From Escherichia phage CJ19: a stretch of 49,567 nt of DNA. Both the position numbers and the translations under genes were made by a program. Within the stretch, counting starts at the first letter, position 1. Each line of letters begins with the position of its first letter. The stretch lies in the sequence record MT176427.1, one strand, 5' to 3'. Positions 1 through 49,567 of the stretch are shown here, one piece after another. The notes below the pieces were generated by a model, which did not search any database, was not told the origin of the DNA, and worked only from the letters and a program-made list of their open reading frames with translations.

Positions 1-252
1 AGTCCAGGTAAGTTCATTTATATCTTCTATCTTCTCGCTGCGTCTTTCGTTGCTTGAATGCAGGCCTTGTAGTCAATTTTCACCGGATTTGCCGGAACCC
101 TGATCAGCTTACGTGGCATTTCGTGTATATACGTCATCTTTCCGTTGAAAATGACGCATATATCTTTGATGTCAAAATACTTGGATATAAGCGCAATATC
201 TTCACTTATCCCTGCCTCTTTGCAGTGAGTCCACACTGCCTGTCGTCCAACC

Positions 253-486
253 TCAACAGTTACCATAAATGTCAAAGCTCCCCGACATAGCCTGATAGTC
301 AGCAACTGGCAAGTGACCATAAGCGCCCTTGAGATAAGTCACCGCAATAACCTCGTCCAGACCGCCGTCCTTACCAAGTGCGATCGCGTCCTTTGCGCTA
401 TCGTTAGCCAGGCGAAGCAGGTGCGGAAATAAAACCTTGTTACGGTATGCTGCGTGTTTGTGAGTAACAAAAGGTTGCTTTTTCAT
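253..486 (-). CDS. hypothetical early protein (77 aa)
   Basis: ORF with start 30-40 nt downstream of promoter cassette 517-562 and leader CGCCAACGAAACGAGGAA; no recognisable motif. Confidence 0.4.
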   Translation of the reverse strand: MKKQPFVTHKHAAYRNKVLFPHLLRLANDSAKDAIALGKDGGLDEVIAVTYLKGAYGHLPVADYQAMSGSFDIYGNC

Positions 487-516
487 GTTGATTCCTCGTT
501 TCGTTGGCGTGAAAGA

Positions 517-562
517 AGTATACCCGCACAGCGGCGGGTATGTTTAGCAATTCGTGCTATTC
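517..562 (-). promoter_or_regulatory. early promoter cassette (ATAGCAC box + hairpin + -10 TATACT)
   Basis: Box 543-562; hairpin ACCCGC/GCGGGT; 22-bp spacer; start of 253-486 downstream. Confidence 0.5.
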
Positions 563-796
563 GTGAAAATCCTCAGGGCAATCGCGCTTATAGTCTGCGA
601 GATCTTTTGCTATTGATCTTGACCATGATTCAAATGGAGTGCCTTGGACCTCTTCAAATGACATGTCAAGATTTGAGAATTCCCAAGCATCACCCTTGAA
701 CCCAGCCATTGTAAGAGCCTTGCAAACAAGACCGCGAAATAAAAGGAACTGATCCTGCTCAGTTAAATCAAATTGCAACTTTTCCATCTTAAACAC
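557..796 (-). CDS. hypothetical protein (79 aa)
   Basis: ORF immediately downstream of the methyltransferase gene (8-bp overlap); no motif recognised. Confidence 0.35.
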   Translation of the reverse strand: MFKMEKLQFDLTEQDQFLLFRGLVCKALTMAGFKGDAWEFSNLDMSFEEVQGTPFESWSRSIAKDLADYKRDCPEDFHE

Positions 797-1517
797 TCCG
801 CTTACGTGGTTTCTTTCGGCTTACGCCAGGGCAAATCTCAGAGACGCTAACATACGTCGTTTTCTGTTCCTCACCTTCTTTCAGCTTTCGCATGACGAAG
901 ATGACAGATCCTTTATTGTTTCCATCCACAGGCTTTCCGGTCAGTCCAGCTATGAAAGCTAGTCGTCCTGTTCGGCAGTATTCCTGCTGGTCAATTTCTG
1001 TTATCTCTGCCTCAATCCAGATGATCTCAGCCGCATTGCGTCTCGCCTCAGCGAACCACGCCGTCGAGTTATCGCCAGGCAAGAGCATGTCAATCTGGTT
1101 CCCGTGCTCCATCTGCTCAATCGCTTTCTTAACGAAAGGATCTGGATGTGAGTAAGGAGGGTTAAGCCATATGTGCTTATTTCTGCCCCACCAGATCTTA
1201 AGGCAGTTCAATTGCTCGCTATAGAACTTTTCGCAAACCGCATTGTTAGCGCTGGCGGCGGCGTCGATGTCATACTTTCCATAACGCGACTCCATCCATG
1301 AGATCAGCTCCATGTCGGTGGCCCAAAGATCTCTTACTGCGTCAGGTGTCTTACTTCCGGCGTATCGTTTTCCAGTTACATGATAAAATGTGTCAGGCTT
1401 AACTGCTTGGTAGTGCCCGTTACCAGGAACGAGGGCATTTGCCACGAAGTTTTCACGCTCGATCTGCTCAAAGCTAACGAATGCGTCATGAGTATCCTTG
1501 TCGTTTGAGTCGATCAT
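789..1517 (-). CDS. dam: DNA N6-adenine methyltransferase (Dam-like)
   Basis: 242-aa ORF carrying the N6-MTase catalytic tetrapeptide NPPY (WLNPPYSHP); expected in T1-like early region. Confidence 0.75.
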   Translation of the reverse strand: MIDSNDKDTHDAFVSFEQIERENFVANALVPGNGHYQAVKPDTFYHVTGKRYAGSKTPDAVRDLWATDMELISWMESRYGKYDIDAAASANNAVCEKFYSEQLNCLKIWWGRNKHIWLNPPYSHPDPFVKKAIEQMEHGNQIDMLLPGDNSTAWFAEARRNAAEIIWIEAEITEIDQQEYCRTGRLAFIAGLTGKPVDGNNKGSVIFVMRKLKEGEEQKTTYVSVSEICPGVSRKKPRKRSV

Positions 1518-1518
1518 C

Positions 1519-1791
1519 TTATTTAACCTCGGTAACTTTGCAGTTATTAACAGCGACGAACCCGCCGACGCTAACTTTGACCTGACTTTCAGTCACGTTG
1601 TAAACTGCCTTCCCTAAGAAAGTTTGCAGTTCGTAGTGATCGCCTTCACGCTCAATAACAACGCCCTTGTCTGAAACAATCTGCGACTTGGTTACTGTGA
1701 AGGATTCCTTACCGCAATCGTAAAACTTGGTATCTTCTGCACAACCTGCCATTGCCACAACTGCCAGTAGAGCTATGATTGACTTTTTCAT
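1519..1791 (-). CDS. small lipoprotein (90 aa)
   Basis: N-terminal signal peptide with lipobox (VAMAGC); own promoter cassette 1831-1876 and conserved leader. Confidence 0.6.
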   Translation of the reverse strand: MKKSIIALLAVVAMAGCAEDTKFYDCGKESFTVTKSQIVSDKGVVIEREGDHYELQTFLGKAVYNVTESQVKVSVGGFVAVNNCKVTEVK

Positions 1792-1830
1792 TTTGATTTC
1801 CTTGGTTGGTTACTTCGTTTCGATGAGGTG

Positions 1831-1876
1831 ATAATACACCACCTCACCGCTTCGTCTTTAGCAATTCGTGCTATTC
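1831..1876 (-). promoter_or_regulatory. early promoter cassette (ATAGCAC box + -10 TATTAT)
   Basis: Box 1857-1876; hairpin GAGGTG/CACCTC with -10 in loop; 22-bp spacer; leader TCATCGAAACGAAG. Confidence 0.5.
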
Positions 1877-2286
1877 AGCATATCAGCAACTGCTTTCTTG
1901 TATTCCTCCTGACCGTATGCCACCGCCGCGAACCCGCCACGCTCACGCACGCGCCGGAGGAAATCTTTCTGCTCCTTACTGACTGGTGATGCCTTGCCTT
2001 TCCCGCTCTTATTGACGCGCTTCAATTCTATGGCCCCGAACGGATATTTACCGAACGGGCCTAGAAGGAATACAAAANCACTAACCCCTTTCAATAACCC
2101 GCTCTGAGCATCCTTTAGCGCCGTGTGGATGTGCTTCTTGTTCTCATTAACGGCGTGCCAGAACAGCAAATCAACATGCCTAACCTTAGTCCAAGTCACG
2201 CAGTCTACCTGGTGCTTGCTTTCCGTCCATGTGTCAGATTTGTCTGGAGTGTAATATTCCAGGTAGTCGCCTTTGTCTGTGATCAT
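1858..2286 (-). CDS. VRR-NUC / PD-(D/E)XK-like nuclease (putative)
   Basis: 142-aa ORF with a candidate (D)-x(n)-ELK nuclease motif (GAIELKRV); sits directly upstream of and overlapping the helicase gene; one codon contains an N at 2078. Confidence 0.4.
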   Translation of the reverse strand: MITDKGDYLEYYTPDKSDTWTESKHQVDCVTWTKVRHVDLLFWHAVNENKKHIHTALKDAQSGLLKGVSXFVFLLGPFGKYPFGAIELKRVNKSGKGKASPVSKEQKDFLRRVRERGGFAAVAYGQEEYKKAVADMLNSTNC

Positions 2287-4385
2287 AAGTTACCGTCCAA
2301 TCCAAAATCCTTACGTGAGATAATATCCTCACCCTTTGCATTCTTGCGGTGAGTTACCCGCACCGGATGCGCTATGTGGTGAGCATTGTTTAAAATCATT
2401 TTCGCACTTCTGTAAGCTGCCATTAATTTTGCGATCTTACTGTCATGAACGTGAGGTAATACCCCTTTCTGCTTCCATATCGTGTGGCATACCTGTGCCG
2501 TTGACTGAGGGAAGAACTTCTCATACGCGATGAAGTTAACTCCAACTGAGTCTGTCAGGTCGTACCGATAAAGAATGCCAGTATGATTACGTGTCAGCGT
2601 GACTTCGAAACTGTTAACTGTGCACCAGTCGTTTTTGGTGTAAGCCTTACCAGTCAGGTTATCATTGGGATCTTTCAGGCTCACGTCACAGCAACGGCAT
2701 ATTCTCGCCACTACGTCATTTTCAGCGCCACATCCCTTAACAATCACCTCGCCAGTGCGATCATCAATCTGGTCTTCACATATGCGAGACTTCCAGAAAT
2801 ACTCGCAACGATTTCCGTTTTCATCTCTGTGAATGCAGCGGCGAGCGTAAAAACTGTTCTCAGTTCCGCACAGTTCACATTTTTTCGGCTCTTTCTTACC
2901 ATCAAAGCGGCGCTGGTACTGAGCCTCTTCAAGAATCGGATCAAAGTAAAGCTGACCCAGCTCGTCCATGCAACCCGCAAAATCCCATACCAGGTGATCT
3001 TCCTTCACCATTCCCATCTCTTTTTGCCACGGCTTAAGCAATCTCATACCTCGACCAAGCAACTGGATCAGCAGAGTAAGTGAACCGATTTTGCGAAGGA
3101 TTACCGAAAAATCCCAAAACGGAACGTTAACTCCAGTGGTTAGCGCCATAACCTGAAATATGTATTTTATCTCGCCACGGTTAGCCGCCTCAAGTATTGC
3201 TTGTCGCTTTTTGGTGTTAGTCTTTTCCGTAATGATCTCATAGGTGGAGCCATGTGGAAGATAGCTCGCTGCCTCCTTGCAGTGTCGCTGACCTGCGCAC
3301 GTAATCAGTACGCCATTTCGCTTTTTCGCTTCCTCTACGACCATCCCCATGATTCGCTTTGTCATGCTGGCGTTGTCATGGATTTTATTTTCCATCGCCT
3401 TCATTTCTTTCTGGCTAAAATCCGCAGTTCCGTCCTGGCTTGATGCCTTGAACTCACCAAGATCATAGCCAGCGTCACCAACACTTCCGAATATTGTTGG
3501 AACAACTGAACCGAACTCAATAAGGTAATTAGTGTCGATGTTAGTAACCTGCTCACGCCAGAACCCAGGTAACTTAGGGTTATCGACAACAATCGGAGTT
3601 GTGCCTCTGAACTCAGAACCAGTCATGCCGAAGATGCGTAATTCTTTCCCGTTCTTCTCTTTGCAGCGGCGCATCAATTCAGTGATAATGATCGTGTACT
3701 GGCTTCGCTTGGTGCCGAGAACAGGCTTGCCAGTCTTCCGTCTGATTAGCAATTGCTTATCCATCACCTGAACGCCAACTTCTACGCCGTCAAGGTATCC
3801 ATTGACATAACCTTCGCTGTTTTTCGGGTAGTCAACGAATACACGCTCACCTTTTTCAGTGAGCATCATTTCAATCGTCTCTTCGTTGTCGATGGCGGCG
3901 GCAAGGTCTTCCCAATCCACCTGGTGACATTCATCAATACCCAGCACCATAGGTGTAAAATCACCAAGCGCCTTAAACAGACCGTTTGCAACCGTTCCTT
4001 CCGAACCGACAACGATTGGGAAGTAAGCTGATTTTGTGTTCAAGCCAGCACAGTAAACTGAGTTAGGAACGCCAAAGTTTGAGATCTCCTCACTATCCTG
4101 AGCGACAATATCGCCCTGACGCGCCAGTATCATCATCGACAAGCCCATTTCTTTNACGCGCGATGCGATCATGGCAAAGCCGATCGTCTTACCTGCCGAC
4201 ACTGACGCCTTAACGATGAATGGATGCTTATAGCGAGCAATGCGCTTGCCGATCTCGTCATACATTACGCACTGATACTCATAAGGAACCATGTCGCCAA
4301 ATGTGAATTTATCCTGAATCTCTTTAATCCTCTGCGGCCCGAGGTCTTCTATCTGTTTTTTAATGGATTTAATGCGCATAGCCAT
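2283..4385 (-). CDS. SF2 DNA helicase with C-terminal Cys-rich zinc-finger region
   Basis: Walker A (SAGKTIGFA), DExH box (GIDECHQ), C-terminal CxxC clusters; promoter cassette 4423-4467 upstream; N at 4155. Confidence 0.8.
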   Translation of the reverse strand: MAMRIKSIKKQIEDLGPQRIKEIQDKFTFGDMVPYEYQCVMYDEIGKRIARYKHPFIVKASVSAGKTIGFAMIASRXKEMGLSMMILARQGDIVAQDSEEISNFGVPNSVYCAGLNTKSAYFPIVVGSEGTVANGLFKALGDFTPMVLGIDECHQVDWEDLAAAIDNEETIEMMLTEKGERVFVDYPKNSEGYVNGYLDGVEVGVQVMDKQLLIRRKTGKPVLGTKRSQYTIIITELMRRCKEKNGKELRIFGMTGSEFRGTTPIVVDNPKLPGFWREQVTNIDTNYLIEFGSVVPTIFGSVGDAGYDLGEFKASSQDGTADFSQKEMKAMENKIHDNASMTKRIMGMVVEEAKKRNGVLITCAGQRHCKEAASYLPHGSTYEIITEKTNTKKRQAILEAANRGEIKYIFQVMALTTGVNVPFWDFSVILRKIGSLTLLIQLLGRGMRLLKPWQKEMGMVKEDHLVWDFAGCMDELGQLYFDPILEEAQYQRRFDGKKEPKKCELCGTENSFYARRCIHRDENGNRCEYFWKSRICEDQIDDRTGEVIVKGCGAENDVVARICRCCDVSLKDPNDNLTGKAYTKNDWCTVNSFEVTLTRNHTGILYRYDLTDSVGVNFIAYEKFFPQSTAQVCHTIWKQKGVLPHVHDSKIAKLMAAYRSAKMILNNAHHIAHPVRVTHRKNAKGEDIISRKDFGLDGNL

Positions 4386-4422
4386 AGTATTAAATGCCTT
4401 TCATGTTCGTTCGATTGACGTT

Positions 4423-4467
4423 ATAATAACAGCCATCGAAACCAATGTTTAACAAAAAGTGCTATTG
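4423..4467 (-). promoter_or_regulatory. promoter cassette for helicase operon
   Basis: Box variant ATAGCAC-N3-TTGTTAAA at 4448-4467; -10 TGtTATTAT; leader CAATCGAACGAACATGAAAGG. Confidence 0.45.
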
Positions 4468-4477
4468 AGGTGATGAG

Positions 4478-4951
4478 ATGAATGCAGTCGACAAGCGAAC
4501 CATTAACGGCAACAACGGAACAGTCCGAACTGAAGACAAAAAGCAACGAAAACGACCTTCAGGTTACTACGTTTTAAAAGATGAAGTAAAGGCCGGGCTT
4601 CGGGCGCGACTGGAGATGGTTCTCGACTTCTACGGAACGAAGGCCAATATCGCAAAGCAACTGAAGGTTAGTCGCCAGGCGGTTGAGGAATGGTTCAAGA
4701 GGGGCATGATGTCGGCCCGAGGCGCTCAACTGGCGCACAACCGATACAAGCGAACTGGAGAGGGTTTTCGCGCGACTTTTTGCCGACCGGATCTGCAATT
4801 CGATGGCAACGGAAAGCCGCTGACACTCCGGTGCAAAAAACGTCACATGCTGCGCGTTGTTACTGAGGCTGAATTAGCTACGAAGCCAGAATGTCGATCG
4901 TGGCGCAAGATTAAGGCCGCTAACGAAGCAGCACGAAAAGCTAAAGAGTAA
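4478..4951 (+). CDS. putative HTH DNA-binding protein (Cro/YdaS-like)
   Basis: Segment IAKQLKVSRQAVEEWFKRG resembles a Cro/YdaS-type helix-turn-helix; strong RBS GAGGTGATGAG before ATG; basic protein; terminator 4956-4990 follows. Confidence 0.4.
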   Translation: MNAVDKRTINGNNGTVRTEDKKQRKRPSGYYVLKDEVKAGLRARLEMVLDFYGTKANIAKQLKVSRQAVEEWFKRGMMSARGAQLAHNRYKRTGEGFRATFCRPDLQFDGNGKPLTLRCKKRHMLRVVTEAELATKPECRSWRKIKAANEAARKAKE

Positions 4952-4955
4952 AATT

Positions 4956-4990
4956 AAGGTTGTGCCATAATCGGTGCAACCTTTTTTATT
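4956..4990 (+). terminator. intrinsic terminator
   Basis: Hairpin AAGGTTGTGCC-ATAATC-GGTGCAACCTT followed by TTTTTT. Confidence 0.6.
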
Positions 4991-5008
4991 TGTTAAGAGA
5001 TTATTTAT

Positions 5009-5932
5009 ATGCACTACGATAAGAGAGAGGTTTTACCAAGAATGCGCGGCCTATGGGATAAGGCGCTTATCAATATATGTGGCGCAGATCCTAAGTTTTT
5101 CCAGACCAAAAAACACCAGCCATGCATTTATTGCGGAGGAAGCGATCGCGCGAGATGGACCAACAAAGTTAGCGAAGATGGTGATGGTGGAATTATCTGC
5201 AACCAATGCGGTTCAGGAGATGGTATTATTTGGGTCCAGAAGCTGCGAGGTGAGTCATTTAGTGAATGTATCGATGTTCTCGGTGAGTGGTTAAACCTTA
5301 TCCCTGTAGAAGTGGTTAATAAGGCAAATAAGCAAGCATCAAGGACTCAGCATTACAAAATGGGCGCTCAAGTAGATCATGAAAAAGTTCTTGAAGTCAT
5401 GGAGCGGACTGTAAGAGTTGAATCAAGCCAACTCACAACATATGAGGGTATTTATCTTGATGATGGATTCGATGTTGGTATAGCTAAGGATGGATCAATG
5501 ATTCATGCCGTACCTTGCTCGATGGTTTACGAGGATGGGATTGGTAATGAGTTCTGCAACTTAATGTTTATTGATGGAGATTCAAATGTTAAATTCCTTG
5601 CTGGTGATTACACTCGTGATTCTGTTGCTGTCATTGGTTCTTGGCAGGTTGATGGTTACACTTATGTTGTTGATAATTTTATTGATGGCGTACGTGTTCA
5701 TATTGCTACTGGGGGGCGTGAGGTGTTTGTTGCTTTCTCCTGTTATAACATGGAAATGGTTATTCACCGAGACAAGTCCCGCAGCTTCAGGATTGCTTGT
5801 CGTGATCATGATTTTGATATACTCTCTATTGCTGATGACAGGTCTGTTGGTGTAGTCATCCCAAATGATGGCAAGTCATTTAAAACAGGCATTAGAAAGA
5901 AAGTTTACAAAGCAAACGACTTGCTAAAATAA
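5009..5932 (+). CDS. DNA primase (zinc-binding N-terminus, Toprim-like core)
   Basis: N-terminal CxxC...CxxC (CIYCGG...CNQCG) zinc-binding element followed by acidic D-rich core; location next to helicase; followed by terminator 5933-5955. Confidence 0.55.
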   Translation: MHYDKREVLPRMRGLWDKALINICGADPKFFQTKKHQPCIYCGGSDRARWTNKVSEDGDGGIICNQCGSGDGIIWVQKLRGESFSECIDVLGEWLNLIPVEVVNKANKQASRTQHYKMGAQVDHEKVLEVMERTVRVESSQLTTYEGIYLDDGFDVGIAKDGSMIHAVPCSMVYEDGIGNEFCNLMFIDGDSNVKFLAGDYTRDSVAVIGSWQVDGYTYVVDNFIDGVRVHIATGGREVFVAFSCYNMEMVIHRDKSRSFRIACRDHDFDILSIADDRSVGVVIPNDGKSFKTGIRKKVYKANDLLK

Positions 5933-5955
5933 CCTCCTTCTGGAGGTTTTTTTAT
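5933..5955 (+). terminator. intrinsic terminator after primase
   Basis: Hairpin AACCTCC-TTCT-GGAGGTT followed by TTTTTTT. Confidence 0.6.
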
Positions 5956-5961
5956 GCCTAA

Positions 5962-5998
5962 AGCAATGCTATACTGCACTTTAGCAATTCGTGCTAAA
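5962..5998 (+). promoter_or_regulatory. extended -10 promoter (TGCTATACT) with the palindromic box downstream at operator position
   Basis: TGCTATACT at 5967-5975; perfect palindrome TTTAGCA-ATTCG-TGCTAAA at 5980-5998, 23 nt before tail fibre ATG. Confidence 0.4.
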
Positions 5999-6021
5999 CA
6001 ACAATATAGGAGTTGATTATT

Positions 6022-7941
6022 ATGGCAATTTATGACTTAGGAACAGCATCGCTAGCCGCAAATGGCGAGGTTACTGGCGTCGGGACGACATGGAAAGCAC
6101 CGCTTACACTGATTCGCGTTGGTGCTACCATTGTTTTCAAAACTGAACCAGTACAGATTTACACTATCTCAGAAATTATCAGCGATACGCAGATTAATGT
6201 TTATAACCCTAATTCTGAAACTGTTCCTGCCGGAACTGGTTACGCGATTCTTGCTCACGATGGGATTACCGTTCAGGGCTTAGCTCAGGATGTTGCTGAG
6301 ACGCTTCGTTACTATCAGTCACGTGAAACTGAGGTTGCAGATGCAGTTGATGCATTTAATAACTTTGATGCTAATGACTTTAGCGCGAAGGTTGCGCAGG
6401 TTAACACGCAACACGGAGATATTGTATCAATTGGATTACAAGTATCTACTGACGCCTCCAAAGTATCAGCTGATAAGGATGCGGCTTCGGCCAGCGCACT
6501 AGCAGCCGAAAGCAGCAAGAATTCAGCAGCCACTTCGGCTCAGGAGGCAGAGGATTACGCGGCATCTCTCGATACATCAAGACTTTTAAGAAAAGACATG
6601 GCTTTGTCTGATCTAACTGATAAGCCACTAGCAAGGTTGAACCTTAATGTATACTCTAAGATTGAAACATTAAACTTTAAAAACATATATCCAACTATGA
6701 CTAATCAGGAGATAAGGGCTATCCTTTTATCTGGTGGGGATATTTTTGTTAATAGTGGTCAGTATTATGTTGCATCAGCAACTCAGACATGGGCGCTCGC
6801 TCAAAACACTAGATTGTATTGGTCTGCTGGTGCACTTCTCTCTGCTTCATCAAATAACGTTACTTTACTTAGAATGTCATCGGAAGATGTATCATCTGCA
6901 TTCATTAGGAANTGCAAGGTTTACAATCCTAGACTTTCTACCGTTGGTTTTAACAATTGCATTGGACTTCACGCTTTTAACGCAAGGAATAACTCTGGGG
7001 TTGATGGTTTGTGGCTTGATCTGGGTCTTGGTTCCTCTAATAATGGGGTTATAATTGAAAAGTTTAGCTATGGTTTTAGGTTTAATGACTCTGAGATTTT
7101 AAATGGCGGGGTAGGCTCCATTAGGGTGCTTTTAAGGAATGGCCCAAACTCTGTTCTTATAAACAATCACATAGGTTATAGTGGTGATCATTCAGGTGCG
7201 CTCCCAGATTATGGAATTGTAATATTTAACGGAAGTGATGGTTCATTTAATTTCCCTGAAGACTCCGATCTTTGGCCTACCGCTGCTACAGTAATCAACG
7301 GTGGTTACTCTCAAAATACATCAAAGTACGGCATACTAGATTCTGGTGTTAGCACTTTGGTTAATGGTACTTACCTTGAAAGGAATGGAGTGTCAGATGT
7401 TGCTTTGTCAAGTGGAAGTTATTATTTTACAAGCAACGCCACACATCACAGTCTTAATGTTGGTGAGTCATGTTTCAAAGGTTCTGGCGCAAACCACGCA
7501 ACTATAGGAGCTTTCAATCCAGCAGATAGATCTATTGGCTTGTACAACTTCGCTTCTGGAGTAAACTGTAGGGCAGATGGCTCTAAGATCTGGGGTGGGT
7601 TCCTTAATAAAATTGGCGTTGTTGGAGGATTAATCCTTGATCTTGGAAATAACTCTTTAAAACAATACTCANCATCATCATTGCCAATAAATACAAGAGA
7701 AGGTTATTCATCTTACAGAATTAACGTTACTTCAGGGCTTGATGTTACGACAACAACACCAAGGGATGGTGAGTGTATTAATTTAATTTTAAGGGGGGCA
7801 AACATTCAAAGTCTGTCATTTAATGGAATTGCCCTTGATGTTACTGGGGCTAACACATCCACTACAAAAACTTGCTTAATTACAGCGATTTATTGGTCTG
7901 AAATATCAACTTATATAATAAATCAAAGCACTTGGCGTTGA
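6022..7941 (+). CDS. tail fibre protein (conserved N-terminal anchor, variable beta-helix-like C-terminal part)
   Basis: 640-aa ORF, Ala/Ser-rich coiled region then Asn/Gly/Ser-rich repeats typical of fibre or beta-helix receptor-binding proteins; position between primase and ssb as in T1-like genomes; start moved to ATG 6022 (RBS AGGAG 6008-6012); N at 6912 and 7672. Confidence 0.65.
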   Translation: MAIYDLGTASLAANGEVTGVGTTWKAPLTLIRVGATIVFKTEPVQIYTISEIISDTQINVYNPNSETVPAGTGYAILAHDGITVQGLAQDVAETLRYYQSRETEVADAVDAFNNFDANDFSAKVAQVNTQHGDIVSIGLQVSTDASKVSADKDAASASALAAESSKNSAATSAQEAEDYAASLDTSRLLRKDMALSDLTDKPLARLNLNVYSKIETLNFKNIYPTMTNQEIRAILLSGGDIFVNSGQYYVASATQTWALAQNTRLYWSAGALLSASSNNVTLLRMSSEDVSSAFIRXCKVYNPRLSTVGFNNCIGLHAFNARNNSGVDGLWLDLGLGSSNNGVIIEKFSYGFRFNDSEILNGGVGSIRVLLRNGPNSVLINNHIGYSGDHSGALPDYGIVIFNGSDGSFNFPEDSDLWPTAATVINGGYSQNTSKYGILDSGVSTLVNGTYLERNGVSDVALSSGSYYFTSNATHHSLNVGESCFKGSGANHATIGAFNPADRSIGLYNFASGVNCRADGSKIWGGFLNKIGVVGGLILDLGNNSLKQYSXSSLPINTREGYSSYRINVTSGLDVTTTTPRDGECINLILRGANIQSLSFNGIALDVTGANTSTTKTCLITAIYWSEISTYIINQSTWR

Positions 7942-7948
7942 TGTAAAN

Positions 7949-7977
7949 AATAAAAGCCCCGAAAGGGGCTTTATCTT
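7949..7977. terminator. bidirectional terminator between tail fibre and ssb
   Basis: Hairpin AAAGCCCC-GAAA-GGGGCTTT flanked by A-run and T-run; convergent genes. Confidence 0.6.
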
Positions 7978-8438
7978 TAGAATGGAATGTCGTCGTCGAA
8001 TTGCATTGACTGATTTGGTTGCTGCTGCTGGCGTTGTTGATGCTGTTGCTGAGGCTGATGTTGCTGCTGCCGTTGTTGACCTTGATTCTGCTGCTGCGCT
8101 GGTTCTCGCTGGCTGAATTGCAGTTGAGGTCGGATCATTTCAGCGGTGACGTAAACAGTCCCGTCATTACCCTGTCTAGACGATAAGTGAAGAGTGTCAG
8201 CAGAAATTGAAACAACCTTGCCCTCCTGGAACGCTTCATCATACCACTGCATAACATTTTCTTTTGCGAAGAATGTAGCTCTGTAGTTGCTGTAAACCGT
8301 CTCATCCTCGCCATTATGATTTCGAATCTTCATTCGTTCAGAAAGTTCTACGGCATACATTTTCCATCGCCCGTTATTGTTGCTACCTTCTTTTGTGAAT
8401 GGTTCTTTACGGATCTGACCAGTGATTACGTGTGGCAT
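7977..8438 (-). CDS. ssb: single-stranded DNA-binding protein
   Basis: C-terminus is Q-rich linker followed by the canonical acidic SSB tip DDDIPF. Confidence 0.7.
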   Translation of the reverse strand: MPHVITGQIRKEPFTKEGSNNNGRWKMYAVELSERMKIRNHNGEDETVYSNYRATFFAKENVMQWYDEAFQEGKVVSISADTLHLSSRQGNDGTVYVTAEMIRPQLQFSQREPAQQQNQGQQRQQQHQPQQQHQQRQQQQPNQSMQFDDDIPF

Positions 8439-8476
8439 TTTATTTTCCTTGTTTGATGGGGCCGAAGCCCCGTTAA

Positions 8477-9133
8477 TTAGAATTGTTCGATGGATTCAGA
8501 TTGTACAGGCTCGGAAGGTGCATTGGCAATCTTATCATCAACCTTTTGCGTATCTGCCTTTTTCGCTGGCTGGAAACCGCGAGCGCTACCGATGCTCAAT
8601 TCAGCCTTGCGCTTCTGCAAGTGGTCTTCTGCAATCTTCCATTCCGCCGCGCCGAGTGAACCTTTCGCGCTCTTATAGATCACCTGGAGGTCTTCAAGTT
8701 TTTCGCAGTTGGTGATCAGTTTTTTGTAGTCCGCTGCCGTGCGCTTTGCAATTTCTGCATCGTCATCGCTCTGAGTGATTCCAAGCGCTGCGCACAATGC
8801 GTAACGGCGACCGTATGAAGTTGTTGAGCCGTAAGCCTGGGCGCTAATCTTCTCGATCGGCATATTGTACTGAAAAGCAAGCCACTCGCCGGAACTGTGA
8901 AGGATGAGCGTCTCAATGTGCATTACCTTTTCGGTTGACGTATCCAGATTTGACTGGATAACCATAAGGTCATGCTCTTTTAGTGCTGGCTCTACGGCCT
9001 CCAAAACGTCCGTCAGGTTTGAGTAATTGTTTTTCAGGTGACCGTTAAAGCCTGATTTTCTTGCTATGGCAAACTGCTTTTTAGCTGCAATTAGAGCGGC
9101 TGAAACATTCGAAAACTTATCTGATGTACGCAT
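8477..9133 (-). CDS. Erf-like single-strand annealing protein (putative)
   Basis: 218-aa ORF between ssb and exonuclease; N-terminal region resembles Erf-family pattern; own promoter cassette 9171-9213 with consensus TGCTATAAT. Confidence 0.5.
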   Translation of the reverse strand: MRTSDKFSNVSAALIAAKKQFAIARKSGFNGHLKNNYSNLTDVLEAVEPALKEHDLMVIQSNLDTSTEKVMHIETLILHSSGEWLAFQYNMPIEKISAQAYGSTTSYGRRYALCAALGITQSDDDAEIAKRTAADYKKLITNCEKLEDLQVIYKSAKGSLGAAEWKIAEDHLQKRKAELSIGSARGFQPAKKADTQKVDDKIANAPSEPVQSESIEQF

Positions 9134-9170
9134 TATATATACCTTTATTTACTTCGTTTGATTTACGGTG

Positions 9171-9213
9171 ATTATAGCAAATCACCGCGTTCGTGTTTAG
9201 CAAAAAGTGCTAC
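9171..9213 (-). promoter_or_regulatory. early promoter cassette (ATAGCAC box + TGCTATAAT)
   Basis: Box 9196-9213; hairpin CGGTGAT/ATCACCG; consensus extended -10. Confidence 0.5.
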
Positions 9214-10250
9214 GCTTCCAGGATGTGCTTGAACTGTTTCATTACCCAATCAGGTGTATCCAGTTCGACTTCCGGCTCGCCGTTGTTGTATGAAGGCCAC
9301 ACGTCATTGGCTTCGCACATTGAAAAGGTGTGAATCACGCTCATGTACTGCGCTCGACCAATCTTAAGCTGATCGCTACTCATCCGGTACGCCATCGGCA
9401 AGTAAGGCTCCTTCTTCTCCTGGGCCAGCAATCGCACAACCACAGGTCGCGTTTCCTCAAAGCACTTGACGAACAGGTCACGCTGCAATGCCATCTTGAG
9501 GTAATATCCAAGGTTGAACGCCATGCGCGGGAACTCAGTCGGGTTTGCGCTCATTGTCGTTTTGTAATCAGTGATGACGACAATTTCAGGATGAATCTCA
9601 GGATCGTAACCCATGCGCCGGATGGATTCTGGATCATTAATGATGTCAACATGGTCAAGCCGAACCTTGACTTTAACGCCACAAATTACGCCGAACAACG
9701 AATACTCACGGAATGCCGTCTCGCTATTCATACAGGCGTTATGCTCAGGAATCATTTCAAGAACCTGGCGCATACTTACGCAAGCGTCGTAGTCTTCCGC
9801 CTTAACCAGCTCAACGCCATCGGCCCACGCCTGACACTGTGCGATCATATCAATCAGCCACATGACGTTGAGGTCTTCGCCGCAATCAACCATCATCTTG
9901 ATCAGTTCTGGATATTGCTTACCGCTTGTACCAGTCAGGCCAAATGATTTTAATTTCGTTGCCAATGCTGCCTGGCTAGTGATCACGTTTTCAATCTCGC
10001 TTTCTTTCGGTGCGCGGCGATACTGGCGCTCAAACAGTGCCTTACTCTCGAAATTGGTATGCGACTGCGTACCGAAGACCAGTGCCTTAGTCGTCGAGTT
10101 CATTTCAAACTTCCACGCCGCAGGGCAAGTACTGTGAATCTTGCTGAGTGACGAGCCTGATACATAATCGGCGGTCCACTCATCTTTGCTGTGGTAAAAG
10201 TCGTTACTCATTTCTTCTGACGTGAAGTATTGAAACAGTGGCTTGGTCAT
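9210..10250 (-). CDS. recombination exonuclease (RecE/YqaJ-like, PD-(D/E)XK)
   Basis: 346-aa ORF upstream of annealase gene, acidic nuclease-like core (VVITDYKTT); canonical sigma70-like promoter 10284-10312 upstream. Confidence 0.45.
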   Translation of the reverse strand: MTKPLFQYFTSEEMSNDFYHSKDEWTADYVSGSSLSKIHSTCPAAWKFEMNSTTKALVFGTQSHTNFESKALFERQYRRAPKESEIENVITSQAALATKLKSFGLTGTSGKQYPELIKMMVDCGEDLNVMWLIDMIAQCQAWADGVELVKAEDYDACVSMRQVLEMIPEHNACMNSETAFREYSLFGVICGVKVKVRLDHVDIINDPESIRRMGYDPEIHPEIVVITDYKTTMSANPTEFPRMAFNLGYYLKMALQRDLFVKCFEETRPVVVRLLAQEKKEPYLPMAYRMSSDQLKIGRAQYMSVIHTFSMCEANDVWPSYNNGEPEVELDTPDWVMKQFKHILEA

Positions 10251-10283
10251 CTCTTTAATCCTCGTTCGTTGTTGATGTGGCTA

Positions 10284-10312
10284 ACTATACTCGCTTAGTC
10301 GCATTAGTCAAG
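10284..10312 (-). promoter_or_regulatory. canonical sigma70-like promoter TTGACT-N17-TATAGT
   Basis: -35 at 10307-10312 and -10 at 10284-10289 on the minus strand; leader CATCAACAACGAACGAGGA before exonuclease ATG. Confidence 0.5.
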
Positions 10313-10386
10313 TGGTTACACGTATATAGCTGTAATTCGATGTATACATTGGTGTTAGTTACATAAAAAGGCTATCCGGACCAGCC

Positions 10387-10625
10387 ATAGCTCAATGTAA
10401 ATAGCTTGTATATCGTGTATATCATTTTCAACAGATGGTGCATTGGTGTGCGTGTGACTAAACACTGTATAAATGTACATATTAGAAATTTATAAGCGGA
10501 ACACTCTATAGAAGTAGTTACATGATATACACAGTAATATATATATAATAATAATAAGAGTAAAAGGTTGATATATATAGATATTTTAATGTAACTAATG
10601 CGTAAATTGGCGTAACAGCGCGTAT
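10387..10625. repeat. AT-rich control-region element, copy A
   Basis: Contains ATAGCTCAATGTAA (10387-10400), (AT)5(AAT)3 at 10537-10557, TAAAAGGTTGATATA...GATATTTTAATGTAAC and GCGTAA/GGCGTA repeats; about 80 percent identical over ~90 bp to 41186-41280. Confidence 0.7.
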
Positions 10626-10680
10626 ATCATTTTCCGCGGACGAGATTGCATACACCGAGTTACATCGGTTACGCGTATAC

Positions 10681-10726
10681 AATAGCACGAATAGCTAAAT
10701 ACTCCGTAATCATCCTTTGCTATAGT
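10681..10726 (+). promoter_or_regulatory. promoter cassette (ATAGCAC box + TGCTATAGT)
   Basis: Box 10681-10700; -10 at 10721-10726; leader CCATCGAAACGAAACAC; drives lipoprotein gene. Confidence 0.5.
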
Positions 10727-10766
10727 TACTCCATCGAAACGAAACACACTCACTAAGGAATACAAA

Positions 10767-10997
10767 ATGACTAAATTCATCAAATCGGCAATAATCGCAG
10801 CAGCAGTAATCATGACTGTAGGTTGTTCTTCCGGACCCCGACCTGACGGTTGGTGCGCGACTGAAGTTAACGGCTCATGTGTTGCTAAATGGAAAGGAGG
10901 TGTAGTTGTAGCTTCAGGTGAAACAGATATCCGCTGGGATGGTATCAAAAACCTCTCTGGATCAGTTAAAGATTATGGCACCAAGGAGTGGAAATAA
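10767..10997 (+). CDS. small outer-membrane lipoprotein (Cor-like superinfection-exclusion candidate)
   Basis: 76-aa ORF, signal peptide plus lipobox (MTVGC); promoter cassette 10681-10726 and conserved leader; adjacent to tail-tip gene region. Confidence 0.5.
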
Positions 10998-11959
10998 TGC
11001 CTCAGGGTATCTTGATAGACTTGAATGACGGAAGACCGAGAATGGAGATAACTGCAGGTTTAAGAGCGCCCGCAGTAACAGGAAGCCTTAGCAGTAACTC
11101 CACGTTTGATTCCGCCAATGGCACTAGAGACTTCGGACTAACAATGACTCAAGGATCTGCGGCCTTCATATTGCCGACAAAGGCTATTGACGTTTATGAC
11201 TTCGACTTCATACCTGAGGTTTATTTCATGAATGGATTTTCCAGGGTCAATAACTCAACTGGAAGGATAAGTATAGGGAACTTTAACGGCTCATCAGGAC
11301 ATTTGATTGGATTTGGCGCGCAAGGCTTTGAGGTTCTTGGTGCATCACCAGGCAGCGAGGGGATATTTGTCAGTGATTCGACTAACTTCACTGCAATAAC
11401 ATCAAACAGTAGACTCCTGACTGCTCAGTATGTCGGAACTGTGACTGTGAATGGAAGCTACACACTCCCGGTGACTGGAATACCGTTTGGAAGGTGGAAT
11501 AACCCAAACGTCACCCTTGAGTTTGACGGGGCAAGAATACTATGTAGAAACAATACCTACACAGGAATTGATAATGTCTCAGCATCAGTAACTATCGATC
11601 TTGTTATATTCAACAATACAGCACCAACCGCCGGGCCTGGTTTAACAATGTCAAACGCCTCTGGCCAGATAGTGTTTTCCAGCGTCAAGCGACCTTTTGT
11701 ACTAAGTGGATTCCTCCAGCTTTCCAACTCATACCAATCAATAGGTAATGGGTTTTTCCCAATACTAAGGTGCGGCGCGATGGTTGAGGTTACTGGCGGA
11801 TACAACAACCTTAGATACAAGGGCGTTGCGATGTCAAATGGTCAGGTTAGGGCGCATAAAGGAAGTGTTTATGGTAACTACTCAACGCAGTCTGGCGCGC
11901 AGTTCCCATTCAACACCAACATATCAATGCGGTTACCGTACATACCAAACATGTACTAA
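10988..11959 (+). CDS. hypothetical Asn/Gly/Ser/Thr-rich protein (323 aa), possibly fibre- or receptor-related
   Basis: Translationally coupled to the lipoprotein gene (ATAATG overlap); composition resembles beta-rich fibre domains; followed by hairpin 11962-11986. Confidence 0.4.
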
Positions 11960-11961
11960 AA

Positions 11962-11986
11962 AAGCCCCCAGAAGGGGGCTATATGT
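11962..11986. terminator. hairpin between convergent 323-aa ORF and J
   Basis: Hairpin AGCCCCC-AGAA-GGGGGCT with A-run upstream; weak T-run. Confidence 0.45.
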
Positions 11987-14900
11987 TAACTCCATACTCC
12001 AACTACAACCCTTCCTCCACCTGGCAGGTTAACAGTGATTCCGTTACCGTTAATCTGAACAGTGTTGCTTGTTCCGTTAAACGCGAAGTTACCATTGTTA
12101 GCGTAAAGGCTTCCTCTAACGGTGGCATTACTTAGTTCAGCAAAACCAGATTTATCAATAGCCCACCCATGACTTCCTTGAACGTAGTTGTTAGATTGGA
12201 TCCTGTTACCAATCTTAGCGTTCGTGATTGAACCGTCCTTGATTACGGCGCTCTGTATGAACACCTGGTTGCTCTCAACAACAAAAGGCAATGCCCACTG
12301 ACCGGAACCAGAACCAACCCCATTACTGATCGCGAATCTGTTAGCGTCAAATATGAACTGACTCTTAACACCAGCACCGCTGCCAACAAGTTCCATGCTC
12401 ATCCCTGCGCTATATTCAACCCCATTGTATTTGAGGCCCAATTTAACGCCGTACTGAGCGCCAGCTGATTCAGCATCTACCCATGAGTCAAGTTTTTCAT
12501 TCAGTGCGGCCTGCGTGTCGCCAAGCTGAGCGCTTAAAGCAGTGTCGGCAGTAGTCCTAGCTTCCGTTTCGGTTGCTAGTGCCGTCTGAACTTCAGTTAT
12601 GGAGGCTACGACCTCATCATCAATCTGCGCTTTAAGCTGCGTGAGAGCCTCTACACGAGCCTGAGTTTCATCTGCAATAAGATTCACTGCCTGAACATAT
12701 TCAGCCTTCCTCCTGCCGTTTTCCTTAGTCATTCGACGCACATCCGTGTCGTTTGCAATGGCGTTCTCAAGAATTGATTCCGCTTGCGCCTGAATAGCTC
12801 CGTTTGACTCAATGGCGTTCTGCTGTAGATACTTAAACCCCTCGGAATTCTCGATATCAACCTTAATTTCACCAATGATCGATTCCACGTCATCACTAGC
12901 CATTCCTCGAACAATGTCAGACCAGTCAGATACGTTCCCAATTCTGTCCACTAATCTCGCTCTGTACCAGTTCACATATCCTGCTGGCAGTGTCGAGTGC
13001 CAGTACTCGTACTGTGGGTATGGAATCATTGTTAATAGACTCGCATTCTCCTCACCAGCGTGACCTCCAGCACCATTATCTGGTATCTGCTGCAACTCCG
13101 TGTATGCAGTATCACCAGAGCCTTCAGGGAATCCCCATTTAACCCTAATCCCAAACACCTGATCGTCAGATGCTATTACTACTGTTGGTTTATCTGGTTT
13201 CCCAATCTTACCCGTCAATCCGACGCTGACAACTTCAGACCATGGAGACGTATTTCCACCGCTTGAGATGCTCCTTACGCGTACGTGATAATTGCCTGCG
13301 TAAATCCCTTCAACCTCGACTTCTTTGTTTGCTGTGCGCGGTACGTTCATCCAGTTGCCATTGTCCTTGCGCCACTGCACATCGTACTTGCTCGCGTACT
13401 GCACTTTATCCCATGAGATGACCATAGTTTCTACGCTCATTCCCTGGACAATTCTTGAATATGAAGACACCTTGATATTTTTAGGTGGCTGCATGTTGTC
13501 AGGATCTACAATGCTGGTTGGTCGGTCATCAATATTTACGCCGTAGTCAATCTCGTCGTATTTGTTCGGATCGTATTCAACTGCCGTAATGCTGTACGTG
13601 AACTCATCGTCGCCGTCGCCCTTCGTGATTCCGGTTACAACGTATTGCTGCAAGGCAACATCAGTGCGGTCGATTGCGAATACTGTGTTTGGTTGAACAT
13701 CAAAGCCAAACCCAACGTTAAGCTCAATCGTTTTCCCGTCCGCAGACACTTTTGAAATAGTCCGGCGCACCGGATTACCATCAGCCTTGTTCACGATAAT
13801 GAAATCACCAGCGCGTGCATCTACCTTAAAGTGTGTGAACACTTGCAGGCCAGACACCTCCATCACGCGACCTGATAACGAAAGCGTCAGGTTGCTTGAC
13901 CAGAAGTTATCAGCGATTGCCACCACGTCGCCAATCATCGGAATCATACCCTCAAGGCCAGTTGCAAAACTCACCGTCGTGCTGCGAAGGTTTGTTTTGA
14001 GAACCCAGCGGCCCCGTCGATTCGCTTCACTGCGTCGAGTACATCCGATTGCTGTGATGCTTGTCGGGTTATGACCGAAGCGTAACGAGGCGTTAAGGTC
14101 GAACACACCCTCAATGTCCTGGCTGTACATGTTCTGCTCGTCGTCGAACGTGACGTTGCAGGTTGTGTACATGCTTTTTTCACTTGCGAACGTATAGGCA
14201 AATGAGCCATCAACGACGTTATCGTTAGTGAAAATATAAGACGCCTCTCTCGGTCGGTCGATGACAATTGAAAGGCTCTCTCCGTTCCAGAAACTCATTC
14301 CTCGGAATATTGAGCAAATGTCTCGCACCAGATTGTACGCTTCAACCTGAGACTGAATCACAACATCGCAAAGATAGCGAGGCTCTGTTCCGCCGTGACC
14401 GTCTGGTACTTTCTGATCGCAGTATTGACCAGCGTCATAGAGTGACCACTTATCTACCGCGATCCCTAGTTCTCTTTGGTCGAGTCCGTATCTCTGATTG
14501 GTGATCAAATCATAAAGCACCCACGCCGGATTATTTGACCATGCTTTTTTAAAACTACCATCCCATGTGCCGCTATATTCTCTCAGTACTGGATCGTAGT
14601 TACTAGGAACGTTGATGATCTTCCATTTCTTTTTCGTGCTAATACTTGGGATCTGCGGGAACAACTCGCTGTTAAACTCAACGTAAACAAGACCGGTCAG
14701 AGGGTAACGGAATTTAGCATCAATCACTTCCGCATATGACTGAACGTTTATCGCGTCAACTACACGCGCATCAGTTGAATCAGCCGTAACTCGGCGCACA
14801 CGCAATAGAACCTGACTATTGAACGCTGGGATGTCGATTCGCTTTGTTTTGTCATATCCGCTAATGGTCTTTCCGTCGATGACGTCTGATAAAACTTCCT

Positions 14901-15369
14901 GGTAGTTCCCGCCATCAACCGCCATATCTACGGCCCACTTCACGACCACGCCGACCATATCGCCGTTTTCTTTCGTTGTAACGCCGCGAGGCATCAGGAT
15001 TTTTACGCGGACGGCTGATAGCTGTTTATTCGTTACCGAGATCACGTAAGGCGTCGTTGTTTTCAATTCACGGCCTACAGTGAACTCAGCCGCCGTGTCG
15101 TTGAAGCCTTTGATGTAATCCTGAGTCTGCGTTCCAGGGCGAAACTCAGCCGTTACGCCTTCATAGTTAACCTCGCCGGATGGTGCAATTACAGGAACGT
15201 CATTAAGATATAAGTCCTTTAATGAGAAATTCGCGTCAACCTCGCCATCACTAACAGCGAGCAAAACCTTAATCTTGTTGATTGAGATCAGGTTATCTTC
15301 CATCTCCTGTGGGGTATGCGGCTTGCTGCTGCCACCCTTTCGGCCCGTCACTACACTATTTTTAATCAT
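11986..15369 (-). CDS. tail tip / central tail fibre protein (lambda gpJ-like)
   Basis: 1127-aa ORF at the distal end of a lambda-like M-L-K-I-J gene order. Confidence 0.8.
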   Translation of the reverse strand: MIKNSVVTGRKGGSSKPHTPQEMEDNLISINKIKVLLAVSDGEVDANFSLKDLYLNDVPVIAPSGEVNYEGVTAEFRPGTQTQDYIKGFNDTAAEFTVGRELKTTTPYVISVTNKQLSAVRVKILMPRGVTTKENGDMVGVVVKWAVDMAVDGGNYQEVLSDVIDGKTISGYDKTKRIDIPAFNSQVLLRVRRVTADSTDARVVDAINVQSYAEVIDAKFRYPLTGLVYVEFNSELFPQIPSISTKKKWKIINVPSNYDPVLREYSGTWDGSFKKAWSNNPAWVLYDLITNQRYGLDQRELGIAVDKWSLYDAGQYCDQKVPDGHGGTEPRYLCDVVIQSQVEAYNLVRDICSIFRGMSFWNGESLSIVIDRPREASYIFTNDNVVDGSFAYTFASEKSMYTTCNVTFDDEQNMYSQDIEGVFDLNASLRFGHNPTSITAIGCTRRSEANRRGRWVLKTNLRSTTVSFATGLEGMIPMIGDVVAIADNFWSSNLTLSLSGRVMEVSGLQVFTHFKVDARAGDFIIVNKADGNPVRRTISKVSADGKTIELNVGFGFDVQPNTVFAIDRTDVALQQYVVTGITKGDGDDEFTYSITAVEYDPNKYDEIDYGVNIDDRPTSIVDPDNMQPPKNIKVSSYSRIVQGMSVETMVISWDKVQYASKYDVQWRKDNGNWMNVPRTANKEVEVEGIYAGNYHVRVRSISSGGNTSPWSEVVSVGLTGKIGKPDKPTVVIASDDQVFGIRVKWGFPEGSGDTAYTELQQIPDNGAGGHAGEENASLLTMIPYPQYEYWHSTLPAGYVNWYRARLVDRIGNVSDWSDIVRGMASDDVESIIGEIKVDIENSEGFKYLQQNAIESNGAIQAQAESILENAIANDTDVRRMTKENGRRKAEYVQAVNLIADETQARVEALTQLKAQIDDEVVASITEVQTALATETEARTTADTALSAQLGDTQAALNEKLDSWVDAESAGAQYGVKLGLKYNGVEYSAGMSMELVGSGAGVKSQFIFDANRFAISNGVGSGSGQWALPFVVESNQVFIQSAVIKDGSITNAKIGNRIQSNNYVQGSHGWAIDKSGFAELSNATVRGSLYANNGNFAFNGTSNTVQINGNGITVNLPGGGRVVVGVWS

Positions 15370-15414
15370 GATGTTTAGCCTTTCGTGCGATTTATCGAAG
15401 TTTCATTATACAGG

Positions 15415-15444
15415 CACAAAAAAACCCGCGCAAGGCGGGTTTTA
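15415..15444 (-). terminator. intrinsic terminator between gpI-like and gpJ-like genes
   Basis: On minus strand hairpin AACCCGCC-TTGC-GCGGGTT followed by TTTTTTGTG. Confidence 0.55.
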
Positions 15445-15445
15445 C

Positions 15446-16039
15446 TTATGCCATATCTTCCGCAACGCTGTAGGCTGAGAACGTTGCTCCGCCTACCGTT
15501 CGATACCCGTATGGCACGGGGATCGGGTTTCCTGCTGCTGTCGTGTTTACTGCGCCGCCGAAGGCGTATGATGGTTTGTTCTTGCTGCTTTGAACCTCCA
15601 TCTTTGAGCCGCCTTGCTGTGGTGAAATCATCTGCATTACCCCACCTAGCACCATTGCGCCGCCCATCATAAATGCTGACGTTGCGAACGTACCCATTAG
15701 CGCCAGTGATGCGCCGCCAGTGTAGAATGCTGCGACCATCATCACAGCACCAACAACAATCTGGAACATCCCGCCGTTTTTTGATCCAGTAGGGATCGGA
15801 ATAATGCGGACCTCTTTAGCACAAACGAATGCCGCCTCGTCATGCTGGCCTACATTCTTTCCGTCAACGAATACTGCGAAGTGCATACGTGAGCCGATCT
15901 CACTCTGCATGAACTCCTTAAACCCTTCCACCTGGGATGATAACGCCCGAATCGCTTCCGGGTATGAGTCAACATCATATTTGTGGAAAACGCCGAACCT
16001 GCGCCCCAGCGATCCTGATAGCTTGATTGTCTTTAACAT
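15446..16039 (-). CDS. tail assembly protein (gpI-like)
   Basis: 197-aa ORF with Gly/Ala/Met-rich C-terminal half, positioned between gpK-like and gpJ-like genes. Confidence 0.65.
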   Translation of the reverse strand: MLKTIKLSGSLGRRFGVFHKYDVDSYPEAIRALSSQVEGFKEFMQSEIGSRMHFAVFVDGKNVGQHDEAAFVCAKEVRIIPIPTGSKNGGMFQIVVGAVMMVAAFYTGGASLALMGTFATSAFMMGGAMVLGGVMQMISPQQGGSKMEVQSSKNKPSYAFGGAVNTTAAGNPIPVPYGYRTVGGATFSAYSVAEDMA

Positions 16040-16758
16040 TTTTCTAACTCCTTATGTTTGCAAACCATTACCGTATGTTCCTGGAACCATCCTGAATAGA
16101 CGTCTGTCTTTGACAGTTTGCCAAATGCGTGATGTAGAAGTTGATTATTGCCAAGGTAAATCCCAGCATGATTCCACACCTCAGCTTGTAATTTCATGAT
16201 GATCATATCACCAGGCTCAGGATCTTTTCCGGTTTCAACAAAACCCTCCTTGATGTAGTTGTCCTGGTATAGATTTTCACCATACTCAGGTTTCCACCAC
16301 TCGTAAGGCTTTCTGAAGTCATTCAGTATTACGCCGTGCTCCTTGTGCCATGCCATAACCAGACCCCAGCAATCAAAAGAGCCAAGCGACCAAGGGCGAC
16401 CAATCAGAGGCATGGCTTCAGGATGAACAATTCTCATGTCACCTTCCGGCAGGCTTACAATCACCCAGGGTAACTCCATCTCGTTCAATACGCACAGGTC
16501 GTGAGCGCTTGGTAATGTAGTCGCTCCGTCTCCGGTATGGCTATGAACAATGGCGATCGTGGTTAGGTCGGCGTTATCCTCAATGCAGGCGTATTGCACA
16601 GAGTCAAGCTGGAATCCTTTTTCCGGTTCAGAGTGAACGTTGTCAATTGGCCAGTATTTTTGAACCCGCCCCTTTTGAGTTACCACTCCGCAACATTCAT
16701 TTGGGTATACTGATTTCGCATGTTCGAAGATTGCCATCTTGATTTTACCGTTAATCAT
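16033..16758 (-). CDS. tail assembly protein gpK-like (JAB/MPN + NlpC/P60)
   Basis: JAMM-type motif HSHTGDGATTLPSAHD and downstream Cys/His peptidase signature (DCWGLV). Confidence 0.75.
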   Translation of the reverse strand: MINGKIKMAIFEHAKSVYPNECCGVVTQKGRVQKYWPIDNVHSEPEKGFQLDSVQYACIEDNADLTTIAIVHSHTGDGATTLPSAHDLCVLNEMELPWVIVSLPEGDMRIVHPEAMPLIGRPWSLGSFDCWGLVMAWHKEHGVILNDFRKPYEWWKPEYGENLYQDNYIKEGFVETGKDPEPGDMIIMKLQAEVWNHAGIYLGNNQLLHHAFGKLSKTDVYSGWFQEHTVMVCKHKELEKC

Positions 16759-17501
16759 TGGTTTTTCCTGTCAAGTGATGCGACCGCACAGCCGCCGAAA
16801 TCTAATTCGTTTTCAGCTCCGAATCTCAGTTTGCAGGCCGTTACAGTTCCCGCACAGACGTCCTGAGATGGATCTGATACTGGATTATTGTCTTTATCAA
16901 ACATCCTGCTTCCGTTGTAACCGCAACCGTTGCCGCTTCTGTACCATCCACGCTGCGCCCAAAAGCAAACACTCTGAGTTACTCGCGGCGGGATCATAAT
17001 GCCATCCATATCGTATGGTGATGTCAGGTCGAATCGCGCAAGGTTCTGATCCACAAAGTTCGGTCGCTCAACGTAGTAAACGTATTTTCGGAAGTCGCCA
17101 GCCGCAACGTTGCCTGTACTGCCTAGCATTTCGCGTGAGGTTATCCAGATAGTCACCTTGGCCTGCATCATGCCGTTGTAGGACCGGATAAGCGCCGACA
17201 CGCGGCTATCAAGGTTTGACAAAGATAGCTGAGGCTTTCCGGCCTTGCCGTTACCATTTAGGTCAATGCCAGAGATGCCGAAAGGGCGTGCGCCATATTC
17301 ATTTCCCTGAAAGGTGATTGTTTTTGGCTGAAGGCTCCCGCCTGGCTGTGTAGCTGCTAGTATCTCCTCCGGCGTAAACTGGATGTTCTCATTGTGGAAC
17401 CGGTATACGTCTGCTCCGAACTTCGTGCCGTCAACGTCAATCAGCGTTATAATCTCGCCAGGGAAAAGCCCCTGCAAGACGTTCTCAAACTTAGGTGTCA
17501 T
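16755..17501 (-). CDS. minor tail protein (gpL-like)
   Basis: 248-aa ORF in the L position of lambda-like tail-tip cluster, Cys-containing C-terminus; RBS GGAGG upstream. Confidence 0.65.
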   Translation of the reverse strand: MTPKFENVLQGLFPGEIITLIDVDGTKFGADVYRFHNENIQFTPEEILAATQPGGSLQPKTITFQGNEYGARPFGISGIDLNGNGKAGKPQLSLSNLDSRVSALIRSYNGMMQAKVTIWITSREMLGSTGNVAAGDFRKYVYYVERPNFVDQNLARFDLTSPYDMDGIMIPPRVTQSVCFWAQRGWYRSGNGCGYNGSRMFDKDNNPVSDPSQDVCAGTVTACKLRFGAENELDFGGCAVASLDRKNQ

Positions 17502-17505
17502 GGGA

Positions 17506-17540
17506 TTACCTCCAATAAAAAAGCCCCCGTTAGGAGGCTT
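17506..17540 (-). terminator. terminator-like hairpin between gpM-like and gpL-like genes
   Basis: On minus strand imperfect hairpin AAGCCTCC-TAAC-GGGGGCTT followed by TTTTTTATT, then RBS and L start. Confidence 0.4.
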
Positions 17541-17544
17541 TATT

Positions 17545-17892
17545 CTACACCGCTGTGAAGGCTTCTACAATGGTGCATTTTACGACAAGAAGTCCTCGAC
17601 CGATTGGCTGAGTATTCAGCGTGTCAGGCTTCAATAGGAAGACGCCGATCTTGTCCTCCGGTGGGGTAAAGGCAAAGGCTTTCAGTCTGTGCGATCGCAA
17701 AAATTCGCGCACTTCTTTCCAGTCCTTTCCAACGTAGCTTATTGCGTACTCTCGTCGCTCAGTGTTATAGCCAGAAGATGCAACCTGGCGGAATCCGTTG
17801 CCAAACTGCACCTGCCTGTCATTGTTGGTGACGGTCATTACACCGCCACCATCCTGAACCTGTACGCACCACTTGAAAACGTCTAGGGCCAT
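17545..17892 (-). CDS. minor tail protein (gpM-like)
   Basis: 115-aa ORF immediately downstream of tape measure gene. Confidence 0.6.
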   Translation of the reverse strand: MALDVFKWCVQVQDGGGVMTVTNNDRQVQFGNGFRQVASSGYNTERREYAISYVGKDWKEVREFLRSHRLKAFAFTPPEDKIGVFLLKPDTLNTQPIGRGLLVVKCTIVEAFTAV

Positions 17893-17895
17893 TTA

Positions 17896-20800
17896 TTACG
17901 CTCCTGCTTTTCCTTTGATGTAATTGTAAACTTCGCCACCCTGTGAGCATGATTCCTGAATCATTTGCTTGAAAATCATTTTCACGCCTTGCTCCATACC
18001 CTTCGGATCGCTACCGTTATTGATGCTAACAGGGATGCTACCAATTGTCACGCCGCCAGCCATGATTGCGCCNCCAACGCCACCGCTTGACGTTCCGCCA
18101 ACCATCCCTCCATTCGCATAACCTCGCATCATTCGATAAAGGTTATCTACGCCAATTCGCTTTGTCGCTTCCTTGGTCATGACGAACTCACCCTTGTGTA
18201 CTGTTCCAGCAGGCTCATATTTCCCACCGTCTCCGGTGTACCCGCCAGTAGCGAACCATCCTGAGTTAGCGAAGGAGAATCCCTTACCACCAGCCGAGCC
18301 GCCCATCATGCCGGAGATTGAGTTGAAGATTACCATCTGCGTGATCATCTTAATGATCTGGCTGATAATGCTCTTTGCGAAGTCAGCGAAGTTGGCCTGC
18401 CCCGTCATCAAAAACTCAGTCATCATGTCAGACATTCCGTTTAATGCGCTCGTTGCGATACTGCCAACGTTGGTATACATATCCGTTGCCGCTGCGCCGT
18501 AGTTTTCAAAAGCGTTTTCAGCCCCAGCCAACCAGTCAGCACGCTTCGCATCTTCCGCCGCGTAGTACTTATCTTGCTCATCAAGCATTCTTTTTAGTGC
18601 CGGATCAGCATCTTTCCCGCCCCTGTTCGCCCAATCGGCTTTCATAGCCTCTCTTTCAGCGTAGCGTTTTGCCTCCCTGTCGCCCATCGCTTTGGTATCG
18701 TTGAGCGATCTTGTTGCCGCCAGCGTCTTATTCACGAACTTCTCTGAATCGTCCTGCAACTTATTCAAACGCTCTTGGACAACAATCTGATCCCCCAACA
18801 CCGCTTTCTGTTCCGCAAGGTCTAGAATCTTGGCCTTGTTTAAAAGGATTGATTTCTCTTCCTGCGTCAGCGCTCTCCCTTTCTGATCCGCCGCGATACC
18901 CTCCAGAATCAGTATCCGAGCTTGCTCGTTCCATTGCGTTTTGCGCTGCTGGCTGATGCTGTCGTTGATGGTCTTATGCTCCTGCAGTACTTTTAGCTGA
19001 GACTGCAAGGCGACAATATCCATTTCGTACTGATCGGTGATTTTAATACCCTGTTCGACTGAGTATTTCTTTTCCTTGTTTAATTTTTTTAGAGCCTCTG
19101 CCTCTTTGTCTACAGCTTCTTTTGTTTTTGATGAATAACCGTCTCCTACCTTATCATTCTTTCCCGCTTCAAGGTATCCAGTTTCCCCTTTTCTGATCCT
19201 GGCATCGCGCTCTGCGATGGATTTTAACAACTCCTCGTTTTGTTTTTTGGCTGCGTCAACAATTTTCTGCTGCTCGTCGATCACCGATTGACCGAAAGTG
19301 CCCATGCCAGGAATCCCTTGCATCGCCTTTGTAGCTGAAATGACGAACTCACCAATGTACTGATCTCCATAGTTGAGGATCACCTTGACCTGCTCAACCG
19401 TGCCAGCAACTACATCGGTGATCAGATTTAGCGCCCCTAGCGTCCTGTCGGAAACGGAACCCCACGCGTCGCTAGACCATTTCTTGATATTCCACCACAT
19501 TTTCTCTAGTGGGTTTGCTGATTCCGCAAGCTTTGCAATTCGATCATCCATTACATCGGCGAAAATTTTCGTCGCAGCAGTAACCGCCGCAGTTTGACCT
19601 TCCGTTTTCTTAAGCTTGTTGATGTATGTTAACTGGCCTTTCTCTAGGAAGTTATATGTCTTGTTTAACTCTATCAGTCCGCTAACCGGATCTTTTGCAA
19701 TCTTATCGAACTCCGCAAGGATCTTATCTGCGCTTGTGCTTGTTACTGTCGCCCAATCTGCCGTGGATGCGGTGATGATTTTGATTTGATCGGATGTGTA
19801 CTTGCCAGACTTAGCCATAGATGCAGCGATGTCCTTAACCGCCCCTCCGCTTGCCTTGCTGTTTTCGGTGATCGCATCGGTCAATGTATCCATTTCGGCC
19901 GCTGATTGAACAGCATATCCACCGCTCAGAACGATAGCGCTTTGAAGCTCACTCAGCTCAGAGTATGAGGAGTAAGCCGCATAACCAATAGCAGCAACCG
20001 CCGTGACAATGCCGCCGCCGAAAATCGTTGTCGCACGTCCGAATCTGGTAATCGCATCTTGACCCAAGGTTCTTACATCTGCGAATGCTGATTTAAGCTC
20101 TGTAATGGATGATATATAATCAATCACGCCATCCTTCGCTAACTGCATCGCGTTACCAATTCCGCCGAATGAATCGCTGATCTGTCCGCCCTGCTGGATG
20201 GCAACCATCCATATCGGCATCCCAGTCGCCATTGATGTTACAACATCAGTAATCTGCGCAGGTAGCATCTTCATTGCGTTTCGGTATTGACCCGCTGAGA
20301 TTCCGCTGAGTTTGAATGCTTCCGTTTGCTGATTTAACTTAGAAATCAAAGGAGACGCTTTGTCCGATACGCCCAACTCAGCCGCCCTAAGCTCAAGCAT
20401 TTCTTGCTTCGTCATCGTAGCCGCTTGAGCTTGACGCTCAAGGCTTCGAATGAAGCTATCGGCATCAGCTTTGGCTCTGGCTTTCTGCTTGGAATTTTCC
20501 GCCGCAGCACGCCCCTCTGCTGTCAATATAGAGCGTGACTTGATTAGCGCGTTATTCTGCGCCTCAAGCATTTCACCTAATTCGAAAAACTTTTTATCAG
20601 GTACAACTCCCTTTTGCCACGCCGCATCAAGTTGCTCACTAGCAGTTTTAAGTCGTGCCNTTTTGCTAGCTGTCGGGTCAATGACTCCCTCAAGCTTCTG
20701 GAACTCGGCACGCTGGCGTGCCAATTCAGCCGCAAGCTCTTTTGCCTTCGTCCTTGCCACCTGTTCATTATCGACAAAATCAGAGAGAGAGCCAGTCGCC

Positions 20801-20898
20801 TTATTGTTAGCCTTGGAGAAGTTCTCCAGTGATTTCACCGCCTTATCAACCTGGGAAACGTCAACACCAAGGGATAGCCCTGCAAATTTATCTGTCAT
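17896..20898 (-). CDS. tail tape measure protein
   Basis: ~1000-aa ORF, long coiled-coil-like Ala/Lys/Glu-rich regions, Gly/Met-rich C-terminus; start moved to ATG 20898 with RBS GGGGG; N at 18063 and 20660. Confidence 0.85.
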
Positions 20899-20904
20899 AA
20901 AACC

Positions 20905-20935
20905 CCCAAACAAAAAAAGCGCCCGTAGGCGCTTA
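20905..20935 (-). terminator. terminator-like hairpin between GT and tape measure gene
   Basis: On minus strand hairpin AAGCGCC-TACG-GGCGCTT followed by TTTTTTT directly before tape measure RBS. Confidence 0.5.
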
Positions 20936-21256
20936 TTACTTTTTGTGCATGAGTTGTAGGGATAAGCCCTCCATTACTCGCACATCATTGAGTGCCATTT
21001 CCTCATCGTCTATTTTATAGATTCTGAACAACATCGGCAACACATTATAATCAAGACCGTAAGGGACGCCTCCGGATGATCTCCACTGAGTATTCATTGC
21101 GTTGAATATCTCCCATGACTGATACATTGACTCATCAAAGATTAATATCTCAGGCTCTTCATCCTCNTAATCTTCACGGGTCAATCCGTACGCTTCAAGC
21201 TCTGCATCAGTCGGTGATTTTTGGAACATCAACCGGATCGCCCTTTTTAGTTTTTT
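20936..21256 (-). CDS. tail assembly chaperone T-frame (GT fusion extension via -1 frameshift)
   Basis: ORF in -1 frame relative to G, open from the slippery heptamer; acidic (DEEPEILIFDES); N at 21168. Confidence 0.6.
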   Translation of the reverse strand, partial: KKLKRAIRLMFQKSPTDAELEAYGLTREDXEDEEPEILIFDESMYQSWEIFNAMNTQWRSSGGVPYGLDYNVLPMLFRIYKIDDEEMALNDVRVMEGLSLQLMHKK

Positions 21257-21561
21257 ACTCGCTGACCAACGAGGGCGCCCATGTAGGCTTGAGCCAGCGC
21301 CAGTGCAATGGATGGGAAGAGATCAACAATCGCCTGTGCGTTTTCGGAATTAAACTCATCCTCCAGATCCCAGCCAGTGCAAACCTCGTTGATAAAGGTA
21401 TAATCCTTCGCCTCGCCGTCATATAGCGCTTTGATTTCGCTTGCTTTCTTGTGGCGAACCTTGAATTTAATCTCAGCCTCATCTCCGTTTGGCATGACGA
21501 AAGAAACCGGAAGAATGAAATCAGGCAGTGCGCCCAAAGTTACTTTAAATTTTGCAGCCAT
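21247..21561 (-). CDS. tail assembly chaperone G
   Basis: Small ORF between major tail and tape measure genes ending in slippery sequence; start moved to ATG 21561 (MAAKFKV). Confidence 0.6.
   Translation of the reverse strand: MAAKFKVTLGALPDFILPVSFVMPNGDEAEIKFKVRHKKASEIKALYDGEAKDYTFINEVCTGWDLEDEFNSENAQAIVDLFPSIALALAQAYMGALVGQRVKN
21250..21256 (-). other. -1 programmed ribosomal frameshift slippery heptamer A_AAA_AAC
   Basis: On the coding strand GTA AAA AAC TAA ends the G frame; the -1 frame continues into the T ORF. Confidence 0.6.
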
Positions 21562-21603
21562 TTGAAATGCCCTCTCGTTAATTGAGTATCTATTAAACCA
21601 CAA

Positions 21604-21633
21604 ATAAAAAGAGGGGGCAATAGCCCCCTCGAT
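21604..21633 (-). terminator. intrinsic terminator after major tail protein gene
   Basis: On minus strand hairpin GAGGGGGC-TATT-GCCCCCTC followed by TTTTTATTT. Confidence 0.6.
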
Positions 21634-22308
21634 TTACACCACAAACTCTTTCATGTGAGTATATTTACCATCAAGTGAGATGGTCAGGATGGTCGTTTCA
21701 TCTTCGTTCATCACCGTGTTAGGGATGTCATCGAAAGATGGAGTACCAGAGAAGGTGCGGATCGGATAGCTTGCCTTCGGTACGAACATTCGCATAGCTC
21801 GCGTCTTGCCGTCTTCGTCGTAACCAATCAGAAGCTGAGTGATTGGGTTGGAGTAGTCGAAGTCGAACGTATACGCGATGGACGTCGCAGATTTAAAGGT
21901 CGGGATCTGCTTCTCTCGGTCATCTGAAAGACACTGCTTGGTATAGAACTGCTGCTCTCCGCCAGATTTTGCAATGTCGCTCACGCATGGAATCTCAATC
22001 CAGCTTTCGATCTTAACGAAGGTGGAAGCGCCGCCAGCGGGGAACTTGTTAAGGTCAGCCGTGGAAGTGTTCTTGTCGCCTTCAAGCGTGATTGATGCGT
22101 CCAGGGTTACTTCTTTCACTCGCATTACGCGATTTTTAAATGCAGCCCATACGCTTTCCAGCACCAGGACGTAATCGCCTTTCACAATGCCAGTGGTTGA
22201 CGCAACAGTCGCCACCGGATTTTCCGCGTTACTCACTGCGGTTGCTTCGATTTCGATGGCTGCTCTGGTCTGCTCAATAAAGATTTGGGAACCGTTAGGA
22301 AGTGCCAT
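21634..22308 (-). CDS. major tail protein
   Basis: 224-aa ORF immediately upstream of G/GT, followed by a strong intrinsic terminator (21604-21633). Confidence 0.6.
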   Translation of the reverse strand: MALPNGSQIFIEQTRAAIEIEATAVSNAENPVATVASTTGIVKGDYVLVLESVWAAFKNRVMRVKEVTLDASITLEGDKNTSTADLNKFPAGGASTFVKIESWIEIPCVSDIAKSGGEQQFYTKQCLSDDREKQIPTFKSATSIAYTFDFDYSNPITQLLIGYDEDGKTRAMRMFVPKASYPIRTFSGTPSFDDIPNTVMNEDETTILTISLDGKYTHMKEFVV

Positions 22309-22321
22309 AGTTAATGCTCCT

Positions 22322-22723
22322 TTATTCGTCGTGTTGTACTGTGAAGCGGATTGGAATTAACCAGCCTCGTTGTGATTTCTGCACGGGCTTTTGGCTCGCG
22401 CCTTCAAAAATAAAACCTACAGAAAGGATTTTACCATCTTCGAAGAAATTAGCAATTTCTTTTGCTAGTTTGCGCGCGTCATCCATGCCAGTATCAGGCG
22501 AGAAAACAATGCCAATTTGGACAAGGCCACGAATCCTGATACACTTACGGCTCAATGATTTGTAAGTTTTCTCAGCAGGAATGTAATCGAACTTTAGCCA
22601 CGTTGAGCCATCGTCAGGCTCTTTGAATGGCACGTTCTCAAACATGATCGGAAACCGACCGCCGAACTCAGATGATAGCGCCTTACGCGCCGCGACCGCC
22701 AGGTCGTAATCGTCATAAACCAT
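22322..22723 (-). CDS. tail terminator / tail completion protein (putative)
   Basis: Position directly upstream of major tail protein gene; start moved to Met7. Confidence 0.4.
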   Translation of the reverse strand: MVYDDYDLAVAARKALSSEFGGRFPIMFENVPFKEPDDGSTWLKFDYIPAEKTYKSLSRKCIRIRGLVQIGIVFSPDTGMDDARKLAKEIANFFEDGKILSVGFIFEGASQKPVQKSQRGWLIPIRFTVQHDE

Positions 22724-23156
22724 TTTTGCTCCTTGATTCAATAATTGCTTCAGCCATGTAAGTTCTCAACCGAACAGCCACCAGGCCAAGTACGCCAGCT
22801 GGCGCTTGTTGTGAATGACCATACTCAAGAGCGTTGGCGTATATCAGCATGTTGGAAAAGTATATGGTAGTCACCGCGCCGCCACGGCCTAACGGTAATG
22901 CGTTAGCCGTCCTTATACCTGACGCAATGGTTTTACTACCTGATTTATCGTACTCATTCAGTGCGTACATCGGTATGTGGTTGTAGGTTATCTGCCAGTT
23001 AGCTCTGAAACGACCAGTATCAACTGGTGATCCTTTAACTAAATCAGCGTGAACAGCCTTGACGAACTCACGAATTACGTCATCAAGGCCGGATTTAACC
23101 TGCTTAATCCACTTCTCTATATCGCCCTGGAACTTCCTGACGATGTAGTTAGCCAT
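22713..23156 (-). CDS. head-tail joining / tail completion protein (putative)
   Basis: Position in connector cluster; start moved to internal Met (MANYIV) giving an 8-bp overlap with upstream gene. Confidence 0.4.
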   Translation of the reverse strand: MANYIVRKFQGDIEKWIKQVKSGLDDVIREFVKAVHADLVKGSPVDTGRFRANWQITYNHIPMYALNEYDKSGSKTIASGIRTANALPLGRGGAVTTIYFSNMLIYANALEYGHSQQAPAGVLGLVAVRLRTYMAEAIIESRSKNGL

Positions 23157-23529
23157 GCGTCGCCACCTTGCGAAGTATCGGACGATAAGCGATAACGTGA
23201 GATTGAGTTGGGTTAACTGGTCGACTATCCACGACGCGCCAGTGCTGGCCATCAAGGATGATAACCATCCCGTTTTCAATTGGTGTAACGTTAGAGAAGA
23301 AAGCGCGCTTATCACCCAGCTTGATAGATTCACCATCAATCATGTGGTAACTGATAGCACGAACAGCGCCGAAAACTTTCCCGCGAACTTCAGGAGCCTT
23401 AACTTCCTCGCCATCAATCATCTGAACGCCTCCGCCAGTGATGATGATGTCGAAGCCGATCTCATCGTTTCCAGAGAAGGCATTAATCCCCTGATCGGTA
23501 AGCCTTTGGACTTCGTTATAATCAATCAT
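23149..23529 (-). CDS. head closure / head-tail connector protein (putative)
   Basis: Position in connector cluster; start moved to internal Met (MIDYNEV) overlapping upstream stop. Confidence 0.4.
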   Translation of the reverse strand: MIDYNEVQRLTDQGINAFSGNDEIGFDIIITGGGVQMIDGEEVKAPEVRGKVFGAVRAISYHMIDGESIKLGDKRAFFSNVTPIENGMVIILDGQHWRVVDSRPVNPTQSHVIAYRPILRKVATHG

Positions 23530-23939
23530 CGCACACACCCCCGCGCCCGAATACCAGAGATCATGCCGAAGCCGCCGCCTTTCTTCTTGTTGATAACGTC
23601 GTACATTTTGCCCCATGGGGTTTGTGTAATCTGACGCCCATCAGTGTTCTGAGTTACAGATCCGTAGCCAGTCGAAAATTCACCGCTCAGGGAGAATGAC
23701 GTTACTCGACGTGAGTAGTTCTCAAGACTTTCATTCTCGCCCTTCATTGCACCATCCAAAAACATCAAGTGCATGGTGTACAGGGCCAGTGCTTTGTAAT
23801 AGTCAGCACCGAATTTATTCTTGCACACGAACGATTCAGCCAGCACCATCCAAGCCAGAAAGGTGACGCTATCAACCTTTCGTAATGCTGGTGCCAACTG
23901 GCACATAAACTCGAACGCCTTAATCTGATCTTCATTCAT
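23526..23939 (-). CDS. head-tail adaptor protein (putative)
   Basis: 137-aa ORF first in the connector cluster after the capsid genes. Confidence 0.4.
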   Translation of the reverse strand: MNEDQIKAFEFMCQLAPALRKVDSVTFLAWMVLAESFVCKNKFGADYYKALALYTMHLMFLDGAMKGENESLENYSRRVTSFSLSGEFSTGYGSVTQNTDGRQITQTPWGKMYDVINKKKGGGFGMISGIRARGCVR

Positions 23940-23949
23940 AGTAGCTTCC

Positions 23950-23985
23950 TCATGTTAAAAAAAAGGGACGCATCAGCGCCCCTAT
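23950..23985 (-). terminator. weak terminator-like hairpin
   Basis: On minus strand imperfect hairpin GGGGCGC-TGAT-GCGTCCC followed by T8. Confidence 0.35.
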
Positions 23986-23988
23986 AGG

Positions 23989-24261
23989 TTATTTGTATTC
24001 CTTGCCAGTTTCAAGATCTTCAATATCTTTCACTTCTTTTTCCGGCTTAACCTTCGCGGACTTTTTGATTTCGGCGATGTACTCACGCGTGCGCTTCGGA
24101 TCATCGTCAAATTCAATGTCTTTGCGTAAGAAAAGATATTTAAACGCCTGAGATTTGATTTGTTCTTCCGTCACCTCCAGAGTGTCGTCAGGTTTCAGGT
24201 CTTGCTTTTCGATACGAACCAGACAAGCGCCGATGTTCTTAATGACGTTTTTCTTAGCCAT
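23989..24261 (-). CDS. hypothetical Lys/Glu-rich structural-module protein (90 aa)
   Basis: ORF between capsid terminator and connector genes. Confidence 0.35.
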   Translation of the reverse strand: MAKKNVIKNIGACLVRIEKQDLKPDDTLEVTEEQIKSQAFKYLFLRKDIEFDDDPKRTREYIAEIKKSAKVKPEKEVKDIEDLETGKEYK

Positions 24262-24338
24262 GTTTATTTCCTTTTGATTAGTTTAACGAGTGTATTGCCT
24301 AGACGTTCAATGTAATTGTTTTAATGTTGCATGTCAAT

Positions 24339-24369
24339 AAAAAAAGCCCCTGACGTTAATCAGGGGCTT
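24339..24369 (-). terminator. intrinsic terminator after major capsid gene
   Basis: On minus strand hairpin AGCCCCTGA-TTAA-CGTCAGGGGCT followed by TTTTTTT. Confidence 0.65.
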
Positions 24370-24373
24370 AGTG

Positions 24374-25333
24374 TTAAGCGGTAGCTTTCAGGCCAACAAG
24401 CATGATAATCGTCAGCGGACGATATACGATCAGACCAGTGGTCTTGGAGGTGCACGGAACCTTAAAGTGCAAATCCTTCGCCTGCATCGGGAGCATGTTG
24501 AAAGATTCTGGAATCTCGATGCTCATGTTCATTGGGTCTTTCTCATACGCCAGAACAGCTTTAGTGCCTGCGCCGTCGATGTCTTCCAGTTCAGAGATGG
24601 AAGAGATGGTGATGCCACCGTTCTGAGACTTGAACCAGTCCAGATAACTCATCGTGGTTTCCGGCATACGCTTAGCGAGCAATTTACGCTGTGACGGCGG
24701 GATAACGATGTCGGTGATCTTGTGCTGACCATTGGTCAGGGTTTCCATCTTCTCGATCAGGTCGGTCAGTTCTTCGCTTGCTTTCTCTGCATCGCCCCAC
24801 GCACCAGCAACAGAAGTCACACGGGTGATGTTCGGATGGTCGAAAACAGAGATGATCTTGTGAGGCTTGGACCCTTTGAAGACCAACTGGTTAACCAGAG
24901 TTTCGTGACCTTCGCGTGCCAGAGTCGCTTTACGATCTGACAGGCTTGAACCAAGTGCCGCACCAGTTTTAATCTCGTCGATAGAGATCAGCCACGCGTT
25001 ACCGAGGCGGTGAACTCGACCAGATTCCAGACTGTGAGTAGCGTCAACAGTTGGCAGGTCGTCGGTGTAGTCAGCGATAATCTTCGCCATGGTCACGCCG
25101 TCAAACTTGAGATATTCGAACAGGTTAGCGGTCGGGCTAATCTCAGTAGTGACAGGGAACAGAGCCAGCGCGTAGGTTTCAGGGTAAGCCGCTTCATACT
25201 GGCGCTTAAGCAACTGAGTCATCTGTTTGACAGTCCAGATGCCAAGCTGGTCGGCTTTGTTGCCGCTTACGCCAAGCTGGCGCATACCGTTAGTAATCAT
25301 GTTCTGCTCGAAAGCGTCGAGTTTCATAGTCAT
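24374..25333 (-). CDS. major capsid protein
   Basis: 319-aa ORF downstream of protease/scaffold and decoration genes, followed by strong intrinsic terminator 24339-24369. Confidence 0.6.
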   Translation of the reverse strand: MTMKLDAFEQNMITNGMRQLGVSGNKADQLGIWTVKQMTQLLKRQYEAAYPETYALALFPVTTEISPTANLFEYLKFDGVTMAKIIADYTDDLPTVDATHSLESGRVHRLGNAWLISIDEIKTGAALGSSLSDRKATLAREGHETLVNQLVFKGSKPHKIISVFDHPNITRVTSVAGAWGDAEKASEELTDLIEKMETLTNGQHKITDIVIPPSQRKLLAKRMPETTMSYLDWFKSQNGGITISSISELEDIDGAGTKAVLAYEKDPMNMSIEIPESFNMLPMQAKDLHFKVPCTSKTTGLIVYRPLTIIMLVGLKATA

Positions 25334-25451
25334 AATTTGTTTTCCTTTGTTTGTTAGAAAGCCGTGATTAAGTTCACGGCTCTATAATAGCATTTTTTGT
25401 TAAACGGTCAACAGCTTTTTATGTTAAGCGATTATGTCGCTCTCTGGCAAT

Positions 25452-25473
25452 AAAAAAGGAGCCTTTCGGCTCC
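25452..25473 (-). terminator. intrinsic terminator after decoration-like gene
   Basis: On minus strand hairpin GGAGCC-GAAA-GGCTCC followed by TTTTTT. Confidence 0.6.
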
Positions 25474-25490
25474 CTATTATGGTTCAGATA

Positions 25491-26003
25491 TTAAGCTGCC
25501 GGACTTGCCGGAAGCTGGAATTGAGCTTGAGTAACCTGGATTTTGATAATGTCGAAGTTCTCATCATCAGTCTTTAGCCACTCGCCGGTGGTGGTGTAAA
25601 CAGTGCCAATGCCAGTTGCCGCCACAGTACCCGAAGTGGTCAAGAATACCTGCTTATTGAACTCTTTGTTCACTTCTGGCAGGTCTTTAGCACACAGCAC
25701 CCATGCTCGACCATTTGTCAGTACGTTGATTGCAGAACCTTCGTCATAAGCACCATCCGGAGAGTATGCGTGAGACATGATGGCTACGCCCACCAGGTTC
25801 GGAGTTTCTGCCGAGATGGTGTCAGTTACGACTTTGTGACCATCAACAACCTTTCCGGTAGGGTCGAGGGCGACTACCACGCCAACCTTAATTTCTTTAG
25901 CCGCTGCACAAGCGCCATCAACGTTGTAGAGAGAAGTGTCAGCCAGCAGGCCTGCATATGCTTTTGAACGGTTAACCGTATAAGATGCTTTGATTAGTGC
26001 CAT
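25491..26003 (-). CDS. head decoration / abundant structural protein (putative)
   Basis: 170-aa Gly/Ala/Thr/Val-rich ORF with its own downstream terminator (25452-25473), suggesting high expression. Confidence 0.4.
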   Translation of the reverse strand: MALIKASYTVNRSKAYAGLLADTSLYNVDGACAAAKEIKVGVVVALDPTGKVVDGHKVVTDTISAETPNLVGVAIMSHAYSPDGAYDEGSAINVLTNGRAWVLCAKDLPEVNKEFNKQVFLTTSGTVAATGIGTVYTTTGEWLKTDDENFDIIKIQVTQAQFQLPASPAA

Positions 26004-26056
26004 GATATTTTTCCTTTTTCACTTAGAGATTAAGCGTCCTTTAGACCGCCATTTTA

Positions 26057-27187
26057 TTACTTACGGAAGCGAGCCTGTGGATCAGGAATCGCGTCATTAT
26101 CTTTGTCGCCCTGAGCGCCGTCGGCTTTGTCGCCGTGCACTTTGATGCGTTGAGCCGCCATTTTATCAGAATCGCGAGCGATTTCATAAGACTGATTGAT
26201 GTATGCGTCGGATTTTTCTTTTGCGTCAATGCCGAGAACTTCGTCAATGACTGCCAGCTTAATAGCTTTCTCGTCCAGGCCATCACACTTGATGCCGAGG
26301 CCGGAAGCGAAAGTGAGAACAGCGCCCAGCGCGTCAGCTTTCTCTTTTGCATCTGCCAGAGCGGCTTCAATCTGTGCCGGAATGCCGTCAACCTTTGCTT
26401 GCAGCGCGTCGCGCTCAGCTTGCAGGCCGTCAACTTTAGCACCAGCTTGTTCTGCTGCGTTTTGCAGTTTGCCGATGTGGTCAGCTACGTCTTTGGACAC
26501 TTCCACTTCTGCTGAATCAATTTTGATTTTTACGGTCATGTTACTTTCCTCATTGGTTAATTGAACATGCTCATCATATTTAATTTCTTCTGAGCCGTCA
26601 AGGTTTAATCTGGCAATACCTGCGCGCCCGTGCTTTACCTTGGCAACGTGGTTAGGCACGATGTTCGTTTGCAGTACGTCGAACTCTTCCCATTCGTCAG
26701 TCATGACAGTTCCGTTAGGGAATTGTGCCTCCATCCCTTCCGCGTCATCCTTGAAAACATACTCGCCAGTATTGACGTTTCCCCAACCTTCGCGATGAAT
26801 GTCATTAGTCTTGTAACCAACCGACAATTCTGCGGCGTCGCCACGCTTGGCGGATTCAATGGATTCCTTGTCGTGGATTACGATCGGACACTTTAAGCCG
26901 ATGCCGTCACGGCGACCAGCGCCAGATAGTGAGCCAACAACAATCTTTCGCGCGTTGTCTGTGCTTACTTCCTGGTGGCCCTCTACGATAGGCATACCGC
27001 GAAACAGTTCCATCGCCTCGGCCTTGAACACTTCGTTGGCTGGTCGGAACTCACGCTGCATTGTTCCATCGGCACGCATATATTCCTGAATGCCGATTCG
27101 TGCAATGATTGGCTCATCGTGCATGAATCCGTTTGAGTCAAAGCGCGCTTTCAGTTGCACGCTATCGTATCTTTGCTTGGTTGTCAT
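26057..27187 (-). CDS. prohead protease / scaffolding protein (putative fusion)
   Basis: 376-aa ORF between head morphogenesis and capsid genes; C-terminal half Ala/Lys/Glu/Asp-rich coiled-coil-like. Confidence 0.45.
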   Translation of the reverse strand: MTTKQRYDSVQLKARFDSNGFMHDEPIIARIGIQEYMRADGTMQREFRPANEVFKAEAMELFRGMPIVEGHQEVSTDNARKIVVGSLSGAGRRDGIGLKCPIVIHDKESIESAKRGDAAELSVGYKTNDIHREGWGNVNTGEYVFKDDAEGMEAQFPNGTVMTDEWEEFDVLQTNIVPNHVAKVKHGRAGIARLNLDGSEEIKYDEHVQLTNEESNMTVKIKIDSAEVEVSKDVADHIGKLQNAAEQAGAKVDGLQAERDALQAKVDGIPAQIEAALADAKEKADALGAVLTFASGLGIKCDGLDEKAIKLAVIDEVLGIDAKEKSDAYINQSYEIARDSDKMAAQRIKVHGDKADGAQGDKDNDAIPDPQARFRK

Positions 27188-27666
27188 TTTTTACTCCCGT
27201 GATTTTTATGAAATTCATATACAGACTCTGCAGCCTTTCTTGCAGATATTGCGTCATCTTTTCTATCGTATCTACCAAGGAATTTCTCCTTTTTGTTCAC
27301 CCTTATTGAAGCAAACCATTTCCCCGTTCTCTTACACCAGCTAACCCCGAAAACTCCGCTCTTGTTTGACTTGCTTATGGATACGTTTTTGCAATTCTCT
27401 TGCCTGGTTACGAGTCTTAGGTTCTCTATCCTGTTATCATCTCTGATATGATTTATATGGTCAATTTCAATTCCTTTGGGTATTTCACCGTTATGCATCT
27501 CCCATATTACCCTATGTGCCGGAGTTAGCCTCCCCATGATCCTAACGTAAATATATCCATCTTCATCCATCCAACCAGCAACGTCGCCAGCCTTAACCCT
27601 TCTCGATGTCGGATTTTTCCAGATGAGATCTTTCTCTATATGATAAAAATAATCATTGAAATTCAT
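27184..27666 (-). CDS. HNH homing endonuclease with AP2-like DNA-binding domain
   Basis: HNH core (IDHINHIRDDNRIENLRLV...QEN) followed by AP2-like segment (SGVFGVSW...WFASI...FLGRY); 4-bp overlaps with both neighbours. Confidence 0.7.
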   Translation of the reverse strand: MNFNDYFYHIEKDLIWKNPTSRRVKAGDVAGWMDEDGYIYVRIMGRLTPAHRVIWEMHNGEIPKGIEIDHINHIRDDNRIENLRLVTRQENCKNVSISKSNKSGVFGVSWCKRTGKWFASIRVNKKEKFLGRYDRKDDAISARKAAESVYEFHKNHGSKK

Positions 27667-28433
27667 AGTTGATTCCCACTGCTATCAAATGATGGCACGG
27701 CCCAGCATCGGCAGCCGTAAGGCTCACCAGGGAACGGATGGTCACTTGAGATCTCAATACGTTTACCTTCCCATTTTACGTGCTGCAATCGCTCGCGTTC
27801 GTCCAGTTTACCATGCCAGAAATAGTGAGTTACTCCAGCATCATCAAGTCGCTGGCGCATCAGTACGCTGTTCCATGTGGACACGATTCCACGTGAGCGA
27901 TTAACGGTCCAGCCAGTATACACCTTGTAACGCTGCTTTAAAACTTCATCAATCTGCTGACTGGTTTTATTGCGCACGTTTTCTACGCGTAGGTTTTGCG
28001 ACCAGTCAGAGATAATGTCGTTCGATAGCTTTAGAATACTCGCCTCAGCAGAGCCGCGCCATTGCGATGATTTCTCGCGATACCATGACTCATTACCATT
28101 AGCACCAAGCGCGCCAAGCAAGATCACAGACTGATTCTTTCCGCCACCAGCTTTCTTTGCCACGTTGAGGAATTGCCTTGAGTTGAACTTGTAGATGGTC
28201 AAGGCCAGCGCCGGAAGTGTGGCAACAATTGCTGCGATCAGTCCGGCAGCGTATTCCTCTAGCTCATCCTCTGCATCATTGATTTCTTCGTCCGAAGCGT
28301 CGAATCTCATCCCGCCAGTAAGCGATCTGGCTTTCTTTGCCATCTCGCCTGCGAAGGTTGACAATGAGCGGCTAAGCTGCCGCTCGCTTGCTTCGGGGTA
28401 ACTCCATTGATTTACAATGCCGTTAACCTTCAT
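27663..28433 (-). CDS. head morphogenesis protein (minor head protein, putative)
   Basis: 256-aa ORF directly downstream of portal gene. Confidence 0.45.
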   Translation of the reverse strand: MKVNGIVNQWSYPEASERQLSRSLSTFAGEMAKKARSLTGGMRFDASDEEINDAEDELEEYAAGLIAAIVATLPALALTIYKFNSRQFLNVAKKAGGGKNQSVILLGALGANGNESWYREKSSQWRGSAEASILKLSNDIISDWSQNLRVENVRNKTSQQIDEVLKQRYKVYTGWTVNRSRGIVSTWNSVLMRQRLDDAGVTHYFWHGKLDERERLQHVKWEGKRIEISSDHPFPGEPYGCRCWAVPSFDSSGNQL

Positions 28434-28435
28434 GA

Positions 28436-29713
28436 TTATTCCTCGTTGTTCACCTGCGGGTTAGTTGGTTCGATTTCTTCAAGCTCCGGCGCTGGGCCTT
28501 GGATCTTGATAAAGTCTGCGATTGCCTCAAGTGTATCACGCGCTTCGTCACGGTCAATAACCTGCTCAGCCAACAGCTTTGAAAGCGATTCAACGTTATT
28601 CTTCAACGTCTCGGATTGCTCTTTCTCGCTTGGCATTGATAGCGGCTCAAAGCGGATTGACCATTCCTCCTCCTGAATAAGCATAGGAAGCAACCACTCC
28701 AGAAAATGTCTGTAATACTCGTTACGCTTGCGGTCAATCATCTTATAGAAAGTCTCAAGCGCTGTATTCTGACTCGCTGACACGCCGCCTACGTTCTTAT
28801 TCTTGAGGATAATCTCATGAATGCCAGAGTAGTTCACGATGCGGTCCATTTTCTTATCCAAGAAAGCATCAACGCCGCCAATGTCAGAGTTAAGAACGTC
28901 GTATTCTTCGTCGGTGGCATCAATGCCAATAGTCCTTCCTACGCCGCTGTTATCATCAACCTGCGCAAGTCGAAGCCGTGCTGCGTAACGACCTTCGTCA
29001 TCGTCGCACAAATCCGCCAACCCTTTAGCTTTCCATACGCCCTGCTGCTTACGGCGCAATAGCTGTGTGGCAAGTTCTTCGCAGTAGTTGTAGTCCAAAA
29101 TGGCATCAATCAATCCCTTGCTCAACACCGATGCGCCCCATTCGTTATTTTGCGCACGAATTGAGTTAGGCAATCGCTCGCCGCCGTTAACATAGATTCG
29201 CGTGTAGTGGACGTCGTATTCCGGTATGCTGCCGCCAGGGTTAATGGTGTAAATCTTCGGCATACCATAGCGAGGATTACGTGCGTTCTTCTCGCGGTCC
29301 TTGATGCGGATCTGCTCTTTCTCGTAGACGCGGATTGATTCAAGCTGCGCACCTTCCTTGATTGGTGATGTCAGGAGTCGGTTGTCACGGACGACGGCAA
29401 CGATAGCGGAACCACCATAAAGCCTCTCCCATGAGAACGCCTCGACAATCTGCTTGTTCAGCTTCATGCCATCCCACAAAGATTTGAACGCCTTCTCATC
29501 CTTCACCCCGTCCAGGCCGAACCCAGGGAAAACCATTTCCTCTGGAATAACATCGACAATTTTCTTAGCCATAGGATCATCAATGTAAAACTGCGTCACA
29601 TACATCTGATCGTATAGCGATGCAAGCGCGCCGCCTGCCGTACCTTCACCCTTAAACGTCTTGTTGTAAGAGTCGGTCTTAACGCTTTTTTTACTCATCT
29701 GTTTTTCTCCCAA
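28436..29713 (-). CDS. portal protein
   Basis: 425-aa ORF following terminase large subunit (after an inserted HNH gene). Confidence 0.65.
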   Translation of the reverse strand: MGEKQMSKKSVKTDSYNKTFKGEGTAGGALASLYDQMYVTQFYIDDPMAKKIVDVIPEEMVFPGFGLDGVKDEKAFKSLWDGMKLNKQIVEAFSWERLYGGSAIVAVVRDNRLLTSPIKEGAQLESIRVYEKEQIRIKDREKNARNPRYGMPKIYTINPGGSIPEYDVHYTRIYVNGGERLPNSIRAQNNEWGASVLSKGLIDAILDYNYCEELATQLLRRKQQGVWKAKGLADLCDDDEGRYAARLRLAQVDDNSGVGRTIGIDATDEEYDVLNSDIGGVDAFLDKKMDRIVNYSGIHEIILKNKNVGGVSASQNTALETFYKMIDRKRNEYYRHFLEWLLPMLIQEEEWSIRFEPLSMPSEKEQSETLKNNVESLSKLLAEQVIDRDEARDTLEAIADFIKIQGPAPELEEIEPTNPQVNNEE

Positions 29714-29749
29714 TAAAAAAGGCTANGTTGTTAGCCTAGCCATTATACA

Positions 29750-30274
29750 TTATTTGACTTCCGACTTACCATGATTTTCATGATAGCCCAAAGCGAACTC
29801 CGCAGACTTCCTTGCGCAAACTGCATCGAACCAATCATAGTAGTATCCCAATGACTTCCTCTCTCCTTTCCCTGAGTTACCTATGAAAGCCCACCACTTG
29901 GATCTTGAATCATACCAGTAAACACCTACACACCCGCTTTTATTCCTTACTGACTTCTTTGTGTTTCTACCGTTATCCTTATGGGTAACAACCCTTAAAT
30001 TCTCCCTCCTATTGTCGTTCCTTATGTGATTTTTGTGATCTATCTGCATCCCATCAGGGATATCTCCATTATCGAATTCCCATGCGAATCTGTGAGCAAG
30101 AAGCGATACGCCACCTATCGTTATCCTCACATAACCATCAGCATCAAGTGTTCCCGCTATGTCACCAGGGTAGAATTTACTCTTTTTAATCTTGATCATC
30201 CACCTAACATAAACTCCATCATACGTTAGATAATTCTTGGCTATGTCATAAATATCGCTTCTTGCATTCTGCAT
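29750..30274 (-). CDS. HNH homing endonuclease with AP2-like domain (paralog of 27184-27666)
   Basis: HNH core (IDHKNHIRNDNRRENLRVV...KDN) plus AP2-like segment (SGCVGVYW...WWAFI...SLGYY); wedged between terL and portal. Confidence 0.7.
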   Translation of the reverse strand: MQNARSDIYDIAKNYLTYDGVYVRWMIKIKKSKFYPGDIAGTLDADGYVRITIGGVSLLAHRFAWEFDNGDIPDGMQIDHKNHIRNDNRRENLRVVTHKDNGRNTKKSVRNKSGCVGVYWYDSRSKWWAFIGNSGKGERKSLGYYYDWFDAVCARKSAEFALGYHENHGKSEVK

Positions 30275-31863
30275 TACATCCCCCTACTTAATCCGGCTAA
30301 ACGTTTCATTCTAGACACTGGATCATCCAGCATGTTCATCTCAAAGTTTACAGCATCAAATACGTTATCGCAAATGTCATCATGAGGAGATGAATCATCA
30401 AACGTAAATGACACCAATTCAATCTCCATGTCAGAAAGCATCTCATGAGATTCAGGGAATACACAACGCCCCGCCTTCATGATTGGTGCTGCGTCCATTG
30501 CGCGAGTTACCTTATCCGTATTTCGCTGAACTGGCGTAATGTCAATCGGTAGTTTCTTGTTGATTGACTGGATCAGGCCAGTGCCGCTCGCCTTGTCTTC
30601 AATGTAAACCTTGCGCAGTGAAGTCTTGTTCTCCTTCGCCCACTTGAAGCAGTTGCTGTAAAAATTAAGAGCCATCTTTTCAAGTTCCGGCGCTTCCCAC
30701 TTACCGCGAATGCCGTCTATGAAATATACTCGATCCTTATACTTGCCCCACAAAACAAATACGCTGTAGTCGTGTATTTCCTCTGCTTTCTGCGCTGTAT
30801 CCGCAGTGGTGAACAGGTATTCGAAGCGATCCGGTTTTGGCATATTGGCTTTTTCGCCGTCTCCGTAATACTGGAACCAGTCCGACTTAAACGCGTTACC
30901 GCCAAGCGCGATGGGCTTCTGCTGATACTGAGACTCAAAGGTGTAAAGGTCAGCCTCTCGTAGAGCTAGTAAACTTTGAGCACTTTCCTTTGCTGGCCAG
31001 AATGAATAGTGCTTAATACCATCAATCTCAACAGGCTCGGACGATAAAACATCTCGGTCAAACTCTTCTTTCAACCAGTCAGGAAGCGTGTCTCTGTATT
31101 CCTCGGTTACCAGCGCCGGAATGATTACCTGCTCAAACTTCATGCCACCCATGCCGCCATTCATCAGGAACCATGTGGCATCATTCACATGGAGTCGCTG
31201 CTGCACAACAACGCACGGCGTCTTGTCGTTCATCCTTCGAGATCGAACGGTATTCTTTAATAGCGTGTGACCAGCCTTCCTTTTTACTGCTGAGTATAAA
31301 TCTTTCGGTTTCTCAGGGTCATCAAGCGTCAACATGCCAGTGAATCCATCGTCCATATACCCGCCACGCTTACCAGTTACCTGACCACCTATGGCTCGAG
31401 ATGTTAACGTCAGCCACGCCTTGTCATTACTGTTTAGCGCTGTAATGTCTCCTCCTGAAGCCTTTGCCATCTTACAAGGCCATAATTCCTGGAACTCATC
31501 AGATCCCAATATCTCGCGCGTCCTAATCCCGTTATCCTTAACCAAACTGTCAGAGAATGAAAGGTTTAGATTTCTTATCTTGCCACTGTGAAACATTCCG
31601 TAAACTGGCATGTGTATAGAAAATATCTCAGTTTTACCGGAACCTGGAGTGATATTGAATATGATGTTCTGTATCTCACCCTTAATGATCTGCTCAACCT
31701 TCCAGCAAAGGTAAGTGAAGTGCCAGTTAGATCTAAACTTCTGAGCCTGTATCAGCGCGAACCATATGCGCATAAAGTCACTAAACGACCTTTCGCTCAT
31801 CACCTTTATTACCGCCTTTTCCTTTGGTGTCAGATCTTCCCAAATCAATATCTTGTTAGACAT
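30274..31863 (-). CDS. terminase large subunit
   Basis: 529-aa ORF with Walker A-like PGSGKT and acidic nuclease-like C-terminal half; first large gene of structural block. Confidence 0.8.
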   Translation of the reverse strand: MSNKILIWEDLTPKEKAVIKVMSERSFSDFMRIWFALIQAQKFRSNWHFTYLCWKVEQIIKGEIQNIIFNITPGSGKTEIFSIHMPVYGMFHSGKIRNLNLSFSDSLVKDNGIRTREILGSDEFQELWPCKMAKASGGDITALNSNDKAWLTLTSRAIGGQVTGKRGGYMDDGFTGMLTLDDPEKPKDLYSAVKRKAGHTLLKNTVRSRRMNDKTPCVVVQQRLHVNDATWFLMNGGMGGMKFEQVIIPALVTEEYRDTLPDWLKEEFDRDVLSSEPVEIDGIKHYSFWPAKESAQSLLALREADLYTFESQYQQKPIALGGNAFKSDWFQYYGDGEKANMPKPDRFEYLFTTADTAQKAEEIHDYSVFVLWGKYKDRVYFIDGIRGKWEAPELEKMALNFYSNCFKWAKENKTSLRKVYIEDKASGTGLIQSINKKLPIDITPVQRNTDKVTRAMDAAPIMKAGRCVFPESHEMLSDMEIELVSFTFDDSSPHDDICDNVFDAVNFEMNMLDDPVSRMKRLAGLSRGM

Positions 31864-31865
31864 AG

Positions 31866-31897
31866 CAAAAACCCCTAAACATTAATTGTTAGGGGTT
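31866..31897 (-). terminator. hairpin between terS and terL
   Basis: On minus strand hairpin AACCCCTAACA-ATTAA-TGTTTAGGGGTT followed by TTTTT then terL ATG. Confidence 0.4.
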
Positions 31898-31922
31898 ATT
31901 TTATCCACATAGTCAGATTTTA

Positions 31923-32441
31923 TCAAATCTTATCCAGTACGCTTTTCACGGCATCCTCTATGGTTTGCGTGTCATTCACAACATTACTCACATTGACTTC
32001 TGCCGCCTTGTCGATGCCAATGTCTTTGCCTACAAATCCGGCATTGATGAGGTTGGACGCGGCAAGCTGATATTTCTGTTCGATGATTACTGAGTCTATG
32101 AACTCCATTACCTCAGAGAATCCAGGTGACGCGCGCCAGCTTTGGATCGCACCGGAGGTAACGCCGCAATAAAGCTGGAAACCGTTGAGCGTGAACACTC
32201 GCGGCTTGTGCACTAGGTTCTCAGTGACAACACCATGGAAGCTCGCCGTTTCGATTGCCTTAATTGCCTGGTCCTCGGCCCATGAGAAATATTTAACCGC
32301 AAGGTTGAATACAGTCTCAGGCGTCATTGGGTGACGATGGTTCAGGTTGGCAATGTCGCCATACTTTTTATTGTATAGCTCTTTGAAGTTACCGATTCTA
32401 ACCTTCTCGTTCGCGTGACTGGTGAAATTTTCGTCTTTCAT
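31923..32441 (-). CDS. terminase small subunit (putative)
   Basis: 172-aa ORF immediately upstream of terL, preceded by terminator and extended -10 promoter. Confidence 0.5.
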   Translation of the reverse strand: MKDENFTSHANEKVRIGNFKELYNKKYGDIANLNHRHPMTPETVFNLAVKYFSWAEDQAIKAIETASFHGVVTENLVHKPRVFTLNGFQLYCGVTSGAIQSWRASPGFSEVMEFIDSVIIEQKYQLAASNLINAGFVGKDIGIDKAAEVNVSNVVNDTQTIEDAVKSVLDKI

Positions 32442-32470
32442 AGTTGTTTCCCCTTGTTGAATAGGAATGA

Positions 32471-32479
32471 ATTATACCA
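32471..32479 (-). promoter_or_regulatory. extended -10 element TGGTATAAT upstream of terS (candidate late promoter)
   Basis: Immediately downstream of terminator 32492-32515 and about 30 nt before the terS ATG. Confidence 0.35.
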
Positions 32480-32491
32480 GATTGCAGGCAT

Positions 32492-32515
32492 AAAAAAAGC
32501 ACCCCGAAGGATGCT
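32492..32515 (-). terminator. intrinsic terminator ending the small-gene early operon
   Basis: On minus strand hairpin AGCATCC-TTCG-GGGTGCT followed by TTTTTTT. Confidence 0.6.
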
Positions 32516-32523
32516 TAAATGAA

Positions 32524-32745
32524 TCAGTCAACGTATTTGATGGCCCCAGGCTTCCGCCCCGATCGAATATCGTTAATCTCGTTAAACACTGAGATGAACT
32601 TACCGGATACTCGCCACTGCTTTTTCTTCTCATCGTATCGCGCTTGTGCGAATTGTCCGCGCTTGATTATCTTAGCTACCCAGGCGCAAGATAACGAAAT
32701 GATCAGGACGGAAGCGAAAATAAAACCATAAATAAACGTCAGCAT
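32524..32745 (-). CDS. small membrane protein (73 aa)
   Basis: Single N-terminal transmembrane helix; last gene of early operon before terminator 32492-32515. Confidence 0.35.
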   Translation of the reverse strand: MLTFIYGFIFASVLIISLSCAWVAKIIKRGQFAQARYDEKKKQWRVSGKFISVFNEINDIRSGRKPGAIKYVD

Positions 32746-32936
32746 GAAATACCCCTTACATAATTAACTAAAAATTTATGAGTCGTTGTATCGACTCCGC
32801 TCATTTCCTTCACCTTTGAAACGGCTTCTTCGGCGCTACTGGCCTCAACCTTTGCTTCAAAGTTTTGCTTACAATATGCGCATGCGCGCCCCATTAGCAA
32901 AATAGTTAGCTTGACCTCAAACATATCAAACCTCAT
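32739..32936 (-). CDS. hypothetical protein (65 aa)
   Basis: ORF preceded by long leader from sigma70-like promoter 33086-33114. Confidence 0.3.
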   Translation of the reverse strand: MRFDMFEVKLTILLMGRACAYCKQNFEAKVEASSAEEAVSKVKEMSGVDTTTHKFLVNYVRGISC

Positions 32937-33085
32937 TGTTAGGTCCGGTTACGGAGTCCGGCGGGCTTTCACAATGCCCCGATTTTTTTTGCGACTTACA
33001 CTTTGCTTTTGGCGATGCGCTATTTCAATTTGCGGCTTACGAACCGCTCGTTGCCACTTGGTGGCCTAGTCTGTTTACGAGATTA

Positions 33086-33114
33086 AAGATACCAGTCAGT
33101 GAGATGTCTGTCAA
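33086..33114 (-). promoter_or_regulatory. sigma70-like promoter TTGACA-N17-TATCTT
   Basis: Consensus -35 at 33109-33114, 17-bp spacer, -10 at 33086-33091; followed by ~140-nt untranslated leader. Confidence 0.4.
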
Positions 33115-33305
33115 TCAACTTTTTTAAAAGTTCCATACGTCGGGCAAACAGGGTAGTCGATCGCTACCTTGTTCCCCTCGTCACTGTAGACGTAAACGAA
33201 TCCCTGGGAATCAACTTTTTCCACTGTGTACTCGCAGCCAGTAAAGAACTCATAACCGCGCGCGCCGATGCACTTGATCACGTCACCTTTCTTGATCTTA
33301 CTCAT
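33111..33305 (-). CDS. hypothetical protein
   Basis: ORF-track frame 33111-33377; start moved to internal Met (MSKIKKG) overlapping upstream stop. Confidence 0.3.
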   Translation of the reverse strand: MSKIKKGDVIKCIGARGYEFFTGCEYTVEKVDSQGFVYVYSDEGNKVAIDYPVCPTYGTFKKVD

Positions 33306-33537
33306 AGATACTTTCTCCGTTTTCACGTTTGCCAACCAGACCCTTAAGATAACCAGCAATCCACACAAATTTGTCACGCGATATAATGGTCGCTACTGCC
33401 TCATGGTGCTTGGTAATAATTGAGGCAACCAGCTTATCATCTTTGCGATCTTTCTTGCTTAGGGTGGCATACGCTGCGTTTAATTGCTTGGCCTTGGCCT
33501 TTACTGCGTTCATCTGCGGATCGGTTAATCCAAACAT
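33298..33537 (-). CDS. hypothetical basic protein (79 aa)
   Basis: ORF in early operon; no motif recognised. Confidence 0.35.
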   Translation of the reverse strand: MFGLTDPQMNAVKAKAKQLNAAYATLSKKDRKDDKLVASIITKHHEAVATIISRDKFVWIAGYLKGLVGKRENGESIYE

Positions 33538-33863
33538 TATTCGTAAACCTCATCAATGATTTCGCTGATCTTGTTCATTGTGTCAACCTTGGCGCAATCC
33601 CATTCCGGTGAGCCTGGTTCTTCCCATGGTCCGCCAGGGTCGTGACATGTCATGTTGTCGATAAGTTCTGACACCTCACTTTCCAGAACGTTACGCATGT
33701 GCTCAACCTGCCAGCATTCAACCGAGTCCTCCGATTCGCGGTAAGCCTTGAACTCACCGCCGAGAACTTTCTGTGCCGCTTCGGCTGATTCCTTCGTTTC
33801 GTGAACGGTCCGGTGAATCTCTTTACCGAACTTGCCGACCCCGTATGTGTTAATGTAAATCAT
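33537..33863 (-). CDS. hypothetical acidic protein (108 aa)
   Basis: ORF in early operon with 1-bp overlap to downstream gene. Confidence 0.35.
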   Translation of the reverse strand: MIYINTYGVGKFGKEIHRTVHETKESAEAAQKVLGGEFKAYRESEDSVECWQVEHMRNVLESEVSELIDNMTCHDPGGPWEEPGSPEWDCAKVDTMNKISEIIDEVYE

Positions 33864-34072
33864 TTCTCGATCACCTTATATTCATTTTCGCTAATGCTGA
33901 TTTCGTTGCCAACATGCACGAACTCTGTTTCACGGATAGCTTGGATTGAAAGGTCGCCGTCCTTGTATTTACCTGACACTTCGATTACGTCGCCGACTTT
34001 AAATCCGCAATCTTCCAGGGTAAGGGCGTCGTCATCTGTCACATAGTTAACGTCGATAATTTCAATTTTCAT
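33860..34072 (-). CDS. hypothetical acidic protein (70 aa)
   Basis: First ORF after promoter cassette 34103-34148 with leader CCATCGAAACGAACGAGGAAG. Confidence 0.4.
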   Translation of the reverse strand: MKIEIIDVNYVTDDDALTLEDCGFKVGDVIEVSGKYKDGDLSIQAIRETEFVHVGNEISISENEYKVIEK

Positions 34073-34102
34073 TTCTGCTTCCTCGTTCGTTTCGATGGGG
34101 TA

Positions 34103-34148
34103 ACTATACAGCTACCCCGATTATGAGTTTTAACAAAAAGTGCTATCG
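34103..34148 (-). promoter_or_regulatory. early promoter cassette (ATAGCAC box + TATAGT)
   Basis: Box 34128-34148; -10 at 34103-34108 in hairpin loop; 22-bp spacer. Confidence 0.5.
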
Positions 34149-34541
34149 CTGGTGATTTCGTGCGTTCTTTTTCATTGCCGCGAAGGCGATAAAGCAGAAC
34201 ATCCCAGGCTCAGTAAATCGAAGCTTACCGTACTGGCGGCACATGCGGCGAAATTTACGCTTGTCGTTTAACACGTTAGTTACACGTTTTTCAGTCACTA
34301 CTAAGCGGCGCGGACCTTTTACAAGCACGAAAGTGACGGCTGGGCCACTTGCGAGATTCAGGTTGTACTTGCTTCCTTTCTGGACGGCGTACCATGAAAG
34401 ACCGTTATAACCATCAATGACATCAGCCACGTTCAGGTGACGGTTAGGTCGGCGCTTGGCCTCGTATACTTGACCAACCTGAAAGTAATCATTAAACAGC
34501 ATCGCTAACCCTGGATGTATTTTAACACAACGTAATTTCAT
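34143..34541 (-). CDS. hypothetical basic protein (132 aa)
   Basis: ORF in early operon; Arg/Lys-rich; no motif recognised. Confidence 0.4.
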   Translation of the reverse strand: MKLRCVKIHPGLAMLFNDYFQVGQVYEAKRRPNRHLNVADVIDGYNGLSWYAVQKGSKYNLNLASGPAVTFVLVKGPRRLVVTEKRVTNVLNDKRKFRRMCRQYGKLRFTEPGMFCFIAFAAMKKNARNHQR

Positions 34542-34543
34542 GG

Positions 34544-34702
34544 TTATTCCCCTTCGTTTTCGTCAAATTGTTGATTGTTGATCTGAGTGCGAACCTCTTT
34601 AACCATCTCTGAGAACTCATCGGCTGAGCACTGCATAGTCTGAGTCGCCAGTAGTTGCTTAAGGATTACGGCTTGCTTATCTGACAGGTTGATAGTAATC
34701 AT
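34544..34702 (-). CDS. small hypothetical protein (52 aa)
   Basis: Manually translated ORF (MITINLSDKQAVILKQLL...) with RBS GAGAGGGAAG, directly after promoter cassette 34732-34776; below ORF-track size cutoff. Confidence 0.3.
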   Translation of the reverse strand: MITINLSDKQAVILKQLLATQTMQCSADEFSEMVKEVRTQINNQQFDENEGE

Positions 34703-34731
34703 TTTGCTTCCCTCTCGTTTGGTGTGAAATA

Positions 34732-34776
34732 ACTATAACAAAACCCGCCGGAGCGGGTTTAGCAATTAGTGCTATT
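34732..34776 (-). promoter_or_regulatory. early promoter cassette (ATAGCAC box + TGTTATAGT)
   Basis: Box 34757-34776; hairpin AACCCGC/GCGGGTT in spacer; 22-bp spacer. Confidence 0.5.
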
Positions 34777-35408
34777 TACCAGGGTAATCCATCTTCCCAC
34801 TCGTAAACATCAACCTCTGTAACTGGTGAGCTAATACCGCAAGCCTCAGCCACTGCCATTACACCGCCTTCAATATCACCATTGACCAGATGCACATCAT
34901 GCTCGTTATATTTCTTGTAATCAGGAAAATGCGATTCCTTGATGCGAATGTAATCACGGCTATCGCCAGCGAAAGTCTTGCCATCCATGAACAGGCGGAC
35001 CAGGGTAACATCGTGACCATCTTCAACGAGTCGGATCACTTCGTCGGGGAAGCCGCCATCAGTGCAAACAAAGCAGAAGCCTTCATCACACAGCTGGATA
35101 TGTTCGCTCATCAATTTGCCGAACTGCTGATTGCCAAAAAGCGGCTTGACCACTGTTTCGCTAATCCAGATCATGAACTCACGGCAGGTCTTGCCACCGA
35201 GAAATTTCTGAGGCTGCTCTTTCTGATCGCGGTAGTCGTATGCGGTGATGAACTTTGAGAAAGCTCTGGCACCAAGGATGGATGCCGCAATCTCAAACAT
35301 CGGACGCTTGAAGCTGGTAGGGATGCAGTTGTAATCCGCTGCGAGCGCGTTGCCGATCGTGTCTTTACCAACCGAAGCTGGACCGTTGAGAATGATAATC
35401 TTTGACAT
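34776..35408 (-). CDS. P-loop nucleotide/polynucleotide kinase-like protein
   Basis: N-terminal P-loop GPASVGKDT resembling NMP-kinase Walker A; 210 aa. Confidence 0.5.
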   Translation of the reverse strand: MSKIIILNGPASVGKDTIGNALAADYNCIPTSFKRPMFEIAASILGARAFSKFITAYDYRDQKEQPQKFLGGKTCREFMIWISETVVKPLFGNQQFGKLMSEHIQLCDEGFCFVCTDGGFPDEVIRLVEDGHDVTLVRLFMDGKTFAGDSRDYIRIKESHFPDYKKYNEHDVHLVNGDIEGGVMAVAEACGISSPVTEVDVYEWEDGLPW

Positions 35409-35451
35409 TTTGATATTCCTGAGTAGTGGGCGCGATGTGCGCCCGTTATGG

Positions 35452-35997
35452 TTAGTTTGCTTTCTTGTCTACGCCGTGAGACTTAAGGCCGGAGTGCACG
35501 TTGTCGCCATAGTCACACACCTGATAGGTAGTGATGCCGAGGCTTCGGAAGTGCGCGATAACGCTAGGACTATCATCAAAGGCCGCAGTGATGCGGTGCA
35601 ATCCAATGTAGCGTAAAAATTCTTCCTTTATGATCGTGTCCTTGCGGTTATCATCAGCCTGGCGCATGACCAGAACGTTGTAATTAGCACCAGCATCATG
35701 CAGCCACTGCGTTGATTCCTCGACCACTGCGTCAGATCGACCAGTGAGAACGATAATGAAAGCACCGGAAGCGAACAGGCTATTCATTACGTCAATCGTT
35801 TCCTGGAATGGCTGATCGAACTTGCTCAATGAGTTAAATTCAAGCCATGACTCAGTGAGGTGCAAGTCATTTGTCGGTAGCTTGTGAAGGCGGTGCGAAC
35901 CGTCCGACAGAGTACCATCGAAATCAAATATGTAAACTTTCTTGTTTACTGCTTCCGTTTGAAGGTGATGCTTAATCATTGTGTAAAGCTGGTTCAT
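35452..35997 (-). CDS. HAD-superfamily phosphatase (putative 3-prime phosphatase)
   Basis: HAD motif I DFDGTL near N-terminus, further motifs VLTGRSD and FDDSPS; promoter cassette 36030-36075. Confidence 0.55.
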   Translation of the reverse strand: MNQLYTMIKHHLQTEAVNKKVYIFDFDGTLSDGSHRLHKLPTNDLHLTESWLEFNSLSKFDQPFQETIDVMNSLFASGAFIIVLTGRSDAVVEESTQWLHDAGANYNVLVMRQADDNRKDTIIKEEFLRYIGLHRITAAFDDSPSVIAHFRSLGITTYQVCDYGDNVHSGLKSHGVDKKAN

Positions 35998-36029
35998 TTT
36001 TAACTTCCTTTCGTGTGGTTGATGTGGGG

Positions 36030-36075
36030 ATTATACCAGTCAGGATGAATCCCCCTTTAACAAAACGTGCTATTT
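36030..36075 (-). promoter_or_regulatory. early promoter cassette (ATAGCAC box + TGGTATAAT)
   Basis: Box 36056-36075; 22-bp spacer; leader CATCAACCACACGAAAGGAAG before phosphatase ATG. Confidence 0.5.
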
Positions 36076-36876
36076 GATATAGAACTGAGCCACTACGCCA
36101 CCATCAGGATTTACTATTGCGTATGCGTCACCGAGCGTTGCATTGGCATTCATAACCTTACCAATTCTCTTTGCTTTCCATCGGTAATCGCCTTTTAAAT
36201 CAGAGATGAATGCATCTTGTGCGATATGGATAAGGCGAGGCTCGCAACCTGGCTCGCACTCATCAACTTCATAATCGTACTGGCAACCATTGATAAACGC
36301 ATTGCCGTTAACATGGTAGCAAACTGCCACCTTGCGATCGCGTGCAGATTCGCATTCACCCACCGCCCATACGTTACGATTGACATAACCGTAACCGCCG
36401 CTGCGTGGTTCCATTTTCGCGGTTGACATGGTAAGCGCCTTGCCTTCACCGAAATTGCTACCGAAAGTGAACTTGCCGTTCTTCGTCAATTCATCTGCGA
36501 CGCTGTAGGTGTCATTCTTGACGGTCTTACCTGGGCCAGTCGCAAGCTCATTCACGAACGCATCGACAGTGCTGTGACACGGATCGCCATTGTACTTAGG
36601 CAAATCCTTGAGTAATTGTTCACAGGCTTCGTGCACCAGCTTACCTACAGCTTCTTTGATTGCCTGCTCAACATGGTCAGCGATAATCGAATATGCAGAA
36701 ATTTGATGTTTTTGAGTCGATTCTAACGCCTTTAAACGCGCCTGTAACGACTCAATTTCTTGCTTATGCATATCGTAGGATACCCACCGACCATCGTCGC
36801 AGGCTTGCATTCTGACGCCGTGAATGTTAACGCTGGTTGCTACTGCTACAGGATTAAAACGGTTGATGCTGTTCAT
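36070..36876 (-). CDS. hypothetical Cys-rich protein (268 aa)
   Basis: ORF with C-terminal Cys cluster (CQYDYEVDECEPGCEP); promoter cassette 36918-36963. Confidence 0.4.
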   Translation of the reverse strand: MNSINRFNPVAVATSVNIHGVRMQACDDGRWVSYDMHKQEIESLQARLKALESTQKHQISAYSIIADHVEQAIKEAVGKLVHEACEQLLKDLPKYNGDPCHSTVDAFVNELATGPGKTVKNDTYSVADELTKNGKFTFGSNFGEGKALTMSTAKMEPRSGGYGYVNRNVWAVGECESARDRKVAVCYHVNGNAFINGCQYDYEVDECEPGCEPRLIHIAQDAFISDLKGDYRWKAKRIGKVMNANATLGDAYAIVNPDGGVVAQFYIK

Positions 36877-36917
36877 GTGTGATTCCTCAGTTGATTTGTG
36901 TTCACTTGACAGGAGAC

Positions 36918-36963
36918 ACTATATCTAATGTCTCCGAGCAAGTTTTAACAAAAAGTGCTATTC
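36918..36963 (-). promoter_or_regulatory. early promoter cassette (ATAGCAC box + TATAGT)
   Basis: Box 36943-36963; hairpin GGAGACA/TGTCTCC with -10 in loop. Confidence 0.5.
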
Positions 36964-37176
36964 AATGACTCCGGCGCTAATTGCCGTCTCAAGTGTGACG
37001 TACTGCTTAGCCGTCAGCGATGAGTTATAGGTAAAGATGCCAGCCTGGATGCCCTTTACCAACTGATCCTGCGTGATGCCTGAGATGTTAATAATCCCGT
37101 ATCCGCCACCAGTACGCAGGACGACACCTCCGACCGCGCAAAATTCAATGCCTTTACTGTTAGTGTAGACTTGCAT
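36958..37176 (-). CDS. hypothetical Gly-rich protein (72 aa)
   Basis: ORF in early operon. Confidence 0.3.
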   Translation of the reverse strand: MQVYTNSKGIEFCAVGGVVLRTGGGYGIINISGITQDQLVKGIQAGIFTYNSSLTAKQYVTLETAISAGVIE

Positions 37177-37178
37177 GA

Positions 37179-37358
37179 TTATTGCTCCTTCAACTTTTTG
37201 TAGGCGCCTTTAACCACTCCTAACGCAATGGCAATGGGCCAGATAGCGGCAACGATCACCATGTCGTACCAGTTGTTATCACTATTGCTAACGTCTTTTG
37301 CAATTGCGTAAACAGGAAGTGCGCCCAGGATGTAAAGCACGATGCATAAAATAATCAT
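37179..37358 (-). CDS. small membrane protein
   Basis: Two hydrophobic helices; start moved to internal Met (MIILCIV) overlapping upstream stop. Confidence 0.3.
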   Translation of the reverse strand: MIILCIVLYILGALPVYAIAKDVSNSDNNWYDMVIVAAIWPIAIALGVVKGAYKKLKEQ

Positions 37359-37718
37359 AAGTAACTCTTCCCTACAGTTTCGCCAACTTCTCGTGATGCC
37401 TTTAATTTGTTCCAGTAGTCGAACGGGCCGACTGGCTCCCATGAGTTAGGCTTGCCTGGATCGTTCCACCAACCAAGAACTGCTTCGCTACCGTAACATG
37501 AGTTCATTGGCTTTCCGCTACTGAAATAGCTTTTGAATACTCGATCAAGCTCGTCACCACCAACCTTGATTGAACTATTATTAAATTCAGTGCCATCAAA
37601 GAACCCCCCCCACAACGATCGGATATGATCCGGGATCTCGTGGGTTTGTCTCTTTCTCGTGGAGCTTGGTATAATCAAGGTCTGCGTAAATTGATGGGTT
37701 AAGTAAACGTACTTTCAT
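37355..37718 (-). CDS. hypothetical protein interrupted by frameshift in C8 homopolymer
   Basis: ATG at 37718 with RBS and promoter cassette 37762-37807 opens a frame that stops at about 37596; the ORF-track frame (37355-37678) continues from the poly-C run at 37604-37611; both frames encode Gly-Gly across the run. Confidence 0.35.
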
Positions 37719-37761
37719 TTGTGAATCCTCTGTTATTGGTTGTATCTGCTTCAATAAGGCC

Positions 37762-37807
37762 ACTATATCAAATGGCCTTGCGGAAGGTTTAACGATTAGT
37801 GCTATTT
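37762..37807 (-). promoter_or_regulatory. early promoter cassette (ATAGCAC box + TGATATAGT)
   Basis: Box 37788-37807; hairpin AAGGCCA/TGGCCTT with -10 in loop. Confidence 0.5.
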
Positions 37808-37896
37808 AACCACCACCAGGATAATCATCACCAGGAACAGAAGCACCCAGGATAACCCGAAAAGAAGCAATTGCAGCACGTCAACTAATTTGAACT

Positions 37897-38115
37897 TCAT
37901 AGCACTTCAACCTCATCCTCTGCAAATGGCCAGTCGCCCGGTGCCATTCCTTTTTTGCTGAGCGCCGGAAGGAAGTCAGCGTCAACCATGTAAAATGGTT
38001 CAAGCCCTTCTTCCTGGTATTTCCAGGCCATCGCTACCACTGGCAGCTTGCTTTTATCCACTCCGCTATATGGTGACTTGATAATGCGGATCTTAACCAT
38101 TTCTTCATTGTTCAT
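37897..38115 (-). CDS. hypothetical acidic protein
   Basis: ORF-track frame 37897-38157; start uncertain (Met15 or Met20). Confidence 0.3.
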   Translation of the reverse strand: MNNEEMVKIRIIKSPYSGVDKSKLPVVAMAWKYQEEGLEPFYMVDADFLPALSKKGMAPGDWPFAEDEVEVL

Positions 38116-38329
38116 TGTGGCGCTCCATGTAGTCAGCCATTTTGATAAGGTGTTCACCCATTGCGCGGACTGTTGTCGACTCCCTCATGGGGAACGCTCC
38201 TGATTCGTGTTCAATCACCATCTCGACGGTTACAACTCCCAGCGTCTTTCTCGTGTAAATGCAGCAAGAATCACCATCTGAATCGTTAAATATCTTGCTT
38301 TCTTTCTTAATTTCATAATCGTTAATCAT
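38105..38329 (-). CDS. hypothetical protein (74 aa), possible distant member of the small-paralog family
   Basis: ATGA overlap with upstream paralog; C-terminal helix VRAMGEHLIKMADYME loosely resembles family helix. Confidence 0.35.
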   Translation of the reverse strand: MINDYEIKKESKIFNDSDGDSCCIYTRKTLGVVTVEMVIEHESGAFPMRESTTVRAMGEHLIKMADYMERHNEQ

Positions 38330-38553
38330 ACAATACCCTTATCAGCTCTGTGTGCAGCTTCAATCAGATACGCAGCTAACTGGCGAGCCTGGTCTGGCGT
38401 GTACAGCATGTAACTACTTGGGTATGATTCTTCGTGAGGGTTGAAGTCAAGGCGCACCTTGAAAGTCACCTTGTCATTGCTATGAATCTTCACAGCCTCA
38501 ATTTCGGCCTGCTCGTTGTAGTCGTCTGCGATGCGTACGGCGGTTGTGCTCAT
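38326..38553 (-). CDS. small paralog family member P1 (75 aa)
   Basis: C-terminal motif YTPDQARQLAAYLIEAA shared with 39113-39334 and 39331-39537; promoter cassette 38593-38638. Confidence 0.5.
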   Translation of the reverse strand: MSTTAVRIADDYNEQAEIEAVKIHSNDKVTFKVRLDFNPHEESYPSSYMLYTPDQARQLAAYLIEAAHRADKGIV

Positions 38554-38592
38554 AAATTACCCCTTAGTTGATTGTTTCACTTCAATGAGTGC

Positions 38593-38638
38593 ACTATAGC
38601 AAATGCACTCACGGCAGTTTTAACAAAAAGTGCTATCG
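38593..38638 (-). promoter_or_regulatory. early promoter cassette (ATAGCAC box + TGCTATAGT)
   Basis: Box 38618-38638; hairpin TGAGTGCA/TGCACTCA with -10 in loop; drives paralog P1. Confidence 0.5.
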
Positions 38639-38923
38639 TTCATCTTCTCTGGAGCATCCCTTGCCGCAACCATGGCGACCAACTTCCACGATCCCGACAC
38701 CGCTTAAGCCGATGTATTCCTGACCAGTGTCCTTATCGGTGATGACGTATATCGCTCTGACGTTCTCATATGCCAGTTCATCCCTGAACTCCTGAATCTT
38801 CACAACCTGGACGCGATCGTTGACATTCACTTGCATCTTCTGCCGAGCCTCTGAATCTACACGGGTGCTTCCGAAATCACATCCAGCCAGTGCTAGGGCT
38901 GCAATTAAGATTAACTTTTTCAT
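38633..38923 (-). CDS. small lipoprotein (96 aa)
   Basis: Signal peptide with lipobox (LALAGC); C-terminal Cys pair. Confidence 0.55.
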   Translation of the reverse strand: MKKLILIAALALAGCDFGSTRVDSEARQKMQVNVNDRVQVVKIQEFRDELAYENVRAIYVITDKDTGQEYIGLSGVGIVEVGRHGCGKGCSREDER

Positions 38924-39120
38924 TCTACCACCTTCAATACTTTCTCTTTGCGATGCGGTGCGCCGGACTTATGCAGCCAGTAGCGAGCCTGGGATAACTG
39001 GCTGGTGTGCCCAACCGTAACCAACCAGAACAGGGCTACCCTTTTCTGGATTGCATACCACTTGACCGGATGACAGAAGGCCGTAGTCGTGTCAATCAAT
39101 GCGATCCTGAATTTACTCAT
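38920..39120 (-). CDS. hypothetical protein
   Basis: ORF-track frame 38920-39177; start moved to Met20 (MSKFRIA) just after upstream stop. Confidence 0.3.
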   Translation of the reverse strand: MSKFRIALIDTTTAFCHPVKWYAIQKRVALFWLVTVGHTSQLSQARYWLHKSGAPHRKEKVLKVVE

Positions 39121-39334
39121 CACCTTCTTCTTCCTCCACTTCCTCAGCCGCTTTGATGAGTGCCGCCGCCAGTTCACGAGCCTGCTCTGCTGTGTAGGTC
39201 ATGCCAGCGCCGTCTGCCTGCGAATCTGGCGCGAGGTCCAGGTGCACGCGCTTGCGCATCTTGCCAAATGGAACCTTGATTACTGAGATTTCCGTTTCCT
39301 GATTCCATGATGAATTGACTCGAATATCTCTCAT
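39113..39334 (-). CDS. small paralog family member P2 (73 aa)
   Basis: C-terminal motif YTAEQARELAAALIKAAEE plus poly-acidic tail; ATGA overlap with P3. Confidence 0.5.
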   Translation of the reverse strand: MRDIRVNSSWNQETEISVIKVPFGKMRKRVHLDLAPDSQADGAGMTYTAEQARELAAALIKAAEEVEEEEGDE

Positions 39335-39537
39335 TGCTTTTCAGCCTCTTCTGCTGCCAGGATAAGCGCCGCCGCCAGCTTGCGTGCTTGCTCTGGTGTG
39401 TAGTGCATCATGGTAACGCCCTGATCGTCAGTATCGAAGTCAATGGAGACTACGGCCTTGACTACTCCAGTCCGATTGAGCAGAACGCTAACCTCGGCAT
39501 CATCACCAACCACATCCTCAATGCGTAAAATTTCCAT
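39331..39537 (-). CDS. small paralog family member P3 (68 aa)
   Basis: C-terminal motif YTPEQARKLAAALILAAEEAE. Confidence 0.5.
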   Translation of the reverse strand: MEILRIEDVVGDDAEVSVLLNRTGVVKAVVSIDFDTDDQGVTMMHYTPEQARKLAAALILAAEEAEKQ

Positions 39538-39539
39538 AA

Positions 39540-39754
39540 TTATTTCCCCTCCGCTTCGTCTGCTGCAAGGATTAATGCCGCCGCTAACTTGCGGGCCGCG
39601 TCAGGTGAGTATTGCATCAGCGTTTGACAGTCGGAGTAACCGTCAGGATCGAATTCAAGGTTGACAACATGCCCGCGAACGGTTCCCATCGTGACGCTGA
39701 CCCCTCTGCTTGTTCAAAGTGAACATCGTCAATGCGTACAGTTTACATAATCAT
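39540..39754 (-). pseudogene. decayed fourth copy of the small paralog family (P4)
   Basis: Manual translation: ATG ATT ATG TAA (stop at codon 4), then TVRIDDVHFEQAEG in one frame and VSVTMGTVRGHVVNLEFDPDGYSDCQTLMQYSPDAARKLAAALILAADEAEGK in another; intact promoter cassette 39779-39824 and RBS. Confidence 0.45.
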
Positions 39755-39778
39755 TTCCTCTTCGTTGTTGATAGGGTA

Positions 39779-39824
39779 ATCATAGCTGACTACCCGATTT
39801 GTTGTTTAGCAATTCGTGCTATTC
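39779..39824 (-). promoter_or_regulatory. early promoter cassette (ATAGCAC box + TATGAT)
   Basis: Box 39805-39824; 22-bp spacer; drives decayed P4 and P3-P2 operon. Confidence 0.45.
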
Positions 39825-40373
39825 ACCGTTCAGGAGAGTTTTCGCTTTCCGGTAGAACTGGATGGCCTTCTCCACCTCATCGGCATCATAGCCATGGATG
39901 GTTGGCGGCTTAATCGGCTCAACGTAGTGAGAGCGTGGCGCATCAGATCGGTACTGACTGCACCAGCTGTACACGTCTCGCTCATGCATTCCCGCCAGGG
40001 CTGGATGCACAAATATCTTGTCGCCAATCCGGCAGATGATTCCGGCGTCCTGGAGTGACGGCAGGATGTTATTGCTCAGGTCATTGTATATGCCATCACG
40101 TCCGACGAATGGTATGACCTCTCTGATTTGTCTGTATAGCTGGCTCACACAAACCATTCCGGTATTGCCGCATAAGCGCTTAATCTTATGCACCACGACG
40201 CCGTATTTGTAACTCAGCTTGACGCACGACATCTCTTCGGAGCTTGACCAATATTTGAAGGTGTCGCGATAGCCATTTGCACTGATCGCAACCTTAAGCG
40301 GTGACATGCCGCTTTCACTGGCTTCATTGAATATCTGCTCGCCTGTCATTCTTTCGCTCCCGAAGTAACTCAT
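39819..40373 (-). CDS. hypothetical protein sharing N- and C-terminal modules with the 527-aa ATPase
   Basis: SPLKVAISANGYR and ICRIGDKIFVHPALAG match PPLRVAINANGYR and TCLIGDKIYINPRLLG of 44541-46124. Confidence 0.5.
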   Translation of the reverse strand: MSYFGSERMTGEQIFNEASESGMSPLKVAISANGYRDTFKYWSSSEEMSCVKLSYKYGVVVHKIKRLCGNTGMVCVSQLYRQIREVIPFVGRDGIYNDLSNNILPSLQDAGIICRIGDKIFVHPALAGMHERDVYSWCSQYRSDAPRSHYVEPIKPPTIHGYDADEVEKAIQFYRKAKTLLNGE

Positions 40374-40894
40374 TATTTGGTTTCCTTAATCATTTCATGG
40401 TAGCGAGCCAGGGCAATGAGCGCACCTTCTTTCTGCTCACCTTGCAGGTCGATAACGTTCGGTGTGATCTTGAGCAGCCGAGACTTGAACCTTTCAACGA
40501 TTACCGCCTCCTTTTCCTCGTCACCCTTGCGTCGTGTTCCGGCCTGGATAGCACCATCAACCAGGGTGATGTAAGCACATCGAACATCGACATCATCCCC
40601 GAAGTCGCCATCCTTGATTGACAGCTTGGCCCGAACGTTCGCCGCCTGAATCTCTGGCATCCTGGCAACCGTGTTAGAGACGTACGAGGCTTTCAGCTTT
40701 GCAACGCTGTACTTACCGCCAGCCTCAAGGTCGTCGGCATTGATTCTGCCCATATCATCAGCCGTGAGTCCGTACATCTGGCGAGCTATCAGGTGGATTG
40801 GAACGTGGTAACTTCGGTTCTCGGACTTGAGCGCTTGCTCCGCCATGTAGCGGACGACATCTCCCAGGCTTACGGATTGATTATGATTTGACAT
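40373..40894 (-). CDS. hypothetical protein (173 aa)
   Basis: First leftward gene after the 40895-41612 control region. Confidence 0.4.
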   Translation of the reverse strand: MSNHNQSVSLGDVVRYMAEQALKSENRSYHVPIHLIARQMYGLTADDMGRINADDLEAGGKYSVAKLKASYVSNTVARMPEIQAANVRAKLSIKDGDFGDDVDVRCAYITLVDGAIQAGTRRKGDEEKEAVIVERFKSRLLKITPNVIDLQGEQKEGALIALARYHEMIKETK

Positions 40895-41031
40895 AGATAT
40901 TACTCCTGATTGGTGGTCTTCGTTAAGATGGGTGCAATATTACCAGCATGGTTACATGTTATCAAGTGTTATTGATGCAAATATTCGACTTAGTTACGTT
41001 TTACGACCTCTTGAGCCAGATATAGCTCAAT

Positions 41032-41280
41032 GTAACCACTATGTACAGCTTGTACATCAAATTTCGCGGAGGATTGCCCCATATATGCCTTTTTATTCCT
41101 ACAATGTCATCCCATTCTTACAAGTGTCAGAATATATCATAGAAAGCTATCGCAATATCCAATACCTCTTATCTACATTATCTACATATATATATAATAA
41201 TAATAATAATATAGATAAAAGGTTGTTATATAAGGATATTTTATTGTAACCATAGCGTAACTAGGCGTTATAGGCGTACC
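41032..41280. repeat. AT-rich control-region element, copy B
   Basis: Contains ATAGCTCAATGTAA (41032-41045), (AT)5(AAT)5 at 41186-41210, TAAAAGGTTGTTATA...GATATTTTATTGTAAC and GCGTAA/GGCGTT/GGCGTA repeats. Confidence 0.7.
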
Positions 41281-41527
41281 TGATTCCACGCCGGATGGAT
41301 TTGTCTACAGAGTATAACATGCATAACGCGTATGCGGTGGAAACGTGTGGCGGAAAAATCCTACCAGGCGATCATGGGATCAGATCTCACCCCATCATTC
41401 CCCCCACCAATGAATCATCGCTCAATTCGCAACAATCAAAAACATCATTGCATCGGAAGCAATATTGCTGTATGTGCAATAGTCATGATAATCATTGCAA
41501 TATCTGCAACAATCCATAAATCCAACG

Positions 41528-41574
41528 AATAGCACTTTTTGCTAATGACCGATCAGGTGTGATTCGCTATTATT
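41528..41574 (+). promoter_or_regulatory. promoter cassette (ATAGCAC box + TATTAT)
   Basis: Box 41528-41546; -10 at 41569-41574; leader CCATCGAAACGAG. Confidence 0.5.
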
Positions 41575-41612
41575 ACTCCATCGAAACGAGTGAAGAGAAC
41601 TGGAGAAAATAA

Positions 41613-41816
41613 ATGAGCACTGTAAAAATGTATTGCTACATCGTGATGTCTGAGCCGTGTGATCCGAATTACGATACGACAGTTCACTGCGTATGCCTCA
41701 GTGAACAGATGGCTAAGCAGGTTTGCGAGAAGATGAACATGCGCGATGGTTTCAACAACTATGAATACTACGAAGCGGAGTTGCAGAAATGGAGTTACGC
41801 CAAGAATGTGCACTGA
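41613..41816 (+). CDS. hypothetical Cys-containing small protein (67 aa)
   Basis: Promoter cassette 41528-41574 and leader CCATCGAAACGAG upstream. Confidence 0.4.
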   Translation: MSTVKMYCYIVMSEPCDPNYDTTVHCVCLSEQMAKQVCEKMNMRDGFNNYEYYEAELQKWSYAKNVH

Positions 41817-42015
41817 TTGGCAGCGGTAACGAGTATCTAATCCGTTGCGACAACTAAAGTCCTGAAGTGTTCCGCCTGGTGGGTGAGATGCCAGTACAGG
41901 CAACCGCTATGAATGCTAAGACTATTGAGTGGGCGCTACTTTACGGTGGTGTGGCACGGGTAATCGGCCAGGCCAAAATCACTGTTGATATTTCACTAAT
42001 TTAAGGAATTGACAA

Positions 42016-42447
42016 ATGAGCATTGTTCACGGTGTTATCTATAAGGGAAAAACTGACGGAAAGGTAAGGTTTGTTACGCCATCCGGCAGGGTTTATATGT
42101 GGGCCTACGGAGCCTGGCGCTTCCAGCACCAATTCAATGAGTCGATCTACAATAGCTTGCGATCCTGTATCGGGAATGGCGTTAGCAATATATACCTGGC
42201 ATCAAGTCGCAAGGTGTTCATGGAAAAGCGTGTAGCGCTCGATCCGATTGACTACTTTGCCGTTGAGTTCATGGGGCATCGGTTTAGTAAAAGACGATTG
42301 TTCCGCAAAGGTGAGATTGCAATGGAACAACAAAATGCGGCTGCTGCTTTCGGCAAAGCGGCACGTCAACGCCTGACTGGTTATCATCCATGCTTTCCGC
42401 CAACGCCGTTTTATGCTCACTGTAAACGACCACCAAAAAATCGTTAA
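42016..42447 (+). CDS. hypothetical protein (143 aa)
   Basis: ORF with RBS; no motif recognised. Confidence 0.4.
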   Translation: MSIVHGVIYKGKTDGKVRFVTPSGRVYMWAYGAWRFQHQFNESIYNSLRSCIGNGVSNIYLASSRKVFMEKRVALDPIDYFAVEFMGHRFSKRRLFRKGEIAMEQQNAAAAFGKAARQRLTGYHPCFPPTPFYAHCKRPPKNR

Positions 42448-42491
42448 ATAGCACGAATTGCTAAACTAAGCCTCACGGATTGAGGCATAAT
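42447..42491 (+). promoter_or_regulatory. promoter cassette (ATAGCAC box + CATAAT)
   Basis: Box 42447-42465; hairpin GCCTCA/TGAGGC; leader TCATCGAAACGAAG. Confidence 0.5.
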
Positions 42492-42529
42492 CATTTCATC
42501 GAAACGAAGTACACAAAGAGGAAGTAAAA

Positions 42530-42754
42530 ATGTCAGTTAAAGCTCAGAACGTAGTAGCACACATCGAAGCAAAAGGCCGTGCGATCGTCAAGCTGGACCG
42601 CGCCGCAGGCGTAAGCCAAATCACCATCACGCGCCGTGAGTTCGACCGCTACGTTGTTGGCACACATCCAGGCTCAATCATCCGTAGCCTTACCCGTACT
42701 GAGATGATCAACCTGTTAAATGATAACTCACTTTACATCAATTCCTGGAGCTAA
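42530..42754 (+). CDS. hypothetical protein (74 aa)
   Basis: Promoter cassette 42447-42491 and leader TCATCGAAACGAAG upstream. Confidence 0.4.
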   Translation: MSVKAQNVVAHIEAKGRAIVKLDRAAGVSQITITRREFDRYVVGTHPGSIIRSLTRTEMINLLNDNSLYINSWS

Positions 42755-42756
42755 CA

Positions 42757-42972
42757 GTGCATCAAGATAATTTCTGGAGCCGCCACCGCGCGGCACTTGA
42801 AGCCGGACTCAATGAAGAGTGGGCGCTCAAGGTTGCTTACGGATGCATCGAACTCGATGACGTATTGGGCGTTATGGATATGGATCTGGAAAGCGAAAGC
42901 AACCAGTCAGTAGACGGAATCGGGGATGACTTCGACTACCGCTTAAAATTTGATGACGGAATCCCGTTCTAA
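42757..42972 (+). CDS. small acidic protein ending in SSB-like tail DDGIPF
   Basis: 71-aa ORF, acidic C-terminal third, last residues KFDDGIPF versus phage SSB QFDDDIPF; too short for an OB fold. Confidence 0.45.
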   Translation: MHQDNFWSRHRAALEAGLNEEWALKVAYGCIELDDVLGVMDMDLESESNQSVDGIGDDFDYRLKFDDGIPF

Positions 42973-42981
42973 GGTGAGATC

Positions 42982-43221
42982 ATGAAGGTAAAGTGCACTA
43001 ACGTAATCGCCAGCACAGACAAGAAGGTTTTGACACCATTCGTAAAAGGCTCTGTATACGACGCTGAGCCGCTAATCATTAACGGTAAGACAATCCCGAA
43101 CGAATGGGTTATTAATGGCGCTGAGCGACCGCACAAGCACGATTCTGGCTGGATTGCTATCGCAGGCTGGAAGGTCGGAATGTTTATCCTTGGTATCGCA
43201 ACGTTTGATGAGGTGAAATAA
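42982..43221 (+). CDS. hypothetical protein (79 aa)
   Basis: ORF with RBS AGGTGAGATC; hydrophobic C-terminal segment. Confidence 0.35.
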   Translation: MKVKCTNVIASTDKKVLTPFVKGSVYDAEPLIINGKTIPNEWVINGAERPHKHDSGWIAIAGWKVGMFILGIATFDEVK

Positions 43222-43379
43222 TGCTCAAGCCATCCGATTTGAACTACTACGACAACGACACGATCGCGAAGCTCTCAGGTCAAGGATGGTATCCATGGAG
43301 CACCATCGCTCAGGTTGAAGACTTGCAAAGCAGTTACGAAATCACACAGAAAGCAATTGAGAAGGCTAAGAAGAAATGA
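43221..43379 (+). CDS. small hypothetical protein (52 aa)
   Basis: Manually translated ORF (MLKPSDLNYYDNDTIAKLSGQGWYPW...) with TAATG and ATGA overlaps to neighbours; below ORF-track cutoff. Confidence 0.3.
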   Translation: MLKPSDLNYYDNDTIAKLSGQGWYPWSTIAQVEDLQSSYEITQKAIEKAKKK

Positions 43380-44044
43380 AAAAGGTAATTTACTGCTTGT
43401 TCGACGGTTCTGGTATCGCTGGCCTCCCATGGGCGGAAGATGGTCACACCGTCTACTGCTTCAATGCGGACTCCGGCAATCATGGCGAATACCATATCAA
43501 GATGAAGCATGAGAACATCCACTACGTCAACATGTGGATTGACAAGGATTTCATCACTAAGTGTGAATTGCTCGGCCTGCCTCCGGCGCAAATGGTTATC
43601 GGCTTTCCTGATTGCACGCTGTTCTCTCAGTCTGGATCACAGCATGAGCGCGGGGAAGATGAGCTGGCATACGCCCTGGCTAACGCGAAGCTCGTCGAAG
43701 AAGTCGGCAATCACTTCCAGGCACCATGGATGGTTGAGAATCCGGTAGGCAAGCTGTCAAGCCTGTGGCGTAAGCCTGACTTCTATTTCAATCCTTGCGA
43801 TTATGGCGGTTACGTTGATCACGATGATGTTTATCACCCAAGAATGCCCCCTCGTAATGCTTACAATAAAAAGACTTGCATTTGGTGTGGCAATGGATTT
43901 GTTGAACCTATTAAAAAGCCAGTTGAGAGCATTGGATTCTTCTGGGCCTGGAAATACTGCGGCGGAAAGTCTGCAAAGACAAAGGTACTCCGCTCATTAA
44001 CACCGGAAGGCTTTGCTCGCGCACTATATGAAAGCAACAAATAG
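43376..44044 (+). CDS. DNA methyltransferase-like protein (C5-cytosine-type motif order)
   Basis: Motif I-like FDGSG, motif IV-like GFPDC with Cys, motif VI-like ENPVG in the right order and spacing; short (222 aa). Confidence 0.4.
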   Translation: MKKVIYCLFDGSGIAGLPWAEDGHTVYCFNADSGNHGEYHIKMKHENIHYVNMWIDKDFITKCELLGLPPAQMVIGFPDCTLFSQSGSQHERGEDELAYALANAKLVEEVGNHFQAPWMVENPVGKLSSLWRKPDFYFNPCDYGGYVDHDDVYHPRMPPRNAYNKKTCIWCGNGFVEPIKKPVESIGFFWAWKYCGGKSAKTKVLRSLTPEGFARALYESNK

Positions 44045-44084
44045 CACTAATTGCTAAAGCCCTTCGGGGCTTTTCCTGTATATT
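44040..44084 (+). promoter_or_regulatory. promoter cassette (ATAGCAC box + TGTATATT)
   Basis: Box 44040-44058; hairpin AGCCC/GGGCT; leader TCATCGAAACGAAACAC. Confidence 0.5.
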
Positions 44085-44120
44085 CATCTCATCGAAACGA
44101 AACACGCAAAGGAAATCAAA

Positions 44121-44471
44121 ATGACAGCAACAACTAAAAACTTCATTAGCAACGAAAACGTATTATACAAAGCTCGTGTTAAAGACGGTGTAGAGCAAAT
44201 CAAGAAAGATGGTAAATGGGTTAACCTGGAAGAACGCGGTAAGTACATCAAGACAAAAACTCTTTACTGCACGAAGGTTAATCACAGGTCAGCAGTTAAA
44301 AAAGACTTCAAAGAAGGTAAGCGCTATCAGGTAAATATTCATGCTGGCCTTGGCCAATCTGCCGGTTACATTTACGATGAGGATGGTAATGCTTGGCAGC
44401 TTTACCGAAACGAAGAGGTTGGCTTCATGAGCCTCTGCGGTACGTACAAGTGGCAGGCGGCGTACAAATAA
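44121..44471 (+). CDS. hypothetical Lys-rich protein (116 aa)
   Basis: Promoter cassette 44040-44084 and leader TCATCGAAACGAAACACGCAAAGGAAA upstream. Confidence 0.4.
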   Translation: MTATTKNFISNENVLYKARVKDGVEQIKKDGKWVNLEERGKYIKTKTLYCTKVNHRSAVKKDFKEGKRYQVNIHAGLGQSAGYIYDEDGNAWQLYRNEEVGFMSLCGTYKWQAAYK

Positions 44472-44540
44472 GTAGCATTTTCTGGCAAGCGGATTTACCA
44501 TAGGTGCGTTAACATTAGCGCACCACTAAGGAGTTTTTTA

Positions 44541-46124
44541 ATGTTTGATTTCAACGAAGATAAATTGTCAATCGATCAGGTCATGGCTGTAGCCGCTGCC
44601 GATAACCTGCCACCTTTGCGCGTTGCCATCAATGCGAACGGATACAGGCAGAGCCAATCATTCTGGAAAGCCCCAACAGAAATTGACTCAGGCGGTGACA
44701 AATATCCGGTTATCTCACTTGGTAACGATTATGATGTCGTTGGTAAGCTGTCAAGCAATGCCGCTCGTTCAGTTCAATTCCCCGAGTCGTCCGCTTACAT
44801 GCATTTCCTCGGATGCATATCAGCCGCCATGCTGGGCCGATTTACGGTTGAGTATCACGGAACACAACAGCCGACCGCTCTTTACGTCGTAACCAGTCAG
44901 CCACCATCGACAGGTAAATCAGCCATCAACTCACTTTCGCTGGCCCCGATGATCGCAGAGACTGAGCGACTCAACGAGATCCGAAAGCGCGACCGCAAGA
45001 AGATTATGGCTAAACTATCTGCTCTATCCAAGGAGATGAAGCAGGAAAAATCACCGTCCGACATGGCGGCACTGTTTGAGGAAAAAGAAGAACTGGAAGA
45101 AAAACTGGAACGCCTTTGTGACATCGTATTCCCCGTATCCGACACCACGCCGGAAGGTCTGGCGCGAATCAACAACCGCCAGGGTAACTTCTCTGTGATC
45201 TCGGATGAAGCGACGAGCGTAAACTCACTGTTAGGCATGACCTATGGTGATGGCTCAAAGAAAACGAACAGCGAACTTGTGCTTAAGGCATGGGATGCTG
45301 GTAACGTATCTATCGCCCGTGCGAACGCAGACAACAACATGAGCTTTATTGCGATGGGCTGCATATCTGTAATTGCGCAGGATGAAACAATCAACGCGAT
45401 CATGAATGCTGGCGCGCGTGGTATCGGTGTATCCGAGCGATTCTTGCTTGTGCGTGAGAAGTCATTCCTTGGCGAGCGTGTATTCGTTGACGAAAAAGGC
45501 GAATCAACATACGAGCCGATTGATGGCGGACTCAAGGCGGACTACTTCCGTCTGGTCCATGAGATCATGAGCGAACACGAAGTCAACCTGACAGTGAGCA
45601 CGTCGGCGATGAAATATCTCAACCGTGCGCGTCAGGATATGGAACCTCACCTTGCGGACGGCGGGAAGTATTCACACACAATGCTTCGCGGCGCGCTGGG
45701 TAAGTTCGATAAGCAGGCTATCAGGATCGCGGCTGTTCTTCACACTGTGCGTAACTGGTTTAATCCCAATGGCGGGAGTCCGAAGAAGTCCAGAGAGATT
45801 GAGCTTGACACAATGCAGGAAGCGGTAATTATGTTCCAGGAGCTGAGTAAGACTTATCTGTCATCTGCAAACGCTGCTGGTCATGCTGGCGACCATGCTG
45901 AGATGAATAAGCTGATCGATATTCTGATCAAGCAAGGTAAGAACGGGAAAGGCGTTGTAGGTGTCAGATCCCTATATGAAGCGGCTCGTAAGGTTAAGCC
46001 ATTCGAGGGCCAGGCTGGCGTAATGACTCGAATCAAAGACCATCTGATCCCTATGCTTGATGAGAAAAACTATACGTGCCTGATTGGTGATAAAATTTAC
46101 ATTAATCCGCGACTGCTGGGGTAA
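44541..46124 (+). CDS. P-loop NTPase (putative replication/recombination ATPase)
   Basis: 527-aa ORF with P-loop-like SQPPSTGKSA; N- and C-terminal modules shared with 39819-40373. Confidence 0.5.
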   Translation: MFDFNEDKLSIDQVMAVAAADNLPPLRVAINANGYRQSQSFWKAPTEIDSGGDKYPVISLGNDYDVVGKLSSNAARSVQFPESSAYMHFLGCISAAMLGRFTVEYHGTQQPTALYVVTSQPPSTGKSAINSLSLAPMIAETERLNEIRKRDRKKIMAKLSALSKEMKQEKSPSDMAALFEEKEELEEKLERLCDIVFPVSDTTPEGLARINNRQGNFSVISDEATSVNSLLGMTYGDGSKKTNSELVLKAWDAGNVSIARANADNNMSFIAMGCISVIAQDETINAIMNAGARGIGVSERFLLVREKSFLGERVFVDEKGESTYEPIDGGLKADYFRLVHEIMSEHEVNLTVSTSAMKYLNRARQDMEPHLADGGKYSHTMLRGALGKFDKQAIRIAAVLHTVRNWFNPNGGSPKKSREIELDTMQEAVIMFQELSKTYLSSANAAGHAGDHAEMNKLIDILIKQGKNGKGVVGVRSLYEAARKVKPFEGQAGVMTRIKDHLIPMLDEKNYTCLIGDKIYINPRLLG

Positions 46125-46127
46125 ATT

Positions 46128-46502
46128 ATGTTTCTTCTGGATCTGTACCGTTTTTGCGAAGGCTATGAAAAATTCAACCGTCAGCACATGGCGGTATTCA
46201 TATACAAGCATAGGGAGTGCGAGCGACTGGCGAAGGCTGCCGGAGTTACGCCTCGCTACTTCGCATCATCAGCATCAAAGGAGTTCATCGCAAGATGCAT
46301 GGGCGAAGGATACCTTGACGGCGTGAACAACTGGTACTGGTCCAAAGGGGCGCAAAAAAGGCCATTTGAATTTCATTTCAGGTGCTATTGCGGCGAGAAC
46401 GATCGCTATACATGGGAGATGATGAACATAGAGAAGATGAGCGATGAAGAGTTATTCGGAAAGCCAGGTCGTAATCGACGCGATAATCAGATGCAGTTCT
46501 GA
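46128..46502 (+). CDS. hypothetical Cys/Trp-rich protein (124 aa)
   Basis: ORF 4 bp after ATPase stop. Confidence 0.35.
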   Translation: MFLLDLYRFCEGYEKFNRQHMAVFIYKHRECERLAKAAGVTPRYFASSASKEFIARCMGEGYLDGVNNWYWSKGAQKRPFEFHFRCYCGENDRYTWEMMNIEKMSDEELFGKPGRNRRDNQMQF

Positions 46503-46640
46503 GAATGGCATTAGTGAGGACGGGATTAACCAAGCCCTTATCTCAATGCTTAACTCATCCATGCGCGCCGGACGACGTGATGAGCATACGTTGTGCAATA
46601 ATGAAGGTGAATTGTTGCTACTGGTGCAAAGATTTGGATA

Positions 46641-46676
46641 AAAAAAGGGAGCCTTTCGGCTCCTTTTATTTTTTGC
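46641..46676. terminator. bidirectional terminator between rightward early genes and lysis cassette
   Basis: Hairpin GGAGCC-TTTC-GGCTCC flanked by A7 and T-rich run. Confidence 0.6.
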
Positions 46677-47079
46677 GTCGTTCCAGCCAAATTGAAAGAG
46701 CAATCATCAGGATGCCAATGAACAGGAATACCAGTCCGGCAATCAGATTACCTTTCGAGTCATCGTTCCTGATCTCAATCTTATCAGCGATGATGGTGTC
46801 AGCCTTGATGCTTGAGGTGCTGACAGACTTCCCGTTTGACGTATCAACCTTTCCTACCTTTGAATCTTTGATAGTAGTGTCGTTGTCGTTTGACTTATCC
46901 ACCTTTCCGGTAACGCCTACCGTTTGCTTCACGTTCTCAGCCCCAGCCTGCGCACTGATTTCTGGCTTGCTGCCAATTAAACCAGTCAGCGCAGATGTTG
47001 CCGAACAACCTGATAACACGAACAAGGCCCACACTACGAAGCCGATAACCAAAGCACGCTGTAAATTTAGACAACTCAT
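46666..47079 (-). CDS. unimolecular spanin (u-spanin)
   Basis: N-terminal lipoprotein signal (LSGC) plus C-terminal transmembrane helix ([17 protein letters not shown]); last gene of lysis cassette. Confidence 0.6.
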
Positions 47080-47573
47080 TTCTGTAGCTCCTTAACACAA
47101 TATTGATACTCGAACGCCCGTCGATTCTTAAGCCCCTTTGACCGTTCTTTCTTTCCAGTCTTCGGATTCTTAAAGTAAGTCCAGGCCCATAGCTGATTGC
47201 AAGCCTCAAGTAGTTTACCCTGGTTAGTAAGTCTCAGCATAGTGGAATTACGGTAAGCACCAGTGCCAACGTTGAAAGTGAAGCTGTACATTGCCGCACG
47301 GAAGTTATCCGGAACGTCAACCTTAATCCGCTTATCAACCTCACGCTTGGCGATGTCGATATGCTTATATAGCAATGCGTCGCATTCTCTTTTGGTGTAG
47401 GTCTTGCCGAGAATAACGTCAGGTCCAGTGATGCCAGCGCACACTGTCCAAACTCCGGCAATATCCTTATATGGCTTGTACTCAACGCCTTCAATCTTCT
47501 CAACAAGTGAAGGCGTTAGCGATAAAGCTACACCAAAAGAAATACTAGCAAGCGTCCTGTTTACGCTCATCAT
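47076..47573 (-). CDS. endolysin, lysozyme-like with N-terminal SAR (signal-anchor-release) domain
   Basis: Glu-x8-Asp-x5-Thr-like lysozyme catalytic region ([23 protein letters not shown]) after weakly hydrophobic N-terminus. Confidence 0.7.
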
Positions 47574-47800
47574 TATTTACCCCTTAGTTTAAGAGCCGTC
47601 CGCAAGTCTCCTGAGTCAAGCGCCTGACGAATGGCTTTGCTATCCTGATATTTCCAGTAAGCACCCCAAATGCCAAAACAAACGAACAGGATGAACGTCG
47701 CCCCTGCGATCGCCAGCTGGCCCGTTGCAGCGCCAGCGAAAGATGCCCCGCCAGTACCAGCCGTTACAGTGTTTAATACCTCTTTCATGTGATCCACCAT
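47573..47800 (-). CDS. holin / pinholin
   Basis: 75-aa ORF with Gly/Ala-rich transmembrane segments and charged C-terminus, 1-bp overlap with endolysin. Confidence 0.55.
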
Positions 47801-47865
47801 TTATGTAATTGTCAATATCTCAGTTAGTAAAAAACATAATACATTATCACGGTACAGAAAAGAAT

Positions 47866-47895
47866 CACAAAAAAGGGGAGCCTAAAGGCTCCCCG
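47866..47895 (-). terminator. intrinsic terminator upstream of lysis cassette
   Basis: On minus strand hairpin GGGGAGCC-TTTA-GGCTCCCC followed by TTTTTTGTG. Confidence 0.6.
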
Positions 47896-47920
47896 TTCGT
47901 AACGTTATGTTTTTAATGCG

Positions 47921-48094
47921 CTAGTCAGCAATAATAAATTCAACCAGCGCACCATCAATCGGCGCAAAAATCCACGTCATATCGTCGCCGTAAATCTTGT
48001 AGTTACCGTCACCTTGATACTCGGCGCTGTACGGATTGTTAACAGTGAAAGGCAGGGTTTTAGATGTGTTCTTAACGCAAAATAATTTAACCAT
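47921..48094 (-). CDS. small hypothetical protein (57 aa)
   Basis: Manually translated ORF (MVKLFCVKNTSKTLPFTVNNPYSAEYQGDGNYKIYGDD...) downstream of promoter cassette 48121-48166 with RBS GAGGA; followed by terminator 47866-47895. Confidence 0.3.
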   Translation of the reverse strand: MVKLFCVKNTSKTLPFTVNNPYSAEYQGDGNYKIYGDDMTWIFAPIDGALVEFIIAD

Positions 48095-48120
48095 GATTGA
48101 ATCCTCTGTGAGTGAGACAT

Positions 48121-48166
48121 GAATATAGCGCCTTCCGGAGCTATAGTGTTAGGCAATTCGTGCTAT
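48121..48166 (-). promoter_or_regulatory. promoter cassette (ATAGCAC box variant + TATATT)
   Basis: Box 48148-48166 (TTGCCTAA variant); precedes small ORF 47921-48094. Confidence 0.4.
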
Positions 48167-49308
48167 CAGATGTCGCTCATTTCAGGACGGTAAACAAAGC
48201 GACCGACTTCGCCGAACTCCTTGGAGTAGACAATTACCGCCGCCTGGCGATATGAGCGCCAACCGCCGCGCGCTGCATAGGCATCTTTCGCGCCAAGCTG
48301 ACCGTGAATCTCATCAATACCCAGCGTGCCTTCTGTGATCGTCTGGTGATGCCAGTGTCCTGAGTGAGTGTAGATATATTTGCTCGTACCGAACTCTTCG
48401 CGGAAGTCAGTCGCCATTGCCGCCAGTCGAGTATCAGCTTTCTTCATGGTGTGACCATGAGTGTATCCAAGCAATGTTTTGCCCCACTTTGTACGGTGAA
48501 GAATCATAGGAGACGTATCAACCGTTACGCGCGCCTCATCTTCAAAGTATGCCGCCATTGCAGCGCGGAGCCAAATCATACCCGCCTGATCATGGTTCCC
48601 TTCAATGATCTGGATTTCGACCTCTTCGTGCTTATCCAGCATTAGCGCCACCGCGCGGCGTACGGAACGGATTGCAACGTGAACTATCTTGGCGTATCGA
48701 CTATCCTGATCCAGTACGTGACCGCTTGCAGGCGTTACTGCGTCCAGGCCATCAGAGTGAAGGAAGTCACCGCCGATTAACAGGACTGCTTTCTTAGCCT
48801 TCGGTGATACGCCGACAGAATAATCAAAGAAGTTTTTCAGCACTTTCTCTGAGATGTCGGTGCTGTAGTTCTCACCGCATTCATGCTTGTGGGCCATCGC
48901 GCCAATATGAAGATCGAATACCGGATAGAGCGCCAGGAGATTTTCATCGTAGTGAGGTTCGCCAAGGATAGGCTGAGCCGCCGCGCGTGGTAGTTCATCA
49001 CAGAATGCTTCAATTGCAGCATCCATCATGGCGGCTAACTTTTCCTTGTCCTGATCGGTCTTAACCCAGCGCACAACCTCAGAACCGTCAGCGCGAATCA
49101 TAGTTGATGTACCTTTAACCTGAAAACCCTCTGGTACGTGTACTCTTACGTGTTTATTTCCGTGGAACTCACCGCGCTTTGCCAGGCGGCTTGAGCGCTG
49201 CTCAACAGTTCTAATGTTCATCCCGTATTCCTGGGCGATTTGGCGCAGCGTTTTACCAGCTTCGCGTTCAGCAATGAATTGTTCGTCAGTGATTTTTTGA
49301 ATAGCCAT
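48166..49308 (-). CDS. metallophosphoesterase (calcineurin-like) with N-terminal HTH
   Basis: N-terminal HTH-like TLRQIAQEYGMNIRTV; phosphoesterase motifs FDLHIG, GDFLHSD, GNHD, GHTM, GHWHH. Confidence 0.6.
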   Translation of the reverse strand: MAIQKITDEQFIAEREAGKTLRQIAQEYGMNIRTVEQRSSRLAKRGEFHGNKHVRVHVPEGFQVKGTSTMIRADGSEVVRWVKTDQDKEKLAAMMDAAIEAFCDELPRAAAQPILGEPHYDENLLALYPVFDLHIGAMAHKHECGENYSTDISEKVLKNFFDYSVGVSPKAKKAVLLIGGDFLHSDGLDAVTPASGHVLDQDSRYAKIVHVAIRSVRRAVALMLDKHEEVEIQIIEGNHDQAGMIWLRAAMAAYFEDEARVTVDTSPMILHRTKWGKTLLGYTHGHTMKKADTRLAAMATDFREEFGTSKYIYTHSGHWHHQTITEGTLGIDEIHGQLGAKDAYAARGGWRSYRQAAVIVYSKEFGEVGRFVYRPEMSDI

Positions 49309-49567
49309 TTTTGTAAACCCTTATCGTGTTAGTAAGTAGATGATAATAAAACCAATTAGCGGCGGTAATAATACAGGAATTAAGCAGCGCATCAAATCTT
49401 TTTCAACCATGTTGTTAAAGTATCTGGCTCAATCGCTTCACCTGCACTCTCTGATTCGCTGGGAACCATCATACCAGTTGAAGGGCTAAAATACATCAGG
49501 CGATATCCGCCACCGCGCGAACATGGCACATCTTCGAAGTCAGAAGGCAACCAGTCAGCGAAAGGGA

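Follow-up and report, generated by a model that had tools for sequence, protein, structure and literature searches.

Host DNA breakdown by T4 requires the SbcCD-like gp46/47, and the T4 record agrees with this. In T5, the predicted metallophosphatase A1 is both necessary and sufficient for digestion of host DNA; A2, a partner that it cannot do without, is predicted to bind DNA (bioRxiv 10.64898/2026.04.02.716235). T1 and TLS also degrade host DNA, from which they recover nucleotides, and the identity of the genes for this is listed as a pending question (PMC11447400). The DNA analysed here, a stretch of 49,567 nucleotides from Escherichia phage CJ19 (MT176427.1) that we refer to as the window, is that of a T1-like phage (Drexlerviridae). 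It encodes a 380-aa protein in which an N-terminal helix-turn-helix (HTH) precedes a calcineurin-like metallophosphoesterase core. An earlier note on this DNA had suggested that such a fusion could be a DNA-tethered phosphatase or nuclease. The suggestion is reasonable, and motifs I and II of the Mre11/SbcD/PdeM type, together with DNA-metabolism genes as neighbours in other phages, lean toward the nuclease. With moderate confidence, we read the protein as a DNA-tethered nuclease of phage DNA and nucleotide metabolism.

The gene, its family and its surroundings

The open reading frame at 48166..49308 on the (-) strand, with an ATG start and 380 codons for amino acids, is real and has the coordinates given to it earlier. 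By profile match and identity, the protein is the orthologue of T1 ST16 (gp16) and a member of PHROG 704: residues 4-378 were matched to positions 2-389 of the 390 in the profile with E=5e-152, and the identity was 99.2% to the BUCT-XGG-1 protein (GenBank) and 65% to ST16. The two orthologues are alike in family, length and architecture, with no substantive difference between them. The same profile was matched by members from T1, Jerseyvirus, Vibrio, Sulfitobacter, Campylobacter and Flavobacterium phages. More than 2,000 genomes of phages carry the T1 gp16-type family, which forms about 6,600 clusters at 50% identity, nearly all with the N-terminal extension kept. At least 115 residues precede motif I in all 145 diverse representatives (145/145). 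Of the top 150 representatives, nearly all have a length of 370-420 aa and align from end to end. Judged from these alignments, the HTH-phosphoesterase fusion is ancestral and has been kept. The names attached to the family in databases vary: PHROG 704 is labelled 'DNA repair exonuclease', which is a propagated annotation, TLS gp66 is a 'proof-reading exonuclease', and other members are called 'serine/threonine phosphatase' or 'phosphoesterase'. A literature search found neither a functional study, biochemical or genetic, of any PHROG 704 family member nor a mapping of the T1 host-degradation mutants.

Downstream of the gene, a 57-aa DUF7244 protein of the SH3 clan (Pfam DUF7244, E=4e-30) is encoded at 47921..48094 (-), followed by a strong terminator at 47875-47894, beyond which lie the holin, endolysin and spanin genes (46666-47800; PMC13164509). 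The T1 ST16 gene likewise stands upstream of an SH3-like gene, pinholin, SAR endolysin and spanin. The gene had been described as the first of a leftward block next to the lysis cassette; it does adjoin the cassette, but other genes of the block come before it. The impression arises at the edge of the window, which is a permuted form of the genome and at its right end cuts the gene directly upstream (49392-49567). In relatives, the gene comes after about ten more on the same strand (helicase, HNH, Dam and small ORFs). The 83-nt gap upstream contains a weak sigma-70-like promoter match, TTGATG-16-TATTAT at 49368..49395 (-), which is a match to the consensus only and a possible candidate for the gene's own promoter. 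On this strand, the closest box-type element upstream lies beyond the junction of the window, at 554-560.

Domain architecture

The fusion was confirmed, with an HTH at residues 8-44, a hairpin-helix at 64-104 and the catalytic core at 121-373. The N-terminal three-helix domain occupies residues 1-46 (49171..49308 (-); AlphaFold2 model and homologue profiles), and the HTH proper residues 20-44 (49177-49251 (-); AlphaFold2 model), of which the segment quoted in the earlier note covers residues 20-38. The helices span residues 8-16, 21-27/28 and 32-44, with pLDDT values of 87-95. The turn signature is kept, with A25 in 118/145 and G29 in 104/145 diverse relatives. Among 36 homologues scanned, Pfam matches were obtained to HTH_8 (4e-8), HTH_30 (7e-7) and Sigma70_r4_2 (4.5e-6), and the family profile matched GerE in the PDB with E=0.007; the best Pfam HTH match of the 380-aa protein itself, HTH_23, was below threshold (E=0.022). 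The three-helix geometry of the model, the conserved A25 and G29 and the homologue matches thus bear out the HTH proposed earlier, and we predict a DNA-binding domain of the LuxR/sigma-70-region-4 kind, within a class of HTH domains that also takes in GerE and the Fis type. An assignment of the HTH subtype from a separate model of residues 1-115 was dropped: a Foldseek search of the PDB with this isolated domain gave no significant match, the best hit having E=0.16 and all hits being HTH or winged-HTH regulators. The lack of a significant structural match for the isolated domain is an observation that weighs against the nuclease model. The linker module, residues 60-118 (48955..49131 (-); AlphaFold2 model and alignment), consists of a beta-hairpin (64-83), a long helix (85-104) and a Pro-rich connector. 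G75 and W81 of the hairpin are near-invariant in the 145 relatives, and the module had no match to a known domain.

The metallophosphoesterase core extends over residues 121-373 (48190..48948 (-)), as delimited by Foldseek, motifs and homologues, and its metal site is intact and invariant. All five motifs are encoded on the (-) strand: motif I, DLHIG (D132, H134, G136; 48901..48915); motif II, GDFLHSD (G180, D181, H184, D186; 48751..48771), in the Mre11/PdeM-like GDxxH form; motif III, GNHD (G237-N-H-D240; 48589..48600); motif IV, HGH (H284-G-H286; 48451..48459); and motif V, GHWHH (G317-H-W-H320, with H318 and H320; 48346..48360). D132, H134, G180, D181, N238, H239, H284 and H320 are each conserved in 145/145 relatives, and H184 and H318 in 141/145. 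Across the alignment, this conservation is far beyond chance. The motif set listed in the earlier note is present, with motif II, given there as GDxxxD-like, in the form GDxxHxD. A family-specific conserved loop, TPASGHVLDQDSR (48697..48735 (-)), with T192, L199, D202 and R204 near-invariant, has low model confidence; its inferred position is probably beside the active site.

The full AlphaFold2 model had a pLDDT of 79.6. Foldseek matched it to metallophosphoesterase structures with probability 1.0, with 102 PDB matches at E<=1e-3, including Mre11, Vps29, Rv0805, PAP, GpdQ, PolD-DP1 and LpxH. The model predicts the double beta-sheet sandwich of the calcineurin-like superfamily. Pfam Metallophos and Metallophos_2 gave no match to the 380-aa protein even at E<=10, and they were detected in 10/36 and 7/36 homologues, respectively, with weak best E-values of 1e-3 and 1e-4. 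Because the Pfam models miss the protein, the domain calls draw on homologues, motifs and predicted fold. On sequence grounds, the PHROG 704 family is a divergent branch of the calcineurin-like metallophosphoesterase superfamily.

The Drexlerviridae repeat and the HTH

The protein had also been put forward as one candidate for recognising a palindromic promoter box, the ATAGCAC box. This box is the directional repeat aaATAGCACnnnTTGnTAAAA of T1-like phages, which has already been published (PMC11447400). One copy, at 48122..48166 (-), with ATAGCAC at 48160-48166, TTGCCT at 48151-48156 and TATATT at 48122-48127, begins at the last base of the stop codon of the HTH-phosphoesterase gene, and the same is found in T1 at 41956. 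By its sequence, the copy is, as in T1, a promoter-like element of the next transcription unit and, as far as shown, no part of the protein's function. The TTGCTAA form, which gives an approximate palindrome, occurs in only 7 of the 15 box copies in the window, and the box itself is directional.

It is highly improbable, in our judgement, that the HTH reads the ATAGCAC...TTGnTAAA box, either as a sequence-specific regulator of box promoters or as part of a box-directed nuclease. The box is strongly over-represented in the window, with ATAGCAC observed 19 times against 6 expected and 15 full boxes; measured from the start that a -10-like hexamer predicts, it is centred about 42 nt upstream, a classic activator or operator position; and its function is still without assignment in PMC11447400. 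Among 80 related loci, the box was present at every examined locus with an orthologue at least 61% identical and absent at those with <=59% identity, and R33, E36 and R38 of the recognition helix are constant in the box-bearing phages. This co-occurrence, however, is wholly confounded, because the box-bearing phages are the Drexlerviridae; the co-variation of box and HTH over the 80 loci follows phylogeny and cannot separate the hypotheses. With the box invariant, the recognition helix still varies at positions 37, 39 and 40, so that the residues at the canonical base-contact positions, Q37 and S40, differ among phages with an identical box. The directionality of the box (PMC11447400), with only about half of the copies even roughly palindromic, also argues against it. 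The boxes stand in the small-gene and replication arms, which are taken as early units firing before the HTH-phosphoesterase exists, and the protein is itself encoded within those presumed early arms. For box recognition, the more natural candidate is a Cro-like HTH protein encoded at the divergent control region (4478-4951). The PHROG 704 family, moreover, thrives in many phage lineages beyond the Drexlerviridae, with the box absent from the loci examined there. Given these lineages, the variation at Q37 and S40 and the Cro-like candidate, the proposed recognition of the box is not supported.

A combined version, in which the HTH would steer the nuclease core to the about 15-21 copies of aaATAGCACnnnTTGnTAAAA per genome and the protein would be repeat-directed regulator and nuclease in one, has a very slight probability. 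Such a protein may, for example, act as a 'stoperator'-type shut-off factor for the box-driven units, or it may tell phage from host DNA during degradation of the host chromosome.

Substrate, partners and candidate function

A DNA-tethered nuclease remains our preferred reading, and both the catalytic motifs and the gene neighbourhoods point to it. When the family profiles were compared with the PDB, the sole phosphoesterases found were SbcD/Mre11 of T. maritima and the PdeM-type 'Nuclease MPE', with non-significant E-values of 0.07-0.45 over both profiles. The profile of 145 sequences gave 0.08-0.45, and 0.08-0.4 for Mre11/SbcD; its best value was for TmSbcD (0.076), with motifs I-II in register. 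PdeM was also the sole NCBIfam phosphoesterase match, at E=0.0013 and 18.2 bits against a cut-off of 150. In Foldseek, the highest query-normalised TM-score with a low rmsd was that of M. jannaschii Mre11 (0.41, 5.0 Å), and Vps29, Rv0805, purple acid phosphatase, GpdQ and LpxH ranked as high as Mre11. Since these non-nuclease phosphoesterases match as well, the fold alone leaves the substrate unfixed.

The substrate could instead be phosphoprotein, or (cyclic/oligo)nucleotides such as host signalling molecules, which a phosphodiesterase would destroy; the HTH would then serve regulation, localisation or protein contacts. We consider this unlikely, at about one level with the repair reading below. 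The superfamily does hold lambda phosphatase, the class III cNMP phosphodiesterases Rv0805 and GpdQ, and LpxH, members that fit the model as well as Mre11; phosphatase or phosphoesterase is the name of some members in databases; and the sequence links to nucleases are non-significant. However, motif II has no PPP-type GDxVDRG, and neither of the two family profiles, when compared with the PDB, found a PPP-type, cNMP-phosphodiesterase or LpxH sequence at E<=10. Clustering with housekeeping protein phosphatases, which the earlier note had named as evidence against its proposal, is thus not seen. Lambda Ser/Thr phosphatase and the PPP enzymes have the superfamily and the metal-binding scaffold in common with the window protein, but they carry GDxVDRG and GNHE where it has GDFLHSD and GNHD, and they have no DNA-binding domain. 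In lambdoid phages, the lambda phosphatase gene is also located just upstream of the late/lysis region. An enzyme not acting on DNA would leave the conserved DNA-binding domain and the DNA-enzyme neighbours unexplained, and no PADLOC defence family was matched. A defence or anti-defence relation was rejected on the same PADLOC result.

Comparison with described nucleases shows both likeness and difference. Mre11/SbcD has the fold and the motifs DxHxG, GDxxH, GNHD and GHxH in common with the window protein, but it belongs to a different PHROG (T4 gp47 is PHROG 100, against 704) and has no N-terminal HTH. Its C-terminal capping or DNA-specificity domain is absent from the window protein, as the core ends at residue 373 of 380. 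No Rad50/SbcC-type ATPase gene is annotated in BUCT-XGG-1 or T1, the annotated genomes nearest to the window, nor beside the gene in the contexts examined. PdeM, or Pseudomonas 'Nuclease MPE' (6NVO/6NVP; TIGR04123), is a small, stand-alone, ligase-associated Mn2+ DNA endonuclease that works with no ATPase partner. Its GDFLHa and GNHD segments are near-identical to those of the window protein, but it has neither HTH nor hairpin-helix module and aligns over short motif segments only; its ligase adjacency is echoed in some phage members of the T1 gp16-type family. T5 A1 is a 556-aa protein of PHROG 1745, encoded by a pre-early gene and restricted to Demerecviridae, as against 380 aa and PHROG 704 here. 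The hhalign probability was 3.6% to T5 A1 and 2.4% to T4 gp47, the PHROGs differ, and specific homology was detected to neither; T5 A2 against the N-terminal domain gave 0.9%. T4 gp47 and T5 A1 with A2 serve as functional analogies only, and in the window protein the two roles of A1 and A2 would share one chain.

Gene neighbourhoods supply candidate partners. A PNKP-type HAD 3'-phosphatase (35452-35997 (-)) and a dNMP kinase (34776-35408 (-)) are encoded in the window, unlinked to the HTH-phosphoesterase gene. They follow that gene directly in 27/80 related viral loci, and a clade at 44% identity has two loci where they are also within 1.6 kb of it. Both enzymes are candidate functional partners because of this adjacency in many relatives. 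The phiEa100 (Autographiviridae) genes run exonuclease, endonuclease VII, HTH-phosphoesterase, HAD_PNKP phosphatase, dNMP kinase and DNA ligase, and the three genes common to phiEa100 and the window are 39-48% identical. The Campylobacter Fletchervirus gene, an HTH-less version, comes after DNA ligase, with a Holliday-junction resolvase close by. Alphaproteobacterial prophages, Vibrio phages and Sulfitobacter phages carry the gene beside the lysis genes, where the late operon ends. A role as the partner of a kinase-only Pnk, supplying the missing 3'-phosphatase or 2',3'-cyclic phosphodiesterase, was rejected, because the phage 'polynucleotide kinase' is the HAD_PNKP 3'-phosphatase domain and its P-loop neighbour is the dNMP kinase. 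HNH genes stand beside the HTH-phosphoesterase gene in T1, Jerseyvirus and Vibrio phages, at only a few of the 80 loci, and are sporadic homing-type insertions (PMC13164509). A packaging nuclease was dropped as a candidate, the HNH neighbours being sporadic and terminase not adjacent.

The same neighbourhoods could fit an enzyme of break repair or recombination, which would act on phage DNA and trim hairpins, or ends that are damaged or blocked, in the manner of Mre11/PdeM end processing, with 3'-phosphatase and ligase then resealing, and thereby support recombination-dependent replication or mend damage from host nucleases, with no breakdown of host DNA. Both in phiEa100 and in Campylobacter phages, an ATP-dependent DNA ligase adjoins the gene, with endonuclease VII or else a Holliday-junction resolvase as another neighbour; the GDFLH and GNHD signatures are those of PdeM, which is ligase-associated by definition, and the KanT1 paper puts the gene at the end of the replication module (PMC13164509). 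But T1-like phages, the window included, encode no DNA ligase of their own, the dNMP kinase suits nucleotide salvage better than repair, and the PdeM score is far under the family cut-off (18 vs 150 bits). On this evidence we regard a repair enzyme as improbable, though far less so than recognition of the box.

In the DNA-tethered nuclease that we favour, the core would be a stand-alone metal-dependent phosphodiesterase whose active-site signature resembles the nuclease branch (Mre11/SbcD/PdeM). The HTH, possibly with the hairpin-helix module, would bind duplex DNA with little or no sequence specificity, and, so tethered, the core would meet DNA ends or nicks at a higher local concentration. 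The core would then cut phosphodiester bonds as an exonuclease and/or single-strand endonuclease, with no need for the Rad50/SbcC ATPase on which Mre11/SbcD depends. The likeliest role would be the breakdown or trimming of DNA, in which the PNKP-type 3'-phosphatase would unblock 3'-phosphate ends and the dNMP kinase would recycle the released dNMPs. Such a protein is a candidate for the host-chromosome degradation function of T1-like phages; that it is in fact the nuclease responsible we think only a minor possibility.

Several observations run against the nuclease model. Every sequence link to nucleases is below significance. The position by the lysis genes in prophages and in Vibrio and Sulfitobacter phages says little on DNA metabolism, and a lysis-side position is odd for a destroyer of host DNA in temperate phages. 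The window phage also encodes a RecE-like exonuclease and HNH and VRR-NUC proteins, which could degrade host DNA instead.

As it stands, the result correctly rediscovers a gene family that had been annotated before; the protein is not new. The family is among the most widespread of phage proteins with no assigned activity, occurring in >2,000 sequenced phages, and its carriers include T1-like, Jersey-like, Erwinia, Vibrio, Campylobacter and roseobacter phages as well as prophages. If the protein is the host-DNA nuclease, this would answer the question still listed in the TLS paper, which cites work of 1981 on host-chromosome degradation by T1 (PMC11447400), and it would offer a possible handle for engineering T1-like phages, because T1 mutants defective in host-DNA degradation (Roberts and Drexler 1981, cited in PMC11447400) transduce better. 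The reading, if true, would also account for the repeated grouping of three genes, for nuclease, 3'-phosphatase and dNMP kinase, and it would add a Rad50-independent, HTH-tethered nuclease design to the Mre11-like branch of the metallophosphoesterases.

Architecture and spread of the family

The HTH-phosphoesterase gene is an ORF of 380 codons on the minus strand (48166..49308) with an ATG start and an AAGGG, Shine-Dalgarno-like, upstream. The window represents a T1-like siphovirus of the Drexlerviridae, Nouzillyvirus-like. Around the gene, its DNA shares 96% identity with Escherichia phage BUCT-XGG-1, whose protein, named only hypothetical there, is 99.2% identical to the HTH-phosphoesterase. 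The phage T1 orthologue ST16 (65% identity) bears the RefSeq name 'DNA repair exonuclease'. The profile of PHROG 704 covers the protein over its full length (E=5e-152). By tblastn, relatives were found in 2,048 phage records, with hosts including Escherichia, Klebsiella, Salmonella, Vibrio, Campylobacter, Rhodobacter and Flavobacterium. When 1.84 billion cluster representatives were searched exhaustively with a family profile, 6,631 clusters matched at E<=1e-3, of which 2,875 also passed E<=1e-30. The HTH-phosphoesterase is an orthologue within an already annotated, very widespread phage family, for which databases use 'winged helix-turn-helix domain-containing protein', 'metallophosphoesterase' and 'HTH-type regulator/nuclease SbcD'.

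Pfam does not detect the protein itself: Metallophos gave no match even at E<=10, and the HTH matches were all sub-threshold (HTH_23, E=0.022, residues 13-43). The domain calls are therefore based on other evidence. Two family alignments were used, A1 with 36 sequences of 25-94% identity and A3 with 145 representatives of 50% clusters. The five metallophosphoesterase motifs read DLHIG, GDFLHSD, GNHD, HGH and GHWHH; D132, H134, G180, D181, N238, H239, H284 and H320 are kept in all 145 sequences of A3, and H184 and H318 in 141 each. An AlphaFold2 model from A1 (pLDDT 79.6, pTM 0.68) places three N-terminal helices at residues 8-16, 21-27 and 32-44, a beta-hairpin at 64-83, a long helix at 85-104 and an alpha/beta core at 121-373, with G75 and W81 near-invariant in the hairpin-helix module. 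Foldseek of the model against the PDB gave 102 matches at E<=1e-3, every one a metallophosphoesterase, among them Vps29, M. jannaschii Mre11, Rv0805, purple acid phosphatase, GpdQ, PolD DP1 and LpxH at 10-14% identity. The metallophosphoesterase fold of the core is certain, but none of the solved structures is a near match.

Among the 36 homologues, Pfam matched Metallophos in 10 and Metallophos_2 in 7, and HTH families were matched in homologues as well (HTH_8, 3.7e-8; HTH_30, 7.3e-7; Sigma70_r4_2, 4.5e-6; HTH_24, 5.9e-5). The A3 profile matches the LuxR-type regulator GerE (E=0.007). When residues 1-115 were folded alone, the same three helices formed with a pLDDT of about 93-95 in the HTH; Foldseek of this segment retrieved HTH and winged-HTH regulators throughout, none significant (best E=0.16). 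At least 115 residues precede motif I in all 145 representatives, and an HTH-like N-terminus is found also in divergent members (Vibrio K172, Sulfitobacter phage), the sole version without it being the 317-aa protein of Campylobacter Fletchervirus. On this evidence, the HTH-metallophosphoesterase fusion is real, ancient and maintained. The fusion proposed in the earlier note was thus read correctly, well beyond chance.

PHROG 20703 corresponds to the N-terminal half of the protein (residues 1-196) and PHROG 20762 to its C-terminal part (261-377), and fragments of 100-260 aa occur in several phage records (BFVD), indicating that the gene is split or mis-called in some genomes; frameshifts or homing-endonuclease insertions probably lie behind such copies. 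The window carries nine single N (2078, 4155, 6912, 7672, 7948, 18073, 20660, 21167, 29726); because of the one at 4155, the 700-aa helicase (2283-4385) contains an X, and the HTH-phosphoesterase gene has none.

Genome position and the promoter box

Relative to the BUCT-XGG-1 map the window is circularly permuted, 44030-49567 corresponding to 1729-7273 and 25-2259 to 7350-9575 of that phage. The 83-codon gene directly upstream of the HTH-phosphoesterase is cut by the window ends (49392-49567 and 1-25), joining end to start yields a stop codon, and about 50 nt of BUCT-XGG-1 are absent at the junction, which together identify the window as a linear form of the genome that is permuted and has been trimmed slightly. 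About ten genes of the same strand (helicase, HNH, VRR-NUC, Dam, small ORFs) lie ahead of the HTH-phosphoesterase in relatives, so its apparent place as first gene of a leftward block was an artefact of the window edge. Its proximity to the lysis cassette held up. On the minus strand the gene is followed by a box copy starting at the last base of its stop codon (48122-48166), a 57-codon DUF7244/SH3-clan gene (47921-48094; Pfam E=4e-30), a strong intrinsic terminator with an 8-bp GC stem and T6 (47875-47894), and then holin, endolysin and spanin. This 'DNA repair exonuclease' has been used as a conserved landmark ahead of the lysis module in Drexlerviridae and taken as the point where the replication module ends, and the DUF7244 gene has been proposed as part of the lysis operon (PMC13164509). 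The terminator splits the DUF7244 gene from the holin, so this gene may fall outside that operon. On the plus strand, a 527-aa protein (44541-46124) called 'DNA helicase' in relatives matches DUF3987 alone (E=7e-39) and is typical of the primase-associated, helicase-like proteins found on mobile elements.

ATAGCAC occurs 19 times in the window against 6.1 expected, a count reached in 0 of 100 shuffles. Fifteen copies (554-560, 1868-1874, 4459-4465, 10682-10688, 25387 and within 34140-44047) extend to ATAGCAC-N3-T(T)G(C/T)TAA(A), followed by a TATAnT hexamer. T1 has 18 copies, one immediately 3' of ST16. The box is the 21-nt directional repeat of TLS, T1, Rtp and Rogue1, for which roles as stoperator, enhancer-binding site or UP element have been suggested (PMC11447400). 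The hexamer lies at a constant distance of about 22 nt, and TTGnTA is therefore too distant to be a normal -35. Many copies have a variable 6-7 bp inverted repeat flanking the -10-like hexamer (e.g. GGAGACA..TATAGT GTCTCC at 36961), and others a terminator-like hairpin and T-run within the spacer. The repeat itself is published, although we have not seen the spacing and flanking inverted repeats described in PMC11447400.

The earlier note had put forward the HTH-phosphoesterase as one candidate reader of this box, a proposal that found no support and that we consider very improbable. The TTGCTAA form, which renders the box roughly palindromic, occurs in just 7 of 15 copies. The box is present in every examined locus with an orthologue of at least 61% identity and in none at or below 59%, a split that separates Drexlerviridae from the rest, and recognition-helix positions 37, 39 and 40 differ among phages with an identical box. 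The small-gene and replication arms hold the boxes, which are absent from structural genes; these arms, taken as early units, would need to fire before the HTH-phosphoesterase exists. The divergent control region moreover encodes a Cro-like HTH protein of 157 aa (4478-4951, plus strand; P22_Cro E=1e-4), divergent from the helicase gene, whose counterpart in T1, ST23, carries the annotation transcriptional regulator. This protein is a more natural candidate for box binding.

Kind of phosphoesterase

Against the PDB at E<=10, the only phosphoesterases retrieved by the A1 profile were the PdeM-type 'Nuclease MPE' (6NVO/6NVP, E=0.07), T. maritima SbcD and Mre11. The A3 profile gave SbcD/Mre11 at E=0.076-0.38, with motifs I and II in register, and Nuclease MPE at E=0.45. 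In NCBIfam, PdeM was the sole phosphoesterase match (E=0.0013), far under its cut-off. These sequence links outside the family are weak but one-sided, toward nucleases. Motifs I (DxHxG) and II (GDxxH) follow the Mre11/PdeM pattern, whereas motif II of PPP enzymes is GDxVDRG. Protein phosphatase, cNMP phosphodiesterase and LpxH sequences were not retrieved from the PDB by either profile. Of the suggested DNA-tethered phosphatase or nuclease, the nuclease half is accordingly plausible, given these motifs and the DNA-enzyme neighbours, and no protein-phosphatase sequences were retrieved for the other half.

Mre11/SbcD needs a Rad50/SbcC partner; none is annotated in the closest annotated relatives, and the HTH-phosphoesterase model is without the capping domain. 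A specific kinship with T4 gp47 or T5 A1 was rejected, both belonging to different PHROGs with hhalign probabilities of 2.4% and 3.6%, respectively. On these grounds, we do not file the protein under Mre11/SbcD or PdeM. The family is best seen as a separate phage-specific branch whose active-site signature resembles the nuclease branch. PADLOC gave no match for the protein.

Gene neighbourhoods and proposed role

The most informative new evidence is the neighbourhoods of the gene in other phages. In Erwinia phage phiEa100 (Autographiviridae), the orthologue (39% identity, 98% coverage) belongs to the DNA-metabolism module and lies within a contiguous six-gene block (4491-9200 of locus L095) in the order exonuclease (PHROG 107), endonuclease VII, HTH-phosphoesterase, HAD_PNKP 3'-phosphatase, dNMP kinase and ATP-dependent DNA ligase. 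The window phage encodes the phosphatase (35452-35997, minus strand; 48% identical to the phiEa100 copy) and the kinase (PHROG 139; 34776-35408, minus strand; 39%) away from the HTH-phosphoesterase gene. They directly follow it in 27 of 80 related viral contigs, with gaps mostly of 29-90 nt, and lie within 1.6 kb of it in two contigs of a clade at 44% identity; the KanT1 paper describes the same arrangement (PMC13164509). The pair accompanies the gene in many Drexlerviridae and in phiEa100. The T1-like 'polynucleotide kinase' is a HAD_PNKP 3'-phosphatase domain alone (Pfam E=3.8e-19), without a kinase domain. In Campylobacter phage F358 (Fletchervirus), the HTH-less version (4998-5951 of locus L011) follows a DNA ligase, with a Holliday-junction resolvase near. 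HNH genes adjoin the gene sporadically in T1, Jerseyvirus and Vibrio phages, as homing-type insertions. In alphaproteobacterial prophages and a Sulfitobacter phage the family gene stands behind the lysis genes, where the late operon ends, a position that is uninformative.

The recurrent phosphatase and kinase partners suggest a pathway of unblocking, release and recycling. The HTH, perhaps assisted by the conserved hairpin-helix module, would hold the protein on DNA, in place of the Rad50/SbcC partner of Mre11/SbcD, and the catalytic core would then cut DNA phosphodiester bonds. The 3'-phosphatase would unblock 3'-phosphate ends, the HTH-phosphoesterase as a nuclease would set free 5'-dNMPs, and the dNMP kinase would recycle them. 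With architecture, conservation and gene contexts observed, we infer the DNA substrate, the tethering by the HTH and the link to host-DNA degradation. Within the nuclease reading, the main alternative is a break-repair or recombination enzyme, as the ligase and endonuclease VII contexts suggest. The protein may also act on a non-DNA substrate, a reading kept because every nuclease link is statistically weak. The DNA-tethered nuclease nevertheless stays plausible and is now better founded.

The proposal agrees with what is known of T1 and TLS, which break down the host chromosome and reuse its nucleotides, the genes responsible having 'thus far' not been identified (PMC11447400). The proposed role has parallels in T5, where the predicted metallophosphatase A1 is necessary and sufficient for host DNA digestion and A2, a predicted DNA-binding protein, is its essential partner (bioRxiv 10.64898/2026.04.02.716235), and in T4, where gp46/47 have a corresponding host-DNA role (T4 record note). 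The main value of the HTH-phosphoesterase is as a specific candidate, open to experiment, for the function by which T1-like phages degrade host DNA and salvage nucleotides.
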